From assembly GCA_040881175.1 (NCBI GenBank), contig JBBEDS010000014.1, positions 23,174 to 87,173 on the forward strand: a DNA stretch of 64,000 nucleotides, written 5' to 3'. This DNA is from Minisyncoccota bacterium. Lineage in GTDB: Bacteria > Patescibacteriota > Minisyncoccia > 2-02-FULL-40-12 > IGHO2-01-FULL-4-A. The notes under the pieces were generated by a model. It searched no databases, was not told the origin of the DNA, and saw nothing but the letters and a program-made list of their open reading frames with translations. Both the position numbers and the translations under genes were made by a program. This document shows positions 1-64,000 of this stretch, piece by piece. Every line of letters starts with the position of its first letter. The stretch's first letter is position 1.

Positions 1-587
1 ACGATCCGACCTAACTTTATGCCTAATTGTTCTTTAAGATCGTCTGCCTTCTTCTTGGCATTCTCAATAGCCATTTCTCTGGCTTGCTTCTTTAGCTCCT
101 CGGGCTGATCAATCTGGAAACTTAGGCTGTTGACTTGGTTGACTCCGGCCGTAACGGCTCCGTCAAGAATATCGCTTACGTTATCCAGGTCACGAATTTT
201 GACTTCCAGGGTCTGATTTACCTGATAACCGGTAATCTCCGGCTGTCCAAATCGGGGATAGGTATATTGCGGGTAGATATTGTATGAGATCGTTTTAATA
301 TCTTTATCTTCGACATTCTGCTCCTTCAAAAAATTAACAACCTTTTCTGATCTTGCTGAGTTATCATCCTGGGCCTTCTTAGAAGTCACGGCTTCGGTTA
401 CGATCGCCAAGTGAACTAGGGCGATATCCGGCCTGGCCAAAACCTTACCTTCACCGCTGAAAGACACCGTGTTAGATGTTCCCGAAGTACTCAGCTTATC
501 TTTCGTACTTACCACTACGAAAACTGAGAGTAAGACCAAAAACACTAAACCTGACCAATAAAGAACTTTTTTGTGCATATTTGTCAT
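1..587 (-). CDS. SIMPL/DUF541 (YggE-like) secreted protein; C-terminus lies beyond window edge
   Basis: Minus-strand translation from ATG at 585-587: MTNMHKKVLYWSGLVFLVLLSVF...SFSGEGKVLARPDIALVHLAIVTEA...GYQVNQTLEVKIRDLDNVSDILDGAV; N-terminal TM/signal then SIMPL-fold-like motifs; reading frame open to base 1. Confidence 0.55.
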   Translation of the reverse strand, partial: MTNMHKKVLYWSGLVFLVLLSVFVVVSTKDKLSTSGTSNTVSFSGEGKVLARPDIALVHLAIVTEAVTSKKAQDDNSARSEKVVNFLKEQNVEDKDIKTISYNIYPQYTYPRFGQPEITGYQVNQTLEVKIRDLDNVSDILDGAVTAGVNQVNSLSFQIDQPEELKKQAREMAIENAKKKADDLKEQLGIKLGRI

Positions 588-604
588 GAATTAATTACTA
601 AATT

Positions 605-1162
605 TTAGAAATCGTAAGATCCGATTTCCTTCGACTCTACTGATTTTAACACGAAGGGAGACTCGGGGTAAAATTTTAATTCTGCACTTGTGCCAACGTT
701 ATCTCTAATAGTCATAACTATATCCTCCGTCTCCGGCGGAACAGATTTTAATCTAATCTGTTTGATCTCCTTAAAAGTAGTCAAATTAGACACGTCTTCC
801 ATGACAATAATTGCTCCCGTTATAAGGAAGTCGATAAATTCTAGAGAGATGTTGGAGTCAGTCGTATTGAAAAATCTGACTTTGCTCGCATCAATAGTTT
901 CAAACTCGTAATCTTCGTTGTTATCAAGCCATTTCTCTACTTCAGAGTCAAAATCAAACTTTCCAGTTTCCCTCTCCTTGGGCCATAACTTCTTAGACCT
1001 TGGAGATCCAGACACTCTGACAGCCTCAGGCTCCTGAGTTTTACCTCGTCTTTTTCTCTCGTATTCCTCTTCTAATGTGGCCTCCTCAATATCCGCCAGT
1101 CTCTTGTTTAACTGCTCTCTGGTAGGAGTGGGCGGCATTTGTGGAATTTCCTTTTTTCCCAT
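605..1162 (-). CDS. hypothetical protein (185 aa, charged, no recognisable domain)
   Basis: ORF track; co-directional and 17 nt upstream of the SIMPL gene. Confidence 0.45.
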   Translation of the reverse strand: MGKKEIPQMPPTPTREQLNKRLADIEEATLEEEYERKRRGKTQEPEAVRVSGSPRSKKLWPKERETGKFDFDSEVEKWLDNNEDYEFETIDASKVRFFNTTDSNISLEFIDFLITGAIIVMEDVSNLTTFKEIKQIRLKSVPPETEDIVMTIRDNVGTSAELKFYPESPFVLKSVESKEIGSYDF

Positions 1163-1185
1163 GCTGTTATACTATCAATTGTGCC

Positions 1186-1647
1186 ATGGCAAAACAAGAA
1201 CTCTATTTAATACTGGATAATATACGTAGTGCGCTGAATGTGGGGGCAATTTTTCGTACCGCCGATGCTGCGGGCGTGGACAAAATATTACTCTGCGGCT
1301 ATACGCCTACACCAGAGAACGACAAGGTCAAAAAGACTGCTCTTGGTTCTGAAAAAACAGTCACTTGGGAGCACCACCCTCAAACATGGCGGCTAGTAAA
1401 GCGCCTGAGGAAAGGCGGGATATATATTGTAGCTCTTGAGCAAGATAAGAGATCGACTGATTACAGAAAGCTTAAGCCTAAATTTCCGATGGCTTTAATA
1501 GTTGGTAATGAAGTAAAAGGATTGAGTAAAAATATTCTGGAACACGTGGACAAGATAATAGATATTCCAATGTACGGCCAAAAAGAAAGTCTGAATGTCG
1601 CTGTCGCTACAGGGATAGCTGTGTATAAAATACGGGAAACTTTTTAA
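1186..1647 (+). CDS. SpoU/TrmH-family RNA 2'-O-methyltransferase
   Basis: MAKQELYLILDNIRSALNVGAIFRTADAAGVDKILLCGYTP...IPMYGQKESLNVAVATGIAVYKI matches SpoU methylase signature; ATG at 1186 preferred over the GTG-extended track ORF. Confidence 0.8.
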   Translation: MAKQELYLILDNIRSALNVGAIFRTADAAGVDKILLCGYTPTPENDKVKKTALGSEKTVTWEHHPQTWRLVKRLRKGGIYIVALEQDKRSTDYRKLKPKFPMALIVGNEVKGLSKNILEHVDKIIDIPMYGQKESLNVAVATGIAVYKIRETF

Positions 1648-1649
1648 AT

Positions 1650-2285
1650 ATGAAGCTGCCGCATAAAACACTGGAACGTAACTTACTAAAGAATGGCTAT
1701 CATTCCATAGCCAGTGTCGATGAAGTCGGCATGGCCTGCTTGGCCGGACCGGTAGTCGTCTGCGCCGTTTTATTCAGTAAGGACTTTTTCAAGAAGAAAC
1801 ACAAGAGACTACACTGGATACGTGATTCAAAGCTCCTTTTACCTCACCAGAGGGAAGAGTTTGCGACCGAACTAATGAAAGAGGTGGGCCTCAAGTTCCA
1901 AACGGCATATTGCTTCCCTAGGACAATTGATAAAATAAATATTTACCAAGCATCCAGGCTGGCTATGAGAAGAGCTCTGGCTAAACTCTCACCCCACAGG
2001 AAGTCCGTAGTCCTAGTCGATGGTCCAGCAAAAATCAAAGGCATAGCTCTGGATCAAATAGCAGTTATAAAGGGCGATAGGAAGGTGTTTGCCATAGCCT
2101 GTGCATCTGTCATTGCCAAAGTAACCAGAGATGGGATGATGGCCAGATATGCAAAAAGGTACCCTAAATACGGGTTTGAGAAGCATAAAGGCTACAGCAC
2201 TGAACTTCACAGAACACAATTGTCACAGCATGGCGTTTGCCCGATTCACAGGAGGTCTTTTGCGCCGGTGGCCAAACTGCTGTAA
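1650..2285 (+). CDS. rnhB: ribonuclease HII
   Basis: VDEVGMACLAGPVVVCAV (DEAGRG-like active site), RNase HII length and motifs. Confidence 0.85.
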   Translation: MKLPHKTLERNLLKNGYHSIASVDEVGMACLAGPVVVCAVLFSKDFFKKKHKRLHWIRDSKLLLPHQREEFATELMKEVGLKFQTAYCFPRTIDKINIYQASRLAMRRALAKLSPHRKSVVLVDGPAKIKGIALDQIAVIKGDRKVFAIACASVIAKVTRDGMMARYAKRYPKYGFEKHKGYSTELHRTQLSQHGVCPIHRRSFAPVAKLL

Positions 2286-2296
2286 AATATAGGCAT

Positions 2297-3316
2297 ATGA
2301 GAAAAATAAAAGTAGCAATCAATGGTTTCGGTCGAATAGGCCGAATCTTCTTCAGACAAGCTTTTGGCAATTCCGATTTGGATTTTGTCGCCATAAATGA
2401 CCTCGGCTCACTGGAGAATCTAGCCTATTTATTAAAATACGACAGCGTCTATGGCAACTACGAGAAAAGTGTCGAAGTAAAAGGTGGCAAACTCGTCGTA
2501 GATGGACACGAAATAGAATTTATCCAAGAGAAAGAACCGGGCAAGCTACCCTGGAAAAAACTTGATGTAGATATTGTCATAGAATCCACTGGCGTCTTTG
2601 AATCACGCGATAAGGCAGCTCCGCATTTAGATGCGGGAGCAAAGAGAGTAGTCATTACAGCCCCGGCCAAAGACGAGATAACTCCAACCGTTACTCCTAA
2701 TGTAAATGTTGAGGCTCTTAAGCTGGACAAAATAACCTCGAATGCCTCCTGCACGACCAATGCCGCTACACCGGTAATGTCTGTCATGATGGTAGACCCG
2801 GGAGTAAAAAAAGCCGCCCTGAATACGGTTCACGGATATACTGCTAGCCAAAGCTTGGTTGATAGCCCGGATCCTCATAATAAAGACTTCCGACGTGCTA
2901 GAGCGGCAGCGGCAAACATAGTTCCCACATCAACCGGAGCAGCGCTAGCAACGACTAGAGCTATCCCGGAGCTGAAAGACAAGTTTGATGGAATAGCCCT
3001 GAGAGTTCCTGTCATATCGGGTTCAATAATGGACTTCACTTTTCTTGCATCAAGAGCAACCACAGTTGAAGAAATAAATGAAATTTTTAAAAAAGCTGCA
3101 AAACAGGAAAATTGGAAGGGAATACTAACTATTACTGACGAGCCCATTGTCTCATCGGATATTCTAAAAAACCCGCATGGCTCCATAGTAGACCTATCGA
3201 TGACCAGAGTGATAGACGGCGATTTGGTTAAGGTATTGGCTTGGTATGATAATGAATGGGGATATAGCGCCATGCTAACCCAGCACGTGCTTACAGTCGC
3301 ACAGTTATTTGAATAA
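2297..3316 (+). CDS. gap: glyceraldehyde-3-phosphate dehydrogenase, type I
   Basis: MRKIKVAINGFGRIGR NAD-binding start, SNASCTTN catalytic Cys motif, WYDNEWGYS C-terminus; track ORF start 2237 is an upstream extension overlapping rnhB. Confidence 0.9.
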   Translation: MRKIKVAINGFGRIGRIFFRQAFGNSDLDFVAINDLGSLENLAYLLKYDSVYGNYEKSVEVKGGKLVVDGHEIEFIQEKEPGKLPWKKLDVDIVIESTGVFESRDKAAPHLDAGAKRVVITAPAKDEITPTVTPNVNVEALKLDKITSNASCTTNAATPVMSVMMVDPGVKKAALNTVHGYTASQSLVDSPDPHNKDFRRARAAAANIVPTSTGAALATTRAIPELKDKFDGIALRVPVISGSIMDFTFLASRATTVEEINEIFKKAAKQENWKGILTITDEPIVSSDILKNPHGSIVDLSMTRVIDGDLVKVLAWYDNEWGYSAMLTQHVLTVAQLFE

Positions 3317-3351
3317 AAAAAGACCACCCGAGGGAGTAGGCTCAGATGGTT

Positions 3352-3633
3352 CTAGATGCTTCCTTCCATATCGAGAAGGACCAGCTTGTCGTTATCTACG
3401 AAGGCATAGTAACCGTTAAGTTTGCCTTCCTGGCCACCTAGCACAGTAGCATTGAAAGAGTTTCCGTTTTCAATAACACTCTTCATGACCTTTGTCTTGA
3501 TGGTGTTAACACCATCGCTGAAGTTAACAGGGCAGAGTTTCTGCAAACGTAGTGATGCCTTGAGATCTACCTTCCCATTTTTGTCAGGGAGGTAGAACTT
3601 CTGACCGACTTCTAGGCTACCGAATCTCTGCAC
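3352..3633 (-). CDS. hypothetical small protein (93 aa)
   Basis: ORF track only; no recognisable motif. Confidence 0.35.
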   Translation of the reverse strand: MQRFGSLEVGQKFYLPDKNGKVDLKASLRLQKLCPVNFSDGVNTIKTKVMKSVIENGNSFNATVLGGQEGKLNGYYAFVDNDKLVLLDMEGSI

Positions 3634-3675
3634 GGCTTCCTCCCTAAATTTTTTAAAGGCCTGTTTAGTTAGATT

Positions 3676-4566
3676 ATGTCACATTATATACACGAAAACA
3701 AAATTAAAGAGCTCGAGGTAAAAGCTAACGAGATCAGACAGTCAATCGTTGAATCTTTAATTGCGGCCGGTTCCGGTCATACCGCCGGCCCTCTCGGCAT
3801 GGCTGACGTCTTTACCGCCTTTTACTTTCACATTCTGAATCATGATCCCAAGAATCCAGAATGGGAAGATCGGGACAGGCTGATACTTTCAAACGGACAT
3901 ATTACTCCAGTCAGATACGCCACAATGGCTCACGCAGGATATTTCCCTATAAAAGAGCTGCTGACCCTAAGAAAATTAGGCTCAAGACTACAGGGGCACC
4001 CCGAAAGAGAAAAACTGCCGGGCGTGGAGACAACCTCAGGACCTTTGGGTTCAGGACTTGGCCAAGCTTGTGGCATCGCCTACGGAGCAAGAATGGATGA
4101 CAAAAAATTCAGAACCTACTGCTTCATGTCAGACGGGGAACAAGAAGCAGGCGTTACGTGGGAATCCGTCATGTTCGCAGGGAAAAACAAACTGTCTAAT
4201 CTAACCGGACTAATCGACAGGAATAACATACAAATTGACGGCATGACTGAAGATATTATGCCCCTTGAACCACTGAAGGCTAAATATGAGGCATTTAACT
4301 GGCATGTTATCGATATAGACGGACATAACATAGAGGAGATAGTAGATGCTGTTGAGCAGGCAAAAGCCATACATGAAAAACCAACATTAATAATGGCCCA
4401 CACCATACCGGGCAAGGGGATATCGGAGATAGAATTTGATTACCGCTGGCACGGCAATCCTCCAGGCAAAGGACCGGATGATAAGATTCCAAAAGAAGAG
4501 CAGGGGAAAAAGTTTTTAGAAGAGTTAAGAACATTGGGAGGGAAGATACAAAGTGAACATCAATAA
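3676..4566 (+). CDS. transketolase, N-terminal (TPP-binding) subunit
   Basis: SGHTAGPLGMADVFTAFYFHILNHDPKNPEWEDRDRLILSNGH...GPLGSGLGQACGIAYG; classic transketolase N-terminal section, ends before the Pyr domain. Confidence 0.85.
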   Translation: MSHYIHENKIKELEVKANEIRQSIVESLIAAGSGHTAGPLGMADVFTAFYFHILNHDPKNPEWEDRDRLILSNGHITPVRYATMAHAGYFPIKELLTLRKLGSRLQGHPEREKLPGVETTSGPLGSGLGQACGIAYGARMDDKKFRTYCFMSDGEQEAGVTWESVMFAGKNKLSNLTGLIDRNNIQIDGMTEDIMPLEPLKAKYEAFNWHVIDIDGHNIEEIVDAVEQAKAIHEKPTLIMAHTIPGKGISEIEFDYRWHGNPPGKGPDDKIPKEEQGKKFLEELRTLGGKIQSEHQ

Positions 4567-4576
4567 AATTGTCAAA

Positions 4577-4592
4577 GCCCTGCATGCAGGGC
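4577..4592. promoter_or_regulatory. 16-bp perfect palindrome GCCCTGCATGCAGGGC immediately upstream of the SD of the Cys/His-rich gene
   Basis: seen directly; followed by GGAAGGAGGTG SD and ATG 4614; candidate operator or short hairpin. Confidence 0.35.
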
Positions 4593-4613
4593 ACAAGGAA
4601 GGAGGTGTAATAT

Positions 4614-4907
4614 ATGCACGGACACAATAAATGCGGGCACCATATGGTAGCCAAGCTATTGTTAGTATTAGCCTGGCTTGCAGCTTTAGGCTTCTGGTTA
4701 GCAATGTGGAAGGGTATGTTCTGGAATGTAGAACCAACGGGATGGTTCTCTCACGTAGTAGTCTTCAGCTTGCTTGCTTTCGGAACAAAGTTTTGTAGCT
4801 GCTACTCCAAAAATAGAATGATGGGTGGCATGAAATGCGACTGCAGCTGCAATGATTGCGAGGGCGGGATGTGTGAAGGTAAGCACAAGGAAGGCCACGG
4901 CATGTAG
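4614..4907 (+). CDS. small Cys/His-rich two-TM membrane protein (putative metal-binding)
   Basis: Strong SD GGAAGGAGG 8 nt upstream; MHGHNKCGHHM His-rich N-term, two hydrophobic helices, C-terminal CSCYS..CDCSCNDCEGGMCEGKHKEGHGM metallothionein-like tail. Confidence 0.55.
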   Translation: MHGHNKCGHHMVAKLLLVLAWLAALGFWLAMWKGMFWNVEPTGWFSHVVVFSLLAFGTKFCSCYSKNRMMGGMKCDCSCNDCEGGMCEGKHKEGHGM

Positions 4908-4964
4908 TTTGGTTTTTTACGGTCCGCCTCTTTGCCGGGGGCGGATGAATAAGGAACTAAGAAC

Positions 4965-5858
4965 ATGAATTCACTCGAATCAACACCTGGAACCAGATCG
5001 ACGGAGAATAAAGAAAACGTCATAAAAAAGAAGAGGGGCCTAAGAATGATAGACCAAATGGCTATCTCTTTGGCTTTTACTTTGGTAACTGGATTTTCTG
5101 CCGGCAAAATAGCGGAGTCGAGACAGACGGAAGCAAAAGGAAGAGACAGGATCGCATCAAAGAGCAAAATACCGAAACCAAAAAGCTATGATGAGCGTGA
5201 ACGCCTGTTAAAAAATAGGAGGTTCGAAACTGAAACAAAGCATATAGAGACGCGGGATGGCGATATAGACCATGAAACCCTGAGGACAATTCTCAAGGAA
5301 ACATATCCCATTGGCTGGGTCGAGGATGAAATTCGAATTGTGGAAAGTTCTCCCAAGAGAAAACCTATGCCTGCAAAATATGGTATGGGCGGAGTTGCCT
5401 TAGCTAGTTGCTACAGAGACATTGATGGAAAATCTGAGATCGTATTTCATGTTGACTCGAGAGACGAATCAAAAGAGTATGTAATAGGAACGATCGGACA
5501 TGAATTAGCTCACGCCAATGACTGGATCTCTGATGACCATCTTACCGCCACAGAAGGGGAAGAGCTTCGAAACAGAATTAAAAGTCGCCTAAGATCACCT
5601 GATAGATTCCTGTCATCATACGTGGAAGAAATAAACAACGCTAACGAAGAAGAAGAACTAGAGACTAAGGCCATAGAGTACTGGGCAGAAATTTGTGAAC
5701 AATATTTCGACGATGCCACCAAGCTAAGTGTCGAGGACTTCAATATCGTCGATGGCCATATTAAAAAAACTGATAGACTCTTTGGATGGCTAGGCGCGAA
5801 AGAGAGAAGATATCGGCTAGCTGGAATAAAAATTGAACCACCTCAAAATTATCGTTAG
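4965..5858 (+). CDS. hypothetical protein with HExxH zinc-metallopeptidase-like motif (GTIGHELAHANDW)
   Basis: ORF track; one N-terminal hydrophobic segment, HELAH motif; family not assignable by eye. Confidence 0.5.
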   Translation: MNSLESTPGTRSTENKENVIKKKRGLRMIDQMAISLAFTLVTGFSAGKIAESRQTEAKGRDRIASKSKIPKPKSYDERERLLKNRRFETETKHIETRDGDIDHETLRTILKETYPIGWVEDEIRIVESSPKRKPMPAKYGMGGVALASCYRDIDGKSEIVFHVDSRDESKEYVIGTIGHELAHANDWISDDHLTATEGEELRNRIKSRLRSPDRFLSSYVEEINNANEEEELETKAIEYWAEICEQYFDDATKLSVEDFNIVDGHIKKTDRLFGWLGAKERRYRLAGIKIEPPQNYR

Positions 5859-5863
5859 AATTT

Positions 5864-6292
5864 ATGAAACTTGAAGTTAAAAAAAGAATTGGAGAAAGTC
5901 TGGGGGTCATTGAATTTGATGACAGGAATCAGTTTAATTTCTCGGAAGGAACAAAAAATTCTTTCAAAGACTATGTCAGTCAACTCATAGAAAAAGGTAT
6001 AGACCAGATAAAAGACATATATGACAAAGAGGCTGCGGCTTTCACGATGATCAAAGTTCCCATACATAGAGACGCTTCTCAATTTCCACTGGCCTTCAAA
6101 GAATTATTGGAAAGGGAGGGCTACGATGTTACTATCATAAGGGAGGACTTGGATAAAGAGATACTTAATTCGTTGAAAGATTTTCCACCGGACAAGAGCA
6201 AAGATAATATTTTATCTCGTCTTCCGAAGATGAGCTATTTAGAAAAAACATATATTCTAAAGGGGTTAAATGATCTAAATAAAAATGTCTAG
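5864..6292 (+). CDS. hypothetical protein (142 aa)
   Basis: ORF track; no motif recognised. Confidence 0.4.
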   Translation: MKLEVKKRIGESLGVIEFDDRNQFNFSEGTKNSFKDYVSQLIEKGIDQIKDIYDKEAAAFTMIKVPIHRDASQFPLAFKELLEREGYDVTIIREDLDKEILNSLKDFPPDKSKDNILSRLPKMSYLEKTYILKGLNDLNKNV

Positions 6293-7280
6293 TTTAAAAG
6301 CACACTTAGTAGAAAATCCGACAGATAAAGAAACCCTGGAAATGAAGGCTACGCGGGATGGGTACGGTAAGGGTTTAGTTGAGGCCGGAGAAAAAGATGA
6401 GCGAGTGGTCGTGCTCTGCGCCGACCTGACTGAATCTACTCGTTCTCATTGGTTTGCCGAAAAGTTTCCGGAAAGATTTATCCAGATCGGGGTAGCCGAA
6501 CAGAACATGGCAGTCATCGCTTCCGGATTAGCTAACTATGGGAAAATACCTTTCATCTCATCCTATGCCGCCTTCTCGCCCGGCAGAAACAATGAACAGA
6601 TCAGAACAAATATTGCGATTAATAATGTGCCCGTTAAAATAGCCGGCGCTCACGCCGGGATATCGGTAGGTCCGGATGGTGCCACCCACCAAGCATTAGA
6701 GGACGCGGGCTTGATGCGCATGCTACCGCGAATGACCGTACTTGTACCTTGCGATGCTATTGAGGCCCAAAAAGCAACCGTAGCCGCAGCCCAGCTACCC
6801 GGTCCAGTATATATCAGATTTGGCAGAGAGAAGTCTCCGGTCTTCACGACTGAGAAAACTCCATTTGAAGTTGGTAAAGCTCAAGTATTCAGAGACGGAA
6901 AAGATGCCGCCATTATCGGTGCCGGAATGCTTATACATAACGCCCTTGTCGCCGCCGAAGAGTTATCGAAGGAAGGACTGGAGGTGGCGATAATAAATTC
7001 TCCAAGCTTAAAACCCTTCGATGTCGATACTCTAGTAGAATATGCTAAAAAGACTGGAGCAGTCGTCAGCGTAGAGGAACATCAAGTCGCCGGAGGACTC
7101 GGCTCAATAGTAGCCGAGGCTCTGGCCCTTAACCATCCGACACCTCAAGAATTCATAGGCGTTCAGGATAAATTCGGAGAGTCCGGTACTCCAGACGAAT
7201 TAATAGAAACCTTCGGGATGGGGGTGGGCTCAATAAAAGAAGCTGTCAAAAAAGCAATCTCCAGAAAAAAATCCGCTTAG
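6285..7280 (+). CDS. transketolase, C-terminal (pyrimidine-binding/C-terminal domain) subunit
   Basis: FIQIGVAEQNMAVIASGLA...GATHQALEDAGLMRMLP...VSVEEHQVAGGLGS; transketolase Pyr and C-terminal domains. Confidence 0.85.
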   Translation: MSSLKAHLVENPTDKETLEMKATRDGYGKGLVEAGEKDERVVVLCADLTESTRSHWFAEKFPERFIQIGVAEQNMAVIASGLANYGKIPFISSYAAFSPGRNNEQIRTNIAINNVPVKIAGAHAGISVGPDGATHQALEDAGLMRMLPRMTVLVPCDAIEAQKATVAAAQLPGPVYIRFGREKSPVFTTEKTPFEVGKAQVFRDGKDAAIIGAGMLIHNALVAAEELSKEGLEVAIINSPSLKPFDVDTLVEYAKKTGAVVSVEEHQVAGGLGSIVAEALALNHPTPQEFIGVQDKFGESGTPDELIETFGMGVGSIKEAVKKAISRKKSA

Positions 7281-7292
7281 CGGATTTTTTTT
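7265..7292. terminator. bidirectional hairpin terminator between tkt C-subunit (+) and UDG (-)
   Basis: AAAAAAATCCGCTTAGCGGATTTTTTTT: A-run, stem ATCCG/CGGAT, T-run. Confidence 0.65.
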
Positions 7293-7833
7293 AGACCAGC
7301 CCTTTGATCTTAGACAAATCTTCTCTGAAAATAGGCTCCCAGTTAATATTCCTCAAAATAGCTGCCGGGTGATAAATGACCAAAACCTTGCGGCCGCGCT
7401 TTTCTATAACCCTCCCGTGATTAGCCGACATGCTTCCCTCTATGCCCAGGCCTGTCATTGATATACGACCCAAAACTACTATCAGCTTCGGATCGACTAT
7501 GTCGATCTCTTTCTCTAAGGACGGCCTGAACTTTTCTATCTCTTCCGGAGTCGGGGTTAATGTTCCACCAAAGGCATCTTGCGGCCTATATTTCAATATA
7601 TTCGATATGTAGAAGTCTGATCTCTTCCAGCCCAGCTCTTCCAGGGTGGTAACTAACAACTTGCCACCCCGGCCGACGAAGGGTTTTCCTTGAATTTCCT
7701 CATCTTTACCGGGGGCCTCTCCTATCATCATTACCTTTGAGTCTGGAGAACCGTCATTAAACACTAAAGTCCTTTTAGGATAGGCTTTTTTGATGGCGTT
7801 AAAAATGTAGTCTAGCTTTTGATTTTTGGTCAT
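7291..7833 (-). CDS. uracil-DNA glycosylase, family 4
   Basis: MMIGEAPGKDEEIQGKPFVGRGGKLL and HPAAILRN motifs typical of family-4 UDG. Confidence 0.8.
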   Translation of the reverse strand: MTKNQKLDYIFNAIKKAYPKRTLVFNDGSPDSKVMMIGEAPGKDEEIQGKPFVGRGGKLLVTTLEELGWKRSDFYISNILKYRPQDAFGGTLTPTPEEIEKFRPSLEKEIDIVDPKLIVVLGRISMTGLGIEGSMSANHGRVIEKRGRKVLVIYHPAAILRNINWEPIFREDLSKIKGLV

Positions 7834-7871
7834 ATTTCTGATATTTTAACATATATTAAATGATCTAAAAG

Positions 7872-7944
7872 GGGTGCGTAGTTCAGTGGTTAGAACGCTG
7901 TCCTGATAAGACAGAGGTCGGAGGTTCGATTCCTCCCGCACCCA
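7872..7944 (+). tRNA. tRNA-Ile (anticodon GAT)
   Basis: Cloverleaf: acceptor GGGTGCG/CGCACCC, anticodon loop CTGATAA, T-loop GGTTCGATTCC; no encoded CCA. Confidence 0.9.
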
Positions 7945-8017
7945 CAGTAGACAGACCGAAGGTCGAAAGGTCTAGGCATATTTTAAAAAAGTTAATTTTG
8001 TCCTTAAAACAACACAT

Positions 8018-8764
8018 ATGGAAAAAGAAATAATGAACCTACCGGCTTCGAAACTACCTTTAGTAGAAGAAGCTCAGGATAAATACGAAACCGCGGATTT
8101 CCGCTCATCGTTCCACTGGAGAGTCTTCCGCATAATGGCGGAGTTCGTCGACGGCTGGCAGTTCTTAACAGACTTCAAAAAAACCGTAACCTTTTTCGGA
8201 TCAGCAAGATTTGAAGAAGGGGACAGGTGGTATGAAGAATCAAGAAAACTCGGCAACCTGCTCGCCAAATCCGGTTTTGACGTAATTACCGGCGGAGGTC
8301 CAGGTATAATGGAGGCAGGAAACCGCGGGGCGCATGAGGCCAAGGAGGCGGCGGGTAAATCAGCCGAAGGAATCGGCAGGTCTATCGGACTGAATATCAA
8401 GTTGCCGTTCGAACAGCGCATTAACCCGTACGTGGACATCGCTATTGCCTTTCACTACTTCTTCGTAAGAAAGGTGATGCTGTCATACTACGCTCAGTCG
8501 TATGTCTTCTTTCCGGGCGGATTCGGAACTTTGGATGAAACTTTTGAGTTGATTACTCTGATCCAGACCAAAAAAATTCAAAGGATCCCGGTCGTATTGG
8601 TAGGCAAAGAATATTGGGAACCATTGATGTCGTGGATAAAAGAAAGCGTTTACGGTAAATTTGGAGCGGTAGATAAGGAAGATATGGATATATACAGAAT
8701 CGTCGACACTGCCGAAGAGGCCTATGAAATAGTAAAGGCCGCTCCGGAAAGAAAATCATTTTAA
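8018..8764 (+). CDS. LOG-family (TIGR00730 Rossmann-fold, cytokinin riboside 5'-monophosphate phosphoribohydrolase-like) protein
   Basis: GGGPGIMEAGNRGA and PGGFGTLDE motifs. Confidence 0.8.
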   Translation: MEKEIMNLPASKLPLVEEAQDKYETADFRSSFHWRVFRIMAEFVDGWQFLTDFKKTVTFFGSARFEEGDRWYEESRKLGNLLAKSGFDVITGGGPGIMEAGNRGAHEAKEAAGKSAEGIGRSIGLNIKLPFEQRINPYVDIAIAFHYFFVRKVMLSYYAQSYVFFPGGFGTLDETFELITLIQTKKIQRIPVVLVGKEYWEPLMSWIKESVYGKFGAVDKEDMDIYRIVDTAEEAYEIVKAAPERKSF

Positions 8765-8770
8765 AAACTG

Positions 8771-8793
8771 CAGGGCGCCATAAAGGCGCCCTG
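8771..8793 (+). terminator. hairpin CAGGGCGCC-ATAAA-GGCGCCCTG after LOG gene (no strong T-run)
   Basis: perfect 9-bp inverted repeat directly after stop; directly followed by tRNA-Ala. Confidence 0.4.
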
Positions 8794-8799
8794 GTTGAA

Positions 8800-8870
8800 G
8801 GGCCTATAGCTTAATGGTCGAGCACCCGCCTTGCACGCGGGAGATCGGGGTTCGATTCCCCGTAGGTCCA
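8800..8870 (+). tRNA. tRNA-Ala (anticodon TGC)
   Basis: Acceptor GGGCCTA/TAGGTCC with G3:U70 Ala identity pair, anticodon loop CTTGCAC, T-loop GGTTCGATTCC. Confidence 0.9.
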
Positions 8871-8871
8871 C

Positions 8872-9252
8872 ATGAAAACTATCGACGTAACTGCCGGGAT
8901 AATTAACCGTAATGGCAAATTCCTCATCGCAAAACGTAAAAAAGGAAAGCACCTAGAGGGTAAGTGGGAATTTCCAGGCGGCAAGATTGAGGCCTTAGAA
9001 ACACCGGAAGAATGCCTGCAAAGAGAGCTGGAAGAAGAGTTTGGGGTTAAAGTAGCCGTTGCTGATTTCGTAGCAGAAAGCATCTTCAACTATGGTGACA
9101 GGGTCATCAGATTGCTGGGCTATCGAGCAGAATATGTTTCCGGCGATTTCAAGCTAAATGCTCATGATGAAATTAAGTGGATTACAACCGATGAATTTAG
9201 TAAATTCGACTTCGCCGAGGCAGACCTGCCGATAATAGAAAAACTTATCTAA
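8872..9252 (+). CDS. Nudix hydrolase (MutT-like)
   Basis: Nudix box GGKIEALETPEECLQRELEEEFGV; ATG begins 2 nt after tRNA-Ala. Confidence 0.8.
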   Translation: MKTIDVTAGIINRNGKFLIAKRKKGKHLEGKWEFPGGKIEALETPEECLQRELEEEFGVKVAVADFVAESIFNYGDRVIRLLGYRAEYVSGDFKLNAHDEIKWITTDEFSKFDFAEADLPIIEKLI

Positions 9253-9254
9253 AT

Positions 9255-9578
9255 ATGCCAATAAAGAAATACCAAAAAGAACTGGACGACTGGTTTAAAA
9301 AGAAGGGTTGGGGTTATTGGCAAGAGCTATCAATTCTGGCCAGGCTTTATGAAGAGTGCGGTGAGTTTGCCAGACTTGTTAATCACCTCTACGGAGAAAA
9401 GCCCAAGAAAGACACTGAGAAAGAACAGGAGCTGGAAGAAGAAATTGGTGATATTCTTTTTACACTCATCTGTTTTGCAAATTCTAAGAATATAGATTTG
9501 GACAAAGCGATAAGAAAAAGCTTAAATAAGGTTGCCAAGAGAGATGGCGATAGGTTCAAGCCTAAGAACAAAAGCTAA
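9255..9578 (+). CDS. MazG-like nucleotide pyrophosphohydrolase domain protein
   Basis: WQELSILARLYEECGEFARLV...EEEIGDILFTLICFAN matches MazG EExxE/R metal-binding helices. Confidence 0.7.
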   Translation: MPIKKYQKELDDWFKKKGWGYWQELSILARLYEECGEFARLVNHLYGEKPKKDTEKEQELEEEIGDILFTLICFANSKNIDLDKAIRKSLNKVAKRDGDRFKPKNKS

Positions 9579-11560
9579 TGGACATCAAAAACGACTCACA
9601 AATTTTTGAAGGATTAAATGAGAAACAAGCTGAAGCGGTGCGGGCCACAGAAGGCCCCGTTTTAATATTGGCCGGAGCCGGTTCCGGTAAAACTAAAGCC
9701 CTGACACACAGAATAGCGTACCTAATATCTTCCGGGGTAAAGCCTGAGAATATCCTAGCGGTAACTTTTACCAATAAAGCTGCCGGTGAAGTTAAAGAGA
9801 GGGTTGCTAACATCCTCAAAACAACTAAGAAAGAGCTGGATGCCCGCTTGCCATATATGGGGACCTTCCACTCAATATGTCTGAAGATCCTCCGACATGA
9901 GATAGAGCAGCTCGACTATGGAAAGAACTTTTTAATATATGACGAAAGTGATCAGCTAACGTTAGTCAAATCAGTAATGCGAGACTTGGAACTGGATATT
10001 AAGAAATATAACCCCAGGGGGATACTAAACAGAATATCCAAGCTTAAAAGCGAGTTGATTGATCATGAGATGTTTGAGAAAAGCGCCAAGGAATATATGG
10101 AAAAGGTTGCCTCAAAGATATACACCGTCTACCAAACAACCCTGAAGAAAAATAACGCTCTGGATTTTGACGACCTAATAATGCTGAGCGTCGTCCTGTT
10201 CAGAGAATATCCTGTCACCCTGTCAAAATACCAAAATGCTTTTCAATATATTCTCGTCGATGAGTACCAAGACACTAATCCTGCGCAATACGCCTGGGTA
10301 AATCTTCTTGCAGAAAAGCACAGAAACCTCTTTGTCATTGGCGATGACTATCAAAGCATCTACCGCTGGCGCCAAGCTGATATTCGAAACATCCTAGATT
10401 TTGAGAAAGACTACCCGGAAGTAAAGACAATATTCCTTGAGCAAAACTACCGTTCAACCAAAAATATTCTTGCCGCAGCCAATAATGTAATCCTGAATAA
10501 CAAAGACCAGAAACATAAAAAGCTATGGACCGATAACCAGGAGGGAGAAAAAGTAATTCTAAAAGAATTGCCCAGCGAGAAATTTGAAGGTTTGTATATA
10601 GTAAAATCCATACTCAAGAATACTGATCAGGGCAAAAGTCTAGATGATTTTACAGTGCTCTATCGGACACATGCTCAATCGAGGTCAGTAGAGGAAGCCC
10701 TGCTAAGAGTCGGGCTTCCGTATCGAATAATCGGTGGGGTCAAATTCTATCAGAGGAGGGAAATCAAAGACATCCTTGCATACTTACGACTAGCTCTTAA
10801 TCCTCATGATGACGTCAGTTTTGAACGCATATACAATGTTCCGATTAGGGGCATAGGGCTTACATCATTTGAGAAACTGAGAACTATAGCCAGTCAAAGC
10901 TCAAGCCTCTCTGATGCCGCTAGGATCAGCAACGAGGGCGTACTAGGCAAAAAACAAGTATCCGCATTTCAGGGATTGGCAGCAATAATAACCGACTTGG
11001 AAAAAAAGTCTTTCGATCTGAGTCCTTCGGAATTAATTAAGCGCTTACTTAAAAGAACCAACTATGAATCGTATATAAACGATAAAAGTCCTGAAGGGGA
11101 AGAGCGCTGGGAGAACGTGAAAGAGATCCTTACTGCTACACAAAAGTATGAGAAGGTTCCGCCTAGGGAGGGTCTGGAAAAATTTCTAGAAGAGGTAGCG
11201 TTGATTCAGGAAACCGACAAGCTAACAAAGAAAGAAAAAGCCGTGAATCTAATGACAATGCATTCAGCGAAAGGCCTAGAGTTCCCAGTAGTATTCCTCA
11301 TCGGAATGGAGGATGGCATTTTTCCCCATTCTCGTTCCTTCTTCGATCCACATGAGCTAGAAGAAGAGCGGCGTCTTTGCTATGTCGGAATTACCCGAGC
11401 CAAGGAGCAGATCCATCTGACATACTGCAGGCAGAGAAATCTGTATGGTTCTGGCCAAAACAACCCGCCATCAAGATTTCTATTCGAAATACCAGAGAAC
11501 TTGGTTAACTTTTCCCCCTTAACGGATAATTCTGACTTTGATGAATTCATTGAATACTAG
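9578..11560 (+). CDS. UvrD/PcrA/Rep-family ATP-dependent DNA helicase
   Basis: Walker A AGAGSGKTKALTHRIAYL, motifs TFTNKAA, VDEYQDTN, GDDYQSIYRWRQA, C-terminal YVGITRAK. Confidence 0.9.
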   Translation: MDIKNDSQIFEGLNEKQAEAVRATEGPVLILAGAGSGKTKALTHRIAYLISSGVKPENILAVTFTNKAAGEVKERVANILKTTKKELDARLPYMGTFHSICLKILRHEIEQLDYGKNFLIYDESDQLTLVKSVMRDLELDIKKYNPRGILNRISKLKSELIDHEMFEKSAKEYMEKVASKIYTVYQTTLKKNNALDFDDLIMLSVVLFREYPVTLSKYQNAFQYILVDEYQDTNPAQYAWVNLLAEKHRNLFVIGDDYQSIYRWRQADIRNILDFEKDYPEVKTIFLEQNYRSTKNILAAANNVILNNKDQKHKKLWTDNQEGEKVILKELPSEKFEGLYIVKSILKNTDQGKSLDDFTVLYRTHAQSRSVEEALLRVGLPYRIIGGVKFYQRREIKDILAYLRLALNPHDDVSFERIYNVPIRGIGLTSFEKLRTIASQSSSLSDAARISNEGVLGKKQVSAFQGLAAIITDLEKKSFDLSPSELIKRLLKRTNYESYINDKSPEGEERWENVKEILTATQKYEKVPPREGLEKFLEEVALIQETDKLTKKEKAVNLMTMHSAKGLEFPVVFLIGMEDGIFPHSRSFFDPHELEEERRLCYVGITRAKEQIHLTYCRQRNLYGSGQNNPPSRFLFEIPENLVNFSPLTDNSDFDEFIEY

Positions 11561-12383
11561 AATAAAGAGAGAGCTCAAGGAAGCTGGCGTACGGCCTAAC
11601 AAACTACTCGGGCAGCACTTCCTAACCAGCATGTCCATCTATGAAAAAATCGTGGCTGCTCTTGATATACAGGGGGGTGATAAAATCATAGAAGTCGGAC
11701 CGGGCATTGGTATTCTAACAGAGCTAATCGCCAAACAAGGAGCAGATCTTTTTGCCGTGGAAAAAGATAAAGATTTCATACCGTTTCTAAAACATAAGTT
11801 TAAAAACCAAGAAAATGTTAAAATACTGGAAGGAGATATCTTAAAATTTGATCCGGAGAAATACGGGTTTAAAAAGGGTGCCTATAAAATTGTAGGGAAT
11901 ATACCATACTACCTAACATCAAGACTCTTCCGTATTACTCTTGAAGATTGGCCTCAAGCTAATCTGTCCGTGTTCATGATTCAGAAAGAGGTAGCCCAGA
12001 GGATAGTTGCACAACCGCCTCACATGAGCCTGCTCGGAGTTTCAGTGCAATACTTTGCAAAACCGAAGGTAGTAAGCCGTGTTTCAAAGTTGAGCTTTCA
12101 TCCTGTTCCTAAAGTAGATTCAGCTATAGTCAGGCTTACGCCAAATGATGAACCCCATCAGAAAGAATATGATGAAAAGTTTTTCAAAGTTCTCAAAGTC
12201 GGCTTCGCAGGCAAAAGAAAACAGCTGATCAATAATCTTCACTCCGGATTAAAAGAAGACAAACAGGAAATAGAAAAAAAATTAAATTCTATAGGAATTA
12301 ATTCCCAAAGAAGAGCAGAAACTCTAACCATTGAGGAATGGCAAAAAATTACTGAGTTATTCAACAGCACTGGTTCCCTTTAG
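11538..12383 (+). CDS. rsmA: 16S rRNA (adenine1518/1519-N6)-dimethyltransferase
   Basis: GQHFL and EVGPGIGILT SAM-binding motifs; NIPY catalytic motif. Confidence 0.9.
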   Translation: MMNSLNTRIKRELKEAGVRPNKLLGQHFLTSMSIYEKIVAALDIQGGDKIIEVGPGIGILTELIAKQGADLFAVEKDKDFIPFLKHKFKNQENVKILEGDILKFDPEKYGFKKGAYKIVGNIPYYLTSRLFRITLEDWPQANLSVFMIQKEVAQRIVAQPPHMSLLGVSVQYFAKPKVVSRVSKLSFHPVPKVDSAIVRLTPNDEPHQKEYDEKFFKVLKVGFAGKRKQLINNLHSGLKEDKQEIEKKLNSIGINSQRRAETLTIEEWQKITELFNSTGSL

Positions 12384-12413
12384 GTTCGGTTTATAATATA
12401 CTTATACTACAAA

Positions 12414-12668
12414 ATGAAGCATTTCTATAAGATACTCCTTATATTATTAGTTTCCATATTGATATTGTCCGTACCGCAGGCAGTCTTAGCTGGTTTTAGT
12501 GTTGGTCTTCCATTCGGTGGTATGATACTTTTTGCCATTCCTTGCACATGTAACGCCTCGACTCTCCTAATTGTTGGACCACCAGTGCCAGGTGCTTACA
12601 TGCTCACACCGGCAACTATTATATTATGTATGCGAACTTTAAACCCCTTCCAGGCAGTTGGGTACTAG
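12414..12668 (+). CDS. small secreted/hydrophobic protein (84 aa; signal peptide then two hydrophobic segments; possible pilin-like subunit)
   Basis: MKHFYKILLILLVSILILSVPQAVLA signal-like N-term then GFSVGLPFGGMILFAIPCTCNASTLLIVGPPVPGAYML; first gene of the T4SS-like block. Confidence 0.4.
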   Translation: MKHFYKILLILLVSILILSVPQAVLAGFSVGLPFGGMILFAIPCTCNASTLLIVGPPVPGAYMLTPATIILCMRTLNPFQAVGY

Positions 12669-12908
12669 GCACAGCAGACATACCTATACCCTGCCTGGTA
12701 GGTGTGCCACCAGCCTGTCTTCCTGCCGGTGGTGGGCCAGCTATTAGAATGCTGGGGACCAGTTAAACTTAAGTAGAATAAGGCAAAAATCCACCTTAGC
12801 GTCGCAAAGAGTTATTAACAGAACCACTAACCACAGATAATCAACAATTGTGGTATGATTAGTATAGGAATATGTTAGTTTGTTATTAAGTATTGTCGTA
12901 TCAATAAT

Positions 12909-13850
12909 ATGAATACAAAACTTAAAATAACCCTTGGAGTGCTGCTGCTAGCAGCTGGATTTATGGTAACTCGAGTTGGCTTGTTTTTAAATAATAGCAC
13001 CAAGAACGCAAGCCTAAGTTTACAAGGGCAAAACGTATTGTCGGCAACGGACGAGAATCCATTCTTCATTGACACCGATGGCGATGGTATTCCTGACTAT
13101 GACGAACCGTATTACCGAACAGACCCATCTAACCCCGACACCGATGGTGATGGTTATCTTGACGGCGAAGAAGTCGCATCTGAATGTAGCCCAATAATCC
13201 CACGGCCAAATGACTGCCCCGACCCACACCTAATCGGGTTCAAGGGCAACCTAACAGATCAAGTATCTGACCTGCTAGTTGGTGGCTTATATTCCGGAGA
13301 CTTAAAGAACCCCGAAAGCAACAAGGACTTCACCAGTAGTATAGGCCTTGTTAGCAGTAAGGTCTTTTTAGATTTTGACAGTAGCTTCGCAGACCAGACT
13401 AGCATTGCCGATTTGAACATTTCTGAAAATAGTGACGTAGATGTTGTCGCTTCCTATATTGAAAATACGGTAAACATCCTAGAAAAAACCATACTTCGGC
13501 CCCAACAAGAACAAATCAATGAAATTAAAAAGGGCCTAAACTTTATGCTACTCTTTCCCGAAGAGGAGAATGAGGTGTTAATTAATCTCAGAGATACTTA
13601 CACAAAAACTCACCAAGACTTATTGGCCTTGAATGTACCTCCTGACTGGAAGTACTCTCACTCCAAGCTAGTCAACTCAATTAATAGGTTTGCTCTTATT
13701 TATAGCTACATCTCCAATCCCGAAATTGACCCTGTCGCCAGTATCTTATCCTTCGAGAAATTAATAGATGAATTTTATGCAGCTCAATCCATTTTAGACG
13801 AGCTGAGAGTCAAAGCAGATTCATATAACCAAACATCTTCTCAGCAATGA
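12909..13850 (+). CDS. secreted protein with thrombospondin-type-3-like Ca-binding repeats (DTDGDGIPDYDE, DTDGDGYLDGEE)
   Basis: N-terminal TM/signal, D-x-D-G-D-G repeats; otherwise unassignable. Confidence 0.5.
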   Translation: MNTKLKITLGVLLLAAGFMVTRVGLFLNNSTKNASLSLQGQNVLSATDENPFFIDTDGDGIPDYDEPYYRTDPSNPDTDGDGYLDGEEVASECSPIIPRPNDCPDPHLIGFKGNLTDQVSDLLVGGLYSGDLKNPESNKDFTSSIGLVSSKVFLDFDSSFADQTSIADLNISENSDVDVVASYIENTVNILEKTILRPQQEQINEIKKGLNFMLLFPEEENEVLINLRDTYTKTHQDLLALNVPPDWKYSHSKLVNSINRFALIYSYISNPEIDPVASILSFEKLIDEFYAAQSILDELRVKADSYNQTSSQQ

Positions 13851-15142
13851 AGAACCAAATTAAGGTAATCGTCTTGTGTGCTTTAGTGATTGCGTCTGGA
13901 TTTGCCGTACACCTTAGACTACGAGAGGCCAAGGCTTTTACAAGCTTTGGCACAGCCCTCATACCAGCAGTACCAGTAAGTGTAGTCGCAGACGTGCCTT
14001 TTAGTGTGAAGGAGCAAATAGAAGACGTGCTTGTGAGAAAATTGGCCCAGAAAGCTCAGTCAAAACTACAAGACGGGGTTCTGTCTAAAATTCAAACGGC
14101 TGGCAGACTCGGAGGACCGGCATTCATAGGCAACTGGCAAAGCTTCCTGCAAGACGCCCAATATATAGGAGAGGGTACATTCCAATCAATGCTAAGCGAT
14201 GCAATCTCTAAAAACGAGGTATGCGACTACCTGAAGGGACCACTAAGCCTAATATTCAAACCGCCCTCACGTCCGGCAGCAGGTATCAGCTCAGGTCTTA
14301 ACCGCATCTACGATCTCCAGCCCTACGGCTCCAAGGTTCGTTGTAGTAATTTAGTCAAATCTTTGGATTTGAATACGTTTAGAGAAGACTTTACTCAAGG
14401 CGGCTGGGGAGCTTGGGATGAATTAATTAAACCGCAAAATAACTTTCTGGGTACTTATAACACAAGCCTAACAGAATTAATAAAACGTCGTTCTTTCTCA
14501 GAAACCGCCGATGCAAAAGAAGGTACGTCCGGGAGTGGTTTTACGTCTAAACGTGATTGTACGGGACAAACCACTCTTACCTGTATCGTGTTAGGACAAA
14601 TCCAGACACCAGGTAAAATACTTGAAGACACGGTGCAAAGGTCAATCGATGAAGACTTCTCCTGGATTACAAGTGCAGATGAATTCTCAGAGCTATTACT
14701 TGCTATAGGCGACTCTCTGTTCAATGCGGTTATTTCAAAGATAGACAACCTCGGAGGCGGAGGTGGAGGTTTTTCCGGCGGAGGGGGAGGTGGAGGAGGT
14801 CAGCCAGCGAACGGAAGCGGAGAAGAGCCAGCAGCTTTAGACGCATCTTGTCTCTCAGAGTGTATGAAGAATACTGATTCAGTTTGCTCTGAAGCAACTC
14901 CGGCCTGTATCGATATAGCCGGTCCGAATGGTACTCCAGATGGTACAATCGATTTTATAGATCGCATAGTGGCTGGCTTGGGAGGGAACACTCAAAATCT
15001 TGACATTGCAACTATTCTAAATTTAGATCCCACATCTTTTTCATCAGCGTGTCGTTTGCCTGGTGATCCTGACAGTCCTGAATTACTACAGTGCAGGTCT
15101 AATGTGGCATCAGAGTGTACCAACATATGTACGCCTAAATAA
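13847..15142 (+). CDS. secreted hypothetical protein with Gly-rich low-complexity tract and Cys-rich C-terminal domain
   Basis: Start overlaps previous stop (ATGA); signal-like N-term; GGGGGGFSGGGGGGGG; eight Cys in last 100 aa. Confidence 0.5.
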   Translation: MKNQIKVIVLCALVIASGFAVHLRLREAKAFTSFGTALIPAVPVSVVADVPFSVKEQIEDVLVRKLAQKAQSKLQDGVLSKIQTAGRLGGPAFIGNWQSFLQDAQYIGEGTFQSMLSDAISKNEVCDYLKGPLSLIFKPPSRPAAGISSGLNRIYDLQPYGSKVRCSNLVKSLDLNTFREDFTQGGWGAWDELIKPQNNFLGTYNTSLTELIKRRSFSETADAKEGTSGSGFTSKRDCTGQTTLTCIVLGQIQTPGKILEDTVQRSIDEDFSWITSADEFSELLLAIGDSLFNAVISKIDNLGGGGGGFSGGGGGGGGQPANGSGEEPAALDASCLSECMKNTDSVCSEATPACIDIAGPNGTPDGTIDFIDRIVAGLGGNTQNLDIATILNLDPTSFSSACRLPGDPDSPELLQCRSNVASECTNICTPK

Positions 15143-15181
15143 CCCAGCCCTTGCTAAGCCAACAGTTCTGATCTGCTCCTA

Positions 15182-17509
15182 ATGTCAAAAACAAACCTAA
15201 GAAAAAACGTGCTTAAAATAGTCCTCATATCGCTGGTTTTATTTGCATTTTTTGTTCCCCAGCATACAAATGCCGATCTGATAGATATCTCGTCTTCCGT
15301 TTTCGATACAGGTGTGGCCTGGGCAAATGCCAGAGTACTGGAAGGCATGGGAAATATAATATCCTGGTCGGCATTGATGTTAGAACAGTTTATCAAACCG
15401 GATGTTCAAGAGTACATACTCAACTATAGCGTTGTCGAAGAAAGCTGGACGATAATCAGAAACTTCGTGAATATGTTCTTCATTCTGTTTTTAATCATTA
15501 TCGCCTTCGGTACTATCTTTGGTATTGAAAAATATTATTGGCGCAATACGATCATGCCGTTTCTAGCAGCGGCACTGCTAGTTAACTTTAGCTTAGCCAT
15601 AGGCAAGTTCGTTATCCAAATAGGTAACAGTCTCGCAGCAATGGTGCTTGTATGGATACAGCAGTCCGGAGCTAACATATCAACTAACCTGGGAAGTGGC
15701 CTGGGTCTGGGTTCTTATTTTAAAGATCCGGGAATTGGCGCCCTAGCATCTATTGCAGGCGGAGGCGCCCAGACTCTTGTAACTCTGGTCTTTTCGGCTG
15801 TATTCTTAACGATAACCCTATTCGCGCTTCTATCTGCACTAATATTCGCAATTGCCAGAATTCCTGTGTTGTGGGCAATTCTGATTTTATCTCCTATAGC
15901 CTTCGTCAGCTATGCACTACCGAGTCTACAGCATATCTGGAAAAAATGGTGGAGCTACTTAATAAGTTGGTCTTTTTTCTTGCCTACTTATTTATTTTTT
16001 CTGATGTTCTCCATATTCTTCATAAGCCAGAAGGGGAAGGTAGGTACCCCACAACCCACAGGAATAGCAGAGGCACTTGTCGGTCCAGGGTCAGCAGTAG
16101 GAGATCTGTTGTTTTTCATCCTCACCATATTATTCTTAGTGGGCGGTCTTCTCGCATCTTTCAAGGTTGGCTCTCTTGCTGGTAGTGGGGTGAACAAAAC
16201 ATTCAGTGCGATTCAGGGAGGTATTAAGAGGGGTACCAGAAGAATCACGGGTTATGACACTGCCGCAGCCGGAGTTAGAGAAGGCCTGCAAGGCAGGATA
16301 GACGAGATTAGCGAGAAAGGACTCGCTGGCATCGGCGGTGCCCAACGAGCCAGGATTAGCCAGGCTAAATGGGCCGAGAGTTTCGGCTTTGGAACAAAGA
16401 GGGGGGCGGCAGATGAAGCCCGCCAGAAAGAAATAGAGAAAGAATTCTCAAAACTCAAGACCCTAAACCTAGACAAAACTGGCTTGGAGCAGAGACTTTC
16501 AAGCACTAAGGGTATAGATAAGATGGCTGCCTTGAGGTTAAAGGCCGAACAAGGATGGCTTAATACAAAGGATCTTGATCAAATAAAGGAAGCCATACAG
16601 AGTTTGGGTGGAGGTAAGACTATAGCTGGTGTTTCATTCATTAACTCTCTGAAGAAGGGTGGCTTCAAAGATATTACAAAAAGCACCGTTGAAAAAGAGG
16701 CCCTCTTTAATAGTCTCTCTGGCCCTGAATTCATAGAGCTACAGAAAGCTCTTGGATCGGATATGGCAAAGAAGAAGGAGATTATTAAACCAGAGATGGC
16801 CAAGAAAGTTATTGGCTTGTATGAAAATGACTCAGCAGAGGCCAAGAAAGAAATCATGGATGCTATTAAAAATAATCTCGGCAATATATATGCGGATAAA
16901 GGCGCTCGTGAGAAGTTTCTTGTAGACACAACCGACGCGAGCAATACTGAGTTGCGAAGGTTGTTAGCAGAAAAAATGGTTGAAGACGACGAGATTGACA
17001 GCTATAAGAAATACCATGCTGCTCAAGAACTATTCAGCGGAGATCCACAAAAGATAACAGATATGCGCAATAAGATAGCGAAAGAAAACCCTATAGTTGC
17101 GGCTGAAGTCGAGACTAGATCTAACATGAGCGCTACAAAGCCAGGAATAATTAACCCAGACTACGTGCTTGAGGAGGCTGATCAAAAGGCAATAGCTGAC
17201 ACAGATACAATAAAGAAAGCTGTGGGTAAGGCAAGTGCCAAACAGCTGGGCCAATCTAACAAAGACACCTGGAAAGAAGATTGGTTTAAGATAGCCCTCT
17301 GGAAAAAAGCTGATTCATTACAAAAAGTAGACCCACACAAATCGGCCGCAGGTAAGAGGAGGAGAATACCTGGAGGAGGAGAAAGATTCTTACAATCCCT
17401 TAAAAAGTCTGTCGGCGAAAACACAGATAAAATACCTGTGCTAAATGAGTTGCTCCAGTCTTTTGATGAATCGACAGGAGCTTTTAACCCCCTGCCACCA
17501 ACCCCTTAG
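15182..17509 (+). CDS. VirB6/TrbL-like polytopic membrane protein with long charged C-terminal extension (putative T4SS channel component)
   Basis: Signal peptide, about 6-7 predicted TM helices in residues 90-330, then about 450 aa Lys/Glu-rich hydrophilic tail; topology typical of extended VirB6 proteins; no sequence-level confirmation possible by eye. Confidence 0.45.
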   Translation: MSKTNLRKNVLKIVLISLVLFAFFVPQHTNADLIDISSSVFDTGVAWANARVLEGMGNIISWSALMLEQFIKPDVQEYILNYSVVEESWTIIRNFVNMFFILFLIIIAFGTIFGIEKYYWRNTIMPFLAAALLVNFSLAIGKFVIQIGNSLAAMVLVWIQQSGANISTNLGSGLGLGSYFKDPGIGALASIAGGGAQTLVTLVFSAVFLTITLFALLSALIFAIARIPVLWAILILSPIAFVSYALPSLQHIWKKWWSYLISWSFFLPTYLFFLMFSIFFISQKGKVGTPQPTGIAEALVGPGSAVGDLLFFILTILFLVGGLLASFKVGSLAGSGVNKTFSAIQGGIKRGTRRITGYDTAAAGVREGLQGRIDEISEKGLAGIGGAQRARISQAKWAESFGFGTKRGAADEARQKEIEKEFSKLKTLNLDKTGLEQRLSSTKGIDKMAALRLKAEQGWLNTKDLDQIKEAIQSLGGGKTIAGVSFINSLKKGGFKDITKSTVEKEALFNSLSGPEFIELQKALGSDMAKKKEIIKPEMAKKVIGLYENDSAEAKKEIMDAIKNNLGNIYADKGAREKFLVDTTDASNTELRRLLAEKMVEDDEIDSYKKYHAAQELFSGDPQKITDMRNKIAKENPIVAAEVETRSNMSATKPGIINPDYVLEEADQKAIADTDTIKKAVGKASAKQLGQSNKDTWKEDWFKIALWKKADSLQKVDPHKSAAGKRRRIPGGGERFLQSLKKSVGENTDKIPVLNELLQSFDESTGAFNPLPPTP

Positions 17510-17530
17510 CTAGGGCCAAAAAACACAAGT

Positions 17531-18028
17531 ATGTCAAATGAAATAAATAAAATTTACGACCCAGTCGAGATAGACGCTGACTTCTTCGCCGAGAATGAAG
17601 ATGAACAAGAAAGATTCTACTCAATTGTTAAAACATTGCCCGATCTGGTATTGGATGTGCTATTTGGCCTAGACACCCCCAAGATACTAGAGGGCATAGC
17701 ACGAAACTTTGGACTACAACCTGAACAGTCAGCAATCTTATCAAGACTGGTTCGTAAGGTTCTAATCGGTGATTTTTATATAGGGGACTTTCCATCTAAG
17801 ATATCCTCCGGGCTTGACGTAGATCAAGATAAGGCACGGGAGATAGCAAAAGCCACTGCTTCTGACCTATTTATAGATGCGGTGGCAGATATCAAGCGCA
17901 TCCATTTGCAGAAGTTTCCCAATGCTTCCTTAGAAAAACAGCCAGAAGATACCAAGGGTCAGCAGCACGGAGTAAAAAATTTGTCAGAGACTGGCGGTAA
18001 TATCATTGACCTGCGGTCCAGAAACTGA
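17531..18028 (+). CDS. hypothetical protein (165 aa)
   Basis: ORF track; acidic, no motif. Confidence 0.4.
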   Translation: MSNEINKIYDPVEIDADFFAENEDEQERFYSIVKTLPDLVLDVLFGLDTPKILEGIARNFGLQPEQSAILSRLVRKVLIGDFYIGDFPSKISSGLDVDQDKAREIAKATASDLFIDAVADIKRIHLQKFPNASLEKQPEDTKGQQHGVKNLSETGGNIIDLRSRN

Positions 18029-18059
18029 AACAAAAAGCCCCCCAATCAAGGCGGGCAAT

Positions 18060-18803
18060 TTAAGATTTGTATCCTATGCTGAATAGTCCGAAACTAATAA
18101 CATTTACAATTCTCTTTGCAGTATAGAGGTTTACTAGGAGTCTGGATGAGACCTTGACTATAAATTCCTCCCTGCTAAAATTTTCAAAAAGGTAATCTCG
18201 AAAGATTCTAGTTATCTCTCTTTTTTGTTCCGTAGAAAGTTTAAATTTACGACCCAGCTTTTCTTCTATGAATACCGCGGTTTCGAAACCCATCATAGCT
18301 GACTGCTTATGGGGCGGCAGTTTACCTACTTTTTCTACGTAACCTTGAATCCGTGTTATATCGTCCTTGCTCAGCCGCTTGAGTGCCTCCTTTAGTAGCT
18401 GAAGTGTCTTTTGAAACCCAGCGGCCAGAGAGTATCTCTTTGCCTCTGCGGCAGAGAGCATCGCCTTTTCAGTCATGGCAATTTGACTCCTAAGTTCCTC
18501 TTCTTTTCTAAGTTGCTCAGCGGTTTTACCATAAGAATCAATATTGTAGGGTGTGGCGTACTCACGGTCTTCACCGTCGTAGTTAGCAATGTCAAAAGCC
18601 TCGCACTCTTCATCTCCAGGCTCTTCTTTGTCTATTTGAGTCTCCTTAATCAGTTCCGCTAAATTTTTATTCCCTAGATGGTCTTGATAACCTCTATTTT
18701 GCTCCAAAGTTCTTCGACGACCATCATTACTTAACCAACTTTCGGTACCTTCTAAAAGTGGGCGGTACCCTTTGAGACCCTCCTCATAGGAATAGCTGGA
18801 CAT
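18060..18803 (-). CDS. hypothetical protein (247 aa), opposite strand inside the T4SS-like block
   Basis: ORF track; coiled-coil-like charged protein. Confidence 0.4.
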   Translation of the reverse strand: MSSYSYEEGLKGYRPLLEGTESWLSNDGRRRTLEQNRGYQDHLGNKNLAELIKETQIDKEEPGDEECEAFDIANYDGEDREYATPYNIDSYGKTAEQLRKEEELRSQIAMTEKAMLSAAEAKRYSLAAGFQKTLQLLKEALKRLSKDDITRIQGYVEKVGKLPPHKQSAMMGFETAVFIEEKLGRKFKLSTEQKREITRIFRDYLFENFSREEFIVKVSSRLLVNLYTAKRIVNVISFGLFSIGYKS

Positions 18804-18927
18804 TTGAAATTCCTCTTCTCTATTTAAAGGTTCTTAGCATGTTGCTAATTATCGTAACATAAAAGGTAGTGTTGTCAAGCGATAAGTCCTGTAAGTATCT
18901 GTGCTTTGTTTTTTCTATCAAAAACCT

Positions 18928-18936
18928 GATATAATT
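18928..18936 (+). promoter_or_regulatory. extended -10 element TGATATAAT upstream of PrgI-like/VirB4 genes
   Basis: TGnTATAAT 26 nt upstream of ATG 18962 in AT-rich divergent intergenic region. Confidence 0.3.
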
Positions 18937-18961
18937 AACAGTATACGCTTTACATTAAAAA

Positions 18962-19306
18962 ATGCGCTTCCAAGTCCCACAATTTATAGAAACTGAGACC
19001 AAGATAGTAGGGCCATTTACGCTCAAGCAGTTTTTGTACTTAGCCTCTGGTGCAGCACTCATTTTTATACTTCAATATGCCGTCAGTTTTACTTTCTTGA
19101 TAATTCTCGGCCTACCTATAGCTATCCTAGCTCTTGCATTAGCGTTTTATAAAATTGATGGGATGCCTCTTCCGCAGTATATATTAATGGCATTTTCTTT
19201 CATGAGCGGTACTAAGAAATACGTTTTTAGTAAAAAACAGGATCAGCAATACATACAGAACCAGAATATTAAAAGCCTACAAGACCAGAACGACAATGGC
19301 AGCTAA
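18962..19306 (+). CDS. PrgI/VirB3-like small two-TM membrane protein
   Basis: 114 aa, two adjacent hydrophobic helices (LYLASGAALIFILQYAVSFTFLIILGLPIAILALALAFY), position immediately upstream of VirB4-like ATPase as in Gram-positive T4SS. Confidence 0.5.
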   Translation: MRFQVPQFIETETKIVGPFTLKQFLYLASGAALIFILQYAVSFTFLIILGLPIAILALALAFYKIDGMPLPQYILMAFSFMSGTKKYVFSKKQDQQYIQNQNIKSLQDQNDNGS

Positions 19307-19940
19307 AAAACAAGCGGCACAGCCGCAAACAACTAAAGACTTCGTCCAGATATCAGAAATTCGTGATAACATAGTAGTTCTTAAAGATGGCTCTCTGAGG
19401 TCTCTTATTGAAGTCGGGTCAATAAACTTTGAGTTAAAGTCTGCCGATGAGCAGGCGGCTATAATCCAAGGTTTTCAGGGATTTCTAAATTCGATAGATT
19501 TCCCTCTTCAAATCATGATCAACTCTAGGAAATTAGACATTGAACCATACGTAAAATCCCTTGAAGACTTGAGTCAGAGTCTTAAGAACGAGCTTCTGAA
19601 GATTCAGGCAGCTGAATATACTAGGTTCATAAAAGGCCTCACCGAACTGACTAATATCATGGCTAAGAAATTTTACATAATAGTTCCTTTCTATGTTATA
19701 GAAAATGCGGTCAAAACTCCTGGAGGATTCTTCGGAGCAATAAAGGGTGCCATAATCCCTTCGAAGGCTGAGAAAAAGATAACTGATGAAGAGTTGGAAA
19801 ACTACAAGGTGCAGCTCACCCAGAGGACAGATATAGTATATGGCGGCCTAAGCGGTCTTGGACTACAAATGAGAGTTTTATCAAAAAATGAACTTATGAA
19901 TATGTTTTATTCATATTATAACCCCGGTTCGCATCTATAA
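19296..19940 (+). CDS. VirB4/PrgJ-like ATPase, N-terminal domain encoded as separate ORF
   Basis: VQISEIRDNIVVLKDGSLRSLIEVGSINFELKSADEQAAIIQGFQGFLNSIDFPLQIMINSRKLDIEPYV matches conserved N-terminal region of Gram-positive VirB4 homologues; stop overlaps next start (TAATG). Confidence 0.65.
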   Translation: MAAKKQAAQPQTTKDFVQISEIRDNIVVLKDGSLRSLIEVGSINFELKSADEQAAIIQGFQGFLNSIDFPLQIMINSRKLDIEPYVKSLEDLSQSLKNELLKIQAAEYTRFIKGLTELTNIMAKKFYIIVPFYVIENAVKTPGGFFGAIKGAIIPSKAEKKITDEELENYKVQLTQRTDIVYGGLSGLGLQMRVLSKNELMNMFYSYYNPGSHL

Positions 19941-21700
19941 TGGCTGAGGAGATAACAGAACAACAAGGTAAGCTTACAGATGACCTACTAGCGCCCTCGG
20001 CTATAAATATTTCGTCTAGTAATATCCAAATCGGCAGCCAGTATGCACGAACGCTTTTTGTAGTTACATATCCAAGATATTTAAACACAAACTGGTTCTC
20101 TCCGATAATAAATCTAGATAGGCCTCTTGATATAGCAATCTACGTACATCCCCAGAATACGGCGACCATTCTGAAACAATTGCGGGATCGACTTGGCAGA
20201 TTTGAGGCGCAGGCGATGGAAGAGCAAGCGTCGGGCAAGGTCAGAGATCCCATTCTTGAAACAGCTATCCATGATATTGAAGTCTTAAGAGATCGTCTTC
20301 AGCAAGGCACTGATAGGTTCTTTGAGCTAGGCTTATATATAACAATCTATGGAGACTCCACCAAAGAACTCGATGAAACGGAGAATAAGATAAAGACTGT
20401 CATGGACGCCCAGCTTGTATATACAAAACCTGCCACCTTTCGTATGAAAGAAGGCTTCTTCTCTACAATGCCTCTTAACGACGACCAATTGAATGTTCAT
20501 ACCTCTCTTAACACCGAGCCGATATCATCGATATTCCCATTCGTCTCATACGATCTGACTACAGAGAAGGGGATACTCTATGGAATAAACAGCCATAATA
20601 ATTCTCTAGTTCTTTTCGACCGTTTTGACTTGGAAAATGCAAATATGGTCATCTTCGGTAAATCTGGAGGCGGTAAAAGTTATACGGTAAAACTTGAGAT
20701 ACTGAGAAGTTTAATGTTTGGGGCTCAAATATTTGTCATTGATCCTGAGAATGAATATAAGTTCTTATCAGATACGGTAGGAGGAACCACTGTTAAAATA
20801 TCCATAACCTCAGATAACCATATCAATCCTTTTGACTTACCTAAACCGCTGGAGGACGAGAGCTCCGCAGACGTTCTGCGTTCACATGTAGTTAACCTGG
20901 TCGGTCTCTTTAAGCTGATGTTCGGCGCATTAACACCCGAGGAGGAGGCAATTCTGGATGAGGCAATCACTCAAACATACGCGATAAAAGACATTACGCC
21001 AGGTACTCTTGATTTCAGTAACATCACTCCTCCTTTAATGTCTGACCTACAGAGCATACTTGAGGGAATGACCGGGACCGAGTCTCTTATTATCAGGATT
21101 AAGAAGTACACGGAGGGAAGCTACTCGGGATTCCTCAATAGTCCGACAGATGTTCAGCTGAACAACCAACTCGTAGCTTTTAGCATCAGAGATATGGAAG
21201 AAGAGTTACGACCTATAGCTATGTACCTTGTCCTTAACTTCATATGGACACAGGTTAGAGCTGAGCTGAGGAAGAGATTGTTGGTAGTAGACGAAGCCTG
21301 GGTTCTAATGAAGCATGATGCCGGAGCGCAGTTCCTTTTCAACGTCGCCAAACGCGCCCGCAAATACTTCTTAGGACTCACAACTATATCACAGGACATC
21401 CCTGACTTCATGGCTTCCCCTTACGGGAAACCAATCGTTACCAACTCCTCGTTACAGCTGCTACTAAAGCAGTCTCCAGCCTCCATTGATCTGGTACAAA
21501 AAACGTTCAATCTCACCGATGCTGAAAAATTCTTCTTGCTAGAATCTCAGGTTGGGCATGGTTTATTCTTCGCTGGTTCAAATCACGTTGCCTTAAGAGT
21601 TATTGCATCCTACGCAGAGGACCAAATTATAACCTCTGACCCTAGGCAGATACTCGAGATAGAGGAAGCAAAGAGGCAGCTTGAACAGAACGGAAGTTAA
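19940..21700 (+). CDS. VirB4/TrbE/CagE-family (DUF87/AAA_10) T4SS ATPase, core and C-terminal ATPase domain
   Basis: LLAPSAINISSSNIQIGSQYARTLFVVTYPRYLNTNWFSPIINLDRPLDIAIYVHP core; Walker A VIFGKSGGGKSYTVK; Walker B LLVVDEAW; length A+B about 800 aa equals full VirB4. Confidence 0.8.
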   Translation: MAEEITEQQGKLTDDLLAPSAINISSSNIQIGSQYARTLFVVTYPRYLNTNWFSPIINLDRPLDIAIYVHPQNTATILKQLRDRLGRFEAQAMEEQASGKVRDPILETAIHDIEVLRDRLQQGTDRFFELGLYITIYGDSTKELDETENKIKTVMDAQLVYTKPATFRMKEGFFSTMPLNDDQLNVHTSLNTEPISSIFPFVSYDLTTEKGILYGINSHNNSLVLFDRFDLENANMVIFGKSGGGKSYTVKLEILRSLMFGAQIFVIDPENEYKFLSDTVGGTTVKISITSDNHINPFDLPKPLEDESSADVLRSHVVNLVGLFKLMFGALTPEEEAILDEAITQTYAIKDITPGTLDFSNITPPLMSDLQSILEGMTGTESLIIRIKKYTEGSYSGFLNSPTDVQLNNQLVAFSIRDMEEELRPIAMYLVLNFIWTQVRAELRKRLLVVDEAWVLMKHDAGAQFLFNVAKRARKYFLGLTTISQDIPDFMASPYGKPIVTNSSLQLLLKQSPASIDLVQKTFNLTDAEKFFLLESQVGHGLFFAGSNHVALRVIASYAEDQIITSDPRQILEIEEAKRQLEQNGS

Positions 21701-21701
21701 C

Positions 21702-22361
21702 ATGCCCAGTTACACTGAAGAACAATACGCAAGTGGCCTTAGCATTGCTAGGACACGAAAAGAGCTCGTAGAAGTACAGTCAGAAGCAGATCGAGTCGTC
21801 AAACCACCTTCGGGTGTGTTGTACTTCTTTTTATATGGCTTCTCCATAATAGGAGATATAATTGACTTGGCAGATTTTACCGGAGTCGGCGCCGCTGTCT
21901 CTTTCGTAGTCGATATCTTTATCGGTATAATTCTATTTTTCGCCGGCCGAGCCGCCAGAAACAGAATCGAAACCATGAATAAGTTTCAAGACGAGATTCA
22001 TGGACACATCCAAAACATAGAAAGAAGGGTTGTTTCCCTTAGAAATAACTATGTGCGAGCAATAAAGATATCTCGCAAGATAAAACCCCTAAGAAAACCT
22101 GTACGCAAATTAGTGCTTCGCGTTTCAAAACTGCGCAAAAGCATTGCAAGAAATCCGATGACAAGAACAATGATTGCCGTAGTGGCTGACCTAATCCCTT
22201 TCCTAGGCATCATACCTTGGCGAACTATCAATATATACCTGATGAAGCGCGATGAGATGCGTGCATTTCAAGAAGCACAGGAGATGCTACCAGAATATGA
22301 GGCTGCCCGAGAAGAAGAGATGGCAGAGGCTAACCAGCTATCTGAGGCTCAATCCTACTAG
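21702..22361 (+). CDS. hypothetical membrane protein (about 220 aa, 2-3 TM)
   Basis: ATG one nt after VirB4 stop; hydrophobic GVLYFFLYGFSIIGDII..IFIGIILFFAG segments. Confidence 0.45.
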   Translation: MPSYTEEQYASGLSIARTRKELVEVQSEADRVVKPPSGVLYFFLYGFSIIGDIIDLADFTGVGAAVSFVVDIFIGIILFFAGRAARNRIETMNKFQDEIHGHIQNIERRVVSLRNNYVRAIKISRKIKPLRKPVRKLVLRVSKLRKSIARNPMTRTMIAVVADLIPFLGIIPWRTINIYLMKRDEMRAFQEAQEMLPEYEAAREEEMAEANQLSEAQSY

Positions 22362-22363
22362 AT

Positions 22364-23446
22364 ATGAGTAATAAAATAACTATACTATTACTATTCGTAC
22401 TTGCGGCATTTGCTGCCTTTTTAGGCGGTTACTTCCTTAGCCATAAGTCAGTCGTCGACACCTCTCCACAACAAGGACTTTTAAATAATACCCTCGTGTC
22501 TAGATTTAAGGAGTCTCCCGAGAAATACTCGGCACCGGTCGGACTATTTACCATTTCAAGAGAAAAAGCATCCTTCCCTTATTTGGCCAAAAGCGGCAAA
22601 GACGTACTTTACTATTATCCTAGCAGGGGAGAGGTCAGGTCTTCCGCCATAGAAGGCTCCGGGAATAATTCTGCTCTTGTCGCCACTATTAAACCGGGCG
22701 CATTAGATATACAGTGGTCTTCTGAGAGTAAGTTACTGGCCACCTATGTAGATGGCAACATCCTATACGACCTATCATCTGGCTCTTCAAAAGAACTCGA
22801 CAAAGATCTGGTTAGTCCGTCCTTCTCAAATCCAGGAGCCCATGTTGTCTACAATAGGCTAACCCCGGGTGCAACGGGAGGAGATATAAGAATTTCTGAC
22901 GCAGACTTCACTAATTTTAAGACACTACTGTCTACACGAATTGCTTCTTGGGATTTAGGCTGGATAGATAATGACAATATATATCTGCTAAAACAGCCAA
23001 CGTTAATCAACCAGCAAAGTTCTCTTTTAACACTGGGCGTAGAAACCAAAAAGCTAAGTAGTATTCTAGGGGATAAAAAAGACCTGCAGGTTAGCTGGTC
23101 TCCTGACGGACAAAAACTTCTCTATTCTTACGTGAGCAACAGCGCCGAAAGAGAGCTTTATGTAATGACTCTCTCCGATAAAAACTCCGAATTATTAGAC
23201 CTCGGTATCGTTGCTTCACAATGCGTATGGAGCATCGACAATAAAACTGTATTTTGCGGAAGTGGGAACTCTTTCTTTAGTCTAGATACCTCCATCACAA
23301 GACCAGAGCATACTAGAATAACAAGTCTGGGCAGAGATACTTTCAATATCTCTGTTATAAACCCGCTTCTTACTAGCTCGGAAGCTTATGTTGTATTCAT
23401 AAATGACCAGGACGGTAAGCTCTACGGCTTGAGTTTGGACAAGTAG
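22364..23446 (+). CDS. membrane-anchored beta-propeller (TolB/PD40-like) protein
   Basis: N-terminal TM; repeated DG-x-x-L-x-Y/SWSPDGQKLLYSY motifs reminiscent of PD40/WD40-like propeller blades. Confidence 0.45.
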   Translation: MSNKITILLLFVLAAFAAFLGGYFLSHKSVVDTSPQQGLLNNTLVSRFKESPEKYSAPVGLFTISREKASFPYLAKSGKDVLYYYPSRGEVRSSAIEGSGNNSALVATIKPGALDIQWSSESKLLATYVDGNILYDLSSGSSKELDKDLVSPSFSNPGAHVVYNRLTPGATGGDIRISDADFTNFKTLLSTRIASWDLGWIDNDNIYLLKQPTLINQQSSLLTLGVETKKLSSILGDKKDLQVSWSPDGQKLLYSYVSNSAERELYVMTLSDKNSELLDLGIVASQCVWSIDNKTVFCGSGNSFFSLDTSITRPEHTRITSLGRDTFNISVINPLLTSSEAYVVFINDQDGKLYGLSLDK

Positions 23447-23450
23447 CTCT

Positions 23451-24902
23451 TTACTCAACCTCTGTCTTTGTCGGTATGTCAGAAGGTGACTCTGGCTTTT
23501 TTAGAGATACGATATCTCTAAGTTCTTTCGTGGAGAAACCCCTGAAGAGAAATAGGGCAGGGACATATGAGAGTGTGGCTACCGAAGCCAGGACAAAGTT
23601 TCCTCTAAGTGGGTAAACTATGGCTGCCATGACAAGCGTGGCTAGCATCGCCCGAAAGAATACCCCCAGCTCAGCCGATGCGGCTGATTCTTTTTTAATA
23701 AGCCAGAACATCCAGATCGTAATTAATATTTCTGTAACTACAGTAGTCCAGGCGGCAGCGAAATATGTATACTTAGGAATCAAAATAATGTTTAGCCCGG
23801 CATTAAATATGGCACCGGCTAAGTAAACCCACATGCCTTTCTTCTGAATATTAAGAGCAACTATTGAGTTGCCTCCTAAATTACCGAAGAAAATAACAAA
23901 GACTGCAATACTCAAAATCTGCAAGACAGGACCTGACTCAATGAACCCGGCTCCTCCTACCAAGCCGACTAGTTTATCTGAAAGAAGAAAAATATATGCC
24001 GTCATCGGCAAAGCCATAACTGCTAACACATTGAATGCTCTGCGGAATACTTTAATAAACTTTTCTTTATTCTCAAAAGCATGCCTTGATAATAGTGGCA
24101 TCATCAGCCCTATGAACGCAGCCGGCAGAAAGATAACGGCCTCCAGCATCTTATACGGAACGGCGTAAACTCCGACATCATAGGCTGGCTTCATGATTGA
24201 TAACAGCAATAGATCTAGCCTGAAGTAAATTAATACAAATATAAGGGAAGCGGCTATAGGAAATGCTATCTTCATTACCTCCTTCCAGTAGCTAACATCT
24301 ATCATTAGCTTCACCTTAGTTAACGGTTTTGAGAAACGATAGATCAAGAAAAAGTGAACCACCTCTGTAATAACTACGGCCCAAACGAACAAAAGCAGAG
24401 AAGCCCCCATCTTGAATATAATAAGTAGCAGTGCTAGCTGGACTAGCCTAGCGATAATGTCGGAAATAGAGATAAAGTAGAGCCTCAGGTGCTTTTGAAA
24501 TATCCCAGTTAAAACCTGGGATAGCGAAGAGAAAATAGTGAAGAGAGATGCGATCAGGACTCCTAGCTTAACCGAAAGAGTATAGGGCATGAAGAAGACA
24601 AGCAAGTCGGCCACTACTACTACGGAGATGACTGCAAGCAGTCTTAGTGTAAATATTTTACTAGAAATAATCGACTCTTTGTCCGGCCCTACCTTGGAAA
24701 CCTCCCTAACTAACACGGTGTAGAGTCCAAGGTCTGCAATAGCAGTGAATATGTACAAGTATGCAAAAATTGAATTGTAGTAACCAAAGCCGGTTGGTCC
24801 TAAAGACCTGGTTAAAACACCCACTACGACCAGACTAATAATCCCGACTGCTAGCCGGGACAAAACAGCGATTCCAAAGTTATAGGAGATTTTTTGTATC
24901 AA
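23451..24902 (-). CDS. MOP-superfamily flippase (Wzx/MurJ-like polysaccharide or lipid II flippase)
   Basis: 483 aa, about 14 TM helices, typical polysaccharide biosynthesis protein architecture. Confidence 0.7.
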   Translation of the reverse strand: MIQKISYNFGIAVLSRLAVGIISLVVVGVLTRSLGPTGFGYYNSIFAYLYIFTAIADLGLYTVLVREVSKVGPDKESIISSKIFTLRLLAVISVVVVADLLVFFMPYTLSVKLGVLIASLFTIFSSLSQVLTGIFQKHLRLYFISISDIIARLVQLALLLIIFKMGASLLLFVWAVVITEVVHFFLIYRFSKPLTKVKLMIDVSYWKEVMKIAFPIAASLIFVLIYFRLDLLLLSIMKPAYDVGVYAVPYKMLEAVIFLPAAFIGLMMPLLSRHAFENKEKFIKVFRRAFNVLAVMALPMTAYIFLLSDKLVGLVGGAGFIESGPVLQILSIAVFVIFFGNLGGNSIVALNIQKKGMWVYLAGAIFNAGLNIILIPKYTYFAAAWTTVVTEILITIWMFWLIKKESAASAELGVFFRAMLATLVMAAIVYPLRGNFVLASVATLSYVPALFLFRGFSTKELRDIVSLKKPESPSDIPTKTEVE

Positions 24903-24924
24903 GGAGGGTTAGCCGCTGGTCAGC

Positions 24925-25416
24925 TTAGAACTGTTCCAGCTGGGGCTTCACAATTATTCTTCGTCTTGGCTCCTGTCCTATGCTCTCAGTTTGAATCTCC
25001 TTGTTAGCAGCGAGTTCTGTATGCACTAACCGTCTTTCGTAAGAGCTCATCGGCAGTAACGCCTCCGCCCTTCTTGTTTGAATAACTCTTTGGGCAGCAT
25101 CTTTAGCTAAGCCGACTAAATAATTAGTTCTTGATTTTCGATAGTCGTTGACGTCAATTATAAAATTAAAGTCGGCACCATTTATATCTAACTTTCTAGT
25201 AGCGACGAGTCGTATGATGTGTTCAAAGGCACTAAGATTCTGTCCGTTTTTTCCAATAAGCATGCTCAAATCATTATCTGACTCAACCGATACCGTAGAG
25301 AATCTATTCTCAGTGGAGTCGTTCTCAATAAACTTAACATCACCGTCAAAACCAACCTTATTTAAAAGCTCTTTCGTAATTTGAACTATTTTGTTTTTAT
25401 CGGTATCGGTGGCCAT
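24925..25416 (-). CDS. jag: Jag/KhpB-like RNA-binding protein (KH + R3H domains)
   Basis: C-terminal R3H motif (RRLVHTELAANKEIQTESIGQEPRRRIIV) and position downstream of yidC; start set at MATDTDK to avoid overlap with yidC. Confidence 0.7.
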   Translation of the reverse strand: MATDTDKNKIVQITKELLNKVGFDGDVKFIENDSTENRFSTVSVESDNDLSMLIGKNGQNLSAFEHIIRLVATRKLDINGADFNFIIDVNDYRKSRTNYLVGLAKDAAQRVIQTRRAEALLPMSSYERRLVHTELAANKEIQTESIGQEPRRRIIVKPQLEQF

Positions 25417-25426
25417 TGTCTTAAGT

Positions 25427-26140
25427 TTACGAATTATGCCTATATTTCTTGTTAATGTATAGCTGTTCGAATATTGAGAACATGGTTGTAACAACCCAAT
25501 AAAGAACAAGTCCGGCTGGCAAATTCCAAGCAATAATTATAACCATGACCGGGAAAAAATACAACATTTGCTTATTCATTTTGAATGCTTGTGACTCTTG
25601 TTCTCCGGGTGAGCTTGGTGCCTGGAAAGCTGCGGCCTGCTTAGATTGGAACCATTGTAGGACTCCCGCGGTAATGGCAAGCGCAGGGGTCTTCTCGGCA
25701 AGATTTATAAAACCCAAAGCCATCTCTTTGATATGCCCGGGGTTAGTAATGAATGCATAGAGCATATCAAGGCTACCCGGCTGGAATCCCGACCTTAAAG
25801 CACTATACAGAGCCAAGAGTACGGGTAGTTGTATTAGTATCGGCAAACAGCCACTAAATGGATTGATGTTGTGCTCTTTGTATAGGGCCATTGTAGCTTG
25901 CCCCAGTGCCTGCTTATCATTCTTGTGTTTATCTTGAAGCTGCTTGATCTTCGGTTGCAACTTACTCAGTGCCCTTTGAGACACTAAAGCCTTGATAGAC
26001 AGGGGCGTAAAAGCAAATCGGATTATAATCGTGAGTATAATAATGGCGAGACCAAAATCAGTCCAAGGAATTGTGTTGTAAATAAAGACTAAGAGATTGA
26101 ATATTGGTCTTAGAAGAGCTTGATTATAAATTTCTATCAT
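25427..26140 (-). CDS. yidC: membrane protein insertase YidC (short Gram-positive-type)
   Basis: 237 aa, 5 TM, conserved LPILIQLPVLLALY and NLPAGLVLYWVV motifs. Confidence 0.85.
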   Translation of the reverse strand: MIEIYNQALLRPIFNLLVFIYNTIPWTDFGLAIIILTIIIRFAFTPLSIKALVSQRALSKLQPKIKQLQDKHKNDKQALGQATMALYKEHNINPFSGCLPILIQLPVLLALYSALRSGFQPGSLDMLYAFITNPGHIKEMALGFINLAEKTPALAITAGVLQWFQSKQAAAFQAPSSPGEQESQAFKMNKQMLYFFPVMVIIIAWNLPAGLVLYWVVTTMFSIFEQLYINKKYRHNS

Positions 26141-26149
26141 AATAAATGT

Positions 26150-26386
26150 TTAAGCTAGGTCCACTCCTCCTTTAGAAAAAGGATTGCACCTAAAGATTCT
26201 TTTAACTCCTCTGGCTCCTCCGCCTACGATACCATATTTTTCAATAGCATCATGCGTGTACTGTGAACAAGAAGGGTAAAAACGGCAACGAAGGAAGCTA
26301 CCACTAAAAATAAATCCATGATCGGGAGATAATGTTTTCTGATACATCCTAATTATATTCAATACAATCTTTTTCATGCTTGCCAA
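26150..26386 (-). CDS. yidD: membrane protein insertion efficiency factor YidD
   Basis: [40 protein letters not shown] matches YidD/hemolytic domain. Confidence 0.8.
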
Positions 26387-26395
26387 AAGTTTAAA

Positions 26396-26740
26396 TTAGT
26401 TGCGATTCTCATTGACATAAAGATTATTAATTGTTTCCTTCAAATCTCTCTTGATTTCTTTGTTCAGCTTGCCTACGATGGTTGGAGTAGCGGTAATCAC
26501 TATATCGAAAGGAGTCCTGAGCTTCATCTCTCCCAAGGTTTCAGTGATAATTCTTTTCAAGCTATTGCGCAAGGTGCTTTTCTTGGAAACTTTGACGGGT
26601 ATGGCTACGGCCGCCCGCATATATCCGCTATTGTTTTCTAAAAACTTAATAAAGAAAAAACTGTGTCTTACAGTTTTTCCTACTTTCAAAACACGGCTAA
26701 TGTCTTTTTTATCTAGACGGTATTTGCGGGCCAAAGCCAT
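26396..26740 (-). CDS. rnpA: ribonuclease P protein component
   Basis: 114 aa basic protein, RNRLKRxIRE-like motif (RNSLKRIITE), conserved position. Confidence 0.8.
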   Translation of the reverse strand: MALARKYRLDKKDISRVLKVGKTVRHSFFFIKFLENNSGYMRAAVAIPVKVSKKSTLRNSLKRIITETLGEMKLRTPFDIVITATPTIVGKLNKEIKRDLKETINNLYVNENRN

Positions 26741-26742
26741 GG

Positions 26743-26880
26743 TTAAATCGATAGCTTCTTGCGACCCTTGGCTCTGCGTCTTGAAAGGACCTTCTTGCCG
26801 TTTCTTGTTTCAGAACGTTTAAGAAATCCGTGTTTCTTCTTTCTTTTCTTCTTCTTTGGTCTGTACGTGGTGATTTTCAT
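26743..26880 (-). CDS. rpmH: 50S ribosomal protein L34 (not in ORF track, below 60 aa)
   Basis: Minus-strand [48 protein letters not shown], canonical L34 sequence, stop 2 nt before rnpA start. Confidence 0.8.
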
Positions 26881-26945
26881 AGACAAACCTTAGCAATTTT
26901 TTAGCGAAAAGTCAATTTAGAAAAAGGCCATAGACTATCAACTTT

Positions 26946-26965
26946 TTATACACACCTTATCAACG
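26946..26965. promoter_or_regulatory. two adjacent DnaA-box-like 9-mers (TTATACACA, TTATCAACG) upstream of dnaA
   Basis: 8/9 and 7/9 matches to TTATCCACA in rpmH-dnaA intergenic region. Confidence 0.4.
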
Positions 26966-27010
26966 AAATCGCATTTTTGAAACGTTTACAGTTACATTAT
27001 ACTTTACTCT

Positions 27011-28378
27011 ATGACTAACGAAGAACTCTGGAAATCAGTACTCAATGAGATGGAGTTATCTCTCTCAAGAGCTAACTTTACTACCTGGTTTAAAGGTACC
27101 TCGTTATTGTCTAACAACAACGGAGCCATCCTGGTTAGCGTTCCTAATGGCTTCGTTAAAGAATGGCTGGAAAACAAGTTTGGAAAGCAGATCTGTCAGA
27201 TTATAAGAAAAGTAGATCCTGAGATAAGGGAAGTTAAATACACTGTAGGCGGCATCCGTGCTGGTCAGCCTTTGCAAAAGAAAGATCTGGTTCAATTCGC
27301 TCCCGAGAAAACAGTTGAGGACTACCAAGATACTGATATAGACAAATCAACTAATCTTAATAAGCGCTACTCCTTTGATTCTTTTATTGTAGGTTCTAAC
27401 AATGAGCTAGCTCACGCAGCCTCCATAGCTATTACCAAAAACCTAGGCAAAGTCTATAACCCTCTCTTTCTATACGGTGGGGTTGGCCTTGGAAAGACTC
27501 ATCTTCTCCAAGCTGCTGGAAATATAGTTGCTGAAACCTGGCCGGATAAGAAAATCTTGTACATCTCCTCCGAAAGACTCACGGCTGATATTGTTGAGTC
27601 TCTTAAAAACAAAACTATTGAGGATATGAAACAACGTTACTCAAAGATAGATTTATTAATTATAGACGACATTCAGTTTATAGCTGGCAAAGAAAGAACT
27701 CAGGATATATTCTTCACTACATTCAATGAGCTCTACGGCAAGAATAAACAGATAGTCCTGTCCTCAGATAGGCCTCCAAGCGCCATTCCTGCCCTTGAGG
27801 AGCGTTTACGCTCTCGATTTGAGGGTGGGATGATAGCGGACATAGGTACTCCAGATTACGAGACCCGTTTAGCTATACTTAAGCTAAAATGTAAGGAGAA
27901 GAATTTCGAGATAGATGGTAACTCTCTCTCATATATAGCCTCCAATATTCAGAAGAATATACGTGAACTAGAGGGAGCTCTTAACCGTATAATCGCTTTT
28001 GGTCAGATATATAACAAAACTCCTGATTTTAAGGAGGTTAAAAAGCTTCTAGCTGCCTATCTGAATACTCCATATAGAAAGACGACTCACCAGCTTATCT
28101 TAAAATCAGTAGCAGACTTCTATGGCGTTCCTTTAACCGACCTAGTTAAAAGGAGCCGCAAGAAAGAGATTGTTAAACCAAGGCAGATAGCAATGTTCTT
28201 GCTAAGAGAGGAGACCAAATCCTCTTTCCCTGAGATTGGATCCAAATTAGGAGGTAGAGATCACTCCACTGTAATTCATGCTTATGAGAAGATAAGGAGA
28301 GAAGAGGAGGAGAATGAGTCTACAAAACAGGAATTACTTTTGATCAAAGAAAGAATTTATCAGACATTCGATAGTTGA
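27011..28378 (+). CDS. dnaA: chromosomal replication initiator protein DnaA
   Basis: N-terminal domain I, AAA+ GGVGLGKTHLLQAAGN, sensor and C-terminal DNA-binding domain (HSTVIHAYEKI). Confidence 0.95.
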   Translation: MTNEELWKSVLNEMELSLSRANFTTWFKGTSLLSNNNGAILVSVPNGFVKEWLENKFGKQICQIIRKVDPEIREVKYTVGGIRAGQPLQKKDLVQFAPEKTVEDYQDTDIDKSTNLNKRYSFDSFIVGSNNELAHAASIAITKNLGKVYNPLFLYGGVGLGKTHLLQAAGNIVAETWPDKKILYISSERLTADIVESLKNKTIEDMKQRYSKIDLLIIDDIQFIAGKERTQDIFFTTFNELYGKNKQIVLSSDRPPSAIPALEERLRSRFEGGMIADIGTPDYETRLAILKLKCKEKNFEIDGNSLSYIASNIQKNIRELEGALNRIIAFGQIYNKTPDFKEVKKLLAAYLNTPYRKTTHQLILKSVADFYGVPLTDLVKRSRKKEIVKPRQIAMFLLREETKSSFPEIGSKLGGRDHSTVIHAYEKIRREEEENESTKQELLLIKERIYQTFDS

Positions 28379-28600
28379 TAAGTATGTGTATATACCTGTG
28401 AAATTAATGGTTATAAATTATTGATAAAAATTGGATAAGTCTAATTCTAAAAAAAATAAGATAATATTAACAAGTTTATAACAAATTAATTAACATACTT
28501 ATCTACAGCTTACTAAATAACTTCTACCGCAAAAAATATAGTTACTAATAATCTTTTACCACTTATACACACCTCTTATTATTACTAATTAATTATATAT
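28379..28600. other. putative oriC: AT-rich (about 80% AT) dnaA-dnaN intergenic region with DnaA boxes TTATCTACA, TTATACACA, TGGATAAG
   Basis: seen in sequence: 222-nt AT-rich spacer with at least 3 near-consensus DnaA boxes between dnaA and dnaN. Confidence 0.5.
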
Positions 28601-29689
28601 ATGAATATAATAATAAATCAGAAAAGATTCTTAACAGCTCTGAGGGTTGTTGAAAAAGTTGTCTCAAAAAATACTTCTTTGCCAATTCTCAACACAGTAT
28701 TACTCAAAACGGATAACGGCAGTTTAAAACTTTCCGCTACGAATCTAGAAATCGGAATTAATTATTGGATTGGAGCCAAAGTAGAAAAAGATGGAGAGGT
28801 AGCTGTTCCAGCTAAAATATTCTCAGATTTCATAAGTAATATTTCAGACGAGAAAATTAAGGTAACCTCCAATAAAAATGTGGTGTCCATAAATTCCGAG
28901 CATTATAAAACTCAAATACTGGGAATGGACACAAAAGATTTTCCGATAATTCCCAAAATAAAAAAAGATAATTCTTTCAAAATAAATACGCAGGTACTAA
29001 AAAATTCTTTAGCTAATGTATTAGATTCAACTTCTCTTTCCGAAACAAGACCAGAGCTGAGTGGGGTATATGTTAATGCTTTAAGCAATAAAATTGAATT
29101 TGCTGCGACAGATAGTTTTCGTCTTTCTGAAAAATTAATTCCGCTAAAAGAAGGTATTAGCAAATCATTTATTATTCCGAGAAATACTGTAATAGAGATA
29201 ATAAGAACAGTTGAGAATATGGATGAAGATATTAATATATCCGTCTCTGAAAATCAGATTTTTGTTCACGGACAAGACTTTGAATTGATCTCTCGCTTAA
29301 TTGATGGCCGCTACCCGGAGTACAAAAAAGTTATTCCCGATAAATTTATCTCCCTAGTCAGATTAGAAAAGTCTGAGTTTGAAAAAAATATCAGGATGGC
29401 TAGTGTATTTTCTTCAAGTATATCCGACATAAAGCTTAAAGTTTCAAAAGATACTATGGAAATATCAGCCAAGAATAGCGATAGAGGAGAGATCACCTCA
29501 CACATGAGTTGTGATCTAAAAAGCAGCCCATTTGAGATATTAGTTAACTACCACTATCTTTTAGATGGACTAAAAACAATACCGACAGGAAATGTAATTA
29601 TGGAGTTTACTGGCGATGGGAGTCCTTTAGTTATAAAACCCGAAGAGAAAAAGGATCAAACTTACGTTATTATGCCTCTTAGGAATTAG
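28601..29689 (+). CDS. dnaN: DNA polymerase III beta sliding clamp
   Basis: 362 aa, three-domain clamp, typical N-term MNIIINQKRFLTALRVVEKVVS. Confidence 0.9.
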   Translation: MNIIINQKRFLTALRVVEKVVSKNTSLPILNTVLLKTDNGSLKLSATNLEIGINYWIGAKVEKDGEVAVPAKIFSDFISNISDEKIKVTSNKNVVSINSEHYKTQILGMDTKDFPIIPKIKKDNSFKINTQVLKNSLANVLDSTSLSETRPELSGVYVNALSNKIEFAATDSFRLSEKLIPLKEGISKSFIIPRNTVIEIIRTVENMDEDINISVSENQIFVHGQDFELISRLIDGRYPEYKKVIPDKFISLVRLEKSEFEKNIRMASVFSSSISDIKLKVSKDTMEISAKNSDRGEITSHMSCDLKSSPFEILVNYHYLLDGLKTIPTGNVIMEFTGDGSPLVIKPEEKKDQTYVIMPLRN

Positions 29690-29697
29690 TAACTACC

Positions 29698-29982
29698 GTG
29701 GAAGATTTAAAAAGGAAATTAACTCAACTTAAGAGGGTTATAGCTTCTAAGGAAGAAGAAGATAAAAAACTGAGGACAGAACTTAAAGAAATAATCGAGA
29801 AGCTTTTTGACCAAGTAAAAACCCCGATGGAATTTATTCGGGGTTTTTACTTACAGGGTGACAGGCTAGTCATAAACACTAATAATAAATCTTTCGCTAA
29901 TGAACTTTTCTTAGTTAAGAACCAGTTGTTAGAAGGCCTTTGGGATAGAAAATTCGTGGTGAAAGAATTGGTTATTAAGTAA
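29698..29982 (+). CDS. DUF721/DciA-like small protein
   Basis: FIRGFYLQGDRLVINTNNKSFANELFLVKNQLLEGL matches the DUF721 motif; located after dnaN as in many bacteria. Confidence 0.5.
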   Translation: MEDLKRKLTQLKRVIASKEEEDKKLRTELKEIIEKLFDQVKTPMEFIRGFYLQGDRLVINTNNKSFANELFLVKNQLLEGLWDRKFVVKELVIK

Positions 29983-29984
29983 GA

Positions 29985-32153
29985 CTAGTTTGAAGATTGA
30001 CCTGTGCCTAAGACCCATCTCTGCACAGACTCTTCCCAGTTCTTAGATTGAGAATCTTTCCCATGATTTTCAGGTATAGGCCCTGAAGGATTATCTTTAT
30101 TTACGTAATAGAGCAGAGAGTGTATTCCGTCAGGGCCATTGTAGTTACCATTTAGCATTACCTTATCAGCGAACACAGGATTTGGCTTTATGAACTGTTC
30201 TGATGGCGTGCCAGCAAGAGCTCTCGCAATAAACTCGTGCCACATAGGGCCTGCTGCTGATAAACCGGCTCCTTGCTGAGTCATTGAGTCATTATTATTG
30301 TTCCCCGTCCAGACTCCGACTGCAAGAGATGGGGTGTAGCCTATAAGCCAACCATCTCTGTTCTCCTGAGTGGTACCTGTCTTAGCGGCTACCTGACGGT
30401 CAGCGAAGTATAAAGAGCTGTTATAGCCGAATACAGGCCCTCTGGCGTTATTATCAGACAAGACATCGGACATCAAACGAGCCAGTTGAGCATCTAAGAC
30501 TCTTTCCTCCTGGACTTTGTTTTCTTCAAGAATGGTCCCGTCTCCAGTTACAACTTTCTGAATGAATGTCTGAGGTGTTCTTATCCCGTCATTTGCTAAA
30601 ACACCATAGGCGGCTACCATGTCTACAAGACGAACCTCTCCACCACCCAAGACTAGAGACAAGCCATATCTAGGCCGGTCATTAAGGGTGGTAATGCCCA
30701 TTTTATGGGCTAGATCGATAGTACCTTCTATACCAGCCAGGTAGAGAGTTTTAACGGAAGGGACGTTTAGTGATTGAGAAAGAGCCTGACGCATTGTTAC
30801 AGGGCCTCTGAAGCGGCCATCATAGTTTTGGGGATTATAGCAATCAAGACCAGAAGGATCCTTTGTTTGAGTAGCTGAAGAAGAACACTCGGGATTAAAT
30901 TCTGTTGGCAGATCGAAAAGTATAGTCGAATCGGCAAAACCTTTTTCGAAGGCTAGGGTATAAGCAAAAGGTTTAAATGACGAACCTGGCTGACGACTTG
31001 CTGTTGCAACGTTAAAATTACCCTCAAATTTACATGTCTTTCCTGGAATGCAGCCTTCGGGTTCCGCTTCACCAGAGTAATCTTTGGAACCGACCATAGC
31101 TAGAATATAGCCGGTCTTAGGGTCGGTCGCGACCAGAGCAGCATTATTAGCCTTATACCTTTCGGTATTAATCTCCGCGTACTTCTTTACGGTTTCTTCC
31201 GCTATCTTCTGTAGCTCCGAATCCAGGGTCGTGTAAACTCTAAGGCCACCATTCTGAACCATATCCTCGCCATACTTGTTCACCAGGTACTCTCTTACCA
31301 TGATGACGAAATGAGGAGCAGGAAAGCTGATCTCTGGAGTTGTTATTTCCGGAAATTCACTCACGGCCACGTCATGCTCCTCTTGAGTTATCGTGCCTAA
31401 GTTAAGCATTCTGCCTAAAATGAGATCTCTTCTATCAATCGCCCGCGAGAGGTTATTATTAGTACCATAAGGGGAGTAATAGCTTGGCGCATTAGGTAAA
31501 GCTGCTAAAAGTGTAGCCTCAGCTATATCCAGGTCCTTAGCGGGTTTATTAAAAAATGTTTGTGCAGCAGCTTCAATGCCGTAAGCATTGGAACCATAGG
31601 GTATTTGGTTCAAGTACATCCAAAATATTTCATCTTTGCTAAATTTACGTTCGATCTGAACCGAGAGGACAGCTTCCTTAACTTTTCTAGCGATTGTCTT
31701 CTCATCTCCAAGCAGAGATTTTTTAATCAGCTGCTGAGTTATCGTAGAGCCGCCCTGAGAGGCATCTAGGTTACGCAAGTCTTTGTATAATGCGCGGAGA
31801 ATGCCCCTAAAGTCTATGCCGCCATGGTTATAGAAATCGCTGTCTTCAGCAGCGAGAGTAGCATCTTTTACTGTCTGAGGTATCTGCTCCCAAGGGATGA
31901 TAGTTCTTTTTTCTTCGCCGTGGATGTCATAAAGAAGGGATTCTCTGGTGTTGTCATAAATTTTGGTAGACTCACTGACTCGGCGAGCGGCTATAGCTGA
32001 AGGATCAGGAACTTGGCGGGCGTAGTATAGAAAAATGACCACTAAAAAAACCAAGCCGGTTACGGCTAGCAATAATAGGGTAAGGAAGAAATTCTTTAAC
32101 TGGCTGGGTTTTTTCTTCTTTTTTGATCTTTGCATGTATGCTGATTTTGCCAT
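29985..32153 (-). CDS. class A penicillin-binding protein (PBP1A: GT51 glycosyltransferase + transpeptidase)
   Basis: EDSDFYNHGGIDFRGILRA (GT51), SSFKPF (SxxK), KTGT; start moved to internal Met (MAKSAYMQRSKKKKK...TM) because track start lies 15 nt from divergent tyrS and overlaps its promoter. Confidence 0.85.
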   Translation of the reverse strand: MAKSAYMQRSKKKKKPSQLKNFFLTLLLLAVTGLVFLVVIFLYYARQVPDPSAIAARRVSESTKIYDNTRESLLYDIHGEEKRTIIPWEQIPQTVKDATLAAEDSDFYNHGGIDFRGILRALYKDLRNLDASQGGSTITQQLIKKSLLGDEKTIARKVKEAVLSVQIERKFSKDEIFWMYLNQIPYGSNAYGIEAAAQTFFNKPAKDLDIAEATLLAALPNAPSYYSPYGTNNNLSRAIDRRDLILGRMLNLGTITQEEHDVAVSEFPEITTPEISFPAPHFVIMVREYLVNKYGEDMVQNGGLRVYTTLDSELQKIAEETVKKYAEINTERYKANNAALVATDPKTGYILAMVGSKDYSGEAEPEGCIPGKTCKFEGNFNVATASRQPGSSFKPFAYTLAFEKGFADSTILFDLPTEFNPECSSSATQTKDPSGLDCYNPQNYDGRFRGPVTMRQALSQSLNVPSVKTLYLAGIEGTIDLAHKMGITTLNDRPRYGLSLVLGGGEVRLVDMVAAYGVLANDGIRTPQTFIQKVVTGDGTILEENKVQEERVLDAQLARLMSDVLSDNNARGPVFGYNSSLYFADRQVAAKTGTTQENRDGWLIGYTPSLAVGVWTGNNNNDSMTQQGAGLSAAGPMWHEFIARALAGTPSEQFIKPNPVFADKVMLNGNYNGPDGIHSLLYYVNKDNPSGPIPENHGKDSQSKNWEESVQRWVLGTGQSSN

Positions 32154-32165
32154 AAAACGGTCAAA

Positions 32166-32194
32166 TTTACAAGGCGAGGGAGAAGGGTTATAAT
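32166..32194 (+). promoter_or_regulatory. sigma70-like promoter TTTACA-N17-TATAAT upstream of tyrS
   Basis: seen directly; 19 nt upstream of tyrS ATG 32214. Confidence 0.45.
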
Positions 32195-32213
32195 TCAATA
32201 ATAACTCAATTTT

Positions 32214-33416
32214 ATGGCCAAGATTATTGTCGATGAGAATCTAATCAACGAGGTACTTAACTCTAGATACATAGAGGCCGCTTTTCCTTCCAAGGATAAA
32301 ATAAAAGCTCTTTTTCTTGAAGGCAGAAGGCTGTCTTTCTATCTAGGAGTGGACCCTACAGGTCCGGACATACACCTTGGGCACACGACGAACCTATTTC
32401 TTTTAAAGAGGATTGCCGAGTTGGGCCACAAGATAATAATTCTGATAGGAGATTTCACGGCTAGGATCGGAGACCCTACAGATAAAGAGAGCTCACGCAA
32501 AGCGCTTACCGAGAAAGAGGTAAAAGAGAATATGAAAACTTACCTTGAGCAAGTTCAAAAAGTCTTGCCCAAAAAGATGTTTGAGGTGAAGCATAACAGC
32601 GCATGGCTGAAGAAGATGTCTTTTGAAGATGTGATAAGGCTAGCGTCAAAGTTCACTGTGCAACAGATGATTGCCAGGGACATGTTCCAAGAAAGGATTA
32701 AAAAAGAGAAGCCGATTTTTATACACGAATTTCTTTACCCGTTAATGCAGGGCTATGATTCGGTAGCCATGGAAGTAGATGGAGAGGTGGGGGGTAACGA
32801 CCAGACCTTCAACATGCTAGTGGGCAGAGATTTGTCTAAAGAAGTGTTGGGCAAAGACAAGGTGGTCATTGCCACTAAACTTCTAGAAGATCCAAAGACA
32901 GGCAAGAAACTTATGAATAAGAGTGAGGGCCAATATATCTCTCTGAACGATGCCCCTAATGATCTTTTCGGAAAGGTAATGGCTATGCCAGATCAAAGCA
33001 TCATTCCAGTACTTTCCTATGCTACCGAGGTCCCTGATAGTAGGCTGGCGGAGGTAAGGAAAATGTTAGATGGAGGAGAAAACCCCAAGATGGCCAAAGA
33101 GGAAACAGCCTACGAGTTAGTCAAGCTATACTATGGAGAAAAAGAAGCCCAGAAAGCTAAAGAAGGTTTTGGAAAGGTATTCTCAGAAGGTAAAACTCCC
33201 GATAATATAGAAGAATTTCAGATATCGGAGGAAGTGGCTCCGATTCTGGAAGTCCTAGAAGGGTCGGGCCTAGCCAACTCAAGAAGCGAAGCTAAGCGCC
33301 TAGTAGACCAAAAAGCAGTTACGATAAACGGCGAAGCTGTAGAAGATTGGGGTCACGAAATTAAAAAAGGAGACATCCTAAAGGTGGGATCTCATAGATT
33401 CCTGAAAATAGTATAG
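32214..33416 (+). CDS. tyrS: tyrosine--tRNA ligase
   Basis: HLGH (HIGH) motif, KLMNKSEG (KMSKS), C-terminal S4 domain (RLVDQKAVTINGEAV). Confidence 0.9.
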   Translation: MAKIIVDENLINEVLNSRYIEAAFPSKDKIKALFLEGRRLSFYLGVDPTGPDIHLGHTTNLFLLKRIAELGHKIIILIGDFTARIGDPTDKESSRKALTEKEVKENMKTYLEQVQKVLPKKMFEVKHNSAWLKKMSFEDVIRLASKFTVQQMIARDMFQERIKKEKPIFIHEFLYPLMQGYDSVAMEVDGEVGGNDQTFNMLVGRDLSKEVLGKDKVVIATKLLEDPKTGKKLMNKSEGQYISLNDAPNDLFGKVMAMPDQSIIPVLSYATEVPDSRLAEVRKMLDGGENPKMAKEETAYELVKLYYGEKEAQKAKEGFGKVFSEGKTPDNIEEFQISEEVAPILEVLEGSGLANSRSEAKRLVDQKAVTINGEAVEDWGHEIKKGDILKVGSHRFLKIV

Positions 33417-33426
33417 ATGTAAAATA

Positions 33427-33457
33427 AAAGACACCTGGCATTTGCCAGGTGTCTTTT
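33427..33457. terminator. bidirectional rho-independent terminator
   Basis: AAAGACACCTGGCATTTGCCAGGTGTCTTTT perfect 12-bp stem, flanking A/T runs. Confidence 0.75.
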
Positions 33458-33657
33458 AAAAGTTAACTTTATTCGGAGTCTTCTTCGCCTTCACCTTCAT
33501 CTTCGCTTTCTGTCTCTTCTACCACGCCTTCTTCATCTAGCTCCTCTTCTTCCACAAAGGAATACTTATAATCATGGTTCAACATGATATCTTTTCAGTC
33601 TCGTTACGCTCCCGGATCTCCAAAAGGTTATCTGCGGGTGGCACAAACGAAACCCAG

Positions 33658-34137
33658 TTAATTTTCATATACTACAGTATTGGCGCAACAGATTGCAAGA
33701 GCTAGGGCATCTGCCGTGTCGTCTGGCTTGGGTTCGGTTTCTAGCCCCAGGATCATCTTAACCATTTTCTGAACTTGGTTCTTCTCGGCTCTGCCATAAC
33801 CCGACACAGCCTGCTTTACCTGTAGGGGAGTGAATTCTGTTATCTCTATACCGTTATTGGCGGCAACTACCATTAGAACACCCCTGACCTCGCTTACTTT
33901 AATCACGGTTTTTGCGTTTTTAAAAAAGAAGAGACTCTCCAACGAAACCTTGTCAGGTTTAAATTTTTTTATCAGTTTATCAAAGAAATCATAAACCTCC
34001 CTAACTCTGTCCCGATTCATAATATTCACACCTGTTTTTAAAAAACCGAAATCGACGGGCGTGTAGCTCTTTTTATCGGTGTCTATTATTCCATAGCCGA
34101 TAAGAGAGGTTCCAGGATCTAAGCCTAGTATGCGCAT
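33658..34137 (-). CDS. ruvC: crossover junction endodeoxyribonuclease RuvC
   Basis: MRILGLDPGTSLIGYGI start, catalytic D/E residues, DTADALALA motif. Confidence 0.9.
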   Translation of the reverse strand: MRILGLDPGTSLIGYGIIDTDKKSYTPVDFGFLKTGVNIMNRDRVREVYDFFDKLIKKFKPDKVSLESLFFFKNAKTVIKVSEVRGVLMVVAANNGIEITEFTPLQVKQAVSGYGRAEKNQVQKMVKMILGLETEPKPDDTADALALAICCANTVVYEN

Positions 34138-34141
34138 GAGG

Positions 34142-34669
34142 TTATTGTTTTAAATTAGTATGAACGTTTCCCACATCATCGTGAGAGTTTAACTCTTCAA
34201 AAAGCTTATCTATCTTCTGTTTGACGGACTCATCGCTAATTTCTAGAGGACTATGGGGATTCCAATTTGCGTCGAACATCCAATTGAGAGAGTTCTCTGG
34301 AACCATTTTGACATCGTTCTTGGAGAATACATTTTTAATCTCGCCTATAGTTCGGTTCGTATTGTCAGTTATGGCTTCAACTATGATAGCTATTGAGAAG
34401 GGGCCCATTCCTTGGATTACCATTTCGTTCAAGGCTGCAGAGTCTTTCTCCGATACTCTTTTTATGGCTCGGTCGATATTATCCTTGGGCATATTTGCTG
34501 CACGGGCCTCATCGATGGCCGACTGCAGCTTAAAGTTAACTGAAGGGTCAGCGCCATTCTTAGCTGCGACAGTTATCCTCTTCGCAAGTTTGCTAAAAAC
34601 CTGACCCTTCTTCTGGTCGCTTATTCCCTTCTTATGCTTTATTTGTGACCATTTGCTATGACCTGACAT
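34142..34669 (-). CDS. yebC: YebC/PmpR-family DNA-binding regulator (shorter than typical, 175 aa)
   Basis: Canonical N-terminus MSGHSKWSQIKHKKG and KNGADPSVNFKLQ motif. Confidence 0.75.
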   Translation of the reverse strand: MSGHSKWSQIKHKKGISDQKKGQVFSKLAKRITVAAKNGADPSVNFKLQSAIDEARAANMPKDNIDRAIKRVSEKDSAALNEMVIQGMGPFSIAIIVEAITDNTNRTIGEIKNVFSKNDVKMVPENSLNWMFDANWNPHSPLEISDESVKQKIDKLFEELNSHDDVGNVHTNLKQ

Positions 34670-34711
34670 GATTCCTATTCTAGCCCGTGACTGAGACTCA
34701 GTAAAGCATCA

Positions 34712-35101
34712 CTAACAGGGTTTGTGGAGCTCACGCTCATAATTCTTGAGCAACTCAGCTTCTGAGCTGAACTCTCTCAAATATTCCCTAGAAAGACTCT
34801 TCCACGAGCTGTCGGTGTCACAATAGTAGTACCGGGCTCTACTATTGGAGCTTGTATAGAAAATATGGCTAGATTGCTTGGATGAGGCGGTCGGGACAGA
34901 TGCGGGAGCTTTAGTAGCGGTTGGGTTGCCGAGAGACTCCCTAGATATAGGAGAGGGGGTTGCCGTTTTTTCTATCGACTCTTTTAGTGTTTGGATTATC
35001 TCCGCATGGCCTTCAACTTGGCTTGGAGTATTGGAGTTTTCAGAAATAAATATTGCGCCAAGAGTTACAAGGAAAACGGTGAATAGAACCGGTAGGCGCA
35101 T
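34712..35101 (-). CDS. secreted hypothetical protein (129 aa, signal peptide, Ser/Thr/Pro-rich)
   Basis: ORF track; N-terminal hydrophobic signal. Confidence 0.4.
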   Translation of the reverse strand: MRLPVLFTVFLVTLGAIFISENSNTPSQVEGHAEIIQTLKESIEKTATPSPISRESLGNPTATKAPASVPTASSKQSSHIFYTSSNSRARYYYCDTDSSWKSLSREYLREFSSEAELLKNYERELHKPC

Positions 35102-35104
35102 GAG

Positions 35105-36133
35105 TTAGATCAATTTTTCTTGAGGTACGTCTTCTCTGCTGTGGCCGAGATGTTTTAGGGCCAGGTCAGTAAGCATTCTACCGCGAGATGTACGTGCAAG
35201 AAAACCTATTTGCATAAGATAGGGCTCATAAACATCCTCGATAGTTTCCTCCTCCTCTGCTATAGAAGCAGCTACCGATTTGAGACCGACAGGACCGCCC
35301 TTGAAACTCTCGGCAATTGTCTTGAGTATTTTCCGGTCCGTGGCATCAAGTCCCAGCTCATCTATGCCAAGTAAAGACAGGGCTTCAATGGCAAGGGGCG
35401 CCGTTATAAACTCAGAGTTTTTAACTTGAGCATAGTCACGCGCTCTTTTAAGAAGTCGATTGGCAATTCTAGGAGTAAAGCGGGAAGAGCTGGCCAGTTT
35501 ATCTAAGGCCTCATCATCTATCTTTACCTTAAGGAGCTTAGCAGAACGGCTCAATATTTTCTTTATTTCATCTTGACTGTAGAAGTCTAGTTTATAATGG
35601 GCTCCAAAGCGTGAACGGAAGGGATTCGATAGAAGAGATACCCTGGTAGTAGCCGCTATGAGGGTGAAGCGGGGGAGATTGACCTGAAGAGTCTTGGCCG
35701 AAGTGCCTTTGCCGATAATAATATCGAGATTATAATTCTCCATTGCTGGATAGAGTGTTTCCTCGACGGTTTTGTTCAGTCTATGGACCTCGTCTATGAA
35801 CAGGAAGTCACCATCTGAAAGACCGGTTAGAATAGAGCCTATGTCCCCAGCTTTCTCTAATGCTGCTCCTGAGGTAATTCGGATGCCTGCGCCGGACTCT
35901 TTGGCTATTAGGTATGCTAGGGTCGTTTTGCCCAGACCAGACGGCCCATGGATCAGAATATGCTCCAGAGTGTCTTCTCTTTTTTTTGAGGCCTCAATCA
36001 GTATAGACAGGTTTTTCTTTACATTTTCCTGTCCTACATAGTCGCCGAAAACAGACGGTCTTAAAGCCAGATCCAGTACTTGGTCATCTGGCTCCTGGGC
36101 AACTGGGGTCTTTTTTTTTGTTGTATCCGGCAT
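35105..36133 (-). CDS. ruvB: Holliday junction branch-migration helicase RuvB
   Basis: GPSGLGKTTLAYLIA Walker A, DEVHRL Walker B, sensor motifs. Confidence 0.95.
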   Translation of the reverse strand: MPDTTKKKTPVAQEPDDQVLDLALRPSVFGDYVGQENVKKNLSILIEASKKREDTLEHILIHGPSGLGKTTLAYLIAKESGAGIRITSGAALEKAGDIGSILTGLSDGDFLFIDEVHRLNKTVEETLYPAMENYNLDIIIGKGTSAKTLQVNLPRFTLIAATTRVSLLSNPFRSRFGAHYKLDFYSQDEIKKILSRSAKLLKVKIDDEALDKLASSSRFTPRIANRLLKRARDYAQVKNSEFITAPLAIEALSLLGIDELGLDATDRKILKTIAESFKGGPVGLKSVAASIAEEEETIEDVYEPYLMQIGFLARTSRGRMLTDLALKHLGHSREDVPQEKLI

Positions 36134-36155
36134 AAGAAGTGCTTTAAAAACTGGC

Positions 36156-36184
36156 TTGACAGATAGCTATTTTATAGATAGAAT
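36156..36184 (+). promoter_or_regulatory. sigma70-like promoter TTGACA-N17-TAGAAT pointing into the ruvB-pilB intergenic region
   Basis: seen directly at 36156-36161 and 36179-36184. Confidence 0.45.
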
Positions 36185-36190
36185 ATGAGC

Positions 36191-36400
36191 ATAGAGTCCC
36201 TGGGTTAGGGGCTTTAGTTTAAACCTTATAGTCTGTAGGCAATTGAGCTATTTGATATAATCATACGGCTCAATCGGAGTATTCTCGCAGACGGGTGTCT
36301 TGGTTCCGACTGGGATATACCTCGGTACTACTCTACCCTGGGTTTCCTTAGGTCCGGGTTTTTGCCTACAGGCTATAGGGTTTAATTTTTTTATTCTCCA
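36191..36400 (+). ncRNA. candidate structured small RNA (about 200 nt) of unknown class
   Basis: Downstream of promoter; imperfect 19/21-bp long-range inverted repeat (AACCTTATAGTCTGTAGGCAA at 36222 pairs with TTGCCTACAGGCTATAGGGTT at 36362) enclosing internal hairpins (ATTGAGC...GCTCAAT), ends in T-run TAATTTTTTTA; no CDS on this strand. Confidence 0.3.
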
Positions 36401-38061
36401 ACTACTCGTAGTACTTCGTCAATGGAAGTTATCCCCGAAATGGCTTTTATCAGGCCGTCTTGCAGCAAAGTTATCATTCCTTTCTCCTTGGCCATATCTT
36501 CTACTTCAGATATTGCCGGCGATTTTAATATCAATCTTTCCATATCCGGATCAATCTCAAAAAGTTCGTATACTCCGATGCGTCCCTTGTAGCCGGTCCC
36601 ATTGCAGTCCTCGCAGCCTTGGGGGTAATGTATCTCCATTGATTCACTCAAGTCAGTAGCCTCAACTTCTTTGGGCAGCTTAGCCAGATATTTTCTTAGC
36701 AGCTCGAGATCCGGGGCTGCTATTTTTTGTTTCTTCTTACAGTTTTCGCAAAGACGTCTGACAAGACGCTGAGCCATTGCAGCATTAAGAGCCGGAGCTA
36801 TAGTCACAGGTTTTACGTTGAAATCAATGAGTCTAGGGATGGTTCCAGCCGCGTTATTAGTGTGCAGAGTCGAGAATACCAAGTGTCCCGTCAAAGACGC
36901 CTGCATGGCGATCTCGGCTGTTTCCGCATCACGTATCTCACCGACCAATATTACATCCGGATCCTGTCTGACTATTGAACGTAGCCCATCAGCAAAAGTG
37001 TATCCGGCCCGTGCATCAACTTGCGTTTGAGCTACCCCTTCAATGTGGTATTCGATTGGATCTTCGATCGTTATTATCTTCACATCTGGGCTATTAACTT
37101 GTCGCAAGAAAGCATATAGGGTGGTTGTCTTACCAGAGCCAGTAGGGCCGGTGGTTAATATTGAGCCCGTAGTTTTTTGTAAAAGCTTTTTGATCTTGGC
37201 TAAGGTATCTCCACGCATTCCTAAATCTTCTAGCTTTTGTCGGATAGTCAACGGATCGAGAAGACGCATTACAATGTTCTCGCCATAAGCTCCGGGTAGG
37301 ACTGACACACGAACTTCAATATCTCTACCTTCTTGTCTGATCGTAAAGCGACCATCTTGGGGAACATTGTGGACGTTTATCTTTAGTCCGGACAGGAGCT
37401 TAATGCGGGAAAGAATATTCGGGTAGCCCGTTGTAGAAAAATCGACGATGTCGCTCAGCATCCCATCCAGACGGTAGCGTAGTCTAATAGCGGCCTCTTC
37501 TGGTTCAAGGTGAATATCTGATGCTCCTACCTTGAGAGCACCAGCCATGATCATGTTTAGAACCTTGGTGATTGGAAGAGATGTCAGCTGTTCTTTTAAG
37601 TCAGCGAGCCCTTCTATCTGGCCCTCGAGGTTGGCTATCTCAGATTCTTTAATGGAGACTACTCCCTCCGTGGTTTGAGAACGCTCCTTCTTGAGCTCAT
37701 ATCTTTGCCAAGCGGAAGCTAGGCTTTCGCCCGAGACTATAACAACGTCAGGGTTGTAGCCGTCTTTCCTTAATTTTTCCAAAGAGGCGGAAGTCGGATG
37801 ATTGTCAGGGTTTAAAACAGCCACCCGAATATCCTTACCTTTCTTTGATATGACCGCCATTTGACTGGCGCGAGCGTCACTCTCTTGCATAAGCAAGATA
37901 GCGTCGTTGTCTATAGGGAAAGATTTGAGGTTAAGGTAGTGAAGGCCGGCCTTTTGCGCCAAGGCCTTAGCATTATCTTCATCCTGCTGTTTTTTGATGG
38001 AAGATAGCTTCTCTTCCAGCTCTTTCTCCAGCTCAGGTTTTTTTAGTGATGTTTGAGCCAT
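36391..38061 (-). CDS. pilB: type IV pilus assembly / type II secretion ATPase PilB/GspE
   Basis: GSPII_E N-terminal domain, Walker A LTTGPTGSGKTTTLYAFL, Asp/His boxes, tetracysteine CEDC...CNGTGY zinc motif. Confidence 0.9.
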   Translation of the reverse strand: MAQTSLKKPELEKELEEKLSSIKKQQDEDNAKALAQKAGLHYLNLKSFPIDNDAILLMQESDARASQMAVISKKGKDIRVAVLNPDNHPTSASLEKLRKDGYNPDVVIVSGESLASAWQRYELKKERSQTTEGVVSIKESEIANLEGQIEGLADLKEQLTSLPITKVLNMIMAGALKVGASDIHLEPEEAAIRLRYRLDGMLSDIVDFSTTGYPNILSRIKLLSGLKINVHNVPQDGRFTIRQEGRDIEVRVSVLPGAYGENIVMRLLDPLTIRQKLEDLGMRGDTLAKIKKLLQKTTGSILTTGPTGSGKTTTLYAFLRQVNSPDVKIITIEDPIEYHIEGVAQTQVDARAGYTFADGLRSIVRQDPDVILVGEIRDAETAEIAMQASLTGHLVFSTLHTNNAAGTIPRLIDFNVKPVTIAPALNAAMAQRLVRRLCENCKKKQKIAAPDLELLRKYLAKLPKEVEATDLSESMEIHYPQGCEDCNGTGYKGRIGVYELFEIDPDMERLILKSPAISEVEDMAKEKGMITLLQDGLIKAISGITSIDEVLRVVGE

Positions 38062-38232
38062 ATTCGGCGTGGATTATTACTAACAATTCTAGCACCTTTT
38101 TTGTTTTTTGTTCTCAACACCTGGGCGTTCTGGTCATCTGGGAAATTTTAAGTGTAAGCTTCGGTTTATCAGCAATACGAATCCGGGTCAAATGAAGAAA
38201 TTGGGGATAAATTGTTGATAAAGGTAGGGCTA

Positions 38233-38261
38233 TTGACCCGCAATAATCTTGGTGATATAAT
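38233..38261 (+). promoter_or_regulatory. sigma70-like promoter TTGACC-N17-TATAAT with extended TG for nusA
   Basis: seen directly; about 77 nt upstream of nusA ATG; leader contains CCGC-CAGAAA-GCGG hairpin followed by TTTTCATT. Confidence 0.45.
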
Positions 38262-38337
38262 ACAATTTAAAGGTTGAATGTTGACGTGATGTCCGCCAGA
38301 AAGCGGGCATTTTCATTAATATCAACCATTCAAAGAC

Positions 38338-39645
38338 ATGCTAGACACAAAACAATTCGTTTCGGCGATCAAACAGATCACTGAAGAAAAGGGCATTCCC
38401 GAAGAGAAGGTCGTAGAGACAATAGAGGCTGCTATCGCTGCGGCATACAAGAAGGACTATGGAGAGAAGGGCCAGATCGTTCGGGCAAAGTTAGACCAGG
38501 AAACCGGGGATATTTCTATTACCCAGGTTAAGTTTGTAGTGGAAGGAGTAGACGAAGAAGGCAATATTATCGGAGAGCTGCCCGAAAGACATGTCGCCGA
38601 AGCTGCAGCTCATGAGAAGCCACAGGAAACAGAAGAAGAGGGTGGTGATGATCTTAAGGTTAAATTTAACCCTGAAAAATACATAACCCTGGAGGAGGTT
38701 AAGAAGATAAACAAGAAACTGAAGATTGGCGACGAGCTAATTATTAAGCTTGAGCCAAAGACAGAGTTTGGCCGCATTGCTGCCCAAACTGCCAAGCAGG
38801 TTATTATTCAGAGATTGAGAGAAGTTGAGAGGGAGGCGGTATTCAGTGAATTTAAGGAAAAAGAGGGCGAAGTTGCTTCTGGTGTTGTCCAAAGGATCGA
38901 AGGCCGTTTGGTATATATCGATCTTGGCCGGACTAATGGATTGCTCATTCCAGCTGAGCAGCTCTACTTCGACAACTACAGGATTGGGCAGAGATTAAGG
39001 TTCTTAATTCTTAGAGTGGAAGAAACAAATCGTGGACCCGCAGTATTGCTTTCCCGATCCCACCCAAGATTAGTTCTTAAACTTTTTGAATTTGAAGTTC
39101 CGGAAATTGAGGCTGGCAGCGTTGAGATCAAAGCTATTGCTAGAGAGGCTGGATCAAGATCTAAGGTCGCTGTCGTATCGAATGAAGAGGGGGTAGACCC
39201 TATCGGATCGCTCGTTGGACAAAAAGGAGTCAGAGTTCAGACAGTAATTAATGAATTGGGTAACGAGAAGATTGATATCATAGAGTGGAGCGAAGACCCG
39301 GAAAAATTCATTACCAACGCCTTGTCTCCAGCGAAGATCGTTGATGTTAAGGTTGTTAGCCAAGAGAAAAGACATGCCCTAGTTGAAGTTGCTGACGACC
39401 AGTTCTCTCTTGCCATAGGCAAAAAGGGACAAAATGTCAGACTCGCTGCAAAACTTACCGGCTGGAAGATCGATGTCAGGGCCCCGCAGGCCCAGATGTC
39501 AGCCGAAGAGGCTTTGACGGAATCAGAGGAGAGCGAGGAGTCTAATAAAGTAGAAGCTCTTAACGTGGAGGAGCAAGACAACAGGGAAGAGCCGAAAGCA
39601 GAAGAGGTAAAGCCTGAAGGAAAAGAAGAAGACAAAAAAGAATAA
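38338..39645 (+). CDS. nusA: transcription termination/antitermination factor NusA
   Basis: N-terminal domain, S1 domain, two KH domains (GKKGQNVRLAAKLTGWKIDV), acidic tail. Confidence 0.9.
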   Translation: MLDTKQFVSAIKQITEEKGIPEEKVVETIEAAIAAAYKKDYGEKGQIVRAKLDQETGDISITQVKFVVEGVDEEGNIIGELPERHVAEAAAHEKPQETEEEGGDDLKVKFNPEKYITLEEVKKINKKLKIGDELIIKLEPKTEFGRIAAQTAKQVIIQRLREVEREAVFSEFKEKEGEVASGVVQRIEGRLVYIDLGRTNGLLIPAEQLYFDNYRIGQRLRFLILRVEETNRGPAVLLSRSHPRLVLKLFEFEVPEIEAGSVEIKAIAREAGSRSKVAVVSNEEGVDPIGSLVGQKGVRVQTVINELGNEKIDIIEWSEDPEKFITNALSPAKIVDVKVVSQEKRHALVEVADDQFSLAIGKKGQNVRLAAKLTGWKIDVRAPQAQMSAEEALTESEESEESNKVEALNVEEQDNREEPKAEEVKPEGKEEDKKE

Positions 39646-40937
39646 TGAACATTACATCTAAAAAACTAGCAGACTCAAAAGTGGAGCTGACTGTCGATCT
39701 TGATAAGAACGACCTAGCTTCATATGTCCGAGAGACAGAAGAGCAACTGGCTAAGGAAATAAAGATGGAGGGTTTTCGACAAGGAAAAGCTCCAAAAGAG
39801 ATTATTCGCAAGAAGATAGGCGAAGATAAGATAAAAGAAGAGGCTCTGCAAACTGCAGTTCAGTCCAGTTTGCGAGAAGCATTGGCCCAAGAGAAGCTGG
39901 ACGTAATAGACCAGGCAGATTTTAAGATTAAAGAGAATTCTGCAGACAAGTTGGTATACAACGTGACCTTCGTAGTCTTTCCTGAAGTAAATCTGAGCGA
40001 GTACAAGAATCTTGGCGTAAAAAAGAACGAGGTTTCCGTAGAAGACTCCGAAATTGATAAAGTACTCAATGATGTCCAGAAGTCCAGGACAACCTTTAAC
40101 GAGGTTAAAAGGCCGGCAGAAAAAGGAGACAGAGCGGAGGTTGATTTTACAATAAAAGACAAGGGAACGGTAATTGATGGTGGCAAGAGCCAGAACCACC
40201 CTGTTGTTTTGGGGGACGGCCTTTTCGTTCCAGGATTTGAGGAACAGATTATTGGTATGACCACGGGAGAAACTAAGAATTTTTCTTTAAAGATCCCACT
40301 GGACTATTACCAGAAAGCAATAGCCGGCAAAGATCTTGATTTTGAAGTAACGGTCAATAAGGTAGAGGACCGATCTCTGCCAGAGTTGAACGACGAGTTT
40401 GCCAAGACTTTGGGCAAATTCAGTTCTATGGATGAGGTCAAGGATAATATAAGGAAAGGCCTTACCATAGAAAAAGAAGGTAAGGAGAAGGACAGAATAA
40501 GGCTGGCTATACTTGATAAGATTGGTGAGAAAACCAAGATTGAGGCACCAGATGTTTTAATAGAAAAAAGAATCGATGACATGATCTCAGGCTTGGATAA
40601 CGAACTTCATCAAAAAGGAATGGAGCTAGGTCCGTATCTTGCGCATATTAAAAAGACTCAGGATGATCTGAGGAAAGAGTGGCGACCTCAGGCAGAAGCC
40701 CAGGTTAAAATGAGCCTAATCGCAAGAGCCGTTGCTAAAGAAGAAAAGCTGGTTGTGAGTGATGAAGATGTTAACAATGAGTTGCAAGCTGTTTTACAGC
40801 AGCATGTTCTGAAAAATCAAGGAGATAGCGCAGAGATACTTAAAGACATCAATCCCGATGAGCTCAAGAGGAGGATAAAAGATATGTTGACCAATGAAAA
40901 AGTATTCGACTTTCTAGAAAAGAATAACGTTATATAA
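39645..40937 (+). CDS. tig: trigger factor
   Basis: N-terminal ribosome-binding GFRQGKAP motif, PPIase-like middle domain, C-terminal arm domain; 430 aa. Confidence 0.85.
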   Translation: MNITSKKLADSKVELTVDLDKNDLASYVRETEEQLAKEIKMEGFRQGKAPKEIIRKKIGEDKIKEEALQTAVQSSLREALAQEKLDVIDQADFKIKENSADKLVYNVTFVVFPEVNLSEYKNLGVKKNEVSVEDSEIDKVLNDVQKSRTTFNEVKRPAEKGDRAEVDFTIKDKGTVIDGGKSQNHPVVLGDGLFVPGFEEQIIGMTTGETKNFSLKIPLDYYQKAIAGKDLDFEVTVNKVEDRSLPELNDEFAKTLGKFSSMDEVKDNIRKGLTIEKEGKEKDRIRLAILDKIGEKTKIEAPDVLIEKRIDDMISGLDNELHQKGMELGPYLAHIKKTQDDLRKEWRPQAEAQVKMSLIARAVAKEEKLVVSDEDVNNELQAVLQQHVLKNQGDSAEILKDINPDELKRRIKDMLTNEKVFDFLEKNNVI

Positions 40938-40976
40938 AAAAACCAACCCTCGAAAAACGGGGGTTGGTTTTTTTAT
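40937..40976 (+). terminator. rho-independent terminator after tig
   Basis: AACCAACCCTCGAAAAACGGGGGTTGGTT + TTTTTTTATTT. Confidence 0.75.
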
Positions 40977-41217
40977 TTCAATTTTATGGTTACCGAATCG
41001 ACGGTTAGCTGCAGACGACAAGTGAATCACCTGGTATCAACAGTTTCTCCCTTGTAGCAATAATGAGACCGTTTTATTATAAAATAGGTCTATTAAGCGT
41101 CCTGCTAAAAGCGGGACGCAGTGCTGCTATAAGGCCACATTCGCTCCAGTAGCCTGTAACATAATTATAAACTAAATATTGACATCTGTCAAGGATAGGT
41201 TTTTTGACTCAATCTGC

Positions 41218-41598
41218 ATGTTTACTTCAGCTAAATACTCTTATCTTGCTTTAAGACTAGGCCTGGCGGCCGTCTTTTTGTGGTTCGGTATCGACAAATT
41301 TTTTCACCCAGATTATTGGATTAATGCTTGGGTTACTCCCAGCGCAACTAGCTTGATTGAGCTGGCAGGTTTCTCGACCCAGCAGTTTATGTACCTTAAC
41401 GGTATATTCGAGATACTAGTTGGAGTCAGTTTAATAACTTCCATTTTCCCTAAATTCTTTTCACTGCTTGCCATTATATTCTTGGTAAGCGTCATCTTCT
41501 TCGTTGGCCTAAATGAGGTAGTAATAAGAGACATCGGCCTTATCGGTGGGTTTGTTGCGATCCTTCTTTGGCCAAACGAAAGGAGCAGGTTCTTCTAA
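41218..41598 (+). CDS. DoxX-family membrane protein
   Basis: SYLALRLGLAAVFLWFGIDKF DoxX N-terminal helix pattern, 4 TM; ATG 41218 preferred over TTG 41179. Confidence 0.7.
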   Translation: MFTSAKYSYLALRLGLAAVFLWFGIDKFFHPDYWINAWVTPSATSLIELAGFSTQQFMYLNGIFEILVGVSLITSIFPKFFSLLAIIFLVSVIFFVGLNEVVIRDIGLIGGFVAILLWPNERSRFF

Positions 41599-41602
41599 CG
41601 CG

Positions 41603-42601
41603 ATGCCCCTTTTAGGCAGAGACAATCTGGTAGGAGTAAGAGCGCCAGAGTTTAAGGATGGCATGGTTTGGCTCAACTCAAAGCCTTTGAAACTGGAAGA
41701 GCTTCTCAAGGAAGGCAAGGTCGTTATGATTGATTTCTGGACCTACTCCTGCATTAATTGCATACGCACTCTCCCGCATGTGGTAGGTTGGGCTAAAAAG
41801 TACAGGGATAAAGGATTGGTGATAGTCGGAGTACACACGCCTGAATTTGATTTTGAGAAAGAGAAATCAAATGTCGAGAAGGCAATAGCAGATTTTAGTA
41901 TAGAATACCCTGTTGTATTGGATAACGACTATGTCGTATGGAACTCGTATGCTAACCGCTATTGGCCCAGGAAATTAATAATTGGTAAAGACGGATCAAT
42001 AGTTTATGATCACGCTGGCGAAGGTAACTATGGAGAGACAGAGAAAAAAATACGTGAGCTGCTTAGTCTGGCAGACGATAACTCCATAGCTTCAGAAGAA
42101 GGAACAGGGGGAATATGTTACCCCACAACCCCAGAGATATATTTGGGTCACGAGAGAGGAACCTTGGGTAACGAAGAGGGTTTTAAGAAAGACCAGGCGT
42201 TTAAATATGAGATAAGCGACGACAACGACCGGGATAAATTCTACTTAAGAGGTGATTGGATTGCGGGCAGTCAATTTATAGAACACGCTGGGAAAGAAGG
42301 TAATCTTGATGATTTTGTCCAGTTGAACTTCTCAGCCCTCTCTGTTAATGTTGTCCTAGGTTCCAAAGATGGAGAGGTATATGAAGTGTTAGTCTCTCTC
42401 GACGGACAACCGCTGAGTAAAGAAATCGCTGGCGAGGATGTTAAGATAAAAGATGGAAAGAGCATACTAGAATTTAAGGCTGATAGGATGTATAACCTGA
42501 TAGATTCAAAAGAGTATTTAGATAATAGAAAATTAAAGTTATCAGTTAAATCAGATCAATTCCGCGCCTTTGCCTTTACCTTCGGTGCTTGTGCGCATTG
42601 A
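41603..42601 (+). CDS. thioredoxin-fold thiol-disulfide oxidoreductase (TlpA/DipZ-like) with C-terminal extra domain
   Basis: VVMIDFWTYSCINCIRTLPHV CxxC redoxin motif, GVHTPEF; about 180-aa C-terminal domain. Confidence 0.7.
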   Translation: MPLLGRDNLVGVRAPEFKDGMVWLNSKPLKLEELLKEGKVVMIDFWTYSCINCIRTLPHVVGWAKKYRDKGLVIVGVHTPEFDFEKEKSNVEKAIADFSIEYPVVLDNDYVVWNSYANRYWPRKLIIGKDGSIVYDHAGEGNYGETEKKIRELLSLADDNSIASEEGTGGICYPTTPEIYLGHERGTLGNEEGFKKDQAFKYEISDDNDRDKFYLRGDWIAGSQFIEHAGKEGNLDDFVQLNFSALSVNVVLGSKDGEVYEVLVSLDGQPLSKEIAGEDVKIKDGKSILEFKADRMYNLIDSKEYLDNRKLKLSVKSDQFRAFAFTFGACAH

Positions 42602-42611
42602 TCTAAATCTA

Positions 42612-43346
42612 ATGGAGGAAGAAAAAGAAGTAGTAGAAACTCACGAGGAAGCAGAAAATAAACCGGCCTATTTGCAGTTTGTTTTGCCGGGATCTATTCT
42701 GATTGCTGCGTTGTTAATATCAGGCACTTTAATCTTTACTCGCAACCAAGGAGGCGAACTGGCCCAGATAGGTAGCGGCGGTAATGGACAGATAGGCGGG
42801 CCTGTCGAGATAAATGTAAATTCTGACGACCACGTATTGGGAGATAAGGATGCCGAGGTGACAATAGTTGAATTCAGTGATTTCCAGTGTCCATTCTGCA
42901 GGGCTCTATGGAGCGGTGCGATAGAAGACATTAAGAGGGATTACATAGCCACAGGAAAGGCCAGGCTAGTGTATAAACACTATCCATTGGAAGATATTCA
43001 CCCTGGAGCTAGGCCGGCAGCTGAAGCTTCAGAATGTGCTGCTGAGCAAGGTAAGTTTTGGGAATACCATGACAAGATATTTGAGGAGCAGGAAAAGCTT
43101 GGACAGGGAACAGTTCCTTTTACTAGCCCAGATCTAAAGAAGTGGGCAGCCCAGATTGGTCTTGATTCGGGAGCATTTAATGGTTGTCTAGATTCAGCCA
43201 AATATGCAGACAAAGTAACGGATCATTTGAACCAGGGCATCTCCGCCGGAGTAAGCGGCACACCAGCAACCTATATTAACGGCAGACTAGTTCCCGGAGC
43301 TCAGTCCTATCAAACATTCAAAGCCGTGATCGACAGTTTCCTATAG
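42612..43346 (+). CDS. DsbA-family thiol:disulfide oxidoreductase with N-terminal membrane anchor
   Basis: TM anchor then EFSDFQCPFCRALW (CPFC active site) DsbA fold. Confidence 0.75.
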   Translation: MEEEKEVVETHEEAENKPAYLQFVLPGSILIAALLISGTLIFTRNQGGELAQIGSGGNGQIGGPVEINVNSDDHVLGDKDAEVTIVEFSDFQCPFCRALWSGAIEDIKRDYIATGKARLVYKHYPLEDIHPGARPAAEASECAAEQGKFWEYHDKIFEEQEKLGQGTVPFTSPDLKKWAAQIGLDSGAFNGCLDSAKYADKVTDHLNQGISAGVSGTPATYINGRLVPGAQSYQTFKAVIDSFL

Positions 43347-43366
43347 CTTTGACAAATAGCACTATT

Positions 43367-43390
43367 ATTTTATAATTAAAAACGGCCACA
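43367..43390 (+). terminator. rho-independent terminator after dsbA-like gene
   Basis: AAAACGGCCACAAGCCGTTTTTAATTT. Confidence 0.6.
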
Positions 43391-43405
43391 AGCCGTTTTT
43401 AATTT

Positions 43406-44569
43406 ATGAGGAAAATATACCTAGATCATGCCGGAGCGACTTATCTAGACCTGCAAGTTAAGCGGGTAATTTTGTCGCAGCTTGGTAACTTTGGCAATGC
43501 CTCATCGGTTCATGGTGCTGGCCGTTTAGCAAAGAAAAGCATAGACGCCTCACGAAAAGAAATAGCCTCGATATTAAACTCAAAACCTGAGGAGATAGTT
43601 TTCACAGGTTCAGGAACAGAGTCAGATAATTTGGCCATCTTTGGTGTGGCTAGGGCTAATAAGAAGCTAGGCAAACATATAATAGCTACAAAGATTGAGC
43701 ACCATGCTGTGCTTAGGGCTTGTCAGTATCTAGAGAAGAACGAGGGGTTTAAGGTCTCCTATTTAGATGTTGGTGACAATGGCATCGTTGATCCGGTGGC
43801 TGTTGCCAAAGCGTTAAGACCGGATACGACCCTCGTATCAATAATGTATGCTAATAATGAGATTGGGACCATACAGCCGATTAGCAGAATCTCTAAGACA
43901 ATCCGTGAATTTAGACGCGGGCGTCTAAATCAAAACTTCCCATTCTTACATACAGATGCCTGCCAAGCAGCCGGAGCTTTAAATCTAAATGTCCAAGAGT
44001 TAGGCGTCGACCTATTGACCTTGAACGGTTCGAAGATATACGGACCAAAAGGGGCCGGGCTTCTATATGCCAGAAAAGGGGTGGCCATCAGTCCTGTTAT
44101 AGTCGGCGGCAGCCAAGAGGGTGGATTGCGAGCAGGAACTGAGAACCCGGCCTTGATTGCTGGACTAGCTAAGGCATTGGAGGTGGCTGACCGTATAAAG
44201 GGTAAAGAGGGCAAGAGATTGGCAAAACTGCGTGATTATACTATTGAATCTATTTTGAGCCACATCCCGGGCACACACCTAAATGGTGACTCAAACTTCC
44301 GCTTACCTAATAATGTTAATATTTCTTTTGCCAGTATTGATGGCGAAATGCTGATGCTAGCTTTGGACCAGGAAGGCATTCAGGTATCAACTGGATCAGC
44401 ATGCACCACTGGAACTACAGAAGCCTCGCACGTCATTAAGGCATTGGGCCTTGGAGAAGATATGGATAAGGGCAATCTCCGTATCACTCTTGGCCGCAAG
44501 ACAACAAAAAAAGACATAGAAGATATCTTAAAGACCCTTCCCAAAATTATAGGTAGGTTACGAAGATAA
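43406..44569 (+). CDS. cysteine desulfurase (class V aminotransferase, NifS/IscS-like)
   Basis: LDHAGATYLD start, PLP-lysine region LTLNGSKIYGPKGAG, C-terminal active-site Cys loop GSACTTG. Confidence 0.85.
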   Translation: MRKIYLDHAGATYLDLQVKRVILSQLGNFGNASSVHGAGRLAKKSIDASRKEIASILNSKPEEIVFTGSGTESDNLAIFGVARANKKLGKHIIATKIEHHAVLRACQYLEKNEGFKVSYLDVGDNGIVDPVAVAKALRPDTTLVSIMYANNEIGTIQPISRISKTIREFRRGRLNQNFPFLHTDACQAAGALNLNVQELGVDLLTLNGSKIYGPKGAGLLYARKGVAISPVIVGGSQEGGLRAGTENPALIAGLAKALEVADRIKGKEGKRLAKLRDYTIESILSHIPGTHLNGDSNFRLPNNVNISFASIDGEMLMLALDQEGIQVSTGSACTTGTTEASHVIKALGLGEDMDKGNLRITLGRKTTKKDIEDILKTLPKIIGRLRR

Positions 44570-44743
44570 AGCTGGCCACGTATATTCACAGCTTTGGCAG
44601 CTAAGTTTTACTAAGTCGCTATCTGCTAGGCTAGTCTCTTGTTTCTTGACGGCTAGTTCTATAGGATTTTCTATTTCTAAAATATTGCCCGATCGGCATC
44701 TCGGACATCTGTAGCGTCTCGGATATTGTATACCGAGTCTCAT
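44558..44743 (-). CDS. small zinc-ribbon protein (61 aa, CPRC...CQSC)
   Basis: ORF track; two CxxC pairs; convergent with cysteine desulfurase. Confidence 0.3.
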   Translation of the reverse strand: MRLGIQYPRRYRCPRCRSGNILEIENPIELAVKKQETSLADSDLVKLSCQSCEYTWPALSS

Positions 44744-44853
44744 CTTTTATTCTAGCAGCTAAGAGGCTATCCTGCCTGTGGAAAATTAAAGACCTGTTGT
44801 ATTAGCAGTTGAAATAACGTCCATATTTTGCTAAATTTTAAACAACAATTAGC

Positions 44854-44926
44854 CCACCCATAGCTCAATTGGCAGAGCAGCTCCCTCTTAAGGAGAAGGT
44901 TCTAGGTTCAACTCCTAGTGGGTGGA
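44854..44926 (+). tRNA. tRNA-Lys (anticodon CTT)
   Basis: Acceptor CCACCCA/TGGGTGG, D-arm TAGCTCAATTGGCAGAGCA, anticodon loop CTCTTAA, T-loop GGTTCAACTCC. Confidence 0.85.
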
Positions 44927-44993
44927 CAAGTATTTGCAGAAAAGCATCGGAATAGTACGCTGATCTTAGCTCTTCACACAATGAGGTGACACG

Positions 44994-45161
44994 ATGAAAG
45001 GCGACCATAAAGTTTGGAAAGATATAGGCAAACTTCCAGGCGGCGATCGAGATCCTTTTACGACGGCACCCGGTCCTACGAAAAATTGTTTGTCTTCCGA
45101 TCAAGTAGTTCCATTTGTTGGTAATAACGAAACCGACCAAAGTGTTGCTGTCCCATCTTAA
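44994..45161 (+). CDS. candidate small protein (55 aa) with strong SD, not in ORF track
   Basis: GAGGTGA SD 5 nt before ATG; MKGDHKVWKDIGKLPGGDRDPFTTAPGPTKNCLSSDQVVPFVGNNETDQSVAVPS; followed by two hairpins, the second with T-run. Confidence 0.3.
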   Translation: MKGDHKVWKDIGKLPGGDRDPFTTAPGPTKNCLSSDQVVPFVGNNETDQSVAVPS

Positions 45162-45283
45162 CCAATGCAGGTCCTGCCGTGAAAGAGGCAGGAACTTTAA
45201 AGCAGTGCGACGATCTCGCCTGTTTTTTAATCTGATAAGTTGACAGCAAGACTGCTATAAACCGGTGTGTAGATATGAATAGT

Positions 45284-45310
45284 AAAAGACCCGCAGTTTG
45301 CGGGTCTTTT
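45284..45310. terminator. bidirectional rho-independent terminator (serves minus-strand sortase operon end)
   Basis: AAAAGACCCGCAGTTTGCGGGTCTTTT. Confidence 0.7.
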
Positions 45311-45311
45311 A

Positions 45312-45929
45312 CTATTCTACGAGTTCTGCTTGAACTGCAATCCTTTTGTAGTTTGTACCAACTGGCCAGCAACTAAGCAAGACGACAGTATCTTTATCAC
45401 TCTTTTCTATCTCCTGTAGTCTCTCGTCGTTGGCGAAGGGGGAGAAGACAATAGCTTGCTTCATTGAATATACGAACCTACTGCCATCCGCGTATTCTAC
45501 GTAGAAGATATCTCCCGGTTGTAGTTTGCCCAGAAGGGCGAATACAGAACCGTAAGCTCCTTTATACCACGGATAAGCGGAGCTATGACCAAGAACTACA
45601 GATACACCGCCCTCTCCTGGTTTTGATGTATTAGAATAATGAACGGCGCCGTTCTCCAGGTTGTCGTATATTGCCTTTGTGTCGTCACCGACATTAAAAA
45701 CAATAGGAGCCCTAACGCCTAGGCTCTCTATTACGATGACAGCGTCATCCGGTAGATCTTTTTTCTCCGATTTAACCTCAGTTGTTATAAACCTGTTAAG
45801 AGAATACTGGTCCGTGCCAGTTAGTAGCCAGAACTTAACATTTGCCTCCACAAAACGGCTGTTCAAAACAGTAAATATCAAAGCAAAAGCTCCTAAAAAA
45901 ATTATTAGAAAACGGAATTTTAAATTCAT
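45312..45929 (-). CDS. sortase (transpeptidase) family protein
   Basis: N-terminal TM, catalytic His (VVLGHSSAY) and TLxTC-type Cys (VVLLSCWPVG), downstream Arg. Confidence 0.8.
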   Translation of the reverse strand: MNLKFRFLIIFLGAFALIFTVLNSRFVEANVKFWLLTGTDQYSLNRFITTEVKSEKKDLPDDAVIVIESLGVRAPIVFNVGDDTKAIYDNLENGAVHYSNTSKPGEGGVSVVLGHSSAYPWYKGAYGSVFALLGKLQPGDIFYVEYADGSRFVYSMKQAIVFSPFANDERLQEIEKSDKDTVVLLSCWPVGTNYKRIAVQAELVE

Positions 45930-45932
45930 ACG

Positions 45933-46829
45933 CTAGATAATTAATGCGGTTCTAGAGGCCTGAATCACAGGTATTAATACGGCCAGTAACAATATGGCGA
46001 AACTACCAGCGGTCCTAATGACCAACTCTTTTCTGGCACCTGCAAAGAGCATGTATGCCAAGGAGGCTAGGAAGATCGCCAGGGCATAGAATATGAGGGT
46101 CTTATTAAGAATCCCTGATACTCTTTGGACCTGAGGCGTTGAGCCGCTGACATCGACAGCGATGGGCGACTCTAAGGCTGGCGGCTGGTTTTCTGTGCTT
46201 GAGCCAACTACGGCGGCAGGACCTGTCATTTGCTGTGGTGTCGGAGAAGTTTGAGGCGTCTGTTGTATCGGTGTCGGAGTTGGTTCTCTTGGAGGCTGTG
46301 CTACAGCAACAACGTTAGGTCTTGGGGTGCCGAATAACTGCACTACGAGGAAGCCGTTGCTATTATCTATCTTTGCCGGAGCCACAGCTATGCCTACCTC
46401 CGTATATTTAGAGTTTAGTAGGTTCTCTCTATGAGATGGTGAATTTGCCCAAGCATCTACGGTTGATTCGGCACTTACGAATCCTATGGCCAAATTCTCA
46501 CCGGCATAGGTGTACTCATATTGGCTCTCATCAAACCAGTACCATGGAGAAACTCCCGAGGGGCTAGTATGGGCAAAGTACTGACCATTAACCATATCCT
46601 GCAGTTTCTTACTTGCGGCCTGATCCAGTACAGGATTTGCCCTTAATTCCTTAAGACCGAAAGATGAGCGAAAGATATTAGTTTGTGATACAACCTGGTC
46701 TTTAGTAAAACCAGCTACCCCGTCTATTATGTTTGCGAGTTGAAGGCCAGAGTATGAGAATACGGCCTTTACGAATACAAGAGCGATTAAGTTCCAGAAT
46801 ATGAACTTGTTAGTGTAGAGAAGCTTCAT
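45933..46829 (-). CDS. CAP/SCP/PR-1 superfamily protein with Pro/Thr-rich linker and C-terminal membrane anchor
   Basis: YFAHTSP, GENLA, WANSPSHRENLL, YTEVGIA motifs of bacterial CAP (YkwD-like) domain. Confidence 0.7.
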   Translation of the reverse strand: MKLLYTNKFIFWNLIALVFVKAVFSYSGLQLANIIDGVAGFTKDQVVSQTNIFRSSFGLKELRANPVLDQAASKKLQDMVNGQYFAHTSPSGVSPWYWFDESQYEYTYAGENLAIGFVSAESTVDAWANSPSHRENLLNSKYTEVGIAVAPAKIDNSNGFLVVQLFGTPRPNVVAVAQPPREPTPTPIQQTPQTSPTPQQMTGPAAVVGSSTENQPPALESPIAVDVSGSTPQVQRVSGILNKTLIFYALAIFLASLAYMLFAGARKELVIRTAGSFAILLLAVLIPVIQASRTALII

Positions 46830-46844
46830 TTTAAGGACAGCGTT

Positions 46845-49505
46845 TTAGCGCTGGGCAAAGTTGAATTTATCTTTATTTGAACGAAACTTTTTAACTACTG
46901 CCCATGCCTCACGTTGTCTGAATATTCCAGTTTTAGTATACCCCATATATACGAAGGTAACTAACGCACTAAGGAACAGTGAGAGCATTAAGCTGCCAGT
47001 TGTACCCGTAGATACACCAGCCACTCTGGCTATAGATGCGCCGGCTACTTGCGGGTTATTTGTCGTGGTAGATGTGCCAACATTGTTGGACACCGTTATG
47101 GGCATACTGGAGGTCGTCAGGGAGGAGTTGCTGGATCTTGCCTGAGCCACATTGGTAAATGTGGTCGTTCCAACAGGAAGCGCCGAGGATTGATTAACGG
47201 TTGCGTTAAGTTTTATGACAACCTCTTGGAATTGGAACAGGGAGCCTACGTTAAGACCGCCGCTATTAGTTATTCCGTCGGACCTTATGCTGCCGTTAAC
47301 ACTAGTTGTTCTGCTTATGTAGCTGAAACCTCCGGGCAAAAAGTCGTTAACTATTACATTATCAGCCCTTGTCGAGGAATTTGATCTAACCCTGATTACA
47401 AATTCAAGGGTGTCTCCGGGAGAGGCGGTTAAACTTGACTGCTCAACGTTGTCGCCTCGAGTAATATTTTTACCAAGTTTTTGAATAGATATCTGCGACA
47501 AAGGGTCATTGTTTGTGATTACGGTTGTTATGCTGTCTCGGGGTACATATACTATGGCCTGATCGGATACACTGGAGGTGTTAGATGAAGTGGCTCTAAA
47601 ATCTACGAAAGAGTTTGATCCGATAAAGTTTAAGAATAGCTGGTTGGGTACGGTAATTCTATACTTGATAGTCACGGAATTGCCAGGATTAATATTGCCC
47701 AAGTATATTCCTCCAGAAGATAAGATACTTCCAGAGTAAGACGATCCGTTTACAGTGGTGGAGTCATTAAAGTTTAGTCCGCTAGGCAAGAAGCTGGAAA
47801 CTCGTACGTCGGTCAAAGTAGAGTTGCCGCTTGTACCTAAGTAAGCAACCAGCTCCACGGTATCCCCAGGGAAAGCCTGTACTGTCTTGCTCTCGGAACC
47901 GCCACGACTCAAATTTCTGCCGTAGGCGTTTATATTCATAGACCTGAAGTCTCCAGTTGGAGTGGGTGTGGGATTTGGTGTCGGATTTGGTGTTGGATTC
48001 GGGGTAGGATTTGGAGTAGGTGTTGGTGACGGGTATATGCCAACTACAGTTGTATATGCTGAGACAACAAAGTTAACACAATTTCCATTGATGCACTTCG
48101 TGCCGGTCGCATTATTGGCCAGTATGGCTATTGGGGAAACGTCGTTGTTTATCCTGACCACGTATCTAAAGGTTTGAGGAGAGTTGGAATTTACAAATCT
48201 ATTTGACCAGGTGATTGTGTTTCCATTCACACTCCCGGAATTATTAAGGAAGTGGCTAAATGTCACGCCGTTCGGCAGTTGGTCTATGAGGTGGTTCAAC
48301 TCGAATGCATCCTGGTATCCTGGGACGGCAATCGTGTAGGTTATCTGATCTCCAACCAAAGCGACTGCTTTGTCGGCAGTTTTTGAGATACCACTAACAC
48401 TTACAACTGGTGTTGAGGTAGGGTTTGGAGTAGGGAATGGGGTCGGATTCGGTGTAGGGTAGGGTGTTGGGTTCGGGGTGGGTGATGAGCAATTTACGAC
48501 ATTGAAGTTTACCGTCTTGCTTATGTGGCCTATAGTAGCTGTTTTGGTCCAAGCACCAACGTCCGCTGATTTCCAAATGTATCCTTTGTCGCTCCAATAT
48601 CCGTTATTTACGAATTGGTTATAGCCAGACAACTTTTCTCCGGTAGAGCTTCCATTCCTAGTAGAAGACCAGAAGATCATCTTGCCGTTCAAGTCTGAGG
48701 ATGCATTGGAAACTGTATATGTAGATTGCGAACCAACGCAGACCGTCTGCGGATTAATCGAGAGATTAAATGAAGAGACCGTTGGTGTTGGTGTAGGAGT
48801 CGGGGTTGCTGCCGGCGGGCAGTATAGGTTAGAAGGCACGACTACCCAGACGTCATAGAGGTTTTTACTACCTCCATTTGAAATATCCCAAAGAGTAAAT
48901 CTGTAGTTCTTGCCACGATGCAACCAGGGCGTTTCGCCATCGCCGTTATTATGCAAAGCAAAAGTTTTTTCTATAAAAGTATCGGGGTCTCTGACAGTTA
49001 CCTTCGTCTTGTCTACATTTTGGGTGGTCCACTTGATAGTGGTATTGAACAAACATTGGCCAGGCAAGCGAGAGATGGAGCCGTCTTGCCAAATTTTACC
49101 GCTGGCGGAGGGAGAGGGGCAGACAATACTTTCAAGCTCAATCCAGGTATCGGAGAGCTTATCTTGCTTCCCATTCGAAACATCCCAGAGAGTAAAACGG
49201 TAGTTCTTACCAGGATGCAGCCATGGTGTTTCGCCTGTGCCATTGTTGTGCATGGCAAAAACCTTTTCTTGATTAGTGTCTGGATCTCTGACTGTGACCT
49301 TGGCTTGGTCTACATTCTGTGTGGACCAGCCTACTCTGCTGGTGTACAGACATTGATTCCCGATCTTCTCTACCAAGCTATCTTTCCATATTTGACCTGA
49401 GGGGGGTTGCGAGTTAGCAAAAACTGAACCGCCGAAAATGATTCCGGTGGTTATGACCGAGGTTACTAAGAATACTGCCAAAAAGATTCTTTTGTTCTTA
49501 TTCAT
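46845..49505 (-). CDS. large secreted surface protein (886 aa) with tandem about 95-aa N-terminal repeats, PT-rich linkers, DUF11-like repeat domains and C-terminal hydrophobic anchor
   Basis: Signal peptide; repeat unit WKDSLVEKIGNQCLY...VTVRDPDT..KVFAMHNNGTGETPWLHPGKNYRFTLWD present twice; (PTPN)n linkers; C-terminal GVSTGTTGSLMLSLFLSALVTFVYMGY + basic tail. Confidence 0.7.
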   Translation of the reverse strand: MNKNKRIFLAVFLVTSVITTGIIFGGSVFANSQPPSGQIWKDSLVEKIGNQCLYTSRVGWSTQNVDQAKVTVRDPDTNQEKVFAMHNNGTGETPWLHPGKNYRFTLWDVSNGKQDKLSDTWIELESIVCPSPSASGKIWQDGSISRLPGQCLFNTTIKWTTQNVDKTKVTVRDPDTFIEKTFALHNNGDGETPWLHRGKNYRFTLWDISNGGSKNLYDVWVVVPSNLYCPPAATPTPTPTPTVSSFNLSINPQTVCVGSQSTYTVSNASSDLNGKMIFWSSTRNGSSTGEKLSGYNQFVNNGYWSDKGYIWKSADVGAWTKTATIGHISKTVNFNVVNCSSPTPNPTPYPTPNPTPFPTPNPTSTPVVSVSGISKTADKAVALVGDQITYTIAVPGYQDAFELNHLIDQLPNGVTFSHFLNNSGSVNGNTITWSNRFVNSNSPQTFRYVVRINNDVSPIAILANNATGTKCINGNCVNFVVSAYTTVVGIYPSPTPTPNPTPNPTPNPTPNPTPTPTGDFRSMNINAYGRNLSRGGSESKTVQAFPGDTVELVAYLGTSGNSTLTDVRVSSFLPSGLNFNDSTTVNGSSYSGSILSSGGIYLGNINPGNSVTIKYRITVPNQLFLNFIGSNSFVDFRATSSNTSSVSDQAIVYVPRDSITTVITNNDPLSQISIQKLGKNITRGDNVEQSSLTASPGDTLEFVIRVRSNSSTRADNVIVNDFLPGGFSYISRTTSVNGSIRSDGITNSGGLNVGSLFQFQEVVIKLNATVNQSSALPVGTTTFTNVAQARSSNSSLTTSSMPITVSNNVGTSTTTNNPQVAGASIARVAGVSTGTTGSLMLSLFLSALVTFVYMGYTKTGIFRQREAWAVVKKFRSNKDKFNFAQR
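47955..48035. repeat. 12-nt periodic coding tandem repeat (GGATTTGGTGTC-like x about 6) encoding PNPT linker
   Basis: seen directly; second similar tract at 48421-48480. Confidence 0.6.
48840..49420. repeat. tandem about 290-nt intragenic duplication (about 80% identity) encoding the two N-terminal repeat domains of the surface protein
   Basis: protein-level duplication residues about 30-125 vs 130-222; corresponding DNA segments visibly similar. Confidence 0.5.
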
Positions 49506-49608
49506 AAGTGTTTATTGGTGAAAATAAAATAGCTTTATAAGCCATTTCGGATGGTATTATAATACCAGCATTTCTATATAAAGTCAAGAATTACGCAATT
49601 TTACCTAG

Positions 49609-49680
49609 TACCCCTGGAGGGAATCGAACCCCCATTCCTGGTTCCGAAGACCAGTGCTTTATCCTTTAAGCTACAGGGGC
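49609..49680 (-). tRNA. tRNA-Arg (anticodon TCG)
   Basis: Reverse strand: acceptor GCCCCTG/CAGGGGT, anticodon stem-loop CTGGT-CTTCGGA-ACCAG, T-loop GGTTCGATTCC. Confidence 0.8.
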
Positions 49681-49741
49681 GCTCAAAGACTGAACAAAAA
49701 TTAACAAAAATCCTGCCTTTAGGCAAGATTTTTGTCTGTCT

Positions 49742-50323
49742 TTAAGACTCCAGAATCTGTATTTTTACAGTTCTAATACCGAATTCAAGAGCACTTTCAC
49801 GATCTGGGAACCAGATATCTATCTTGTGCCAGTATCTGCGGTTCATACGGTCTTCAACAACGAAGATCTTATCACCGTAAATATCAGGAATTTTGATCTT
49901 AGTTCCGAAAGGCAAGAAGTTGGCAGCAATGATACCATCACGTACATATGTACCGCGAGCGGTAATAAACGGGGTATCGTCAGTCTGATCCGGAGTTGAG
50001 GAATAAGCGGTAGCAGGAATAGTCATCTCCCTAATGGTTATAACCTCTTTCTCCGTAGCAACCGGGGCAGTATATGGCAATATGAAGCCCTTGGCAGCTA
50101 CTATAGGGTTCAGGGTATTACCAGAAGTGCTTATCTCCGGCAAACGTAGGTCTGGGCCGACATAGCTAGCGTTGGAATCTGCCGTTTCAGAAGCATCCTT
50201 ATTAGACCCCCTAAACCAGTCAAAAAATCCGGCATTTGCATTCGATGTTGGAGCAATTTGGGCTATAATTACAAGCAGTAAAATGGCCGTAATTTGCTTA
50301 ATTTTCATAGTGTTTTTGTTCAT
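49742..50323 (-). CDS. 3D-domain (YuiC/MltA-like) cell-wall-associated protein
   Basis: Signal peptide; TAYSSTPDQTDDTPFITARGTYVRDGIIAANFLPFGTKIKIPDIYGDKIFVVEDRM matches 3D domain. Confidence 0.7.
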   Translation of the reverse strand: MNKNTMKIKQITAILLLVIIAQIAPTSNANAGFFDWFRGSNKDASETADSNASYVGPDLRLPEISTSGNTLNPIVAAKGFILPYTAPVATEKEVITIREMTIPATAYSSTPDQTDDTPFITARGTYVRDGIIAANFLPFGTKIKIPDIYGDKIFVVEDRMNRRYWHKIDIWFPDRESALEFGIRTVKIQILES

Positions 50324-50437
50324 ATTTACAATAAAAAACAGCCTATTTGGCTATTTCTAATAAAAAAGCCCGCCATAGCGGACCCATACCTTATTAACCT
50401 TATTGTGCTTCAATCATATCAGATTGAGGTTCAAAAG

Positions 50438-50947
50438 TCAACCCCCATTGGGAAGGGTCAAATCTGACTTTTTTCTGAATGGCCAGAACTTTTTTAGCAT
50501 TCTAATGCCCGGCTTAAGGGTAATAATTAAGAGAAACAGGCCTATGCTGATGTTCAGTCCGTCATAACTCCACCTTACTGGTTCATCGTCGCTTAATTTG
50601 AGCCACATTCCAAATTCGTCCATCGCTAGTCCGAAGCCGAAACCTAGTAGCATAGCTATCCAGAATTTTGCACGGGCCTGTTTAACGGCTAGGCCAAGAA
50701 AGCCAGCGATGAACAAGATAAAGAAACCATAGGTGAAGTGATGGACATGAAGGCCGGGAGACGGTTCAAGATAAATCGGTGGTATATGTCCGTAGGTGAT
50801 TAGGTAGCCTATTAGCCTGGAGCCTATAAAGGTCAGGATGAAAGAAAAGACGATAGGGAAAAGCAGAGATATGTACAAGCCAGGATCTCCGGTTTCAACC
50901 TTGCGGTGGATGCTTGATTTCATCCTGTTAACTATTGCTATAAACAT
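50438..50947 (-). CDS. hypothetical polytopic membrane protein (169 aa)
   Basis: ORF track; 4-5 hydrophobic helices. Confidence 0.45.
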   Translation of the reverse strand: MFIAIVNRMKSSIHRKVETGDPGLYISLLFPIVFSFILTFIGSRLIGYLITYGHIPPIYLEPSPGLHVHHFTYGFFILFIAGFLGLAVKQARAKFWIAMLLGFGFGLAMDEFGMWLKLSDDEPVRWSYDGLNISIGLFLLIITLKPGIRMLKKFWPFRKKSDLTLPNGG

Positions 50948-50962
50948 TTGTGCGAAAGAGAG

Positions 50963-51301
50963 CTAGACGTCCTTCCTCCTGACTTCACGCCAGTGGTAGA
51001 GGTAGACGGGAATGCCGATTATTAAGAAAGCAACTGCCTGAGCGGCATCTCTTTGTCTTTGTGAGGAGCGATATTCTTTATCTTGTTCTTCCTGATTTTT
51101 TATCTCTTCTTCTGTCTGCTCAACTACCTCGCCATCCTTATCAATCGAGGGCACGGGGCCTCGGTAGAAAACAGGAGCATCGGCCTTAGTGAAAACATAG
51201 GTCTTTAAACCCAAGTTAACTAGACTTACACCACCGATAATGACCAGTACTAATCCGACCGTGGAGAAAATATACAGATATATCATTCGTAATTTTGACA
51301 T
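50963..51301 (-). CDS. hypothetical membrane protein (112 aa, 2 TM)
   Basis: ORF track. Confidence 0.45.
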   Translation of the reverse strand: MSKLRMIYLYIFSTVGLVLVIIGGVSLVNLGLKTYVFTKADAPVFYRGPVPSIDKDGEVVEQTEEEIKNQEEQDKEYRSSQRQRDAAQAVAFLIIGIPVYLYHWREVRRKDV

Positions 51302-51346
51302 AGTGTTTTTTTACCGAAAATTAAATAATAAAAATTACTGAAATCT

Positions 51347-51421
51347 TGGAGCGGGTAACGGGATTCGAACCCGTGTTAGCTGATTGGCAACCAGCTGTAA
51401 TAGCCATTATACGATACCCGC
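51347..51421 (-). tRNA. tRNA-Gly (anticodon GCC), CCA encoded
   Basis: Reverse strand GCGGGTA...anticodon loop TTGCCAA...GGTTCGAATCC...TACCCGC-T-CCA. Confidence 0.9.
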
Positions 51422-51442
51422 AGTTTGGTCATTATCACATTT

Positions 51443-52180
51443 TTAGACCTTTTTTTCAAGACTAAAGGCGTGAGATCGGAGATGGTCCTGGTATAGTTCA
51501 ATCCACTTTAGCACACGTTCTTTTAAGGCGCGGCTGCTTACTACGACAGTACAAACTCCATAAGAAAGTCTCTTTGTAGGATGGCGACCTTTTATGTAAA
51601 TTGACTTTTTAAATCTTTCCTGTGGGATTCCGGTAGTCTTGCTCCAAAAGTTTTTTTGAACGGAGTCGACTAAGTCCGGATAAAGTAAAAGCCAGGCGAA
51701 TATTTTGTCAGACTCTATGTTTAGTACATTTTTTAAAAAGAGATAGAAGATTTTTATCATCTCCGGTTCACTATTCCCGAGTCTTACCTGACTTGATTTT
51801 TTTTGTTTCTCGCCCTCTCCCCAGTAGAGCATTAACCCGGCCAGGAATAGGGGATCGTTTTTTAGTTCTGCAAACTCTTTTATAGCAGCTTCTCGATATT
51901 CTTCGTGCTTAATTCTCCAGCGTTCTCTGTTTGCTCGGGACATTAACTCTAACTGTTTGGGGTTAGACAAAGACACCTCTTTGGACAACCGGTTTTTAAT
52001 CTCTTGAGACCAGGGTTCGTTCTTAAACCAGCCAGCAAGTGTGCTGGTAGGAATTCCCAACTCTTTGTAGATTTTTTTATAACTTGTGCCTGCTCGGCGT
52101 AATTCTGTGGCTTTTTGCCTATCTTTTCTCATAAAGTGGATATTTCCGCAAACTCTTGTATCAATATATAGCTTTATCAT
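51443..52180 (-). CDS. HTH-domain protein of unknown function (possible degenerate LAGLIDADG-like / mobile-element relic)
   Basis: Start set at MIKLYIDTR (track ORF N-terminus overlaps tRNA-Phe); N-terminal transposase/resolvase-type HTH (ELRRAGTSYKKIYKELGIPTSTLAGWF); FLAGLMLYWGEGEK motif faintly resembling LAGLIDADG. Confidence 0.45.
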   Translation of the reverse strand: MIKLYIDTRVCGNIHFMRKDRQKATELRRAGTSYKKIYKELGIPTSTLAGWFKNEPWSQEIKNRLSKEVSLSNPKQLELMSRANRERWRIKHEEYREAAIKEFAELKNDPLFLAGLMLYWGEGEKQKKSSQVRLGNSEPEMIKIFYLFLKNVLNIESDKIFAWLLLYPDLVDSVQKNFWSKTTGIPQERFKKSIYIKGRHPTKRLSYGVCTVVVSSRALKERVLKWIELYQDHLRSHAFSLEKKV

Positions 52181-52223
52181 AACACGGGGTTCGGTTTTTG
52201 TGGTTAAAGCTGTGGATAATACA

Positions 52224-52245
52224 AAACGGCCTTTAGGCCGTTTTG
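52224..52245. terminator. perfect hairpin CAAAACGGCC-TTTA-GGCCGTTTTG between HTH gene and tRNA-Phe
   Basis: seen directly. Confidence 0.45.
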
Positions 52246-52257
52246 TATTATAACGTG

Positions 52258-52329
52258 TGCCGCGGGGGTGAATCGAACACCCGACGCCATCCTCTTCAGG
52301 GATGCGCTCTACCACTGAGCTACCGCGGC
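52258..52329 (-). tRNA. tRNA-Phe (anticodon GAA)
   Basis: Reverse strand GCCGCGG-TA-GCTCAGTGGTAGAGC...CTGAAGA...GGTGTTCGATTCACC...CCGCGGC-A. Confidence 0.9.
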
Positions 52330-52440
52330 TTAATTGTTAATCTAAAAATTATATCAGAATTGATTGACTTTTCAATGGACAGGGGCATATAATGCGGGCA
52401 AATAAGATGCTTAAAATATTCAGCTAAAGCGAGGTGGCAA

Positions 52441-53055
52441 ATGGGTAGACGGAGAAAAAATAACCCTGAACGTATCGCTGAGGAAGGGCTAATCCTACGT
52501 TGCCAGAGGGGTGACGAAGACGCCTTTGCTGAGCTTGTTGAGCGATACAGCTCTAAAGTAACCGCAACCGTGCGAGGTATTATCAGGAGATCTAATGACG
52601 TAGAAGACCTTGTGCAGCAGGTATTTACTAAAGCGTGTCTCTCTATTAAGCGTTTCAGGCTCGACTCCTCGTTTGCTACTTGGATACACAGGATAACGGT
52701 CAACGAGTGTTACGACCATCTGCGAAAAAAGAAAGTTCGTAAGCTAACTTATGAGTGTGATCTCGCCGAAGATGATGCGAGAACAGTTGATTGCTTTCCT
52801 GATAGTAGTCCATCAGTTGATGCCCGTATGAGAAACCACAGGTACGTAGCTAGATTGTTATCAAGGGTATCTGCAGAAGACCGCGGCCTCCTAATTCAAA
52901 AAGAAGTCGAGGGCTTCTCAATAGAGGAGCTGTCCGGCATGACCGGCCTAAAAGAGAATACTATCAAGGTCAGATTATTCCGTGCCCGCCAGAAGATGAT
53001 AAAAGCGGCCGCCGGAAGAAATGTATACACGGGCTGTCTTGCAGCCTGCGCCTAA
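52441..53055 (+). CDS. ECF-type RNA polymerase sigma-70 factor
   Basis: Region 2 (EDLVQQVFTKA...FATWIHRITVNECYDHLRKK) and region 4 HTH (IEELSGMTGLKENTIKVRLFRARQKM); GC about 50%, above local 40%. Confidence 0.8.
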   Translation: MGRRRKNNPERIAEEGLILRCQRGDEDAFAELVERYSSKVTATVRGIIRRSNDVEDLVQQVFTKACLSIKRFRLDSSFATWIHRITVNECYDHLRKKKVRKLTYECDLAEDDARTVDCFPDSSPSVDARMRNHRYVARLLSRVSAEDRGLLIQKEVEGFSIEELSGMTGLKENTIKVRLFRARQKMIKAAAGRNVYTGCLAACA

Positions 53056-53060
53056 GATTC

Positions 53061-53083
53061 GCCAGCCAAAAGGCTGGTTTTTT
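53061..53083 (+). terminator. rho-independent terminator after sigma factor
   Basis: GCCAGCCAAAAGGCTGGTTTTTT. Confidence 0.65.
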
Positions 53084-53084
53084 G

Positions 53085-53156
53085 TGGGCGGTATAGGATT
53101 CGAACCTATGGCCCTCTCAACGTCAATGAGATGCTCTACCACTGAGCTAACCGCCC
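53085..53156 (-). tRNA. tRNA-Val (anticodon GAC)
   Basis: Reverse strand GGGCGGT-TA-GCTCAGTGGTAGAGC-A-TCTCA-TTGACGT-TGAGA...GGTTCGAATCC...ACCGCCC. Confidence 0.9.
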
Positions 53157-53175
53157 GGGCACTACCTAGTAAATG

Positions 53176-53259
53176 TGCGGACGAGAGGATTCGAACCTCC
53201 AAGCCCTTGCGAGCACTACCACCTCAAGGTAGCGTGTCTGCCAGTTCCACCACGTCCGC
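53176..53259 (-). tRNA. tRNA-Leu (anticodon GAG), class II with long variable arm
   Basis: Reverse strand GCGGACG...CTACC-TTGAGGT-GGTAG-long variable arm-GGAGGTTCGAATCCTCT-CGTCCGC-A. Confidence 0.85.
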
Positions 53260-53270
53260 CCATGCCGAAT

Positions 53271-53738
53271 TTATTTTTCAGGTTCTTGAGTCGGAGTTTC
53301 TTCCACGGAATTATTTACAGTTTCTTCGGCTGATTTTTCTGCATTCTCCATCTTCGATTCCTCAGAAGCCATTGCGGCCAGGGTGCTGTTCTCAACAATT
53401 TTTGTCTTCTTGCGAGTTTCACGAGTGGTTTTGCCGCGGAGGTAGTAGAGCTTTGCTCGGCGTACTTTAGATTCCCTGACTATTTCAAATTTCTCAATTG
53501 TTGGCATGTGTAGGGGGAATACTCTTTCTACGCCGATACCATTAGATATCTTGCGGACTGTGATAGTTCCATTTGGTCCGGTACCGTGCTTTCTAGCTAT
53601 AACCAAACCTTCAAAAATCTGAGTCCTTGTTTTGGTTCCATCTTTGATTTTCTGGTGCACCCTTAAAGTCAAACCCGGCTTGATTTCGGGCAAGTTCTTA
53701 AGGTTTTGTCTTGAGTTGAAGTGTGTGATCGTATCCAT
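53271..53738 (-). CDS. rplS: 50S ribosomal protein L19 with acidic C-terminal extension
   Basis: [40 protein letters not shown]...[10 protein letters not shown] matches L19. Confidence 0.85.
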
Positions 53739-53764
53739 AATTGTTTGGTTATTCTAATACAAGA

Positions 53765-54475
53765 TTAGCTTTTAGGCAAGGTTTTAAGGAATTCGCTTAA
53801 CTCAGGCGAAAGATCAGTCTCTATGGTTAGAGATTCTCCAGAGGGGGAGGTGAATGACAGTTTTTTGGCATGAAGAAAAAGCCGGCCAAGCTCAGGAGGA
53901 CATGTCATACTTTTTGAACGGTAAAGACGGTCGCAAACCACGGTATGCCCTATATACTTCATATGCAATCTTATCTGATGAGTCCTGCCGGTTATTGGCG
54001 TAGCCTCAACGAGGGTATAGTCTTCATATCTCTCTAGAACCTTATAGTCGGTAACTGCCTCTTGTCCCTTGAGTATCCGCTTCCCCAACATACGAGTGGT
54101 TCGGAGTACTCCTAAACGTGCGACTGGGGTATCTACCGTGCCCTCGTTATTCTTTACCTTTCCATAGACCAGAGCGACGTATGTTTTTTTGATATCCCTG
54201 CTCTTGAACAGGTTCTTAAAATATTCAAAACTTTCTGGAGTTTTAGCCAAAATTAAAAGACCAGAGGTTTCTCTATCTAAACGATGAACCACTCCTGGCC
54301 TAAGAGGATCAGTGCCCACACTTTTCGCTGACGGGTATTTTTTGACCAACCATTCGGTTACACTCTCTTGGTGATCAAACTCATTTTTTGGATGAGTGAT
54401 CAGGCCTGATGGCTTGTTGATTATGACGAAGTCATTGTCCTCATAGACGACGGACACCTCATTGATTTTAGACAT
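53765..54475 (-). CDS. RluA-family pseudouridine synthase
   Basis: HRLDRETSGLLILAKT catalytic Asp motif, KTYVALVYG. Confidence 0.85.
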   Translation of the reverse strand: MSKINEVSVVYEDNDFVIINKPSGLITHPKNEFDHQESVTEWLVKKYPSAKSVGTDPLRPGVVHRLDRETSGLLILAKTPESFEYFKNLFKSRDIKKTYVALVYGKVKNNEGTVDTPVARLGVLRTTRMLGKRILKGQEAVTDYKVLERYEDYTLVEATPITGRTHQIRLHMKYIGHTVVCDRLYRSKSMTCPPELGRLFLHAKKLSFTSPSGESLTIETDLSPELSEFLKTLPKS

Positions 54476-54481
54476 TATGTT

Positions 54482-54558
54482 TGGTGGGCGATGCAGGACT
54501 CGAACCTGCGGCCTTCTCGGTGTAAACGAGACGCTCTAGCCAACTGAGCTAATCGCCC
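54482..54558 (-). tRNA. tRNA-Val (anticodon TAC), CCA encoded
   Basis: Reverse strand GGGCGAT-TA-GCTCAGTTGGCTAGAGC-G-TCTCG-TTTACAC-CGAGA...GGTTCGAGTCC...ATCGCCC-A-CCA. Confidence 0.9.
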
Positions 54559-54570
54559 TATTAAGTTTCC

Positions 54571-54647
54571 TGGTGGGCGTGCCTGGACTCGAACCAGGGA
54601 CCCCGGACTTATAAGATCCGTGCTCTAACCAACTGAGCTACACGCCC
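54571..54647 (-). tRNA. tRNA-Ile2 (anticodon TAT, reads AUA), CCA encoded
   Basis: Reverse strand GGGCGTG-TA-GCTCAGTTGGTTAGAGC-A-CGGAT-CTTATAA-GTCCG-GGGTC-CCTGGTTCGAGTCCAGG-CACGCCC-A-CCA; positions 34-36 = TAT. Confidence 0.7.
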
Positions 54648-54696
54648 TATTTCTGGCATTATTTTATTGTTTTTTCACGTTTTCGTCAATCGGAAT

Positions 54697-54721
54697 GAAA
54701 AAGTCGGCGCTTCAGCCGACT
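54697..54721 (-). terminator. rho-independent terminator (minus strand) after Cys-rich small gene
   Basis: minus-strand AGTCGGCTGAAGCGCCGACT + TTTTT. Confidence 0.55.
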
Positions 54722-55017
54722 TAGAATCCGAGATGTTTTTCAAGAGTTTTTACGGTCTCATTACCGGTCAGGCAAGAATCGCAGATTCCGCCCACGGGGG
54801 TTGATTCGCTGAGAGAAGATAAAGCTTCAGAGATCCACCCGAGTGTAGGCCTTATCCTGAATAGCTTGCCCCCAACCGTGCGGTGCTCGGAATAGGTGCT
54901 TAAGTCGCAGTTGTTGACATCTGGGACGTCGCCTTCAAACATTTTCTGAGTTCTCTCTTCGTTGATGAGGTTTTCACACAGGGCGCATTTATAGACTTTT
55001 CGTTGGAGATTCTCCAT
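54721..55017 (-). CDS. hypothetical Cys-containing small protein (98 aa; CALCEN...CDSCLTG zinc-ribbon-like)
   Basis: ORF track; followed by terminator. Confidence 0.4.
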   Translation of the reverse strand: MENLQRKVYKCALCENLINEERTQKMFEGDVPDVNNCDLSTYSEHRTVGGKLFRIRPTLGWISEALSSLSESTPVGGICDSCLTGNETVKTLEKHLGF

Positions 55018-55092
55018 CTCTTGCCTCCTGAATTTGTTCGGGTGCTCACTTCAGTATATTTAATATTGGCTTGGCGTCAATTATTGAGGAAG

Positions 55093-56907
55093 CTATGTTA
55101 TTAAAGCGTAGAACTCTTTTTGCTCCAGAGTTTCCTTGGAGATAAGCTCTTTGGCAATTTTGTCCAGAGTTTTTACTTTTTTGCCCAGAATCTCTTTGGC
55201 TTTTTTCATTGCTCTTGAAAGCAAGCCATGAATCTCGCTGTCTATCTTAAATGCGATCTCGTTGGAATAATTTTTATCTGAGCCTATCTCTTTGCCCAAG
55301 AAAACCAGTTCTTCTTTTTCACCAAATACAACTGGGCCGAGTTTGTCGGACATTCCATATTGAGTGACCATCTTGCGAGCCAGGTCCGAGGCAACCTTCA
55401 GGTCGTTGGATGCTCCGGTAGTCAGTTCTTTGAATACCAGACGTTCAGCTGTATAACCGCCGAGAAGTACGGCCAGCTCAGCTTCGAACTCTGACTTTGA
55501 GCGTAAGTGCTTGTCTTCCGTAGGTAATTTAAGGGTGTATCCACCAGCGCGTCCGCGCGATACTATGGAGACTTTGTGGACCGGATCTGTATGTGGCATA
55601 GAGACAGCGACAAGGGCATGACCAGCTTCGTGATATGCAGCTATCTTTTTCTCTTCTTTAGAGAAGGCATGAGAGCGTCTTTCCGGACCCAGCATTACTT
55701 TCTCTAAGGCTTCTAGTAGGTTGTCTTGATTTATCTGCTTCTGATTTTTCCTAGCAGCAAGTATAGCCGCTTCGTTTATTAAATTAGCCAAGTCAGCACC
55801 AGAAAACCCTGGGGTTCTCTCGGCAACTAGTCGCATATTAACCTCTTTCATCAGGGGCTTGTCTGTAGCATGTATTCTCAATATGGCCTCTCTATCTTTC
55901 ATTGATGGCTCATCTAGTATTATCCGTCTGTCGAAGCGTCCCGGTCTAAGAAGAGCGGGGTCCAATATATCCGGACGGTTGGTTGCCGCCATGACAATTA
56001 TTGCATCGTTGGTGGCGAAGCCGTCCATCTCAACCAATATTTGGTTAAGTGTCTGTTCTCTCTCATCGTGTCCGCCGCCAAGACCCGCTCCGCGGTGGCG
56101 ACCGACTGCATCAATCTCATCAACAAAGATTATTGAAGGCGCGGTTTTCTTGGCGACCTCAAATGTATCTCTGACTCGGTTGGCACCGACTCCGACGAAC
56201 ATCTCTACGAATTCGGAACCCGAGACGAAGTAGAATGGGACGTTAGCCTCATTAGCCACTGCTTTGGCTAGCAGTGTCTTACCTGTGCCGGGGGAGCCTA
56301 TCAGAAGAATGCCTCGAGGAATTCGGGCTCCCAGTTTCTGGAATCTCTTAGGATCGCGGAGGAATTCCACGACCTCAGATATTTCTTCCTTAGCTTCGGT
56401 TAAACCGGCAACATCTTTGAAAGTAAGCTTTTTTTTGCCGTTACCGTCGGCCAGCTTAGCTCTTGATTTACCGAAAGTGAAGGCCTGCATTGATCCTCGC
56501 TGTGCTTGGCGGAACATGAACCAGAACAGGAATATGATTAGCAGAAATGGCAGAAGGAAAGGCAAAAAGTTGGCCAGGTAAAATCCAAAGCCCGATTCAT
56601 CCTGTATATCTAGGTTAACTTCTTTTAATCTTTCTTGCTCGACTCCGAGGTTGACCAGGGTCTCGCTAACTGAAGTTCCTGGTTCTCTCTTTGATTCTTC
56701 CTTCTCATCGTTTTTTAACGTGATCTCCAGCTTTTCTCCGCGTACAACGACCTCTTTAACCTCAGATTGATTGATCTGGTTAACTAGGGTTGTGAGTGAG
56801 ACCTCATTTGGTGTTTCGCCAAACGGTGAGTTAAACAGGGCGACGAAACCAGACAAAACCAGAAGTATTAAAAAGACTATTAGAATATATTTTGCGAGTG
56901 ATTTCAT
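55093..56907 (-). CDS. ftsH: ATP-dependent zinc metalloprotease FtsH
   Basis: N-terminal TM pair, AAA+ [17 protein letters not shown] zinc-binding motif. Confidence 0.95.
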
Positions 56908-56951
56908 GGAGCTAAATTAACATAAAAAATGTGGTGCGACAATATTTAGGT

Positions 56952-57000
56952 AAAAAAAGTGCCCCGACTCAAATCACTTGCGTGACTATATTGTCGGGGC
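56952..57000 (-). terminator. rho-independent terminator (minus strand) between SHOCT-domain gene and ftsH
   Basis: inverted repeat GCCCCGAC...GTCGGGGC (8 bp) with T-run on minus strand (plus A-run 56952-56958). Confidence 0.5.
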
Positions 57001-57047
57001 TGGGTCGGTGAAAGGATAGTGTGAGAACCACTTCCACCGGTTGGTTG

Positions 57048-58445
57048 TTAGGAGAGTAGGGCCTTCATCTCCTTGTAGTCGGCGGCATCGATCTCACCCT
57101 TCGCGAAGCGTCGGGCGAGCGCCTTGAGCTCTTCGTTGCCGGAAGTCGCCTGGCCTTCGGTGGCCGGCGCCGCAACCTCTTCGTGCTCTTTGGCGACGCC
57201 ATTGGCGTGACCGTTGGGTTGGACTTCAGCCAGTTTCGGCTGCTCGCTTTCAGCGGCTTGCTTTCGCTCCGCCTCGGCTCGCAGATGATCGGCCCTTTCC
57301 CGCTTGTTCTTCGCCTTGGTCGCGAACGACTGTGCACCGGAATAGTTCTTCGCGGCGACAGCTTCCGTTTCTTTGGCATCAAGCTCGGCCGCTTCGGCCT
57401 CGAGAGACTCCGGCGTTTCCGCCGGGATCACCTTGACCTCCAGCCCGCGCTCCTTCAGAGAAGTAGGAGACTCTTGGCCGTCCTCGTCCTCAATGGAAGC
57501 GCTGGTGGTTACCTTCAGCGGCTCTGCGTTCGCTTCTTCGGCAATGATAGCCTTCTGGGCTTCCGCCAGCTCAGTTTCGAGCTTGTCGGCATCGACTCTG
57601 AGGCGTTTGGCCATCTTCTGGCAGCTACCAGCCTTTTCGTAGTCGCCGGCTGCGGCGGCTGTGTCGGCGTCGGCCTGTTTCTGCTCGGCTTCTGCGCGCA
57701 GGCTTTCGGGAGTGTCCTGCTCTTCTTGCTCTTCGGGTTCCGAAAAGGCCATATTGGCCTCGTCGTCGACCTCTTCTCCGGCTTTGCGCCGTTGCTGATT
57801 CCTGGTAATTCGGTCGATGGTGTCTTGCACCAGTGCGACGTCGGCCAGGATGTGGTTGTAGTCCTTACTCGCTTCGCTTTGATCTGCGAGCCTCTTGAGG
57901 AAGTCGTCGCCTTCCATGTCGGCTTCGGTTTTGATCGTTTGCTTGTACTCAATGTCACCCAAAGCTTCGTTGGCGGCAGCCACCATCTTGAGTCGACCGT
58001 CGAGGTCGGGACGCAGGCCAGCCCGATTCGTGAACCTTACCAGGCGGATCCAGGCTGAGAAGAAGGGAGCGTTCCAGGGGAACAGCGCCCACATGACGTT
58101 CTCGGCGAAGTCCTTCACACCACCGGTCTTGGCGGGGAAGTACATGCCTTTGAGCAGTCCAAAGTTCTGGACGTGCCGGAGGTACTTCTGCTGAAGCTGA
58201 CGGTCGAGGGTTCTGACCTCTTTCCGCAATCCTTCCAGCTCTTTCAGACCTTCCGGAGAGAGCTGACGGTCGTCGCCCTGCTCGTTCGTGATTTTCCAGG
58301 CCTTCCGAATGAGAGAAGCAAGGACTTTGTCTTCCACCATCGGAACTTTGCTTCCGCGGGTGAAATTCTGGCTCCTCTCACCACTGGCGACCTGAGGTTT
58401 GTCTGAGCCGTCTTCATGACGGCGTCGAACGTTCTTATTGGCCAT
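57048..58445 (-). CDS. hypothetical protein (465 aa) with N-terminal unknown domain, Ala/Glu-rich coiled-coil linker and C-terminal SHOCT-like motif; 60-65% GC
   Basis: C-terminus LKALARRFAKGEIDAADYKEMKALLS resembles SHOCT; strong GC skew relative to neighbours; all six frames open (GC artefact ORFs). Confidence 0.55.
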   Translation of the reverse strand: MANKNVRRRHEDGSDKPQVASGERSQNFTRGSKVPMVEDKVLASLIRKAWKITNEQGDDRQLSPEGLKELEGLRKEVRTLDRQLQQKYLRHVQNFGLLKGMYFPAKTGGVKDFAENVMWALFPWNAPFFSAWIRLVRFTNRAGLRPDLDGRLKMVAAANEALGDIEYKQTIKTEADMEGDDFLKRLADQSEASKDYNHILADVALVQDTIDRITRNQQRRKAGEEVDDEANMAFSEPEEQEEQDTPESLRAEAEQKQADADTAAAAGDYEKAGSCQKMAKRLRVDADKLETELAEAQKAIIAEEANAEPLKVTTSASIEDEDGQESPTSLKERGLEVKVIPAETPESLEAEAAELDAKETEAVAAKNYSGAQSFATKAKNKRERADHLRAEAERKQAAESEQPKLAEVQPNGHANGVAKEHEEVAAPATEGQATSGNEELKALARRFAKGEIDAADYKEMKALLS

Positions 58446-58684
58446 TTCTTGGCCCTCCTGTTGTCAAAGATTAGTACAGCGAAAATGCTCTCGAGAGCGC
58501 ATTCTCGCCATCCGGTATTAATATATCAGATGGCTTGACTAATGTCAATAACATAAGTATAGTATTGGAAAGTTAGGAAATAGGCCTTTTAAAATTAATT
58601 GCTACAAGACGGGCCTACTATTAATACATAGCCGACCTATTTTGTAGCAATTTTTAATATCAAAATATGCAGAGGAGGAATTAG

Positions 58685-60070
58685 ATGGTTAAGGTAACCA
58701 CTTTAGGCGGAAGCTCGGGTTTGAGAAGTATCGGCCCCAGCTGTTACGTGGTCGACATTGATGACAAAAGGATCATTGTCGATTGCGGTATTGAGCCAAC
58801 ATTACGGGGGTTCATTCCTCCGAATCTCGACTATCTGAGAGACGGCAAACTGATTGATGCGGTCTGCCTAACACACGGACACGTAGACCATATCGCTTAC
58901 ACTCCAGCCCTTATCCCTTTCATGAAGCCGGATGCGAAAGTATTCATGACTCCACAGACGGCTCAAACGTCATCGTACGTCATTGAAGAACAATTCAAAT
59001 TCGGCATCAGGGTCAAAGACCTTCCGTTCAGTATGCTCGACATGTTCGAGTTCGTTCAAGAAAGGATTTCGATTATTGAGAGGCCGGGGGTTATTGAAAT
59101 TCTGGATGGAATCAGCGCCTACGCCCATCCGGTCGGACATATTCCCGGAGCATGCGGTTTCATCTTCAAACTGCCTGATGGCCGCAAGATGATGATCTCT
59201 GGAGACATGAGCTGGCACAACCAGCCGACAGTCCTCGGTTATCAGCCCATGCCCGATGAGTGGAAGCCCGAAATTCTTGCAGGAATTGATCTGACCGGCG
59301 TAACGGTTGAGAAAAATCCGTCCTGGGAGCTTGAGGCTGACAGGATGGGCAGGGATGTCAGAGAGGTCATGGAAAATGGCGGCTCTGTAGCGATCGCAGC
59401 TTTTGCCAATAACAAGAGCCAATGCGTAGTGTCAGCTCTTCATCAAAGAGGGGTCACCTCATACATGGAGGAAGGATCTGCTGCTACCATTGCTCGCATT
59501 CTGAGTAGGAACAAATGGTCTGACAACGATGTTCTCTTTGACCTCGGTCAGCTTAAAATGATTGAGGACTTCCATCACCGGCGCTATCTAATGGGCCAGA
59601 AAGAGCCGAAAGTGGTAACTTCGCCTTCAGGCATGTGCATAGGCGGCCACATCAGAGAGTGGCTTGAGGTGATCCTGCCGGATCCCAACGCTGCTCTATT
59701 CTTTGCTGGATTTGTCGCCGAAGACAGCAACGGCGGGCGAATTATCAACGCCAAGGAACAAGGCAAAGAAGAGGTCACCCTTGTAGACAACAACGGCTTT
59801 GGCGGTGAAATGGAAACTTTGCCGCTCAGGTGCAGGATAGGGAAGTACAAGCTGACCTCTCATGGCGATGGTCAGAGCATCTTCAACTGGATCGAGCAGA
59901 TCGATCCGCAGATAATTAACCTGACCCACGGGACTCCGGCCGGTAAACTCTATGCGGCCTCGAGACTCCTCAAGAGGAACAGAAAGATCTTTATGAACGT
60001 CGGTCGCCACAAGGTGAGAACGACGAGGGAAATTAATATCAAAGTCCAGCAGTTTGCTCTGCAAACTTAG
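58685..60070 (+). CDS. metallo-beta-lactamase-fold protein, beta-CASP-like (putative nucleic-acid hydrolase)
   Basis: HGHVDH (HxHxDH) motif, further His/Asp ligands, 461 aa; GGAGG SD before ATG. Confidence 0.7.
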   Translation: MVKVTTLGGSSGLRSIGPSCYVVDIDDKRIIVDCGIEPTLRGFIPPNLDYLRDGKLIDAVCLTHGHVDHIAYTPALIPFMKPDAKVFMTPQTAQTSSYVIEEQFKFGIRVKDLPFSMLDMFEFVQERISIIERPGVIEILDGISAYAHPVGHIPGACGFIFKLPDGRKMMISGDMSWHNQPTVLGYQPMPDEWKPEILAGIDLTGVTVEKNPSWELEADRMGRDVREVMENGGSVAIAAFANNKSQCVVSALHQRGVTSYMEEGSAATIARILSRNKWSDNDVLFDLGQLKMIEDFHHRRYLMGQKEPKVVTSPSGMCIGGHIREWLEVILPDPNAALFFAGFVAEDSNGGRIINAKEQGKEEVTLVDNNGFGGEMETLPLRCRIGKYKLTSHGDGQSIFNWIEQIDPQIINLTHGTPAGKLYAASRLLKRNRKIFMNVGRHKVRTTREINIKVQQFALQT

Positions 60071-60079
60071 GGAAAATAA

Positions 60080-60109
60080 AGGACGGCACTAAGTGCCGTC
60101 CGTTTTTTT
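60080..60109. terminator. bidirectional rho-independent terminator
   Basis: AAAGGACGGCACTAAGTGCCGTCCGTTTTTTT. Confidence 0.75.
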
Positions 60110-60848
60110 ATTGATAAATAGGTGATAGGTCTTCAAGCAGAGATTCAATCGCTCTTTTCTCCGATGGGGAGACGAGGGCGTCCTCCGCTTCTAAAATATC
60201 GAGTTCTTCTTGAGACAGAGTTCTGAACTTTTCCACCAAGTCATCTCTGCCCATGTCCTGAAAGACTCGGAGTATGCCCTGATGGGAAGAATAGTGCCAT
60301 GGAGCTTCTTCGAGTATTTCTATGGCAAGCGGTTCCTTCTTGAGCAATAACAGAATTGCGATAATCCTAGCAAAAGAGCTGTGATATATCACTGGTACTG
60401 TTTCTCGCGTCAGAGGATCCTTTTTCCTGAATGGAAGCTTCCTCAAGTAGAACCAGCGGCAGTCTATGATCAACGGGTCAGATGTCTCGAAAGGATAGGG
60501 GCTGACCCCTCTGCCGTCTGCGAAGAATGTGTGAACCCCATAGCGTGATTCAGGATCCGGTTTTTCGAAGAAGACGACTTCATCATTTATCTTAATCTCT
60601 AAACCACGGACTTCCTCAAAGAACTCTCTTTCGGCCGTGGCCTGGGCAGGCTCTTCGAGATTGTTCTCATCCTGCATGCCTCCTGGCAGGCCCCAGCCGT
60701 GACCTTGAACGAATTCATTGCCGTCTTCCTTGTGGACTATCGAAGCCCGATGCTCAACTAAGACTACCTTCTCCTCACCGGCTTGGTGTAGGTCTATGGC
60801 AGCAACAAACGCGGAATGATGGATTGGGTTTCCTGATCCCATGGTCAT
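60108..60848 (-). CDS. Nudix hydrolase with about 100-aa C-terminal extension
   Basis: Nudix box GWGLPGGMQDENNLEEPAQATAEREFFEEVRG; start set at Met overlapping upstream stop (ATGA) instead of the GC-driven upstream extension. Confidence 0.65.
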   Translation of the reverse strand: MTMGSGNPIHHSAFVAAIDLHQAGEEKVVLVEHRASIVHKEDGNEFVQGHGWGLPGGMQDENNLEEPAQATAEREFFEEVRGLEIKINDEVVFFEKPDPESRYGVHTFFADGRGVSPYPFETSDPLIIDCRWFYLRKLPFRKKDPLTRETVPVIYHSSFARIIAILLLLKKEPLAIEILEEAPWHYSSHQGILRVFQDMGRDDLVEKFRTLSQEELDILEAEDALVSPSEKRAIESLLEDLSPIYQ

Positions 60849-61690
60849 CCACCCGCAGCTACTGGAATGGCAGAACGGACGCCGAGCACTCTTTGTCGCT
60901 CTTGGCTGTCGTTGAGAAGTCCTTCGAATTCGATTATGTCGCCGGCTTCTTTCATCGGAAAGTCTTCGCAGTCGAGGATCTGCCGCCAATGAAGGAAGGC
61001 AGGACCTTGAGCTGTTTGGACGAATCCCCACATGTTGCTCAGATTAAAGAAGATCACACGGCCAATGTTGCCGGATAATTCAAAGCCGTTCTTAGTTGCG
61101 ACAGTCTCTCCGGCGAATTTATCAAGAGTCTGGACATCCACCATCTCTTCAAGAAGATTATGAAGGTCAGACCAAGTACTGTAACCGGGGAATTCATTTT
61201 CCGATACATGTATCCGCCCATCCTTTCGATACATATTTGCGGAGTATGTCTTCTGGATCACCAGATGGTAGTTTGCCCGTTCTCCCATGATCAGGGTGAC
61301 GATTGAGATTTCCCAGAGCTCGAAGGTTCTGTCTTTGATGACCACAACCCTCAAGTTGTGGTTTTTCGGTTTCGTAGAATACGATTCCTCCATCGCGGAG
61401 ACAACCTCTTCCGTCGGGATCGTGCGCCGGTAGCTTGCGATATCGCTTTCCGGGGTCTCGTCTTTCTTGCTCGAGATCTTCTTGCTTTTTCCTTGAACGA
61501 CGATGACTCGAACACTATGCAGGCGAGGAGTGCGAACTTCCAGCTTGAAGTTCAGCTTTTCATCTCGAGGAAGCCAGAAGAAGAATCCATCATCTTCAGG
61601 ATTCAGCTTTCTGTCGAGGCCAGCTAAGTAAATCCCAACTTCTACGCCTCTGGCTGCCAGCTCATTAGATTCCGTTTGGTGGCTGTACAT
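60845..61690 (-). CDS. hypothetical protein with C-terminal cold-shock-like (CSD/OB) domain
   Basis: C-terminus GNIGRVIFFNLSNMWGFVQTAQGPAFLHWRQI...KEAGDIIEFEGLL fits CSD pattern (G-V-FN-GFGFI...VF-H...G..V-F); N-terminal about 200 aa unassigned. Confidence 0.5.
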   Translation of the reverse strand: MYSHQTESNELAARGVEVGIYLAGLDRKLNPEDDGFFFWLPRDEKLNFKLEVRTPRLHSVRVIVVQGKSKKISSKKDETPESDIASYRRTIPTEEVVSAMEESYSTKPKNHNLRVVVIKDRTFELWEISIVTLIMGERANYHLVIQKTYSANMYRKDGRIHVSENEFPGYSTWSDLHNLLEEMVDVQTLDKFAGETVATKNGFELSGNIGRVIFFNLSNMWGFVQTAQGPAFLHWRQILDCEDFPMKEAGDIIEFEGLLNDSQERQRVLGVRSAIPVAAGG

Positions 61691-61860
61691 AGGGTTATCC
61701 CTCCTGTTGTATTTTCCTATTTACCTCATTGTTAATGGACTTTTGCCTATGAAAACTGGGGTTATAATAAAGTAATTATTGGTTTTGGTCAAGTTATGCT
61801 GACTTGACTTATAGGTAATTTATGTGGTATATTATTATGATAAGGAGGTTTTTAAAAACC

Positions 61861-62310
61861 ATGAAGAGTTTTACGGAAGTTCTTGAGCCGCCCACAGGTG
61901 GTTTCCTGAGTCTGCCCAAAGGCAAGGGTAGGCGACGCAGAAGTAGCGGTGGTCCCAATCGGTCCCCCCGTGTCCAAAAAAGCAGGGAGGACATTCGGGC
62001 CGAAGAAGCTGCGATGGCGGCCAGAAGCGTAATGCTGCCAATCGTGGTGGCGCGGGAGCTGGTGGCCGAGTACATGCCGTTGGCCGCCGTGCTTCTGCAG
62101 GAGCTGCACCGCCTCAATGAGCTGGAGAAGCTCGGAGCGGTGCTCGATCCGTTGCTGGACATTTCCGAGGAAGACAAGGAGGCGCTCATTCCGATGTGCT
62201 TCTGCCACATGATCGAGCTTGGGTTCGAGCAAGTGGAGAAGATGGTCGACGAAGGCAGGTGGGCTGCCGAGATCGAAAAGCAACTCCCCGTCTTCCGATC
62301 CACTCTTTAG
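61861..62310 (+). CDS. hypothetical protein (150 aa), GC-rich
   Basis: AAGGAGG SD 11 nt upstream of ATG 61861; possible promoter TTGACT-N18-TATATT at about 61805-61835. Confidence 0.4.
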   Translation: MKSFTEVLEPPTGGFLSLPKGKGRRRRSSGGPNRSPRVQKSREDIRAEEAAMAARSVMLPIVVARELVAEYMPLAAVLLQELHRLNELEKLGAVLDPLLDISEEDKEALIPMCFCHMIELGFEQVEKMVDEGRWAAEIEKQLPVFRSTL

Positions 62311-62344
62311 CAGCTTTGACTGCGATTCTCTCCTCCTCCACACA

Positions 62345-62380
62345 GCCCGGGCGCGCAATATCGCCCGGGCCTCTTTTTTT
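62345..62380 (+). terminator. rho-independent terminator after 61861 gene
   Basis: GCCCGGGCG-CGCAATAT-CGCCCGGGC + CTCTTTTTTT. Confidence 0.65.
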
Positions 62381-62391
62381 ACTTTTAATAA

Positions 62392-62424
62392 ACAAAAAAC
62401 AGCGCCGAGTATTCGGTGCTGTTT
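62392..62424 (-). terminator. rho-independent terminator for rpsA (minus strand)
   Basis: ACAGCGCCGA-GTAT-TCGGTGCTGT with T-run on minus strand. Confidence 0.55.
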
Positions 62425-62437
62425 TAGCTCCGTGTTT

Positions 62438-63613
62438 TTATTCGGTTTTTTCTTTCTGAAGAGTGAGTATCATCTTGTGTTCCTTCGAGTCGATTGATAC
62501 GATCGCTACCTTTATTTTATCTTCAAGTTTGAAATCTTCTCCCGGTTTCTTGTCTCCCAGTTCTGATACTGGGATAAGGCCGGTTATCTCTTCATCCAAT
62601 TTTACCAGCATTCCATAATTGGTCATTTTGGCAACCTCTCCTTCTACTTCCTGGCCGACGGAATATTTCTCTTCTATCTTTTGCCATGGGTCTTCCTTGA
62701 GTGCTTTAAGAGATAGAGAAATTTTACTACCATCGATATCTATGATCTTAGCTTTTACAATCTGACCGCTCTTTAGCACATCATGCGGACTTTCTATTAG
62801 CTTCCAATCTATTTCAGAAATATGTATCAACCCTTCTATTCTGGTTGAAGTCTGTCCTTCTGACACTCCCTTCTCGTCAGTAGCAGGGGGGTTAATAAGG
62901 GCAAAAGCACCGAAGTCCGTTACGTCTGTTATCTCAGCTTCGACGACATCTCCGATTGTGAATTTAGAGATCTCCTCTTTGATTTGCTCGTCATTGATAG
63001 CCTTTTCCGAAACAATCAGCTTGTTCTCGCTTTCAGAGAAATCAAGAATTTTAACTTTGATATCCTGATTACGGAATTTTTGTAGAGCCTGGACTATCTT
63101 TGTAGTGTCTCCACCATCTATTTTGGGGTAGTTCTCCGGCAGTAGCTGAGATAGAGGTAAGAATCCTTGGATCCCATTTATCTCAACCAGAAGGCCTCCT
63201 TTGTTTATGTTAACAACTTTGGTCTCTATGACTTCGCCGCTTTCTTTCTTGTTCCTAATATCCTGCCAGGCGGTGGTCATCTGGGCTCTCTTTAGAGACA
63301 GCTCGCGGTAACCGTCATCATTCTCTATCTCAAGCAAGATAGCCGAAACTTTTTGTCCGGCTTTCAAAGCTTTCTGTAAATTCGGGTTGTCATAGAACTC
63401 GCCGGGATAAACCGCGCCAGTTCCCAAGGAGCCCAGGTCGATCAAGACCGCATTTTTTCCGATACTAATAATTTCGCCGGTAAGAACCTGTCCGACCTTG
63501 GGCAGATCAAACTCGGCTTTTGCAAGAAGATCTTTCATCGAAAGATCAGAGTTTTCTAGTTGAATAGCATTTTCCATGTGGCGAAGCATAACACCTTTCT
63601 TTATATCTGGCAA
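62438..63613 (-). CDS. rpsA: 30S ribosomal protein S1 (short form, four S1 domains)
   Basis: Repeated S1 OB-fold motifs (GQVLTGEIISI, GEVIETKVVNI, GDVVEAEITDV, GQIVKAKIIDI). Confidence 0.85.
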   Translation of the reverse strand: MPDIKKGVMLRHMENAIQLENSDLSMKDLLAKAEFDLPKVGQVLTGEIISIGKNAVLIDLGSLGTGAVYPGEFYDNPNLQKALKAGQKVSAILLEIENDDGYRELSLKRAQMTTAWQDIRNKKESGEVIETKVVNINKGGLLVEINGIQGFLPLSQLLPENYPKIDGGDTTKIVQALQKFRNQDIKVKILDFSESENKLIVSEKAINDEQIKEEISKFTIGDVVEAEITDVTDFGAFALINPPATDEKGVSEGQTSTRIEGLIHISEIDWKLIESPHDVLKSGQIVKAKIIDIDGSKISLSLKALKEDPWQKIEEKYSVGQEVEGEVAKMTNYGMLVKLDEEITGLIPVSELGDKKPGEDFKLEDKIKVAIVSIDSKEHKMILTLQKEKTE

Positions 63614-63662
63614 CGCCTTTTAGGACATTGAATTTATACCCATTTTCTGGTAAAATTAGAGT

Positions 63663-64000
63663 ATGAATATCAACTGGTATGGACAATCATGTTTTCGTTT
63701 GGACAGCAAAGGCGTTAGCGTGCTTATCGACCCATTTTCTAAGGATATAGGTCTTCGCGCGCCACGATTGAATGACAGCATCTTTCTGGTCACCCATGAG
63801 CATGCCGATCATAACAATGTTAAAGATGTGCCGGCCGAGTCTTTTGTGATACGCGGACCTGGTGAGTACGAAAAGTCCGGGGTCTATGTAGAGGGCATGC
63901 TTTCTTTCCATGACAACAGTCAGGGAACGGAGAGAGGAATGAACACCATCTACATCATTAGGATGGAGGATATGAGACTTTGCCACATGGGAGATTTGGG
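63663..64000 (+). CDS. MBL-fold metal-dependent hydrolase (UPF0173/YtkL-like), 3' end beyond window
   Basis: MNINWYGQSCFRLDSKGVSVLIDPF...FLVTHEHADHNN (HxHxDH); frame open to window end; antisense track ORF 63687-63986 rejected. Confidence 0.6.
   Translation, partial: MNINWYGQSCFRLDSKGVSVLIDPFSKDIGLRAPRLNDSIFLVTHEHADHNNVKDVPAESFVIRGPGEYEKSGVYVEGMLSFHDNSQGTERGMNTIYIIRMEDMRLCHMGDL

What the first reader, a model, noticed from the sequence alone, without database searches (positions are those of the whole stretch)
45312..49505. Surface-display operon: 886-aa repeat-rich secreted protein, CAP-domain protein and sortase
Three co-directional minus-strand genes end at a strong bidirectional terminator. 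The large protein has a signal peptide, a tandemly duplicated about 95-aa domain, (PT/PN)n linkers encoded by 12-nt DNA repeats, DUF11-like repeat domains and a C-terminal hydrophobic anchor with basic tail but no canonical LPxTG (VAGVSTGTTG instead). That suggests a non-canonical sorting signal for the adjacent sortase. The CAP (PR-1/YkwD-like) protein also has a PT linker and a C-terminal anchor. This is a plausible host or cell-attachment module. The coding tandem repeats could allow length variation.
Basis: partly seen in the sequence, partly recalled or inferred. Interest (0 to 1): 0.5.

Follow-up and report, generated by a model that had tools for sequence, protein, structure and literature searches.

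The report
Patescibacterial sortase operon with VxTG-anchored adhesin
An ultrasmall (CPR/Patescibacteria) bacterium carries a three-gene operon for a long bead-on-a-string surface protein, a membrane-bound CAP-domain protein and an unclassified sortase, and comparison with about 60 related loci indicates that this sortase family recognises a [V/I]-x-T-G signal instead of the classical LPXTG.

Summary
Three tightly packed minus-strand genes run from a sigma-70-like promoter to a perfect 19-bp hairpin terminator: an 886-aa secreted repeat protein, a 298-aa CAP protein and a 205-aa sortase. The organism is a Paceibacterota/Yanofskybacteria-like CPR bacterium.

The sortase has the fold and an invariant His115-Cys187-Arg196 triad. 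It falls far below every curated class cutoff (A-F, GN).

In 54 related genome loci the sortase is flanked on the same strand by one to six large Ig-like-domain proteins, many with CLIPPER/DUF11 domains. Their C-termini share [V/I]-x-T-G-[P/T/A]-x-[D/E], a TM helix, an invariant Tyr, an Arg-rich stretch and a conserved tail. T is kept in 59 of 60 tails and G in 60 of 60. The window's VSTG is the local form.

A profile of this tail finds 259 protein clusters among 1.84 billion, always at the extreme C-terminus. Three of four such proteins traced back lie next to a sortase.

A CAP protein with three TM helices precedes the sortase in 33 of 54 loci. Its role is unknown.

I rate it a new variant of a known kind, of moderate interest. 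Cleavage and the acceptor remain untested.

The parts
49559..49587 (-). sigma-70-like promoter (TTGACT, 17 nt, TATTAT, with TG) between tRNA-Arg and the first gene
   Evidence: Consensus scan, 10 of 12 matches; sequence. This is a consensus match only.
46845..49505 (-). 886-aa secreted fibrillar surface protein, the predicted sortase substrate. Order of parts: signal peptide, X, X, PT linker, Y, PT/PN linker, CLIPPER1, PT/PN linker, CLIPPER2, CLIPPER3, S/T-rich stalk, sorting signal.
   Evidence: ORF. DUF11/CLIPPER 83.9 bits against a cutoff of 24.6, and TIGR01451. PDB 9IFR (a CLIPPER domain) is the best solved match to CLIPPER3, E 0.0016.
49413..49505 (-). signal peptide (residues 1-31, MNKNKRIFLAVFLVTSVITTGIIFGGSVFA/NS)
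   Evidence: Read from the translation: basic n-region, hydrophobic core, VFA-N site. No predictor was run.
48810..49409 (-). tandem duplicate of a ~97-aa domain 'X' (residues 33-131 and 134-232), each closed by a Cys pair (52/129 and 151/229)
   Evidence: 57 of 96 aa identical. AF2 model with Ig/FnIII-like beta-sandwiches. Only 3 homologous proteins among 5.8 billion. Absent from the orthologous gene in L001.
48486..48779 (-). domain 'Y' (residues 243-340, Cys 256/339), a third Ig-like sandwich
   Evidence: AF2 model. Present in two copies in the L001 orthologue.
48408..48485 (-). PT/PN linker 2 (residues 341-366), encoded by 12/24-nt tandem repeats
   Evidence: TRF 48417-48483; regex on the translation.
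47955..48035 (-). PT/PN linker 3 (residues 491-517), encoded by 12/36-nt tandem repeats
   Evidence: TRF 47956-48028. The corresponding linker is about 100 aa in L001.
47106..48407 (-). three CLIPPER/DUF11 stalk domains (about residues 367-490, 518-655 and 656-800)
   Evidence: Pfam PF01345, three stretches, best 691-793. The domain boundaries are approximate.
47004..47015 (-). predicted sortase recognition motif V831-S-T-G834; cleavage is expected between T833 and G834
   Evidence: Family profile of 60 non-redundant tails: V/I 57 of 60, T 59 of 60, G 60 of 60. The motif is retained in distant loci.
46848..46994 (-). TM helix (residues 838-856, ending in the invariant Tyr), then YTKTGIFRQRE and a 30-aa basic cytoplasmic tail ending FNFAQR
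   Evidence: the profile match is always at the extreme C-terminus.
45933..46829 (-). 298-aa membrane protein: N-terminal TM (about 9-27), extracytoplasmic CAP/SCP domain (48-164; window 46338-46688), Pro/Thr/Gln-rich linker, and two C-terminal TM helices (about 237-255 and 267-290)
   Evidence: PF00188 62.2 bits against a cutoff of 21.1. Best PDB match 4ifa. The architecture is kept in 36 non-redundant sortase-linked homologues, with H87, E111 and H133 conserved in at least 35 of the 36.
45312..45929 (-). 205-aa sortase with an N-terminal TM anchor (3-22), a second helix (24-36) and a catalytic domain (about 60-205) with H115, C187 (codon 45369-45371) and R196
   Evidence: PF04203 72.8 bits against a cutoff of 26.6. 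The triad is invariant in 19 homologues. AF2 pLDDT 82, and Foldseek hits to sortases at about 1e-11.
45277..45317 (.). bidirectional intrinsic terminator (perfect 19-bp stem, 3-nt loop) overlapping the sortase stop codon
   Evidence: -30.8 kcal/mol, z = -7.9.

Best explanation
This is a dedicated sortase-substrate operon of a Paceibacterota/Yanofskybacteria-like CPR bacterium.

Proposed mechanism:
1. The 886-aa protein is exported by Sec (inferred from the signal peptide).
2. It folds outside the cell into six Ig-like domains, X-X-Y-CLIPPER x3, joined by PT/PN linkers. Four Cys pairs probably form disulfides.
3. It is held in the membrane by its C-terminal helix and Arg/Lys-rich stop-transfer segment.
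4. The co-transcribed, N-terminally anchored sortase (Cys187/His115/Arg196) recognises V-S-T-G. This is the local form of the family-wide [V/I]-x-T-G-[P/T/A]-x-[D/E] signal.
5. It cuts between Thr833 and Gly834 and transfers the Thr carboxyl to an amine nucleophile. The most likely acceptor is the lipid II or peptidoglycan stem peptide, since the genome encodes a class A PBP.
6. The result is a covalently wall-anchored fibril whose variable N-terminal tip mediates attachment.

The CAP/three-TM protein is a conserved membrane partner of this sortase family. I infer, weakly, that it positions the sortase or its substrate at sites of wall synthesis.

Shown: gene structure, domains, catalytic residues, conservation of the cassette and of the signal, and reciprocal linkage of signal and sortase. 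Inferred: cleavage site, acceptor, CAP role and adhesive function.
For: Domains and operon structure.

Sortase: fold and invariant H/C/R.

Cassette conservation: it recurs in different genomic contexts. In a survey of 54 GTDB loci, all from Patescibacteria, 71 tail-bearing ORFs were found, all co-oriented with and adjacent to the sortase, one to six per locus.

Motif statistics: V/I 57 of 60, T 59 of 60, G 60 of 60, P 38 of 60, D/E 49 of 60, post-TM Tyr 60 of 60.

Motif persistence: loci with sortases only 35-41% identical keep the motif (IKTG, VKTG, VQTG, VITG, VATG) while the cytoplasmic tail changes.

Exhaustive profile search: 259 clusters at E <= 1e-3, with the match always at the extreme C-terminus. 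Their cargo is surface-type Ig-like modules: CLIPPER 21 of 62, PKD, fn3.

Reciprocal check: 3 of 4 tail proteins lie beside a PF04203 gene.

Only one sortase and one tail protein occur in the 64-kb window, and they are in the same operon. A class A PBP is in the window.

Precedent: a sortase cutting T|G in a V-P-T-G type motif is documented for S. pyogenes Spy0129 (PMC3019223).
Against: - There is no biochemical evidence for cleavage or for the acceptor.
- The window's signal is an atypical member of its own family: T instead of P after the Gly, and G instead of D/E at +3.
- The long, conserved cytoplasmic tail is not expected for a peptide that is discarded after cleavage. It could mean the C-terminus stays attached and has its own function.
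- The CAP gene is missing from a whole sub-clade of otherwise similar loci, so it is not obligatory.
- The envelope chemistry of these organisms is unknown.
- I could not scan whole genomes, so other sortases or unlinked substrates cannot be excluded.
Confidence: 0.65

Rival explanations
1. The sortase is a polymerase rather than a wall-anchoring enzyme. It would join the [V/I]xTG threonine of one subunit to a lysine of another, or to the CAP protein, building a covalent pilus or fibril as class C and S. pyogenes class B pilus sortases do.
For: The nearest solved structures and NCBIfam models are pilus-specific class C sortases. Many related loci carry 3-6 tandem substrates beside one sortase, like pilus islands. 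Of 62 tail-bearing proteins, 8 hit the RrgB pilin isopeptide-domain model. The V-P-T-G type motif is the one used by S. pyogenes pilins (PMC3019223).
Against: The margin over class D, E and A structures is small, and all class scores are about 50 bits against cutoffs of about 160. The sortase has no DP[WFY] lid and no C-terminal TM helix. The window operon has a single substrate. There is no YPKN pilin motif in it, and only 3 of 61 relatives contain YPK.
Confidence: 0.15
2. The C-terminus is a permanent transmembrane anchor with a functional cytoplasmic tail. It is not cleaved, and the sortase acts on other, unlinked proteins.
For: The cytoplasmic tail is unusually long and conserved (invariant Tyr, RRRE, FNF or DFRS endings), unlike classical sorting signals. 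No LPXTG profile matches.
Against: The most conserved extracytoplasmic residues are exactly a T-G dipeptide at the position of a sortase site. The motif is retained when the tail is replaced. Linkage to the sortase holds in both directions. No alternative LPXTG-type substrate was found in the window.
Confidence: 0.12
3. The adjacency is incidental. The three genes are functionally unrelated neighbours in a compact genome.
For: CPR genomes are gene-dense, and many unrelated genes are co-directional.
Against: The same order recurs in loci with unrelated flanks and across sortases down to 32% identity. The intergenic gaps are 3 and 15 nt.
Confidence: 0.02

Closest known systems
Classical LPXTG / sortase A cell-wall anchoring of Gram-positive bacteria
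   Same: Tripartite C-terminal signal (short motif ending in T-G, hydrophobic helix, basic residues). Membrane-anchored Cys-His-Arg transpeptidase with the sortase beta-barrel. Substrates are signal-peptide-bearing surface proteins built from Ig-like modules.
   Different: The motif is [V/I]-x-T-G, with no conserved Leu or Pro. The cytoplasmic tail is long and conserved. The enzyme fails every curated class model and has S-C-[W/Y]-P instead of TLxTC. The sortase is encoded with its substrates rather than acting as an unlinked housekeeping gene.
S. pyogenes pilus sortase Spy0129 (class B) with (E/Q/V)(V/P)PTG pilin signals (PMC3019223)
   Same: The recognition motif has Val in place of the LPXTG proline position, and cleavage is between T and G. 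Of the 60 CPR tails, 14 read V-P-T-G. Enzyme and substrates are clustered, and the substrates contain isopeptide-type Ig-like domains.
   Different: There is no detectable class B relationship (no class B hit). The x position is free here (Q, P, S, A or K). No pilin-motif lysine was identified.
Dedicated sortase-substrate pairs, e.g. oral-streptococcal SrtB-AbpA (PMC4974636) and the 'class GN/marine' sortase with its single target (TIGR03784; the target is recalled from memory)
   Same: A specialised sortase encoded next to its own substrate, which carries a private variant of the sorting signal.
   Different: A different enzyme clade, a different motif and a different lineage (Patescibacteria). 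There is also an additional conserved CAP-domain membrane partner.
Actinobacterial housekeeping sortase with its linked small membrane protein SafA (PMC9282373)
   Same: A conserved membrane protein genetically coupled to a sortase gene. This is a precedent for a non-substrate accessory factor.
   Different: SafA is a small TM protein with an FPW motif. Here the partner is a ~300-aa protein with an extracytoplasmic CAP domain and three TM helices. No homology between them was shown.
Fibrillar adhesins with CLIPPER (DUF11) stalks (bioRxiv 10.1101/2025.04.25.650565; PDB 9IFR)
   Same: Signal peptide, N-terminal variable domains, tandem CLIPPER Ig-like stalk domains and a C-terminal sorting domain. 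CLIPPER3 aligns to 9IFR across the catalytic-Asp region (VND). CLIPPER1 has a short Cys-x4-Cys loop reminiscent of the C-T-T-C motif of 9IFR.
   Different: Whether the Lys-Asn isopeptide forms here was not established. The sorting domain is the Patescibacteria-specific one.

Membership tests
Sortase superfamily (PF04203 / TIGR01076) | Profile score above the curated cutoff | tested here: met
   PF04203 72.8 bits against 26.6; TIGR01076 44.7 against 39.35.
Sortase superfamily (PF04203 / TIGR01076) | Catalytic His-Cys-Arg triad | tested here: met
   H115, C187 and R196 are invariant in 19 homologues at 52-82% identity.
Sortase superfamily (PF04203 / TIGR01076) | Eight-stranded beta-barrel sortase fold | tested here: met
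   AF2 model pLDDT 81.9. All of the top 50 Foldseek PDB hits are sortases, E down to 7e-12, with core rmsd 2.4-3.4 A over about 150 residues.
Sortase superfamily (PF04203 / TIGR01076) | Transpeptidase activity on a sorting signal | not testable with these tools
   Needs a biochemical assay.
Class C (pilus-specific) sortase | NCBIfam NF033745 score of at least 160 bits | tested here: not met
   49.1 bits. The best E-value among 19 family members is 1.2e-13.
Class C (pilus-specific) sortase | N-terminal lid with a DP[W/F/Y] motif, and a C-terminal TM helix | tested here: not met
   There is no DP[WFY] between the TM helix and beta1. The protein ends 2-3 residues after the last strand.
Class C (pilus-specific) sortase | Substrates carry a pilin motif (YPKN lysine) | tested here: not met
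   Absent from the window protein. YPK occurs in 3 of 61 related substrates.
Sortase classes A, B, D, E, F, GN | Curated class model reaches its cutoff (140-166 bits) | tested here: not met
   Class D (NF033746) 35.8, LPxTATN-specific SrtD (NF058671) 37.1, class F 35.2, class E 31.5, class GN 23.3 bits. No class A or class B model appears among the hits at E <= 0.1.
LPXTG cell-wall sorting signal (PF00746 / TIGR01167) | L-P-x-T-G pentapeptide | tested here: not met
   The window has G-V-S-T-G. The family consensus is x-[V/I]-x-T-G.
LPXTG cell-wall sorting signal (PF00746 / TIGR01167) | T-G scissile pair, then a hydrophobic helix, then basic residues at the extreme C-terminus | tested here: met
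   T 59 of 60, G 60 of 60, an ~18-aa hydrophobic block, then [R/K]R[R/H]. Always C-terminal among the 150 best hits listed.
LPXTG cell-wall sorting signal (PF00746 / TIGR01167) | Match to the curated profile | tested here: not met
   No hit for the window protein or for 62 other tail-bearing proteins.
LPXTG cell-wall sorting signal (PF00746 / TIGR01167) | Cleavage and amide linkage to peptidoglycan | not testable with these tools
   The only supporting context is a class A PBP in the window.
CLIPPER / DUF11 (PF01345) | Profile score above the cutoff | tested here: met
   83.9 bits against 24.6, three stretches; TIGR01451 45.6 against 24.
CLIPPER / DUF11 (PF01345) | Lys-Asp-Asn intramolecular isopeptide triad | tested here: inconclusive
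   Only the Asp region of CLIPPER3 aligns to 9IFR. The Lys and Asn partners are plausible by eye in CLIPPER1 and CLIPPER3 but not in CLIPPER2. No coordinates were available.
CAP / SCP superfamily (PF00188) | Profile score above the cutoff, and conserved His/Glu core residues | tested here: met
   62.2 bits against 21.1. H87, E111 and H133 are conserved in at least 35 of 36 homologues.
YkwD subfamily (TIGR02909) and DalA (NF052539) | Curated cutoffs (171 and 200 bits) | tested here: not met
   92.5 and 42.2 bits.

The most novel reading that the evidence does not exclude
This operon would represent a previously undescribed, Patescibacteria-wide sortase class. The class would have its own sorting signal: [V/I]-x-T-G, a TM helix ending in an invariant Tyr, and a conserved cytoplasmic tail. 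It would also have a dedicated CAP-domain, three-TM membrane partner that is mechanistically required, for example as an adaptor to wall-synthesis sites, a substrate chaperone or even the acceptor. Together these would assemble the variable-tip fibrils by which ultrasmall episymbionts attach to their hosts. The conserved tail would then be a second recognition or regulatory element with no counterpart in Gram-positive sorting.
Probability: 0.3. Interest if true: 0.7.

Novelty: new variant of a known kind. Interest (0 to 1): 0.5.

Why it matters
More than half of CPR genomes encode a sortase (PMC6744442). In the literature I could search, neither the substrates nor the sorting signal of these enzymes are described. 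They appear only in passing mentions.

Defining the [V/I]xTG tail gives a simple sequence handle for listing the covalently displayed surface proteome of Paceibacteria-type organisms. These organisms are thought to live attached to other cells.

The orthologous gene in a close relative has swapped its N-terminal domains and tripled a PT linker. That is the pattern expected for a host- or surface-contact protein under diversifying pressure.

The recurrent CAP-sortase pairing is a concrete, testable lead for the function of bacterial CAP/SCP domains, which is still poorly understood. One member, DalA, binds peptidoglycan (PMC10470522).

Tried and rejected
- The generic terminator scan did not flag the operon terminator. 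It was found by the inverted-repeat search and by folding.
- A PDB sequence search with the whole 886-aa protein gave only a low-complexity PT-linker match to internalin K. It was discarded.
- A word-indexed search with the N-terminal 310 aa gave only 3 homologues.
- A word-indexed search with the 43-sequence tail alignment gave only 5 fragments. The exhaustive HMM search was needed instead.
- The Foldseek search of the N-terminal model returned only generic FnIII/Ig arrays and no specific ligand-binding fold.
- I looked for the Gram-positive pilin motif YPKN and found essentially none.
- I looked for strain-level repeat variation. The only other assembly of this population (L061) is 99.98% identical with no indels, and its contig breaks inside the X-X duplication.
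- P0200 was not on record. The contig of P0253 was too short to show a sortase.
- A regex screen in distant loci produced one false positive, in L054.
- A literature search for CPR sortase signals found only passing mentions.
- I considered an exosortase-, archaeosortase- or rhombosortase-type signal. I rejected it because the linked enzyme is a PF04203 sortase in all 61 loci of the first survey.

Full report
**Observation**

- The genes are separated by 15 nt and 3 nt.
- A sigma-70-like promoter, TTGACT-17-TATTAT, sits at 49587-49559 between tRNA-Arg and the first ATG.
- A perfect 19-bp inverted repeat with a 3-nt loop at 45277-45317 overlaps the sortase stop codon.
- As RNA that repeat folds at -30.8 kcal/mol, z = -7.9 against shuffles. 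Its GC core is flanked by an A-run and a T-run, so it can terminate transcription from both sides.
- Pfam gives DUF11/CLIPPER (1.4e-23, three stretches), CAP (1.1e-16) and Sortase (2.8e-20).
- The duplicated ~97-aa domain is real, with 57 of 96 residues identical.
- The PT/PN linkers are 12-nt tandem repeats at 47956-48028 and 48417-48483.

**Organism**

The sortase is 100% identical to one annotated in a 'Candidatus Paceibacterota' MAG. Its closest relatives are Yanofskybacteria and Paceibacterota. The MAG contig L061 is 99.98% identical to the window with no indels.

The window also holds dnaA and dnaN, a class A PBP (transglycosylase plus transpeptidase), a TraG-like ATPase and a DsbA-like protein. 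The organism therefore builds peptidoglycan from lipid II, the usual sortase acceptor.

**The sortase**
- His115, Cys187 and Arg196 are invariant in 19 homologues of 52-82% identity. So are F11, F19, N23, R25 and F26 in and just after the N-terminal TM helix.
- The catalytic-Cys motif is [L/V][I/V]SC[W/Y]P rather than TLxTC.
- An AlphaFold2 model (pLDDT 81.9) shows the TM helix, a second helix and a beta-barrel.
- Foldseek finds only sortases. Class C enzymes come first (4g1j, 6ixz, 2w1k, 2xwg; about 1e-11), but classes D, E and A follow within two orders of magnitude.
- No NCBIfam class model is satisfied. The best is class C at 49 bits against a cutoff of 160. No class A or class B model appears among the hits. 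The same holds for all 19 homologues.
- There is no DP[WFY] lid and no C-terminal TM helix.
- It is a sortase, but not a member of any curated class.

**Conservation of the cassette**

Look-ups of three homologues showed CLIPPER protein, CAP, sortase in the same order but in unrelated neighbourhoods. Two of those loci have a second large CLIPPER protein just downstream.

A scan of one genome per GTDB species returned 54 loci. All are Patescibacteria: Yanofsky-, Portnoy-, Brenner-, Berkel- and Peribacteria, Paceibacterota and Minisyncoccia.

I called ORFs in all loci and searched them with small HMMs.
- A profile of six C-terminal tails recovered 71 ORFs. Every one is on the sortase strand and beside it, with one to six per locus.
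- A CAP-protein profile recovered a CAP gene next to the sortase in 33 of the 54 survey loci. These include sortases only 32-41% identical to the window's.
- A sub-clade lacks the CAP gene: L011, L013, L016-18, L021-26 and L028-33.

**The sorting signal**

I aligned the 60 non-redundant tails to the profile.

| Feature | Count or form |
|---|---|
| V or I, two residues before the Thr | 57 of 60 |
| Next position (x) | free (Q, P, S, A or K) |
| Thr | 59 of 60 |
| Gly | 60 of 60 |
| Residue after the Gly | P 38, T 9, A 7 |
| D or E at +3 | 49 of 60 |
| Hydrophobic helix | about 18 residues |
| Tyr after the helix | 60 of 60 |
| Segment after the Tyr | T[R/H][T/S]..[F/Y][R/K]R[R/H]E |
| Tail ending | FNF or DFRS |

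The window's G-V-S-T-G-T-T-G-S is the form typical of its immediate clade.

In distant CAP-sortase loci (L036, L039, L040, L043, L045, L047) the large protein downstream of the sortase keeps VLGA[A/S]T-[V/I]xTG plus a TM helix. Its cytoplasmic tail is different. The element common to the whole family is therefore the [V/I]xTG motif at the outer face of the membrane, where a sortase site lies.

An exhaustive HMMER search of 1.84 billion cluster representatives, using a tail profile, found 259 proteins at E <= 1e-3 and 170 at E <= 1e-10. The match was always at the extreme C-terminus.

Sixty-two of these proteins carry surface-type modules: CLIPPER 21, PKD 10, fn3 5 and the RrgB-type isopeptide domain 8. 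None matches a known sorting-signal profile.

Going back from four such proteins to their contigs, three lie directly beside a PF04203 gene. The fourth contig is too short to tell.

Within the 64-kb window there is one sortase and one tail-bearing ORF, in the same operon.

**The substrate protein**

The order of parts is: signal peptide, two X domains, Y domain, CLIPPER1, CLIPPER2, CLIPPER3, an S/T-rich segment, then the signal.
- Cys pairs at 52/129, 151/229 and 256/339 bracket the three N-terminal domains. A C-x4-C loop lies in CLIPPER1.
- The N-terminal 310 residues have only three homologues in 5.8 billion proteins.
- They model as three Ig/FnIII-like sandwiches (pLDDT 76).
- CLIPPER3 aligns to the solved CLIPPER domain 9IFR around its catalytic Asp. 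The isopeptide triad was not verified.

The syntenic relative L001 is 73-79% identical at the DNA level across 38-56 kb. Its orthologous gene has the form SP, Y, Y, an ~100-aa PT linker, CLIPPER2, CLIPPER3 and the tail. The X domains and CLIPPER1 are missing and Y is duplicated, yet the C-terminal 373 aa are 76% identical. This is domain-cassette and linker-length variation at one locus.

**The CAP protein**

All 36 non-redundant sortase-linked homologues share one architecture: an N-terminal TM helix, a CAP domain, a variable Pro-rich linker and two C-terminal TM helices. In the window protein the short loop between those two helices is basic. H87, E111 and H133 are conserved in at least 35 of the 36.

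It has no [V/I]xTG motif, so it is not a substrate. Its best solved relatives are uncharacterised Gram-positive SCP proteins.

Two published cases offer analogies only. The CAP-type lipoprotein DalA binds peptidoglycan and co-localises with wall-synthesis enzymes (PMC10470522). Actinobacterial SrtA is protected by a linked membrane protein, SafA (PMC9282373).

**Mechanism and rivals**

My preferred reading (confidence 0.65) is Sec export, membrane retention by the C-terminal helix, cleavage between Thr833 and Gly834 by the co-encoded sortase, and transfer to the wall. The CAP protein would be an accessory factor.

| Rival | Confidence | Main point for | Main point against |
|---|---|---|---|
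| Polymerisation into a pilus-like fibril | 0.15 | class C-like similarity and multi-substrate loci | no lid, no pilin motif, a single substrate here |
| Uncleaved TM anchor | 0.12 | oddly conserved tail | T-G conservation and reciprocal linkage to the sortase |
| Chance adjacency | 0.02 | dense genome | recurrence across 54 loci |

**Comparison and novelty**

The system works like LPXTG/sortase anchoring. By motif it most resembles the (E/Q/V)(V/P)PTG signals cut by the S. pyogenes class B pilus sortase (PMC3019223). The enzyme fails every class test, and the signal fails the LPXTG profile and pentapeptide tests.

Sortases are known to be common in CPR (PMC6744442). I found no description of their signal, their substrates or the CAP pairing in the searchable literature.

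I rate it a new variant of a known kind, with interest 0.5. It is useful for predicting the displayed surface proteome of episymbiotic ultrasmall bacteria, and it offers a lead on bacterial CAP domains. It is mechanistically an extension of a well-known paradigm and is untested biochemically.

Noticed in passing
window 27011-29689 and the GC dip at 28001-30000: dnaA (27011-28378) and dnaN (28601-29689) lie next to the lowest-GC segment of the window (0.33). This is probably the chromosomal replication origin.
   Followed up: partly
window 29985-32198 (-): A class A penicillin-binding protein (transglycosylase plus transpeptidase). It shows the organism polymerises lipid II, which bears on the sortase acceptor.
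   Followed up: partly
window 15182-23446: A TraG-like P-loop ATPase (19940-21700) is flanked by large ORFs without Pfam hits (15182-17509, 775 aa; 22364-23446, 360 aa). This may be a type IV secretion or conjugation-like cluster of the kind reported for Patescibacteria.
   Followed up: no
window 41546-43346 (+): An AhpC/thioredoxin-like protein and a DsbA-like oxidoreductase lie 2 kb from the sortase operon, with synteny kept in L001, L002 and L061. The substrate has four Cys pairs, so an extracytoplasmic disulfide-forming partner (MdbA-like, as discussed for CPR in PMC6744442) is plausible.
   Followed up: partly
window 44928-45276: An ORF-poor spacer of about 350 nt lies between tRNA-Lys and the terminator. 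It has no Rfam hit and no DNA conservation with the otherwise syntenic relative L001.
   Followed up: partly
window 49742-50323 (-): A 193-aa secreted protein lies just upstream, with its own hairpin terminator (49703-49736). A protein of the same length sits at the same position in L001. It has no significant Pfam or NCBIfam hit. Its C-terminal part looks, from memory, like a 3D/DPBB-type wall-binding domain.
   Followed up: no
window 51443-52315 (-): A 290-aa ORF whose 5' end overlaps tRNA-Phe (52257-52329). It contains a LAGLIDADG-like string (FLAGLMLYWGEGEK) but has no Pfam hit at 1e-5. It sits within a run of seven tRNA genes (49.6-54.6 kb).
   Followed up: no
window 56001-60000: GC rises to 0.50-0.53, against about 0.43 elsewhere. 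The 465-aa ORF at 57048-58445 (-) has no Pfam hit, and a long antisense ORF overlaps it.
   Followed up: no
L011, L013, L022-L026, L028, L063: CAP-less relatives carry arrays of 3-6 tandem tail-bearing proteins around one sortase. There are two tail subtypes per locus: the upstream gene ends ...NF[S/L/V]K and the downstream genes end ...DFRS. Several have TSP3-like DxDxDG repeats just before the signal.
   Followed up: partly
L036-L058 CAP proteins, N-termini: Distant CAP homologues begin with a conserved cytoplasmic motif (F-[F/I]-P-x4-N-x3-P-x2-L-R-P) before the first TM helix. It is absent from the window's CAP protein.
   Followed up: no

Follow-up and report, generated by a model that had tools for sequence, protein, structure and literature searches.

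A tRNA-Ile(UAU) gene downstream of ftsH in a CPR/Patescibacteria chromosome segment and its probable role in reading AUA

The stretch of DNA analysed here, a window of 64 kb, carries on its minus strand a gene for a tRNA with the anticodon UAU. We regard it as a functional, vertically inherited tRNA that reads AUA through direct U34-A pairing and that TilS cannot use as a substrate, and we give this reading a probability of about 0.62. TilS acts on C34 and position 34 is here a T, so that the tRNA falls outside the canonical tRNA-Ile2(CAU)/TilS class, which C34 defines. The gene belongs to a known class, the bacterial tRNA-Ile(UAU) decoders of AUA ('tRNA-Ile3'), and, for the window taken alone, it is a component of the translation machinery that is usual in this lineage. 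It is also rather probable that this tRNA is the sole AUA decoder of the organism and that the TilS/tRNA-Ile2(CAU) system was lost.

The window is a segment of a CPR/Patescibacteria chromosome with a GC content of 39-52%. Besides the features collected in Table 1 it contains dnaA-dnaN, yidC, tyrS, ruvABC, nusA, tig and genes for a type IV pilus ATPase, PBP1 and a sortase, and many of its ORFs have no family match. ARAGORN found ten tRNA genes in the 64 kb. One of them is the tRNA-Ile(GAU) that the earlier note had placed alongside tRNA-Ile(UAU), which both ARAGORN and Rfam recovered.

Table 1. Position and supporting evidence of the features around the tRNA-Ile(UAU) gene in the 64-kb window
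Feature	Position	Strand	Evidence
tRNA-Ile(UAU), encoded CCA	54571..54647	minus	ARAGORN, Rfam, direct sequence reading, covariation (60 CPR copies)
tRNA-Val(UAC), encoded CCA, 12 nt downstream of tRNA-Ile(UAU)	54482..54558	minus	ARAGORN, Rfam 73.3 bits
Putative sigma-70-like promoter, TTGACG-17 nt-TAAAAT	54661..54689	minus	consensus scan, 10/12 matches
Terminator-like hairpin and T-run	54701..54722	minus	consensus scan; 8-bp stem, 5 G-C pairs
RluA-family pseudouridine synthase, 236 aa, no S4 domain	53765..54475	minus	TIGR00005 217 bits, PF00849
ftsH, conserved upstream neighbour of tRNA-Ile(UAU)	55093..56907	minus	Pfam domains, synteny
98-aa ORF between ftsH and tRNA-Ile(UAU)	54721..55017	minus	called as gene in three assemblies
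rplS (ribosomal protein L19)	53271..53738	minus	TIGR01024, PF01245, synteny
tRNA series Leu(GAG), Val(GAC), Phe(GAA), Gly(GCC)	51347..53259	minus	ARAGORN
rpsA (S1)	62438..63613	minus	NCBIfam and Pfam S1 matches
tRNA-Ile(GAU), AUU/AUC decoder	7872..7945	plus	ARAGORN, Rfam 76.4 bits

The cloverleaf on the minus strand, with the loop CTTATAA, the anticodon UAU, good arms and an encoded CCA, had been described in the earlier note and was confirmed by ARAGORN, by Rfam and by reading the sequence. ARAGORN called a canonical tRNA of 77 nt with the anticodon tat and assigned no other anticodon. The Rfam model RF00005, whose gathering score is 29, matched at 54574..54647 over model positions 1-71 with 71.4 bits (E = 1.3e-13). 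Read from the 5' end, the 7-bp acceptor stem (GGGCGTG/CACGCCC) leads through TA into the D arm, with a stem of 4 bp (GCTC-AGTTGGTTA-GAGC), and after a single A into the anticodon arm, with a stem of 5 bp (CGGAT-CTTATAA-GTCCG) closed by the pair U31-G39. The anticodon loop of 7 nt presents U33, the anticodon U34-A35-U36, A37 and A38. It is followed by the variable loop GGGTC, the T arm with its 5-bp stem (CCTGG-TTCGAGT-CCAGG), the 3' strand of the acceptor stem, the discriminator A73 and the encoded CCA.

A thermodynamic fold alone gave -32 kcal/mol (z = -2.78) with the anticodon arm shifted in register. The canonical structure has the backing of the covariance model, and 60 homologues show covariation that agrees with it; the cloverleaf is therefore far beyond a chance match. 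The alignment for the covariation consisted of the window copy and 59 copies from CPR-labelled genomes; standard pairs occupied 98.8% of its 1260 stem cells, the D stem being partly fixed by the search pattern with which the copies were collected. When the partners were slid by 1-3 columns as a control, only 23-44% were paired. Double-sided changes were present in 296 stem cells, with a compensatory change in 15 of the 21 pairs. As judged from this alignment, the conservation of the stems is a signature of purifying selection on the tRNA. Moreover, the anticodon UAU was fixed in all 143 other copies recovered by two independent searches, and this fixation, together with the compensatory stem changes, excludes both a pseudogene and a recent change of C34 to T. 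Among the matches listed, other UAU tRNAs resemble the window copy most (median identity 77%, maximum 87%), and the nearest classes with other anticodons are Val, Ile(GAU) and Met tRNAs, which form the class Ia group.

On the minus strand rpsA is followed by an insert of about 5.5 kb, ftsH, the 98-aa ORF, the terminator-like hairpin and the promoter-like site; after these come tRNA-Ile(UAU), tRNA-Val(UAC) and, 6 nt further on, the RluA-family gene and rplS, and finally tRNA-Leu(GAG), tRNA-Val(GAC), tRNA-Phe and tRNA-Gly. The hairpin is predicted to close the upstream unit of ftsH and the 98-aa ORF. The promoter-like site, a pattern match only, ends 13 nt before the 5' end of tRNA-Ile(UAU). The RluA-family gene, which starts so close behind tRNA-Val(UAC), is probably co-transcribed with the two tRNAs. 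Its orthologue is found in the same neighbourhood of relatives. The 98-aa ORF had no Pfam or NCBIfam match and no tblastn match in the 120 genome loci listed. The order of the last four tRNA genes is also that of six CPR relatives. Upstream of ftsH, at 57.0-60.1 kb, lies a compositionally deviant and apparently inserted segment, with a GC content of about 0.52 and almost no ATA.

The FtsH protein of the window is identical to an FtsH named by NCBI as of a Candidatus Paceibacterota bacterium, and it is also present in the MAG GCA_040900475.1 and in Logan assemblies. The nearest FtsH among species representatives has 72% identity and comes from a MAG labelled Saccharibacteria (locus L036). In a neighbour-joining tree the window FtsH groups with L036 and two further loci inside a large clade that holds all CPR-labelled sequences, nearly every member of which carries tRNA-Ile(UAU).

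The proposed role of the tRNA as an AUA decoder agrees with the use that is made of this codon. In 65 non-overlapping ORFs of the window (19,033 codons) Ile is encoded by 608 ATA, 467 ATT and 354 ATC. ATA thus accounts for 42.5% of the Ile codons, more than either synonym, and for 31.9 of every 1000 codons, the GC content of the genome being about 43%. In ftsH it occupies 22 of the 36 Ile codons. AUA usage is 4.9 per 1000 in E. coli and 39 per 1000, the upper end, in Borrelia burgdorferi (PMC12514573). The share of ATA in the window is high even for CPR, the median being 0.24 in the listed CPR loci with tRNA-Ile(UAU) and the range 0.13-0.27 in listed CPR-labelled loci of 0.44-0.45 GC. The positions of ATA were compared with homologues, translated with the standard code, of FtsH, S1, L19, the pseudouridine synthase and the conserved ORF at 49742..50323; the homologues have I at 44%, V at 22% and L at 13% of these positions. 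ATT and ATC positions gave the same profile, whereas ATG positions differ (M 33%, L 23%), and we conclude from this that AUA means Ile.

In order to follow the tRNA among relatives, species representatives were scanned with the pattern GGTTAGAGC-N6-CTTATAA-N15-TTCRA, which gave at least 120 loci. ARAGORN called tRNA-Ile(tat) in 119 of the 120 loci listed; the other is truncated at the end of its contig. Classes were assigned by record title. At least 59 CPR-labelled genomes of many CPR classes carry the gene; among the matches listed the labels include Saccharibacteria, Parcubacteria/Paceibacteria, Woese-, Shapiro- and Dojkabacteria, Microgenomates, Peri-/Peregrinibacteria, and Magasanik-, Falkow-, Kuenen-, Uhr-, Komeili-, Buchanan- and Moranbacteria. 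A further 30 of the 120 are unlabelled or doubtfully labelled, many of them with a CPR-type tRNA synteny, and seven are archaea, mostly DPANN (Micrarchaeota). The remaining listed loci belong mainly to Ignavibacteria, with a few Firmicutes, Bacteroidetes, Dormiibacterota and Planctomycetota and one chlamydia.

The neighbourhood is conserved together with the tRNA. The cluster ftsH-tRNAIle(UAU)-tRNAVal-rluA-like-rplS-tRNALeu(GAG) recurs in genomes labelled Saccharibacteria and Parcubacteria, where rpsA lies 57-173 nt upstream of ftsH, and a tRNA-Val is found within 300 nt of about 30 of 120 tRNA-Ile(UAU) genes (119 listed loci and the window). In eight relatives a class I synthetase gene adjoins tRNA-Ile(UAU); these were considered as IleRS and rejected, the KMSKS motif and the C-terminal coiled coil being those of ValRS. 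A second sample, not biased by the anticodon, consisted of the best 80 metagenome relatives of the window FtsH (50-73% identity). Of these ftsH-anchored loci 24 carry tRNA-Ile(UAU). Enough flank is available in 66 loci, and in 18 of these the gene stands no more than 1.2 kb downstream of ftsH; not one locus has a CAU tRNA at that ftsH-proximal position. From the recurrent cluster and the spread over the whole lineage we conclude that tRNA-Ile(UAU) is an old, vertically inherited trait of CPR and no rarity there. The term 'rare', which the earlier note had used for such genes, thus holds for cultured reference genomes but not for the lineage of the window.

The fate of the lysidine system was sought in the window, estimated at 6-8% of a genome of about 1 Mb, and in about 2 kb more from the GCA_040900475.1 contigs of 8.4 kb. 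No ORF of the 64 kb has the PP-loop motif SGGxDS, a tblastn search with E. coli TilS gave nothing at E <= 1, and there is no tRNA(CAU) among the ten window tRNAs. The same motif and tblastn searches found no tilS in 0.85 Mb of listed genome loci, a result from 120 loci that is weak alone because these are only 8-kb blocks. As a positive control, both tests detected tilS in 10 of the 80 ftsH-anchored metagenome loci, always adjoining ftsH on its upstream side, as in the classical tilS-(hpt)-ftsH linkage. tRNA-Ile(UAU) is missing from all 10 of them, and in the 24 UAU loci no tilS lies within 10 kb on either side. This mutual exclusion has a hypergeometric P of 0.022, uncorrected for phylogeny and confounded by it, as nine of the ten tilS loci fall together in an FtsH clade of their own, which is mostly of high GC and probably lies outside CPR.

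The tenth tilS locus, L138, falls inside the CPR clade of FtsH and encodes a TilS of 366 aa (PF01171), and nine of the ten named matches to this protein are assigned by NCBI to Candidatus Moranbacteria/Moraniibacteriota. In two complete Moranbacteria genomes the genes run pseudouridine synthase-rpsA-gmk-tilS-ftsH-orf-tRNAVal(GAC), and no tRNA-Ile(UAU) lies within 10 kb. The slot between rpsA and ftsH contains no tilS in the window nor in its closest relatives with adjacent rpsA and ftsH. Within CPR the same neighbourhood therefore holds either tilS or the UAU tRNA, and since the window has the UAU tRNA this is moderate evidence that its organism has no lysidine system. L150, the closest UAU-bearing relative of L138 by FtsH, was considered as an exact exchange of tilS for the tRNA and was rejected, its genes upstream of ftsH being on the other strand. 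The ORFs upstream of ftsH in CPR loci were also considered as divergent TilS or Hpt and rejected; they encode a synthetase of the TrpRS/TyrRS type, EF-P, a flavodoxin, TruD, EamA and a phosphoesterase. Where relatives have CAU tRNAs next to a UAU gene, these are two in number, one of the initiator and one of the elongator type.

The alternative that deserves most weight is that tRNA-Ile(UAU) is functional but redundant, a lysidine system being encoded elsewhere; we consider this unlikely. More than 90% of the genome lies outside the window, at least one CPR order, Moranbacteria, has TilS, and the Moraniibacteriota-labelled genome of locus L032 carries tRNA-Ile(UAU), so that coexistence of both within that order is conceivable. 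Moreover, contrary to the earlier note, tilS need not be lost where a UAU tRNA is present, since Lactobacillus casei, L. plantarum, Cyanothece and Ferrimonas carry both (PMC3575796). Against redundancy stand the window without tilS and tRNA(CAU), the 80 ftsH-anchored loci in which tilS and the UAU tRNA are never together, and the rpsA-ftsH slot, which is the site of tilS in Moranbacteria and is without it in the window and its closest relatives. In addition, two AUA decoders and a modifying enzyme would be improbable in a streamlined genome of about 1 Mb.

With tRNA-Ile(UAU) taken as the sole decoder of AUA in this organism, we are tempted to extend the reading to most of CPR/Patescibacteria, where genomic tRNA-Ile(UAU) would have replaced the lysidine system and the two would be exclusive alternatives around the rpsA-ftsH locus; we see the chances of this extension as evenly balanced. 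In such a scheme tilS would have been retained, or regained, in Moranbacteria without an ftsH-proximal UAU tRNA. AUA, freed from a slow, modification-dependent minor tRNA, could then have risen to first place among the Ile codons of some members, and there would be a parallel with the DPANN archaea.

A second alternative, that the gene is foreign and belongs to a phage or mobile element outside core host translation, is very improbable. Phage-borne tRNA genes are common, phages and mobile elements often carry tRNA-Ile(UAU), and the deviant segment at 57.0-60.1 kb is just upstream of ftsH. Nevertheless the tRNA stands between the core genes ftsH, rluA-like and rplS, and the same arrangement exists without the insert in many CPR relatives; rather than an empty syntenic site in a phage or integrase context, we found the site occupied in many of them. 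Its closest sequence relatives are CPR chromosomal copies with at most 87% identity among the matches listed, and the core genes of the host are rich in AUA, which the inserted segment avoids. A foreign origin is thus already largely refuted by synteny, as far as the compared sequences tell. The idea that the gene is decaying or mis-assigned, being a pseudogene or a tRNA of other identity such as a tRNA-Ile2(CAU) or tRNA-Met with C34 turned to T, can draw on the fact that the amino acid in an ARAGORN call is read off the anticodon only and on the lack of the C29-G41 identity pair of E. coli tRNA-Ile, but it is hardly credible in view of the high covariance-model score over the full model, the 143 other copies with fixed UAU and compensatory stem changes, the lack of CAU at the syntenic site in any ftsH-anchored relative, the class Ia tRNAs (Val, Ile(GAU), Met) as nearest non-UAU classes and the Ile-like behaviour of AUA positions.

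The modification t6A37 is expected after U36. The rules for Ile identity in E. coli, reportedly those of Nureki et al. in 1994, are said to comprise A35, U36, A37, A38, A73, C4-G69, U12-A23 and C29-G41. All of these are present in tRNA-Ile(UAU) with the exception of C29-G41, one of the five non-anticodon identity elements for E. coli IleRS; pair 29-41 is here G-C, and this pair is variable across the family (60 CPR copies). We suggest that the promoter-like site in front of the tRNA would drive its transcription jointly with tRNA-Val(UAC) and probably with the RluA-like gene, that IleRS would charge it through A35, U36, A37/A38, A73, C4-G69 and U12-A23, and that it would deliver Ile at AUA, the commonest Ile codon of the genome. 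Misreading of AUG is probably kept low by the means that serve Mycoplasma mobile and the suppressor strain of B. subtilis: a weakly G-pairing and possibly unmodified U34, the context of ribosome and tRNA, and competition from tRNA-Met. In both of these bacteria, the latter being a tilS-deletion suppressor, an unmodified U34 binds AUA strongly and AUG weakly with the help of the cognate ribosome (PMC3575796, PMC3919564). The statement of the earlier note that a UAU tRNA implies a special modification does not follow, since M. mobile and the suppressor tRNA of B. subtilis both have an unmodified U34.

The 64-kb window has no MnmA/E/G and no ileS. A mark of the TilS-less type would be an IleRS with Arg or Lys at the position of E. 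coli W905, or an IleRS2 of the eukaryote type. Two genes of the window were considered for a modification of the tRNA. The SpoU methylase is not the wobble 2'-O-methylase TrmL, the protein being RlmB/TrmH-like. A dedication of the RluA-like pseudouridine synthase to tRNA-Ile(UAU), by analogy with eukaryotic PsiAPsi, was rejected as unsupported because an orthologue (41% identity) exists in tilS-bearing Moranbacteria without a UAU tRNA and because the protein has a general RluA match only. As the window is also without a U34-modifying enzyme, there is no evidence for a dedicated modification.

The discrimination of AUA from AUG is a classic problem of the genetic code, to which lysidine counts as the bacterial answer, UAU tRNAs being regarded as rare curiosities. 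Surveys of reference genomes found tRNA-Ile(UAU) in place of Ile2 in nine species (Taniguchi 2013, PMC3575796), the tRNAscan-SE 2.0 survey of 2021 found it in 17 bacterial genomes (PMC8450103), and a preprint of 2026 still calls bacterial UAU tRNAs 'rare cases'. Our literature search found no paper linking CPR, Patescibacteria or Saccharibacteria with lysidine or tilS. The pattern in the lineage, with UAU tRNAs widespread in CPR and alternating with tilS at rpsA-ftsH, AUA as leading codon and a parallel in DPANN, appears to be under-described.

Should the UAU tRNA be the standard AUA decoder of CPR, there would be consequences of several kinds. tilS is one of the GTDB bac120 markers, and it would be a poor universal marker for CPR. 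Cultured Saccharibacteria would be tractable for the question of how U34 avoids AUG, and models of codon usage and expression should treat AUA as fully served, even preferred. If the replacement is true for most of CPR, a large fraction of bacterial diversity separates AUA from AUG without modifying C34, and the means could be an adaptation of IleRS, the unusual CPR ribosome or a new modification of U34.

Among the known systems the tRNA-Ile2(UAU) of Mycoplasma mobile is similar, being a bacterial tRNA-Ile with UAU that is encoded in a small, reduced genome and reads AUA in the absence of lysidine (PMC3575796). There it was established by experiment that tilS is lost, that U34 is unmodified, that IleRS is adapted at Arg865 and that AUG is rejected with the help of the ribosome (Taniguchi et al. 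2013, PMC3575796). The UAU tRNA of M. mobile is an isolated event inside Tenericutes, whereas that of the window is spread over a whole radiation with conserved synteny. In Bifidobacterium and Neorickettsia a 'tRNA-Ile3(UAU)' takes the place of tRNA-Ile2(CAU) and the trait is likewise fixed at the level of the lineage; tilS is absent and IleRS2 is of eukaryote type and horizontally acquired (PMC8450103). The IleRS of the organism studied here is encoded outside the 64 kb, the phylum differs, and the UAU tRNA of the window lineage is likely to be of independent origin. Lactobacillus casei, L. plantarum, Cyanothece and Ferrimonas have the same kind of gene together with tilS, whereas the relatives of the window never have both in one ftsH neighbourhood.

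The suppressor of a tilS deletion in B. subtilis, tRNA-Ile1(G34U), also has U34 in an Ile tRNA and reads AUA without TilS. Its unmodified U34 reads AUA well and AUG poorly on the ribosome of a bacterium and can replace TilS (Fabret 2011; Kohrer 2014, PMC3919564). It is a laboratory mutation of tRNA-Ile1, unlike the genomic UAU tRNA of the window, which is no recent derivative of the resident tRNA-Ile(GAU) because the two are only 69% identical. Archaeal tRNA-Ile(UAU), known from Nanoarchaeum equitans, Korarchaeum and the DPANN Micrarchaeota, resembles that of the window in that it belongs to ultra-small, symbiotic organisms with reduced genomes and has UAU instead of a modified C34; AUA makes up 48-65% of Ile codons in the listed Micrarchaeota loci with this tRNA. 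In archaea, however, it replaces TiaS and agmatidine, not TilS and lysidine, and it differs in the domain of life and in the tRNA body. The canonical bacterial tRNA-Ile2(CAU), modified to lysidine by TilS, has the same task of reading AUA as Ile apart from AUG, and fulfils it with C34 where the tRNA of the window has T34.

The gene order rpsA-gmk-tilS-ftsH-orf-tRNAVal(GAC) was found in CPR Moranbacteria, two of them with complete genomes (CP064994.1 and CP064975.1), and is the tilS-bearing equivalent of the arrangement in the window. No tRNA-Ile(UAU) was found near these loci (L206, L208 and the metagenome locus L138). In a further tilS-bearing locus, L168, three CAU tRNAs, one of them of the initiator type, lie immediately upstream of tilS-ftsH, likely forming a tRNA-Ile2(CAU)/tilS gene cluster. 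This relative belongs to the tilS-bearing FtsH clade, which probably lies outside the CPR.

Coordinates of the features discussed
Feature	Location	Strand	Remark
Moranbacteria-type tilS arrangement	L206 5498-13868; L208 8336-13871; L138 10-4046		
CAU tRNAs	L168 5376-7376		
465-aa acidic protein with SHOCT tail and 461-aa beta-CASP metallo-beta-lactamase nuclease	window 57048-60070		between rpsA and ftsH
nusA	window 38338-39645	+	
tRNA-Ile(GAU) and tRNA-Ala(UGC)	window 7872-8871	+	ORF (8018-8764) in between
ORF of 229-290 aa	window 51443-52315	-	inside tRNA cluster
Partial LAGLIDADG_2 ORF	L210 1-406		contig end

The spacing between rpsA and ftsH is 57-173 nt in relatives, whereas in the window the genes of the 465-aa and 461-aa proteins intervene. 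This segment has a GC content of about 0.52, and ATA accounts for 0/13 and 3/40 of its Ile codons, compared with 42% for the genome as a whole. An independent Logan assembly contains the same junction. The segment resembles an insertion of foreign DNA rather than a mis-assembly. Further ORFs follow, up to about position 62358.

The tRNA-Ile(GAU) and tRNA-Ala(UGC) genes, normally an rRNA-spacer pair, are split by an ORF of the LOG/"lysine decarboxylase" family, and no rRNA was found across the whole 64 kb. The partial homing endonuclease ORF on contig 17 of GCA_040900475.1, another MAG of the same organism, lies roughly 2 kb outside the left edge of the window and may mark an intron-bearing rRNA gene just beyond that edge.

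The ORF inside the tRNA cluster, whose long form runs into the 3' end of tRNA-Phe, had no Pfam or NCBIfam matches. CPR relatives have counterparts close to the tRNA cluster (66% identity in L127, 49% in L116), and its motif FLAGLMLYWGEGEK looks LAGLIDADG-like by eye.

In Parcubacteria-type genomes (L007, L025, L028, L045, L052, L072, L092, L110) the tRNA-Val/tRNA-Ile(UAU) pair is adjoined by ValRS, a synthetase that initially resembled IleRS. Several TPA MAG records titled "uncultured Gammaproteobacteria" (L011, L028 and others) carry Ile(UAU)-Val or Met-Ile(UAU) tandems, with CPR-type tRNA sequences and low GC, and these labels look wrong.

The use of AUA varies from gene to gene in the window, being low in nusA (5/35 Ile codons) and high in ftsH (22/36) and rpsA (17/41), the last two in line with the genome-wide preference. 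This preference is stronger in the archaeal tRNA-Ile(UAU) loci (L037, L048, L058, L075, L083, L086, L111), mostly from DPANN (Micrarchaeota), than in most CPR loci, ATA making up 48-65% of their Ile codons even at 50-58% GC.

Follow-up and report, generated by a model that had tools for sequence, protein, structure and literature searches.

A block of five genes (A to E, positions 57048-62390) lies between ftsH and rpsA in the 64,000-nucleotide stretch of Minisyncoccota DNA analyzed here (the window). Its unusual composition raises the question of whether it is a foreign insertion or a resident gene set, and of what its products do. A preliminary description read it as a horizontally acquired module that might serve in defence or nucleotide signalling; the linkage of its genes has held up, whereas a recent acquisition and the suggested role are not supported. 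Anchored between ftsH and rpsA, these genes form a chromosomal neighbourhood that has been conserved within a subgroup of the ultra-small CPR/Patescibacteria. As judged from sequence, its conserved core comprises B (a beta-CASP ribonuclease), C (a Nudix hydrolase), and D (a cold-shock-domain protein). On balance, and with modest confidence, we favour a function in 5'-end-dependent RNA decay or processing.

Table 1. Features of the ftsH-rpsA locus in window coordinates, with gene composition; z-scores refer to GC3.
Feature	Position	Strand	Description	GC	GC3	z
ftsH	55093..56907	-	604 aa; left anchor of conserved locus, outside module			
Terminator-like hairpin after A	~56950..57000	-	CCCCGAC...GTCGGGG, then T7 (CACTTTTTTTAC)			
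Gene A	57048..58445	-	465 aa; listed as the block's most GC-rich gene; window-clade-specific	0.589	0.697	6.2
Hairpin/palindrome	58477..58510	-	5' end of A transcript; four orthologous spacers			
Overlapping divergent sigma-70-like promoters, A (-) and B (+)	58520..58563	.	Predicted by hexamer scan			
Conserved 5' UTR hairpin of B	58597..58652	+	Inverted repeat I2			
Gene B	58685..60070	+	461 aa; CPSF73/aCPSF-type beta-CASP metallo-beta-lactamase ribonuclease (predicted)	0.505	0.589	3.6
Bidirectional terminator, convergent B/C	60081..60101	.	9-bp stem (7 GC pairs), T-runs on both strands; strong			
Gene C	60108..60848	-	246 aa; Nudix hydrolase, C-terminal helical tail of ~100 aa	0.484	0.510	1.8
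Gene D	60845..61690	-	281 aa; unannotated family, cold-shock domain at ~205-275	0.493	0.557	2.9
Divergent sigma-70-like promoters, D-C operon (-) and E (+)	61764..61833	.	Predicted by hexamer scan			
Gene E	61861..62310	+	149 aa; hypothetical; GC-rich, fast-evolving, basic N-terminus KGKGRRRR	0.589	0.713	6.5
Terminator after E	62345..62370	+	9 GC pairs, then T7; strong			
rpsA, ribosomal protein S1	62438..63613	-	Right anchor; S1 domains 148.6 bits			

All five domain assignments made earlier were confirmed. The metallo-beta-lactamase/beta-CASP assignment of B is borne out by three Pfam domains, each above its GA cut-off (Lactamase_B, 46.3 bits; Beta-Casp, 40.5 bits; RMMBL, 26.0 bits). Its predicted catalytic motifs are intact, with invariant residues D33, H64xH66xD68H69, H152, D174, H393, and H415, and it carries neither KH nor other extra domains. 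The best PDB matches are aCPSF1 (3.6e-24), Cas14 (1.9e-23), CPSF73 (1.5e-21), TTHA0252 (3e-16), and RNase J (4.5e-8); by full-length matches, aCPSF/CPSF73 are the nearest to B.

Gene C has the Nudix domain previously described (residues 17-147; NUDIX 32.5 bits against a GA of 21.1), followed by the tail listed in Table 1; RE..EE of the Nudix box persists in 7 of 8 homologues. In its neighbour D, some 200 beta-rich N-terminal residues, unmatched in Pfam or the PDB, precede a C-terminal cold-shock domain. Structure bears out the OB fold proposed earlier for this domain; window D falls below significance for the Pfam CSD model, and its PDB neighbours are OB folds only. Aromatic residues in the motifs FFN, WGF, and FLHW probably correspond to those with which cold-shock proteins such as CspA bind RNA. 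The D family, which numbers 113 clusters among 1.84 billion representatives, most likely constitutes a previously undescribed family of RNA-binding proteins.

The genes of the core are functionally linked, as the preliminary description supposed. D and C overlap by ATGA (...GGTGGATGACCATG...), and C is translationally coupled to D in the window. In relatives, C- and D-type genes adjoin in either order (Nudix, then D, in L007 and L008), and one lineage encodes both as a single 651-aa fusion polypeptide (P0087/P0170). The beta-CASP nuclease travels along with them.

A and possibly E would be clade-specific, fast-evolving accessory proteins. Besides a conserved N-terminal region, A has an acidic helical region rich in Ala and Glu, in which the repeat TPESL(R/E)AEA occurs twice, and the SHOCT-like tail noted earlier, which was found at residues 438-464 (E 1.5e-4) with a Pfam score of 21.9 bits, below the GA cut-off of 27. 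Its orthologues occur in close relatives only, and a PDB sequence search gave no match. Long ORFs occupy all six of its frames. When four A orthologues were subjected to synonymous-codon shuffling, these ORFs showed no consistent excess in length; their lengths are as predicted from amino-acid sequence and codon usage, so those in the extra frames are artefacts, as had been claimed. The coding status of A itself is backed by its codon-position pattern (0.153/0.131/0.275) and a dN/dS of 0.30. The start of E was picked from the promoter, a GGAGG RBS, and relatives. A plus-strand gene is also called at this position in relatives, alignment A2 supports E, and comparison with L002 gives 44% identity and a dN/dS of 0.50; family searches with E returned no match.

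Predicted regulatory elements surround these genes. The promoters of A (TTGACA-17-TATATT, 11/12, minus strand) and B (TTGACT-17-TATAGT, 10/12, plus strand) have hexamers that are unchanged across four orthologous spacers. The palindrome preceding A, which directly follows the -10 box (58520-58525), has 13 predicted pairs, three with compensatory changes in the four spacers; it may serve as an operator or form a stem-loop at the 5' terminus of the transcript. The 5' UTR hairpin of B has 18 predicted pairs, nine of which show compensatory double changes among four sequences. The D-C operon and E are predicted to be transcribed from TTGACC-17-TATTAT (10/12, minus strand) and TTGACT-18-TATATT (10/12, plus strand), respectively. 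Strong terminators were said to bracket the block. This is true of the right side; the left hairpin was read from the sequence by eye and is missing from the terminator scan because its loop is long, and all are ordinary gene terminators.

On the favoured reading, Nudix hydrolase C would act with D as an obligate partner, probably in a physical complex. The cold-shock domain of D would hold single-stranded RNA while C and D together convert 5'-triphosphate or nucleotide-capped ends, the presumed substrates, to 5'-monophosphate. B would then trim or degrade the 5'-monophosphate RNAs as a 5'-to-3' exonuclease and/or an endonuclease. A, whose gene diverges from that of B, is proposed to act as a partner of this enzyme, perhaps as its scaffold or regulator. 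RppH with RNase J follows the same logic in Bacillus. In archaea, the exoribonuclease aCPSF2 degrades 5'-p RNA in the 5'-to-3' direction (PMC3792030), and in a published model a Nudix enzyme generates the 5'-p RNA that aCPSF2 degrades (PMC10663502). The RMMBL domain and beta-CASP motifs of B, the cold-shock domain of D, an S21-Nudix protein in L007, the presence of the RppH and YtkD RNA pyrophosphohydrolase models among the weak best Nudix matches, and adjacency to rpsA all point to an RNA role.

Other features argue against an RNA module. C matches no curated Nudix subfamily: its RppH score is far below cut-offs, and its Nudix box has insertions that alter the G-x5-E spacing. Many of the substrates that Nudix enzymes hydrolyse are not RNA. 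The L012 Nudix has lost its catalytic residues. Beta-CASP enzymes likewise include DNA nucleases, and a ligase-associated DNA-damage exonuclease model weakly matches B and its relatives (E 1.6e-5 to 4e-12, far under cut-off). In addition, D adjoins rpsA without a Nudix or CPSF-type beta-CASP gene in L013 and is located elsewhere in L009 and L015/L016, and the divergence rate of the module proteins is unusual for core housekeeping functions.

A ribosome-associated module is a tentative alternative that we regard as rather unlikely. Here, Nudix-D would work at the 30S subunit, and instead of serving mRNA decay in general, the beta-CASP enzyme would mature or survey rRNA or ribosome-bound mRNA, for example in 16S rRNA 5' maturation or translation-initiation quality control. 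The L007 Nudix bears a genuine S21 domain of the ribosomal protein (Pfam, 44.6 bits > 27; TIGR00030, 49.8 bits > 28.95), which is borderline in L008 (28.7 bits) and weak in L017. D-family genes are linked to rpsA across CPR lineages, adjoining it at eight distinct loci (the window, L002/L010, L004, L007, L008, L011/L017, L013, and L014), and RNase J-type beta-CASP enzymes of Bacillus mature the 16S rRNA 5' end. However, the Nudix of the window clade has no S21 domain, which also counts against the RNA module, and the rpsA adjacency may be merely historical. This alternative overlaps largely with RNA decay, differing from it in substrate and location while the chemistry is alike.

DNA repair or nucleotide-pool sanitation is improbable. 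It would require an SNM1/Artemis-like DNA nuclease in B, a MutT-like Nudix, and a cold-shock domain bound to ssDNA, as such domains can be. The weak exonuclease match of B and the MutT models among the weak Nudix matches of the L017 fusion are in line with it, as is a possible resemblance of the A repeats to UVR motifs. However, no Pfam UVR was found in A at an E of 0.1 or better, the RMMBL score and full-length matches of B indicate CPSF/aCPSF RNases, the S21 fusion and rpsA linkage indicate RNA, and the locus contains no ligase or other repair gene.

The composition of the block, on which the reading as an island was founded, is indeed atypical: its GC content is 51.7%, compared with 43.1% in the rest of the window, a background slightly higher than the earlier figure of about 40%. 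GC content jumps sharply at the ftsH/A border, from 23-31/60 in 60-mers of ftsH to 38/60 (not 39/60, as first counted) at 57061-57120, and drops again ahead of rpsA. The elevation is uneven from gene to gene. Of the 50-65% range reported for all five genes, 55-65% is true of A and E only, and B, C, and D lie lower, with a moderate rise in B and D and hardly any in C (Table 1; reference GC3 of 53 other window genes, 0.435 +/- 0.043, maximum 0.545). A tetranucleotide check identified 57001-58500 as the strongest outlier of the window (z 5.7). Across four lineages, A keeps a GC3 of 0.69-0.72, although fourfold sites are only 33-42% identical. Synonymous sites are saturated between the window and L004/L005. 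Because the GC3 of A stays at 0.70-0.72 despite this saturation, its composition is maintained rather than a fading foreign signature. The accessory genes, and to a lesser degree B and D, thus maintain their atypical composition, which is not evidence for recent import.

Relatives were gathered by searches with the block genes, so that the sample covers lineages that have the block. All those found (L002/L003/L010, L004, and L005) keep syntenic orthologues at the ftsH-rpsA locus with the same raised GC3, which the preliminary description had itself named as the mark of an ancestral rather than an acquired block. The same five genes are present in L002/L003/L010, L005, and L004, where B is 84%, 64%, and 60% identical to that of the window, respectively. 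The locus is rearranged in L008 (rpsA, S21-like-Nudix, D, 345-aa gene, beta-CASP, 108-aa gene, ftsH) and L017 (rpsA, 53-aa gene, S21-Nudix-D fusion, 398-aa gene, beta-CASP, ftsH), whose S1 is 61-64% identical to that of the window. The arrangement seen in the window recurs in L012: X(-), D(+), Nudix-like(+), beta-CASP(-), X(+). Beyond ftsH, tRNA-Val(TAC) and tRNA-Ile(TAT) are likewise conserved. FtsH of the window (FtsH_ext/AAA/Peptidase_M41; identical gene in L001) is 91% identical to that of L002 and 70-71% to those of L008/L017. The module evolves far faster than its flanks, the beta-CASP proteins being 23-28% identical where FtsH is 70-79% identical, and the accessory genes at this fixed locus are variable and non-homologous between lineages. 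Along one tract, synonymous divergence is locally reduced.

A horizontally acquired defence or nucleotide-signalling system, comprising a nuclease effector, a Nudix enzyme, and a nucleic-acid sensor, is improbable. In its favour are the compositional deviation, at z about 6 in A and E and weaker in B and D, the narrow spread (four close clusters for B and two to three for A, beside those of D), the very fast divergence with variable accessory genes, the tract just mentioned, which could reflect inter-lineage exchange, and the PADLOC models LmuA, Avs1a, and PDC-M48B, which B matches weakly (best E 2.4e-5). Set against these are core genes that stay at the same locus even where FtsH identity is 70%, GC3 held up under synonymous saturation, borders with no integrase, transposase, flanking direct or att-like repeats, or tRNA, PADLOC matches that are weak, partial, confined to MBL-fold components, and mostly around the N-terminal MBL region of B, a phage collection with no homologue of D or A, plasmids and IMG/VR with none of D, and the joining, in relatives, of a ribosomal protein domain to the Nudix.

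The block resembles genomic and defence islands in its atypical GC content and codon usage, its lineage-restricted genes, and its variable accessories at a fixed chromosomal site. It differs from them in a core that is syntenic over deep divergence, in having no mobility machinery, and in a composition that is unameliorated despite synonymous saturation. The alignment of B with Cas14 of type VII CRISPR-Cas extends over their MBL and beta-CASP core (NCBIfam, 89 bits; PDB 8yhd, 1.9e-23). The score is far under the cut-off of 800, B is missing the Cas14 C-terminal region, the window contains no CRISPR array, and the locus contains no cas5 or cas7. Unlike cold-shock and multi-domain CSD proteins such as CspA/CspB, Lin28, and Unr, D adds its N-terminal region of about 200 aa.

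For the RNA decay or processing module that we favour, two comparisons are informative. In eukaryotic decapping, Dcp2 is a Nudix catalytic subunit, Dcp1 a non-catalytic partner that aids RNA engagement, and Xrn1 the 5'-monophosphate-dependent 5'-to-3' exonuclease that follows. The likeness concerns how the module may work, not membership, since D has no sequence or fold relationship to Dcp1 and the putative exonuclease here is a beta-CASP enzyme, unlike Xrn1. The closer parallels are RppH with RNase J in Bacillus and Saci_NudT5 with aCPSF2 in Sulfolobus, in which a Nudix enzyme has as its counterpart an RNase J- or aCPSF2-like beta-CASP ribonuclease, and in the latter supplies its 5'-monophosphate ends (PMC3792030, PMC10663502). 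B has the same size and make-up (MBL, beta-CASP, and RMMBL, no KH domains) as aCPSF2/TTHA0252-type enzymes, although its identity to archaeal aCPSF2-like proteins is only 24-27%, and C reaches no RppH model cut-off. In contrast to both pairs, the Nudix here has a proposed obligate partner in D and, in relatives, an S21 domain, and both the Nudix and the beta-CASP gene are kept in one locus.

The five-gene block at 57048-62390, between ftsH and rpsA, encodes a protein of 465 aa with a SHOCT-like tail (A), a beta-CASP nuclease (B), a Nudix hydrolase (C), a cold-shock-domain protein (D) and a hypothetical protein (E). Its GC content is 51.7%, compared with 43.8% for the whole window and 43.1% for the remainder. 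In 200-nt windows, the GC jump at the ftsH border and the drop before rpsA that had been described previously are both seen, with values rising from 0.385-0.465 at the ftsH end to 0.60-0.645 inside A and returning to about 0.42 in rpsA. This increase is uneven across the five genes. Relative to the third-codon-position GC (GC3) of the 53 other genes in the window (0.435 +/- 0.043, maximum 0.545), values are extreme for A (0.697, z 6.2) and E (0.713, z 6.5), moderate for B (0.589, z 3.6) and D (0.557, z 2.9), and barely atypical for C (0.510, z 1.8). The atypical composition is likewise borne out by tetranucleotides, for which 57001-58500 is the top outlier in the whole window (z 5.7). A low-GC outlier (0.32-0.34) is present directly after dnaA, where 28001-30000 contains dnaN and a small ORF (GC3 0.29, tetranucleotide z 3.3-3.4). 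Six-frame ORFs do extend across A, and their reading as compositional artefacts holds because synonymous-codon shuffles of four orthologues reproduce their lengths, as expected from amino-acid sequence and codon usage. Overlapping or antisense genes were considered as an explanation for these ORFs and for low synonymous divergence (dS), and were rejected on the basis that the shuffles show no consistent excess in ORF length.

Features of the block in the window and of related loci (L numbers) on contigs of relatives
Feature	Location	Strand	Description
A	57048-58445	-	Sub-threshold SHOCT match at extreme C-terminus
B	58685-60070	+	Lactamase_B, Beta-Casp and RMMBL, all above gathering scores
C	60108-60848	-	NUDIX over residues 17-147, followed by a ~100-aa tail
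D	60845-61690	-	No Pfam match for the window protein itself
E	61861-62310	+	149 aa
Conserved hairpin, A leader	58477-58510	-	Perfect palindrome GAGAATGCxCTCGAGxGCATTCTC, compensatory changes
Conserved hairpin, B leader	58597-58652	+	9/18 predicted pairs with compensatory double changes, four orthologues
S21-Nudix fusion	L007 834-1574		Directly downstream of rpsA
S21-Nudix fusion	L008 1523-2299		Directly downstream of rpsA
S21-like-Nudix-D triple fusion	L017 1839-3794 (= L011 1836-3791)		651 aa; directly downstream of rpsA
GC-rich hypothetical genes	L008 3330-4367, 6234-6560		Beside beta-CASP gene, placed like A and E
GC-rich hypothetical genes	L012 143-1027, 4631-5587		Beside beta-CASP gene, placed like A and E
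GC-rich hypothetical gene	L017 3953-5149		Beside beta-CASP gene, placed like A and E

The block was found at the same locus in every recovered relative, these having been ascertained through the block genes. Between ftsH and rpsA, all five genes retain their order and strand in L002/L003/L010 (B 84% identical to the window; 733-kb and 112-kb scaffolds), L005 (64%) and L004 (60%). In these loci, GC3 is 0.69-0.72 for A and 0.61-0.68 for E against backgrounds of 0.41-0.54. Fourfold-degenerate sites are saturated between the window and L004/L005 (21-42% identical). A foreign gene drifting under host mutation bias would lose its GC3 signature through amelioration; since GC3 has been kept despite synonymous saturation, the composition is maintained in place rather than a relic of import. 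More distant loci contain the same components in other arrangements. L008 reads rpsA, S21-like-Nudix, D, a GC-rich 345-aa gene, beta-CASP, a GC-rich 108-aa gene and ftsH; L017 (= L011) reads rpsA, a 53-aa gene, the S21-like-Nudix-D fusion, a GC-rich 398-aa gene, beta-CASP and ftsH. L012 has the architecture of the window: X(-), D(+), Nudix-like(+), beta-CASP(-), X(+). In addition, D adjoins rpsA in L007, L013 and L014, and is located elsewhere in L009 and L015/L016. FtsH is 70-71% and S1 61-64% identical to the window proteins in L008 and L017, and S1 of L013 is 37% identical, and the rpsA...ftsH module is therefore ancient in this section of the CPR.

No foreign donor was found for the block, there is no integrase or transposase among its ORFs, and no att-like repeats flank it, with short repeats occurring at chance level only. 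Synteny in relatives extends to the nearest tRNAs, which are located beyond ftsH. The preliminary description regarded the block as a horizontally acquired island; syntenic orthologues with the same elevated GC in all recovered relatives, the maintained GC3 and the lack of mobility genes all argue against recent acquisition. As a point of method, a sharp GC3 anomaly that resembles horizontal transfer proves here to be a feature that syntenic genes keep stably. The tRNAs beyond ftsH are a tRNA-Val(TAC) and tRNA-Ile(TAT) pair at 54482-54647 that is kept in L002, L008 and L017. A tRNA-Ile with a genomically encoded UAU anticodon is uncommon in bacteria. Between this pair and ftsH is a 98-aa Cys-rich ORF (54721-55017, minus strand; CxxC...CxxC) with no family match. 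It is absent from L002, the 84% relative, which has only 72 bp there.

Divergence is also uneven across the locus. Differences at fourfold sites between the window and L002 are 0.5-0.7 in rluD, ftsH and rpsA, step down to 0.20-0.28 from A through the A|B spacer into the 5' part of B, and are 0.26-0.48 over the remaining block. This tract of low synonymous divergence (window 57048-58950, L002 8344-10270) starts precisely at the border between ftsH and A. The combination of raised GC3 and lowered dS would follow either from more frequent recombination accompanied by GC-biased gene conversion or from selection acting at synonymous sites. The proteins themselves change quickly: A evolves faster than FtsH (75% versus 91% identity; dN/dS 0.30 versus 0.03), and identity between beta-CASP proteins is 23-28% in comparisons in which that of FtsH is 70-79%, such that the module diverges far faster than its flanks.

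Judged by its motifs and domains, B is a predicted member of the beta-CASP ribonuclease superfamily (CPSF73/aCPSF/RNase J). It matches Lactamase_B with 46.3 bits (Pfam gathering cut-off, GA, 22.7), Beta-Casp with 40.5 (GA 27.7) and RMMBL with 26.0 (GA 21.6). Across 10 aligned sequences, metallo-beta-lactamase motifs 1-4 (D33, H64-x-H66-x-D68-H69, H152, D174) and the beta-CASP residues H393 and H415 are invariant, and an acidic residue precedes the invariant T204. Matches to the PDB (aCPSF1 3.6e-24, CPSF73 1.5e-21, TTHA0252 3e-16, RNase J 4.5e-8) place it nearest to the CPSF73/aCPSF branch. As in aCPSF2-type enzymes, the architecture of B is limited to MBL, beta-CASP and RMMBL, and B lacks an N-terminal extension, whereas aCPSF1/FttA carries N-terminal KH domains; the aCPSF1/FttA equivalog TIGR03675 scores 125.8 bits on B, below its cut-off of 580, over model positions 175-424 only. 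The RNase J models TIGR00649/NF047419 reach 28.5/31.9 bits, below 400/820, over the N-terminal 100 residues only. A canonical RNase J with RNase_J_C is present elsewhere in the distant relative L013. The Cas14 equivalog of Type VII CRISPR-Cas scores 89 bits, below 800; those systems have cas7/cas5 and an array nearby, whereas the neighbors of B are Nudix, D, ftsH and rpsA.

An identical B is recorded from a Candidatus Paceibacterota bacterium MAG, in which it lies on a 103-kb contig, and from an independent read-level assembly, and there are only 4 close B clusters among 5.8 billion proteins. Outside the clade, the nearest homologues are archaeal proteins (24-27% identical). The next-nearest B homologue (33% identical, 506 aa; L006 241-3317) adjoins a TruD-type pseudouridine synthase, not Nudix and D; its 282-aa neighbor was considered as a D-family member and rejected (hhalign probability 0.2).

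C is a member of the Nudix hydrolase superfamily with intact catalytic residues, as indicated by a NUDIX match of 32.5 bits (GA 21.1) and by its Nudix box. The catalytic REx2EE is kept as REFFEE in the window clade and as RE..EE in L007, L008 and L011, and is lost in L012; in C, alignment indicates that an insertion has lengthened the G-x5-E spacing. C has no match to NCBIfam at E <=0.1, including the RppH/YtkD equivalogs, and the Nudix proteins of relatives score 16-26 bits against RppH/YtkD models with cut-offs of 116-259. As these matches fall below cut-off, C may work like RppH but is not identified as RppH.

Some relatives have Nudix proteins fused to ribosomal protein S21. The domain is genuine in L007 (Pfam 44.6 bits against 27; TIGR00030 49.8 against 28.95), borderline in L008 (28.7 bits against 28.95) and weak in L017. 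It is absent from C by both Pfam and alignment, and window-clade Nudix proteins carry their C-terminal tail in its place; the domain was either lost from this clade or never present.

The start codon of C (ATG) overlaps the stop codon of D (TGA), and the two families are tied genetically by this translational coupling, by adjacency in both orders and by fusion. An exhaustive profile search matched D over its full length to 113 representative clusters of 260-300 aa, none of which is annotated. A search for related loci with a narrower D alignment recovered only 2 from genomes and 1 from metagenomes. The AlphaFold2 model from a 51-sequence alignment reached pLDDT 94.9 and pTM 0.91, compared with pLDDT 34 from a 2-sequence alignment. 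The C-terminal 70 residues are a cold-shock domain: Foldseek aligned them with Bacillus CSPs (TM 0.85 on target), the family profile matched this domain in the PDB at 3e-12, and 20 of the 51 family members reach significance for the Pfam CSD. D has the five-stranded OB barrel and RNP1/RNP2-like aromatic residues of this domain (PF00313). The N-terminal domain of about 200 aa is confidently predicted; its fold was compared with the PDB and BFVD, and no match was found in the PDB.

SHOCT (PF09851) matches A below threshold (21.9 bits, GA 27, E 1.5e-4), over the full length of the 28-residue model, and the tails of A orthologues look SHOCT-like by eye. A UVR-domain reading of the TPESL...AEA repeats of A was considered and set aside, as Pfam gave no UVR match at E <=0.1. 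Tandem repeats, rich in Gly/Val, occur at 47956-48483 within an 886-aa DUF11/MG10-type protein (46845-49505, minus strand), taken to be a putative surface protein on the basis of its domains and hydrophobic N-terminus; in L002, the edge of the locus carries a CLIPPER/bMG10-type gene next to a (GV)n-rich ORF at 80-421. A has no homologue beyond its clade. In each lineage the beta-CASP gene has a GC-rich neighbor gene (GC3 0.62-0.72), including the hypothetical genes of L008, L012 and L017 (GC3 0.62-0.69). There is no detectable homology among the accessory proteins A, L012 318 aa, L017 398 aa and L008 345 aa.

Divergent pairs of good sigma-70-like promoters occupy the spacers A|B and D|E, and hairpins resembling terminators are present downstream of A, of B/C and of E. 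By these elements, A, B and E would each be transcribed alone and D-C together, giving four units. The leaders of A and B each contain a conserved hairpin, and the A-leader palindrome begins a few nucleotides past the predicted transcription start. An Rfam search of the block gave no match, with only the flanking tRNAs found. Bacterial mRNAs can be shielded from 5'-end-dependent decay by 5'-terminal stem-loops, and autoregulation is therefore conceivable. The hairpins may serve as 5' stem-loops that protect the transcript, as sites of autoregulation or as an operator; the A-leader element, as a perfect DNA palindrome, could equally be an operator.

The proposal that nuclease, Nudix and cold-shock-domain proteins work together is strongly supported by the coupling, adjacency, fusion and shared locus. 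The analysis shows the domain identities, the motifs, the linkage and the synteny directly. Because C and D are linked, B shares their locus beside rpsA, which encodes the mRNA-binding ribosomal protein S1, and S21 fusions occur, we propose a model of RNA 5'-end processing, for which we infer substrates, complex formation and order of events. C and D would convert 5'-triphosphate or nucleotide-capped RNA ends to 5'-monophosphate, B would degrade or trim the resulting 5'-monophosphate RNA, and A and E would be accessory. On balance, we consider this model somewhat more likely than not.

A closely related alternative, in which the activity is located on the ribosome or on rRNA, is unlikely by comparison, though a real possibility; the S21 domains of relatives point toward it, and C itself has none. 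bS21 and bS1 are neighbors on the platform of the 30S subunit, the site from which the 5' portion of the mRNA emerges. It is a more speculative and rather doubtful suggestion that the Nudix-D pair is a CPR-lineage-specific, ribosome-tethered device for RNA 5'-end processing, with the beta-CASP protein as downstream nuclease. This suggestion draws on the S21 fusions, on the fusion to D in one lineage and on the constant position of the Nudix gene beside rpsA. On the ribosome itself, translation initiation would then be linked to decapping or pyrophosphate removal, and the N-terminal domain of D would be a new fold recognizing either the ribosome or the 5' end of RNA. Given the linkage to rpsA and S21, we regard a role in DNA repair or nucleotide sanitation as very unlikely. 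Least likely is a defense island, as raised in the preliminary description: PADLOC-DB 2.0 gave nothing for A, C, D and E and only weak partial matches for B to MBL-fold components (LmuA E 2.4e-5, Avs1a 1.7e-3, PDC-M48B 0.012-0.018), a phage collection contained no D or A homologue, plasmids and IMG/VR contained no D homologue, and the window has no CRISPR array.

CPR/Patescibacteria have tiny genomes and their RNA turnover is essentially uncharacterized; the locus provides a testable candidate for 5'-end-dependent decay. Neither the D family, with its unmatched N-terminal domain and cold-shock domain, nor the S21-Nudix fusions were found described in the literature searched. Nudix-primed, beta-CASP-executed 5'-end decay is itself of a known kind. 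In Bacillus, RppH and RNase J follow this logic, with generation of 5'-p ends and then degradation. Likewise, a Nudix enzyme of Sulfolobus has been proposed to generate 5'-p RNA for degradation by aCPSF2 (PMC10663502); aCPSF2 attacks 5'-monophosphate RNA as a 5'-to-3' exoribonuclease (PMC3792030).
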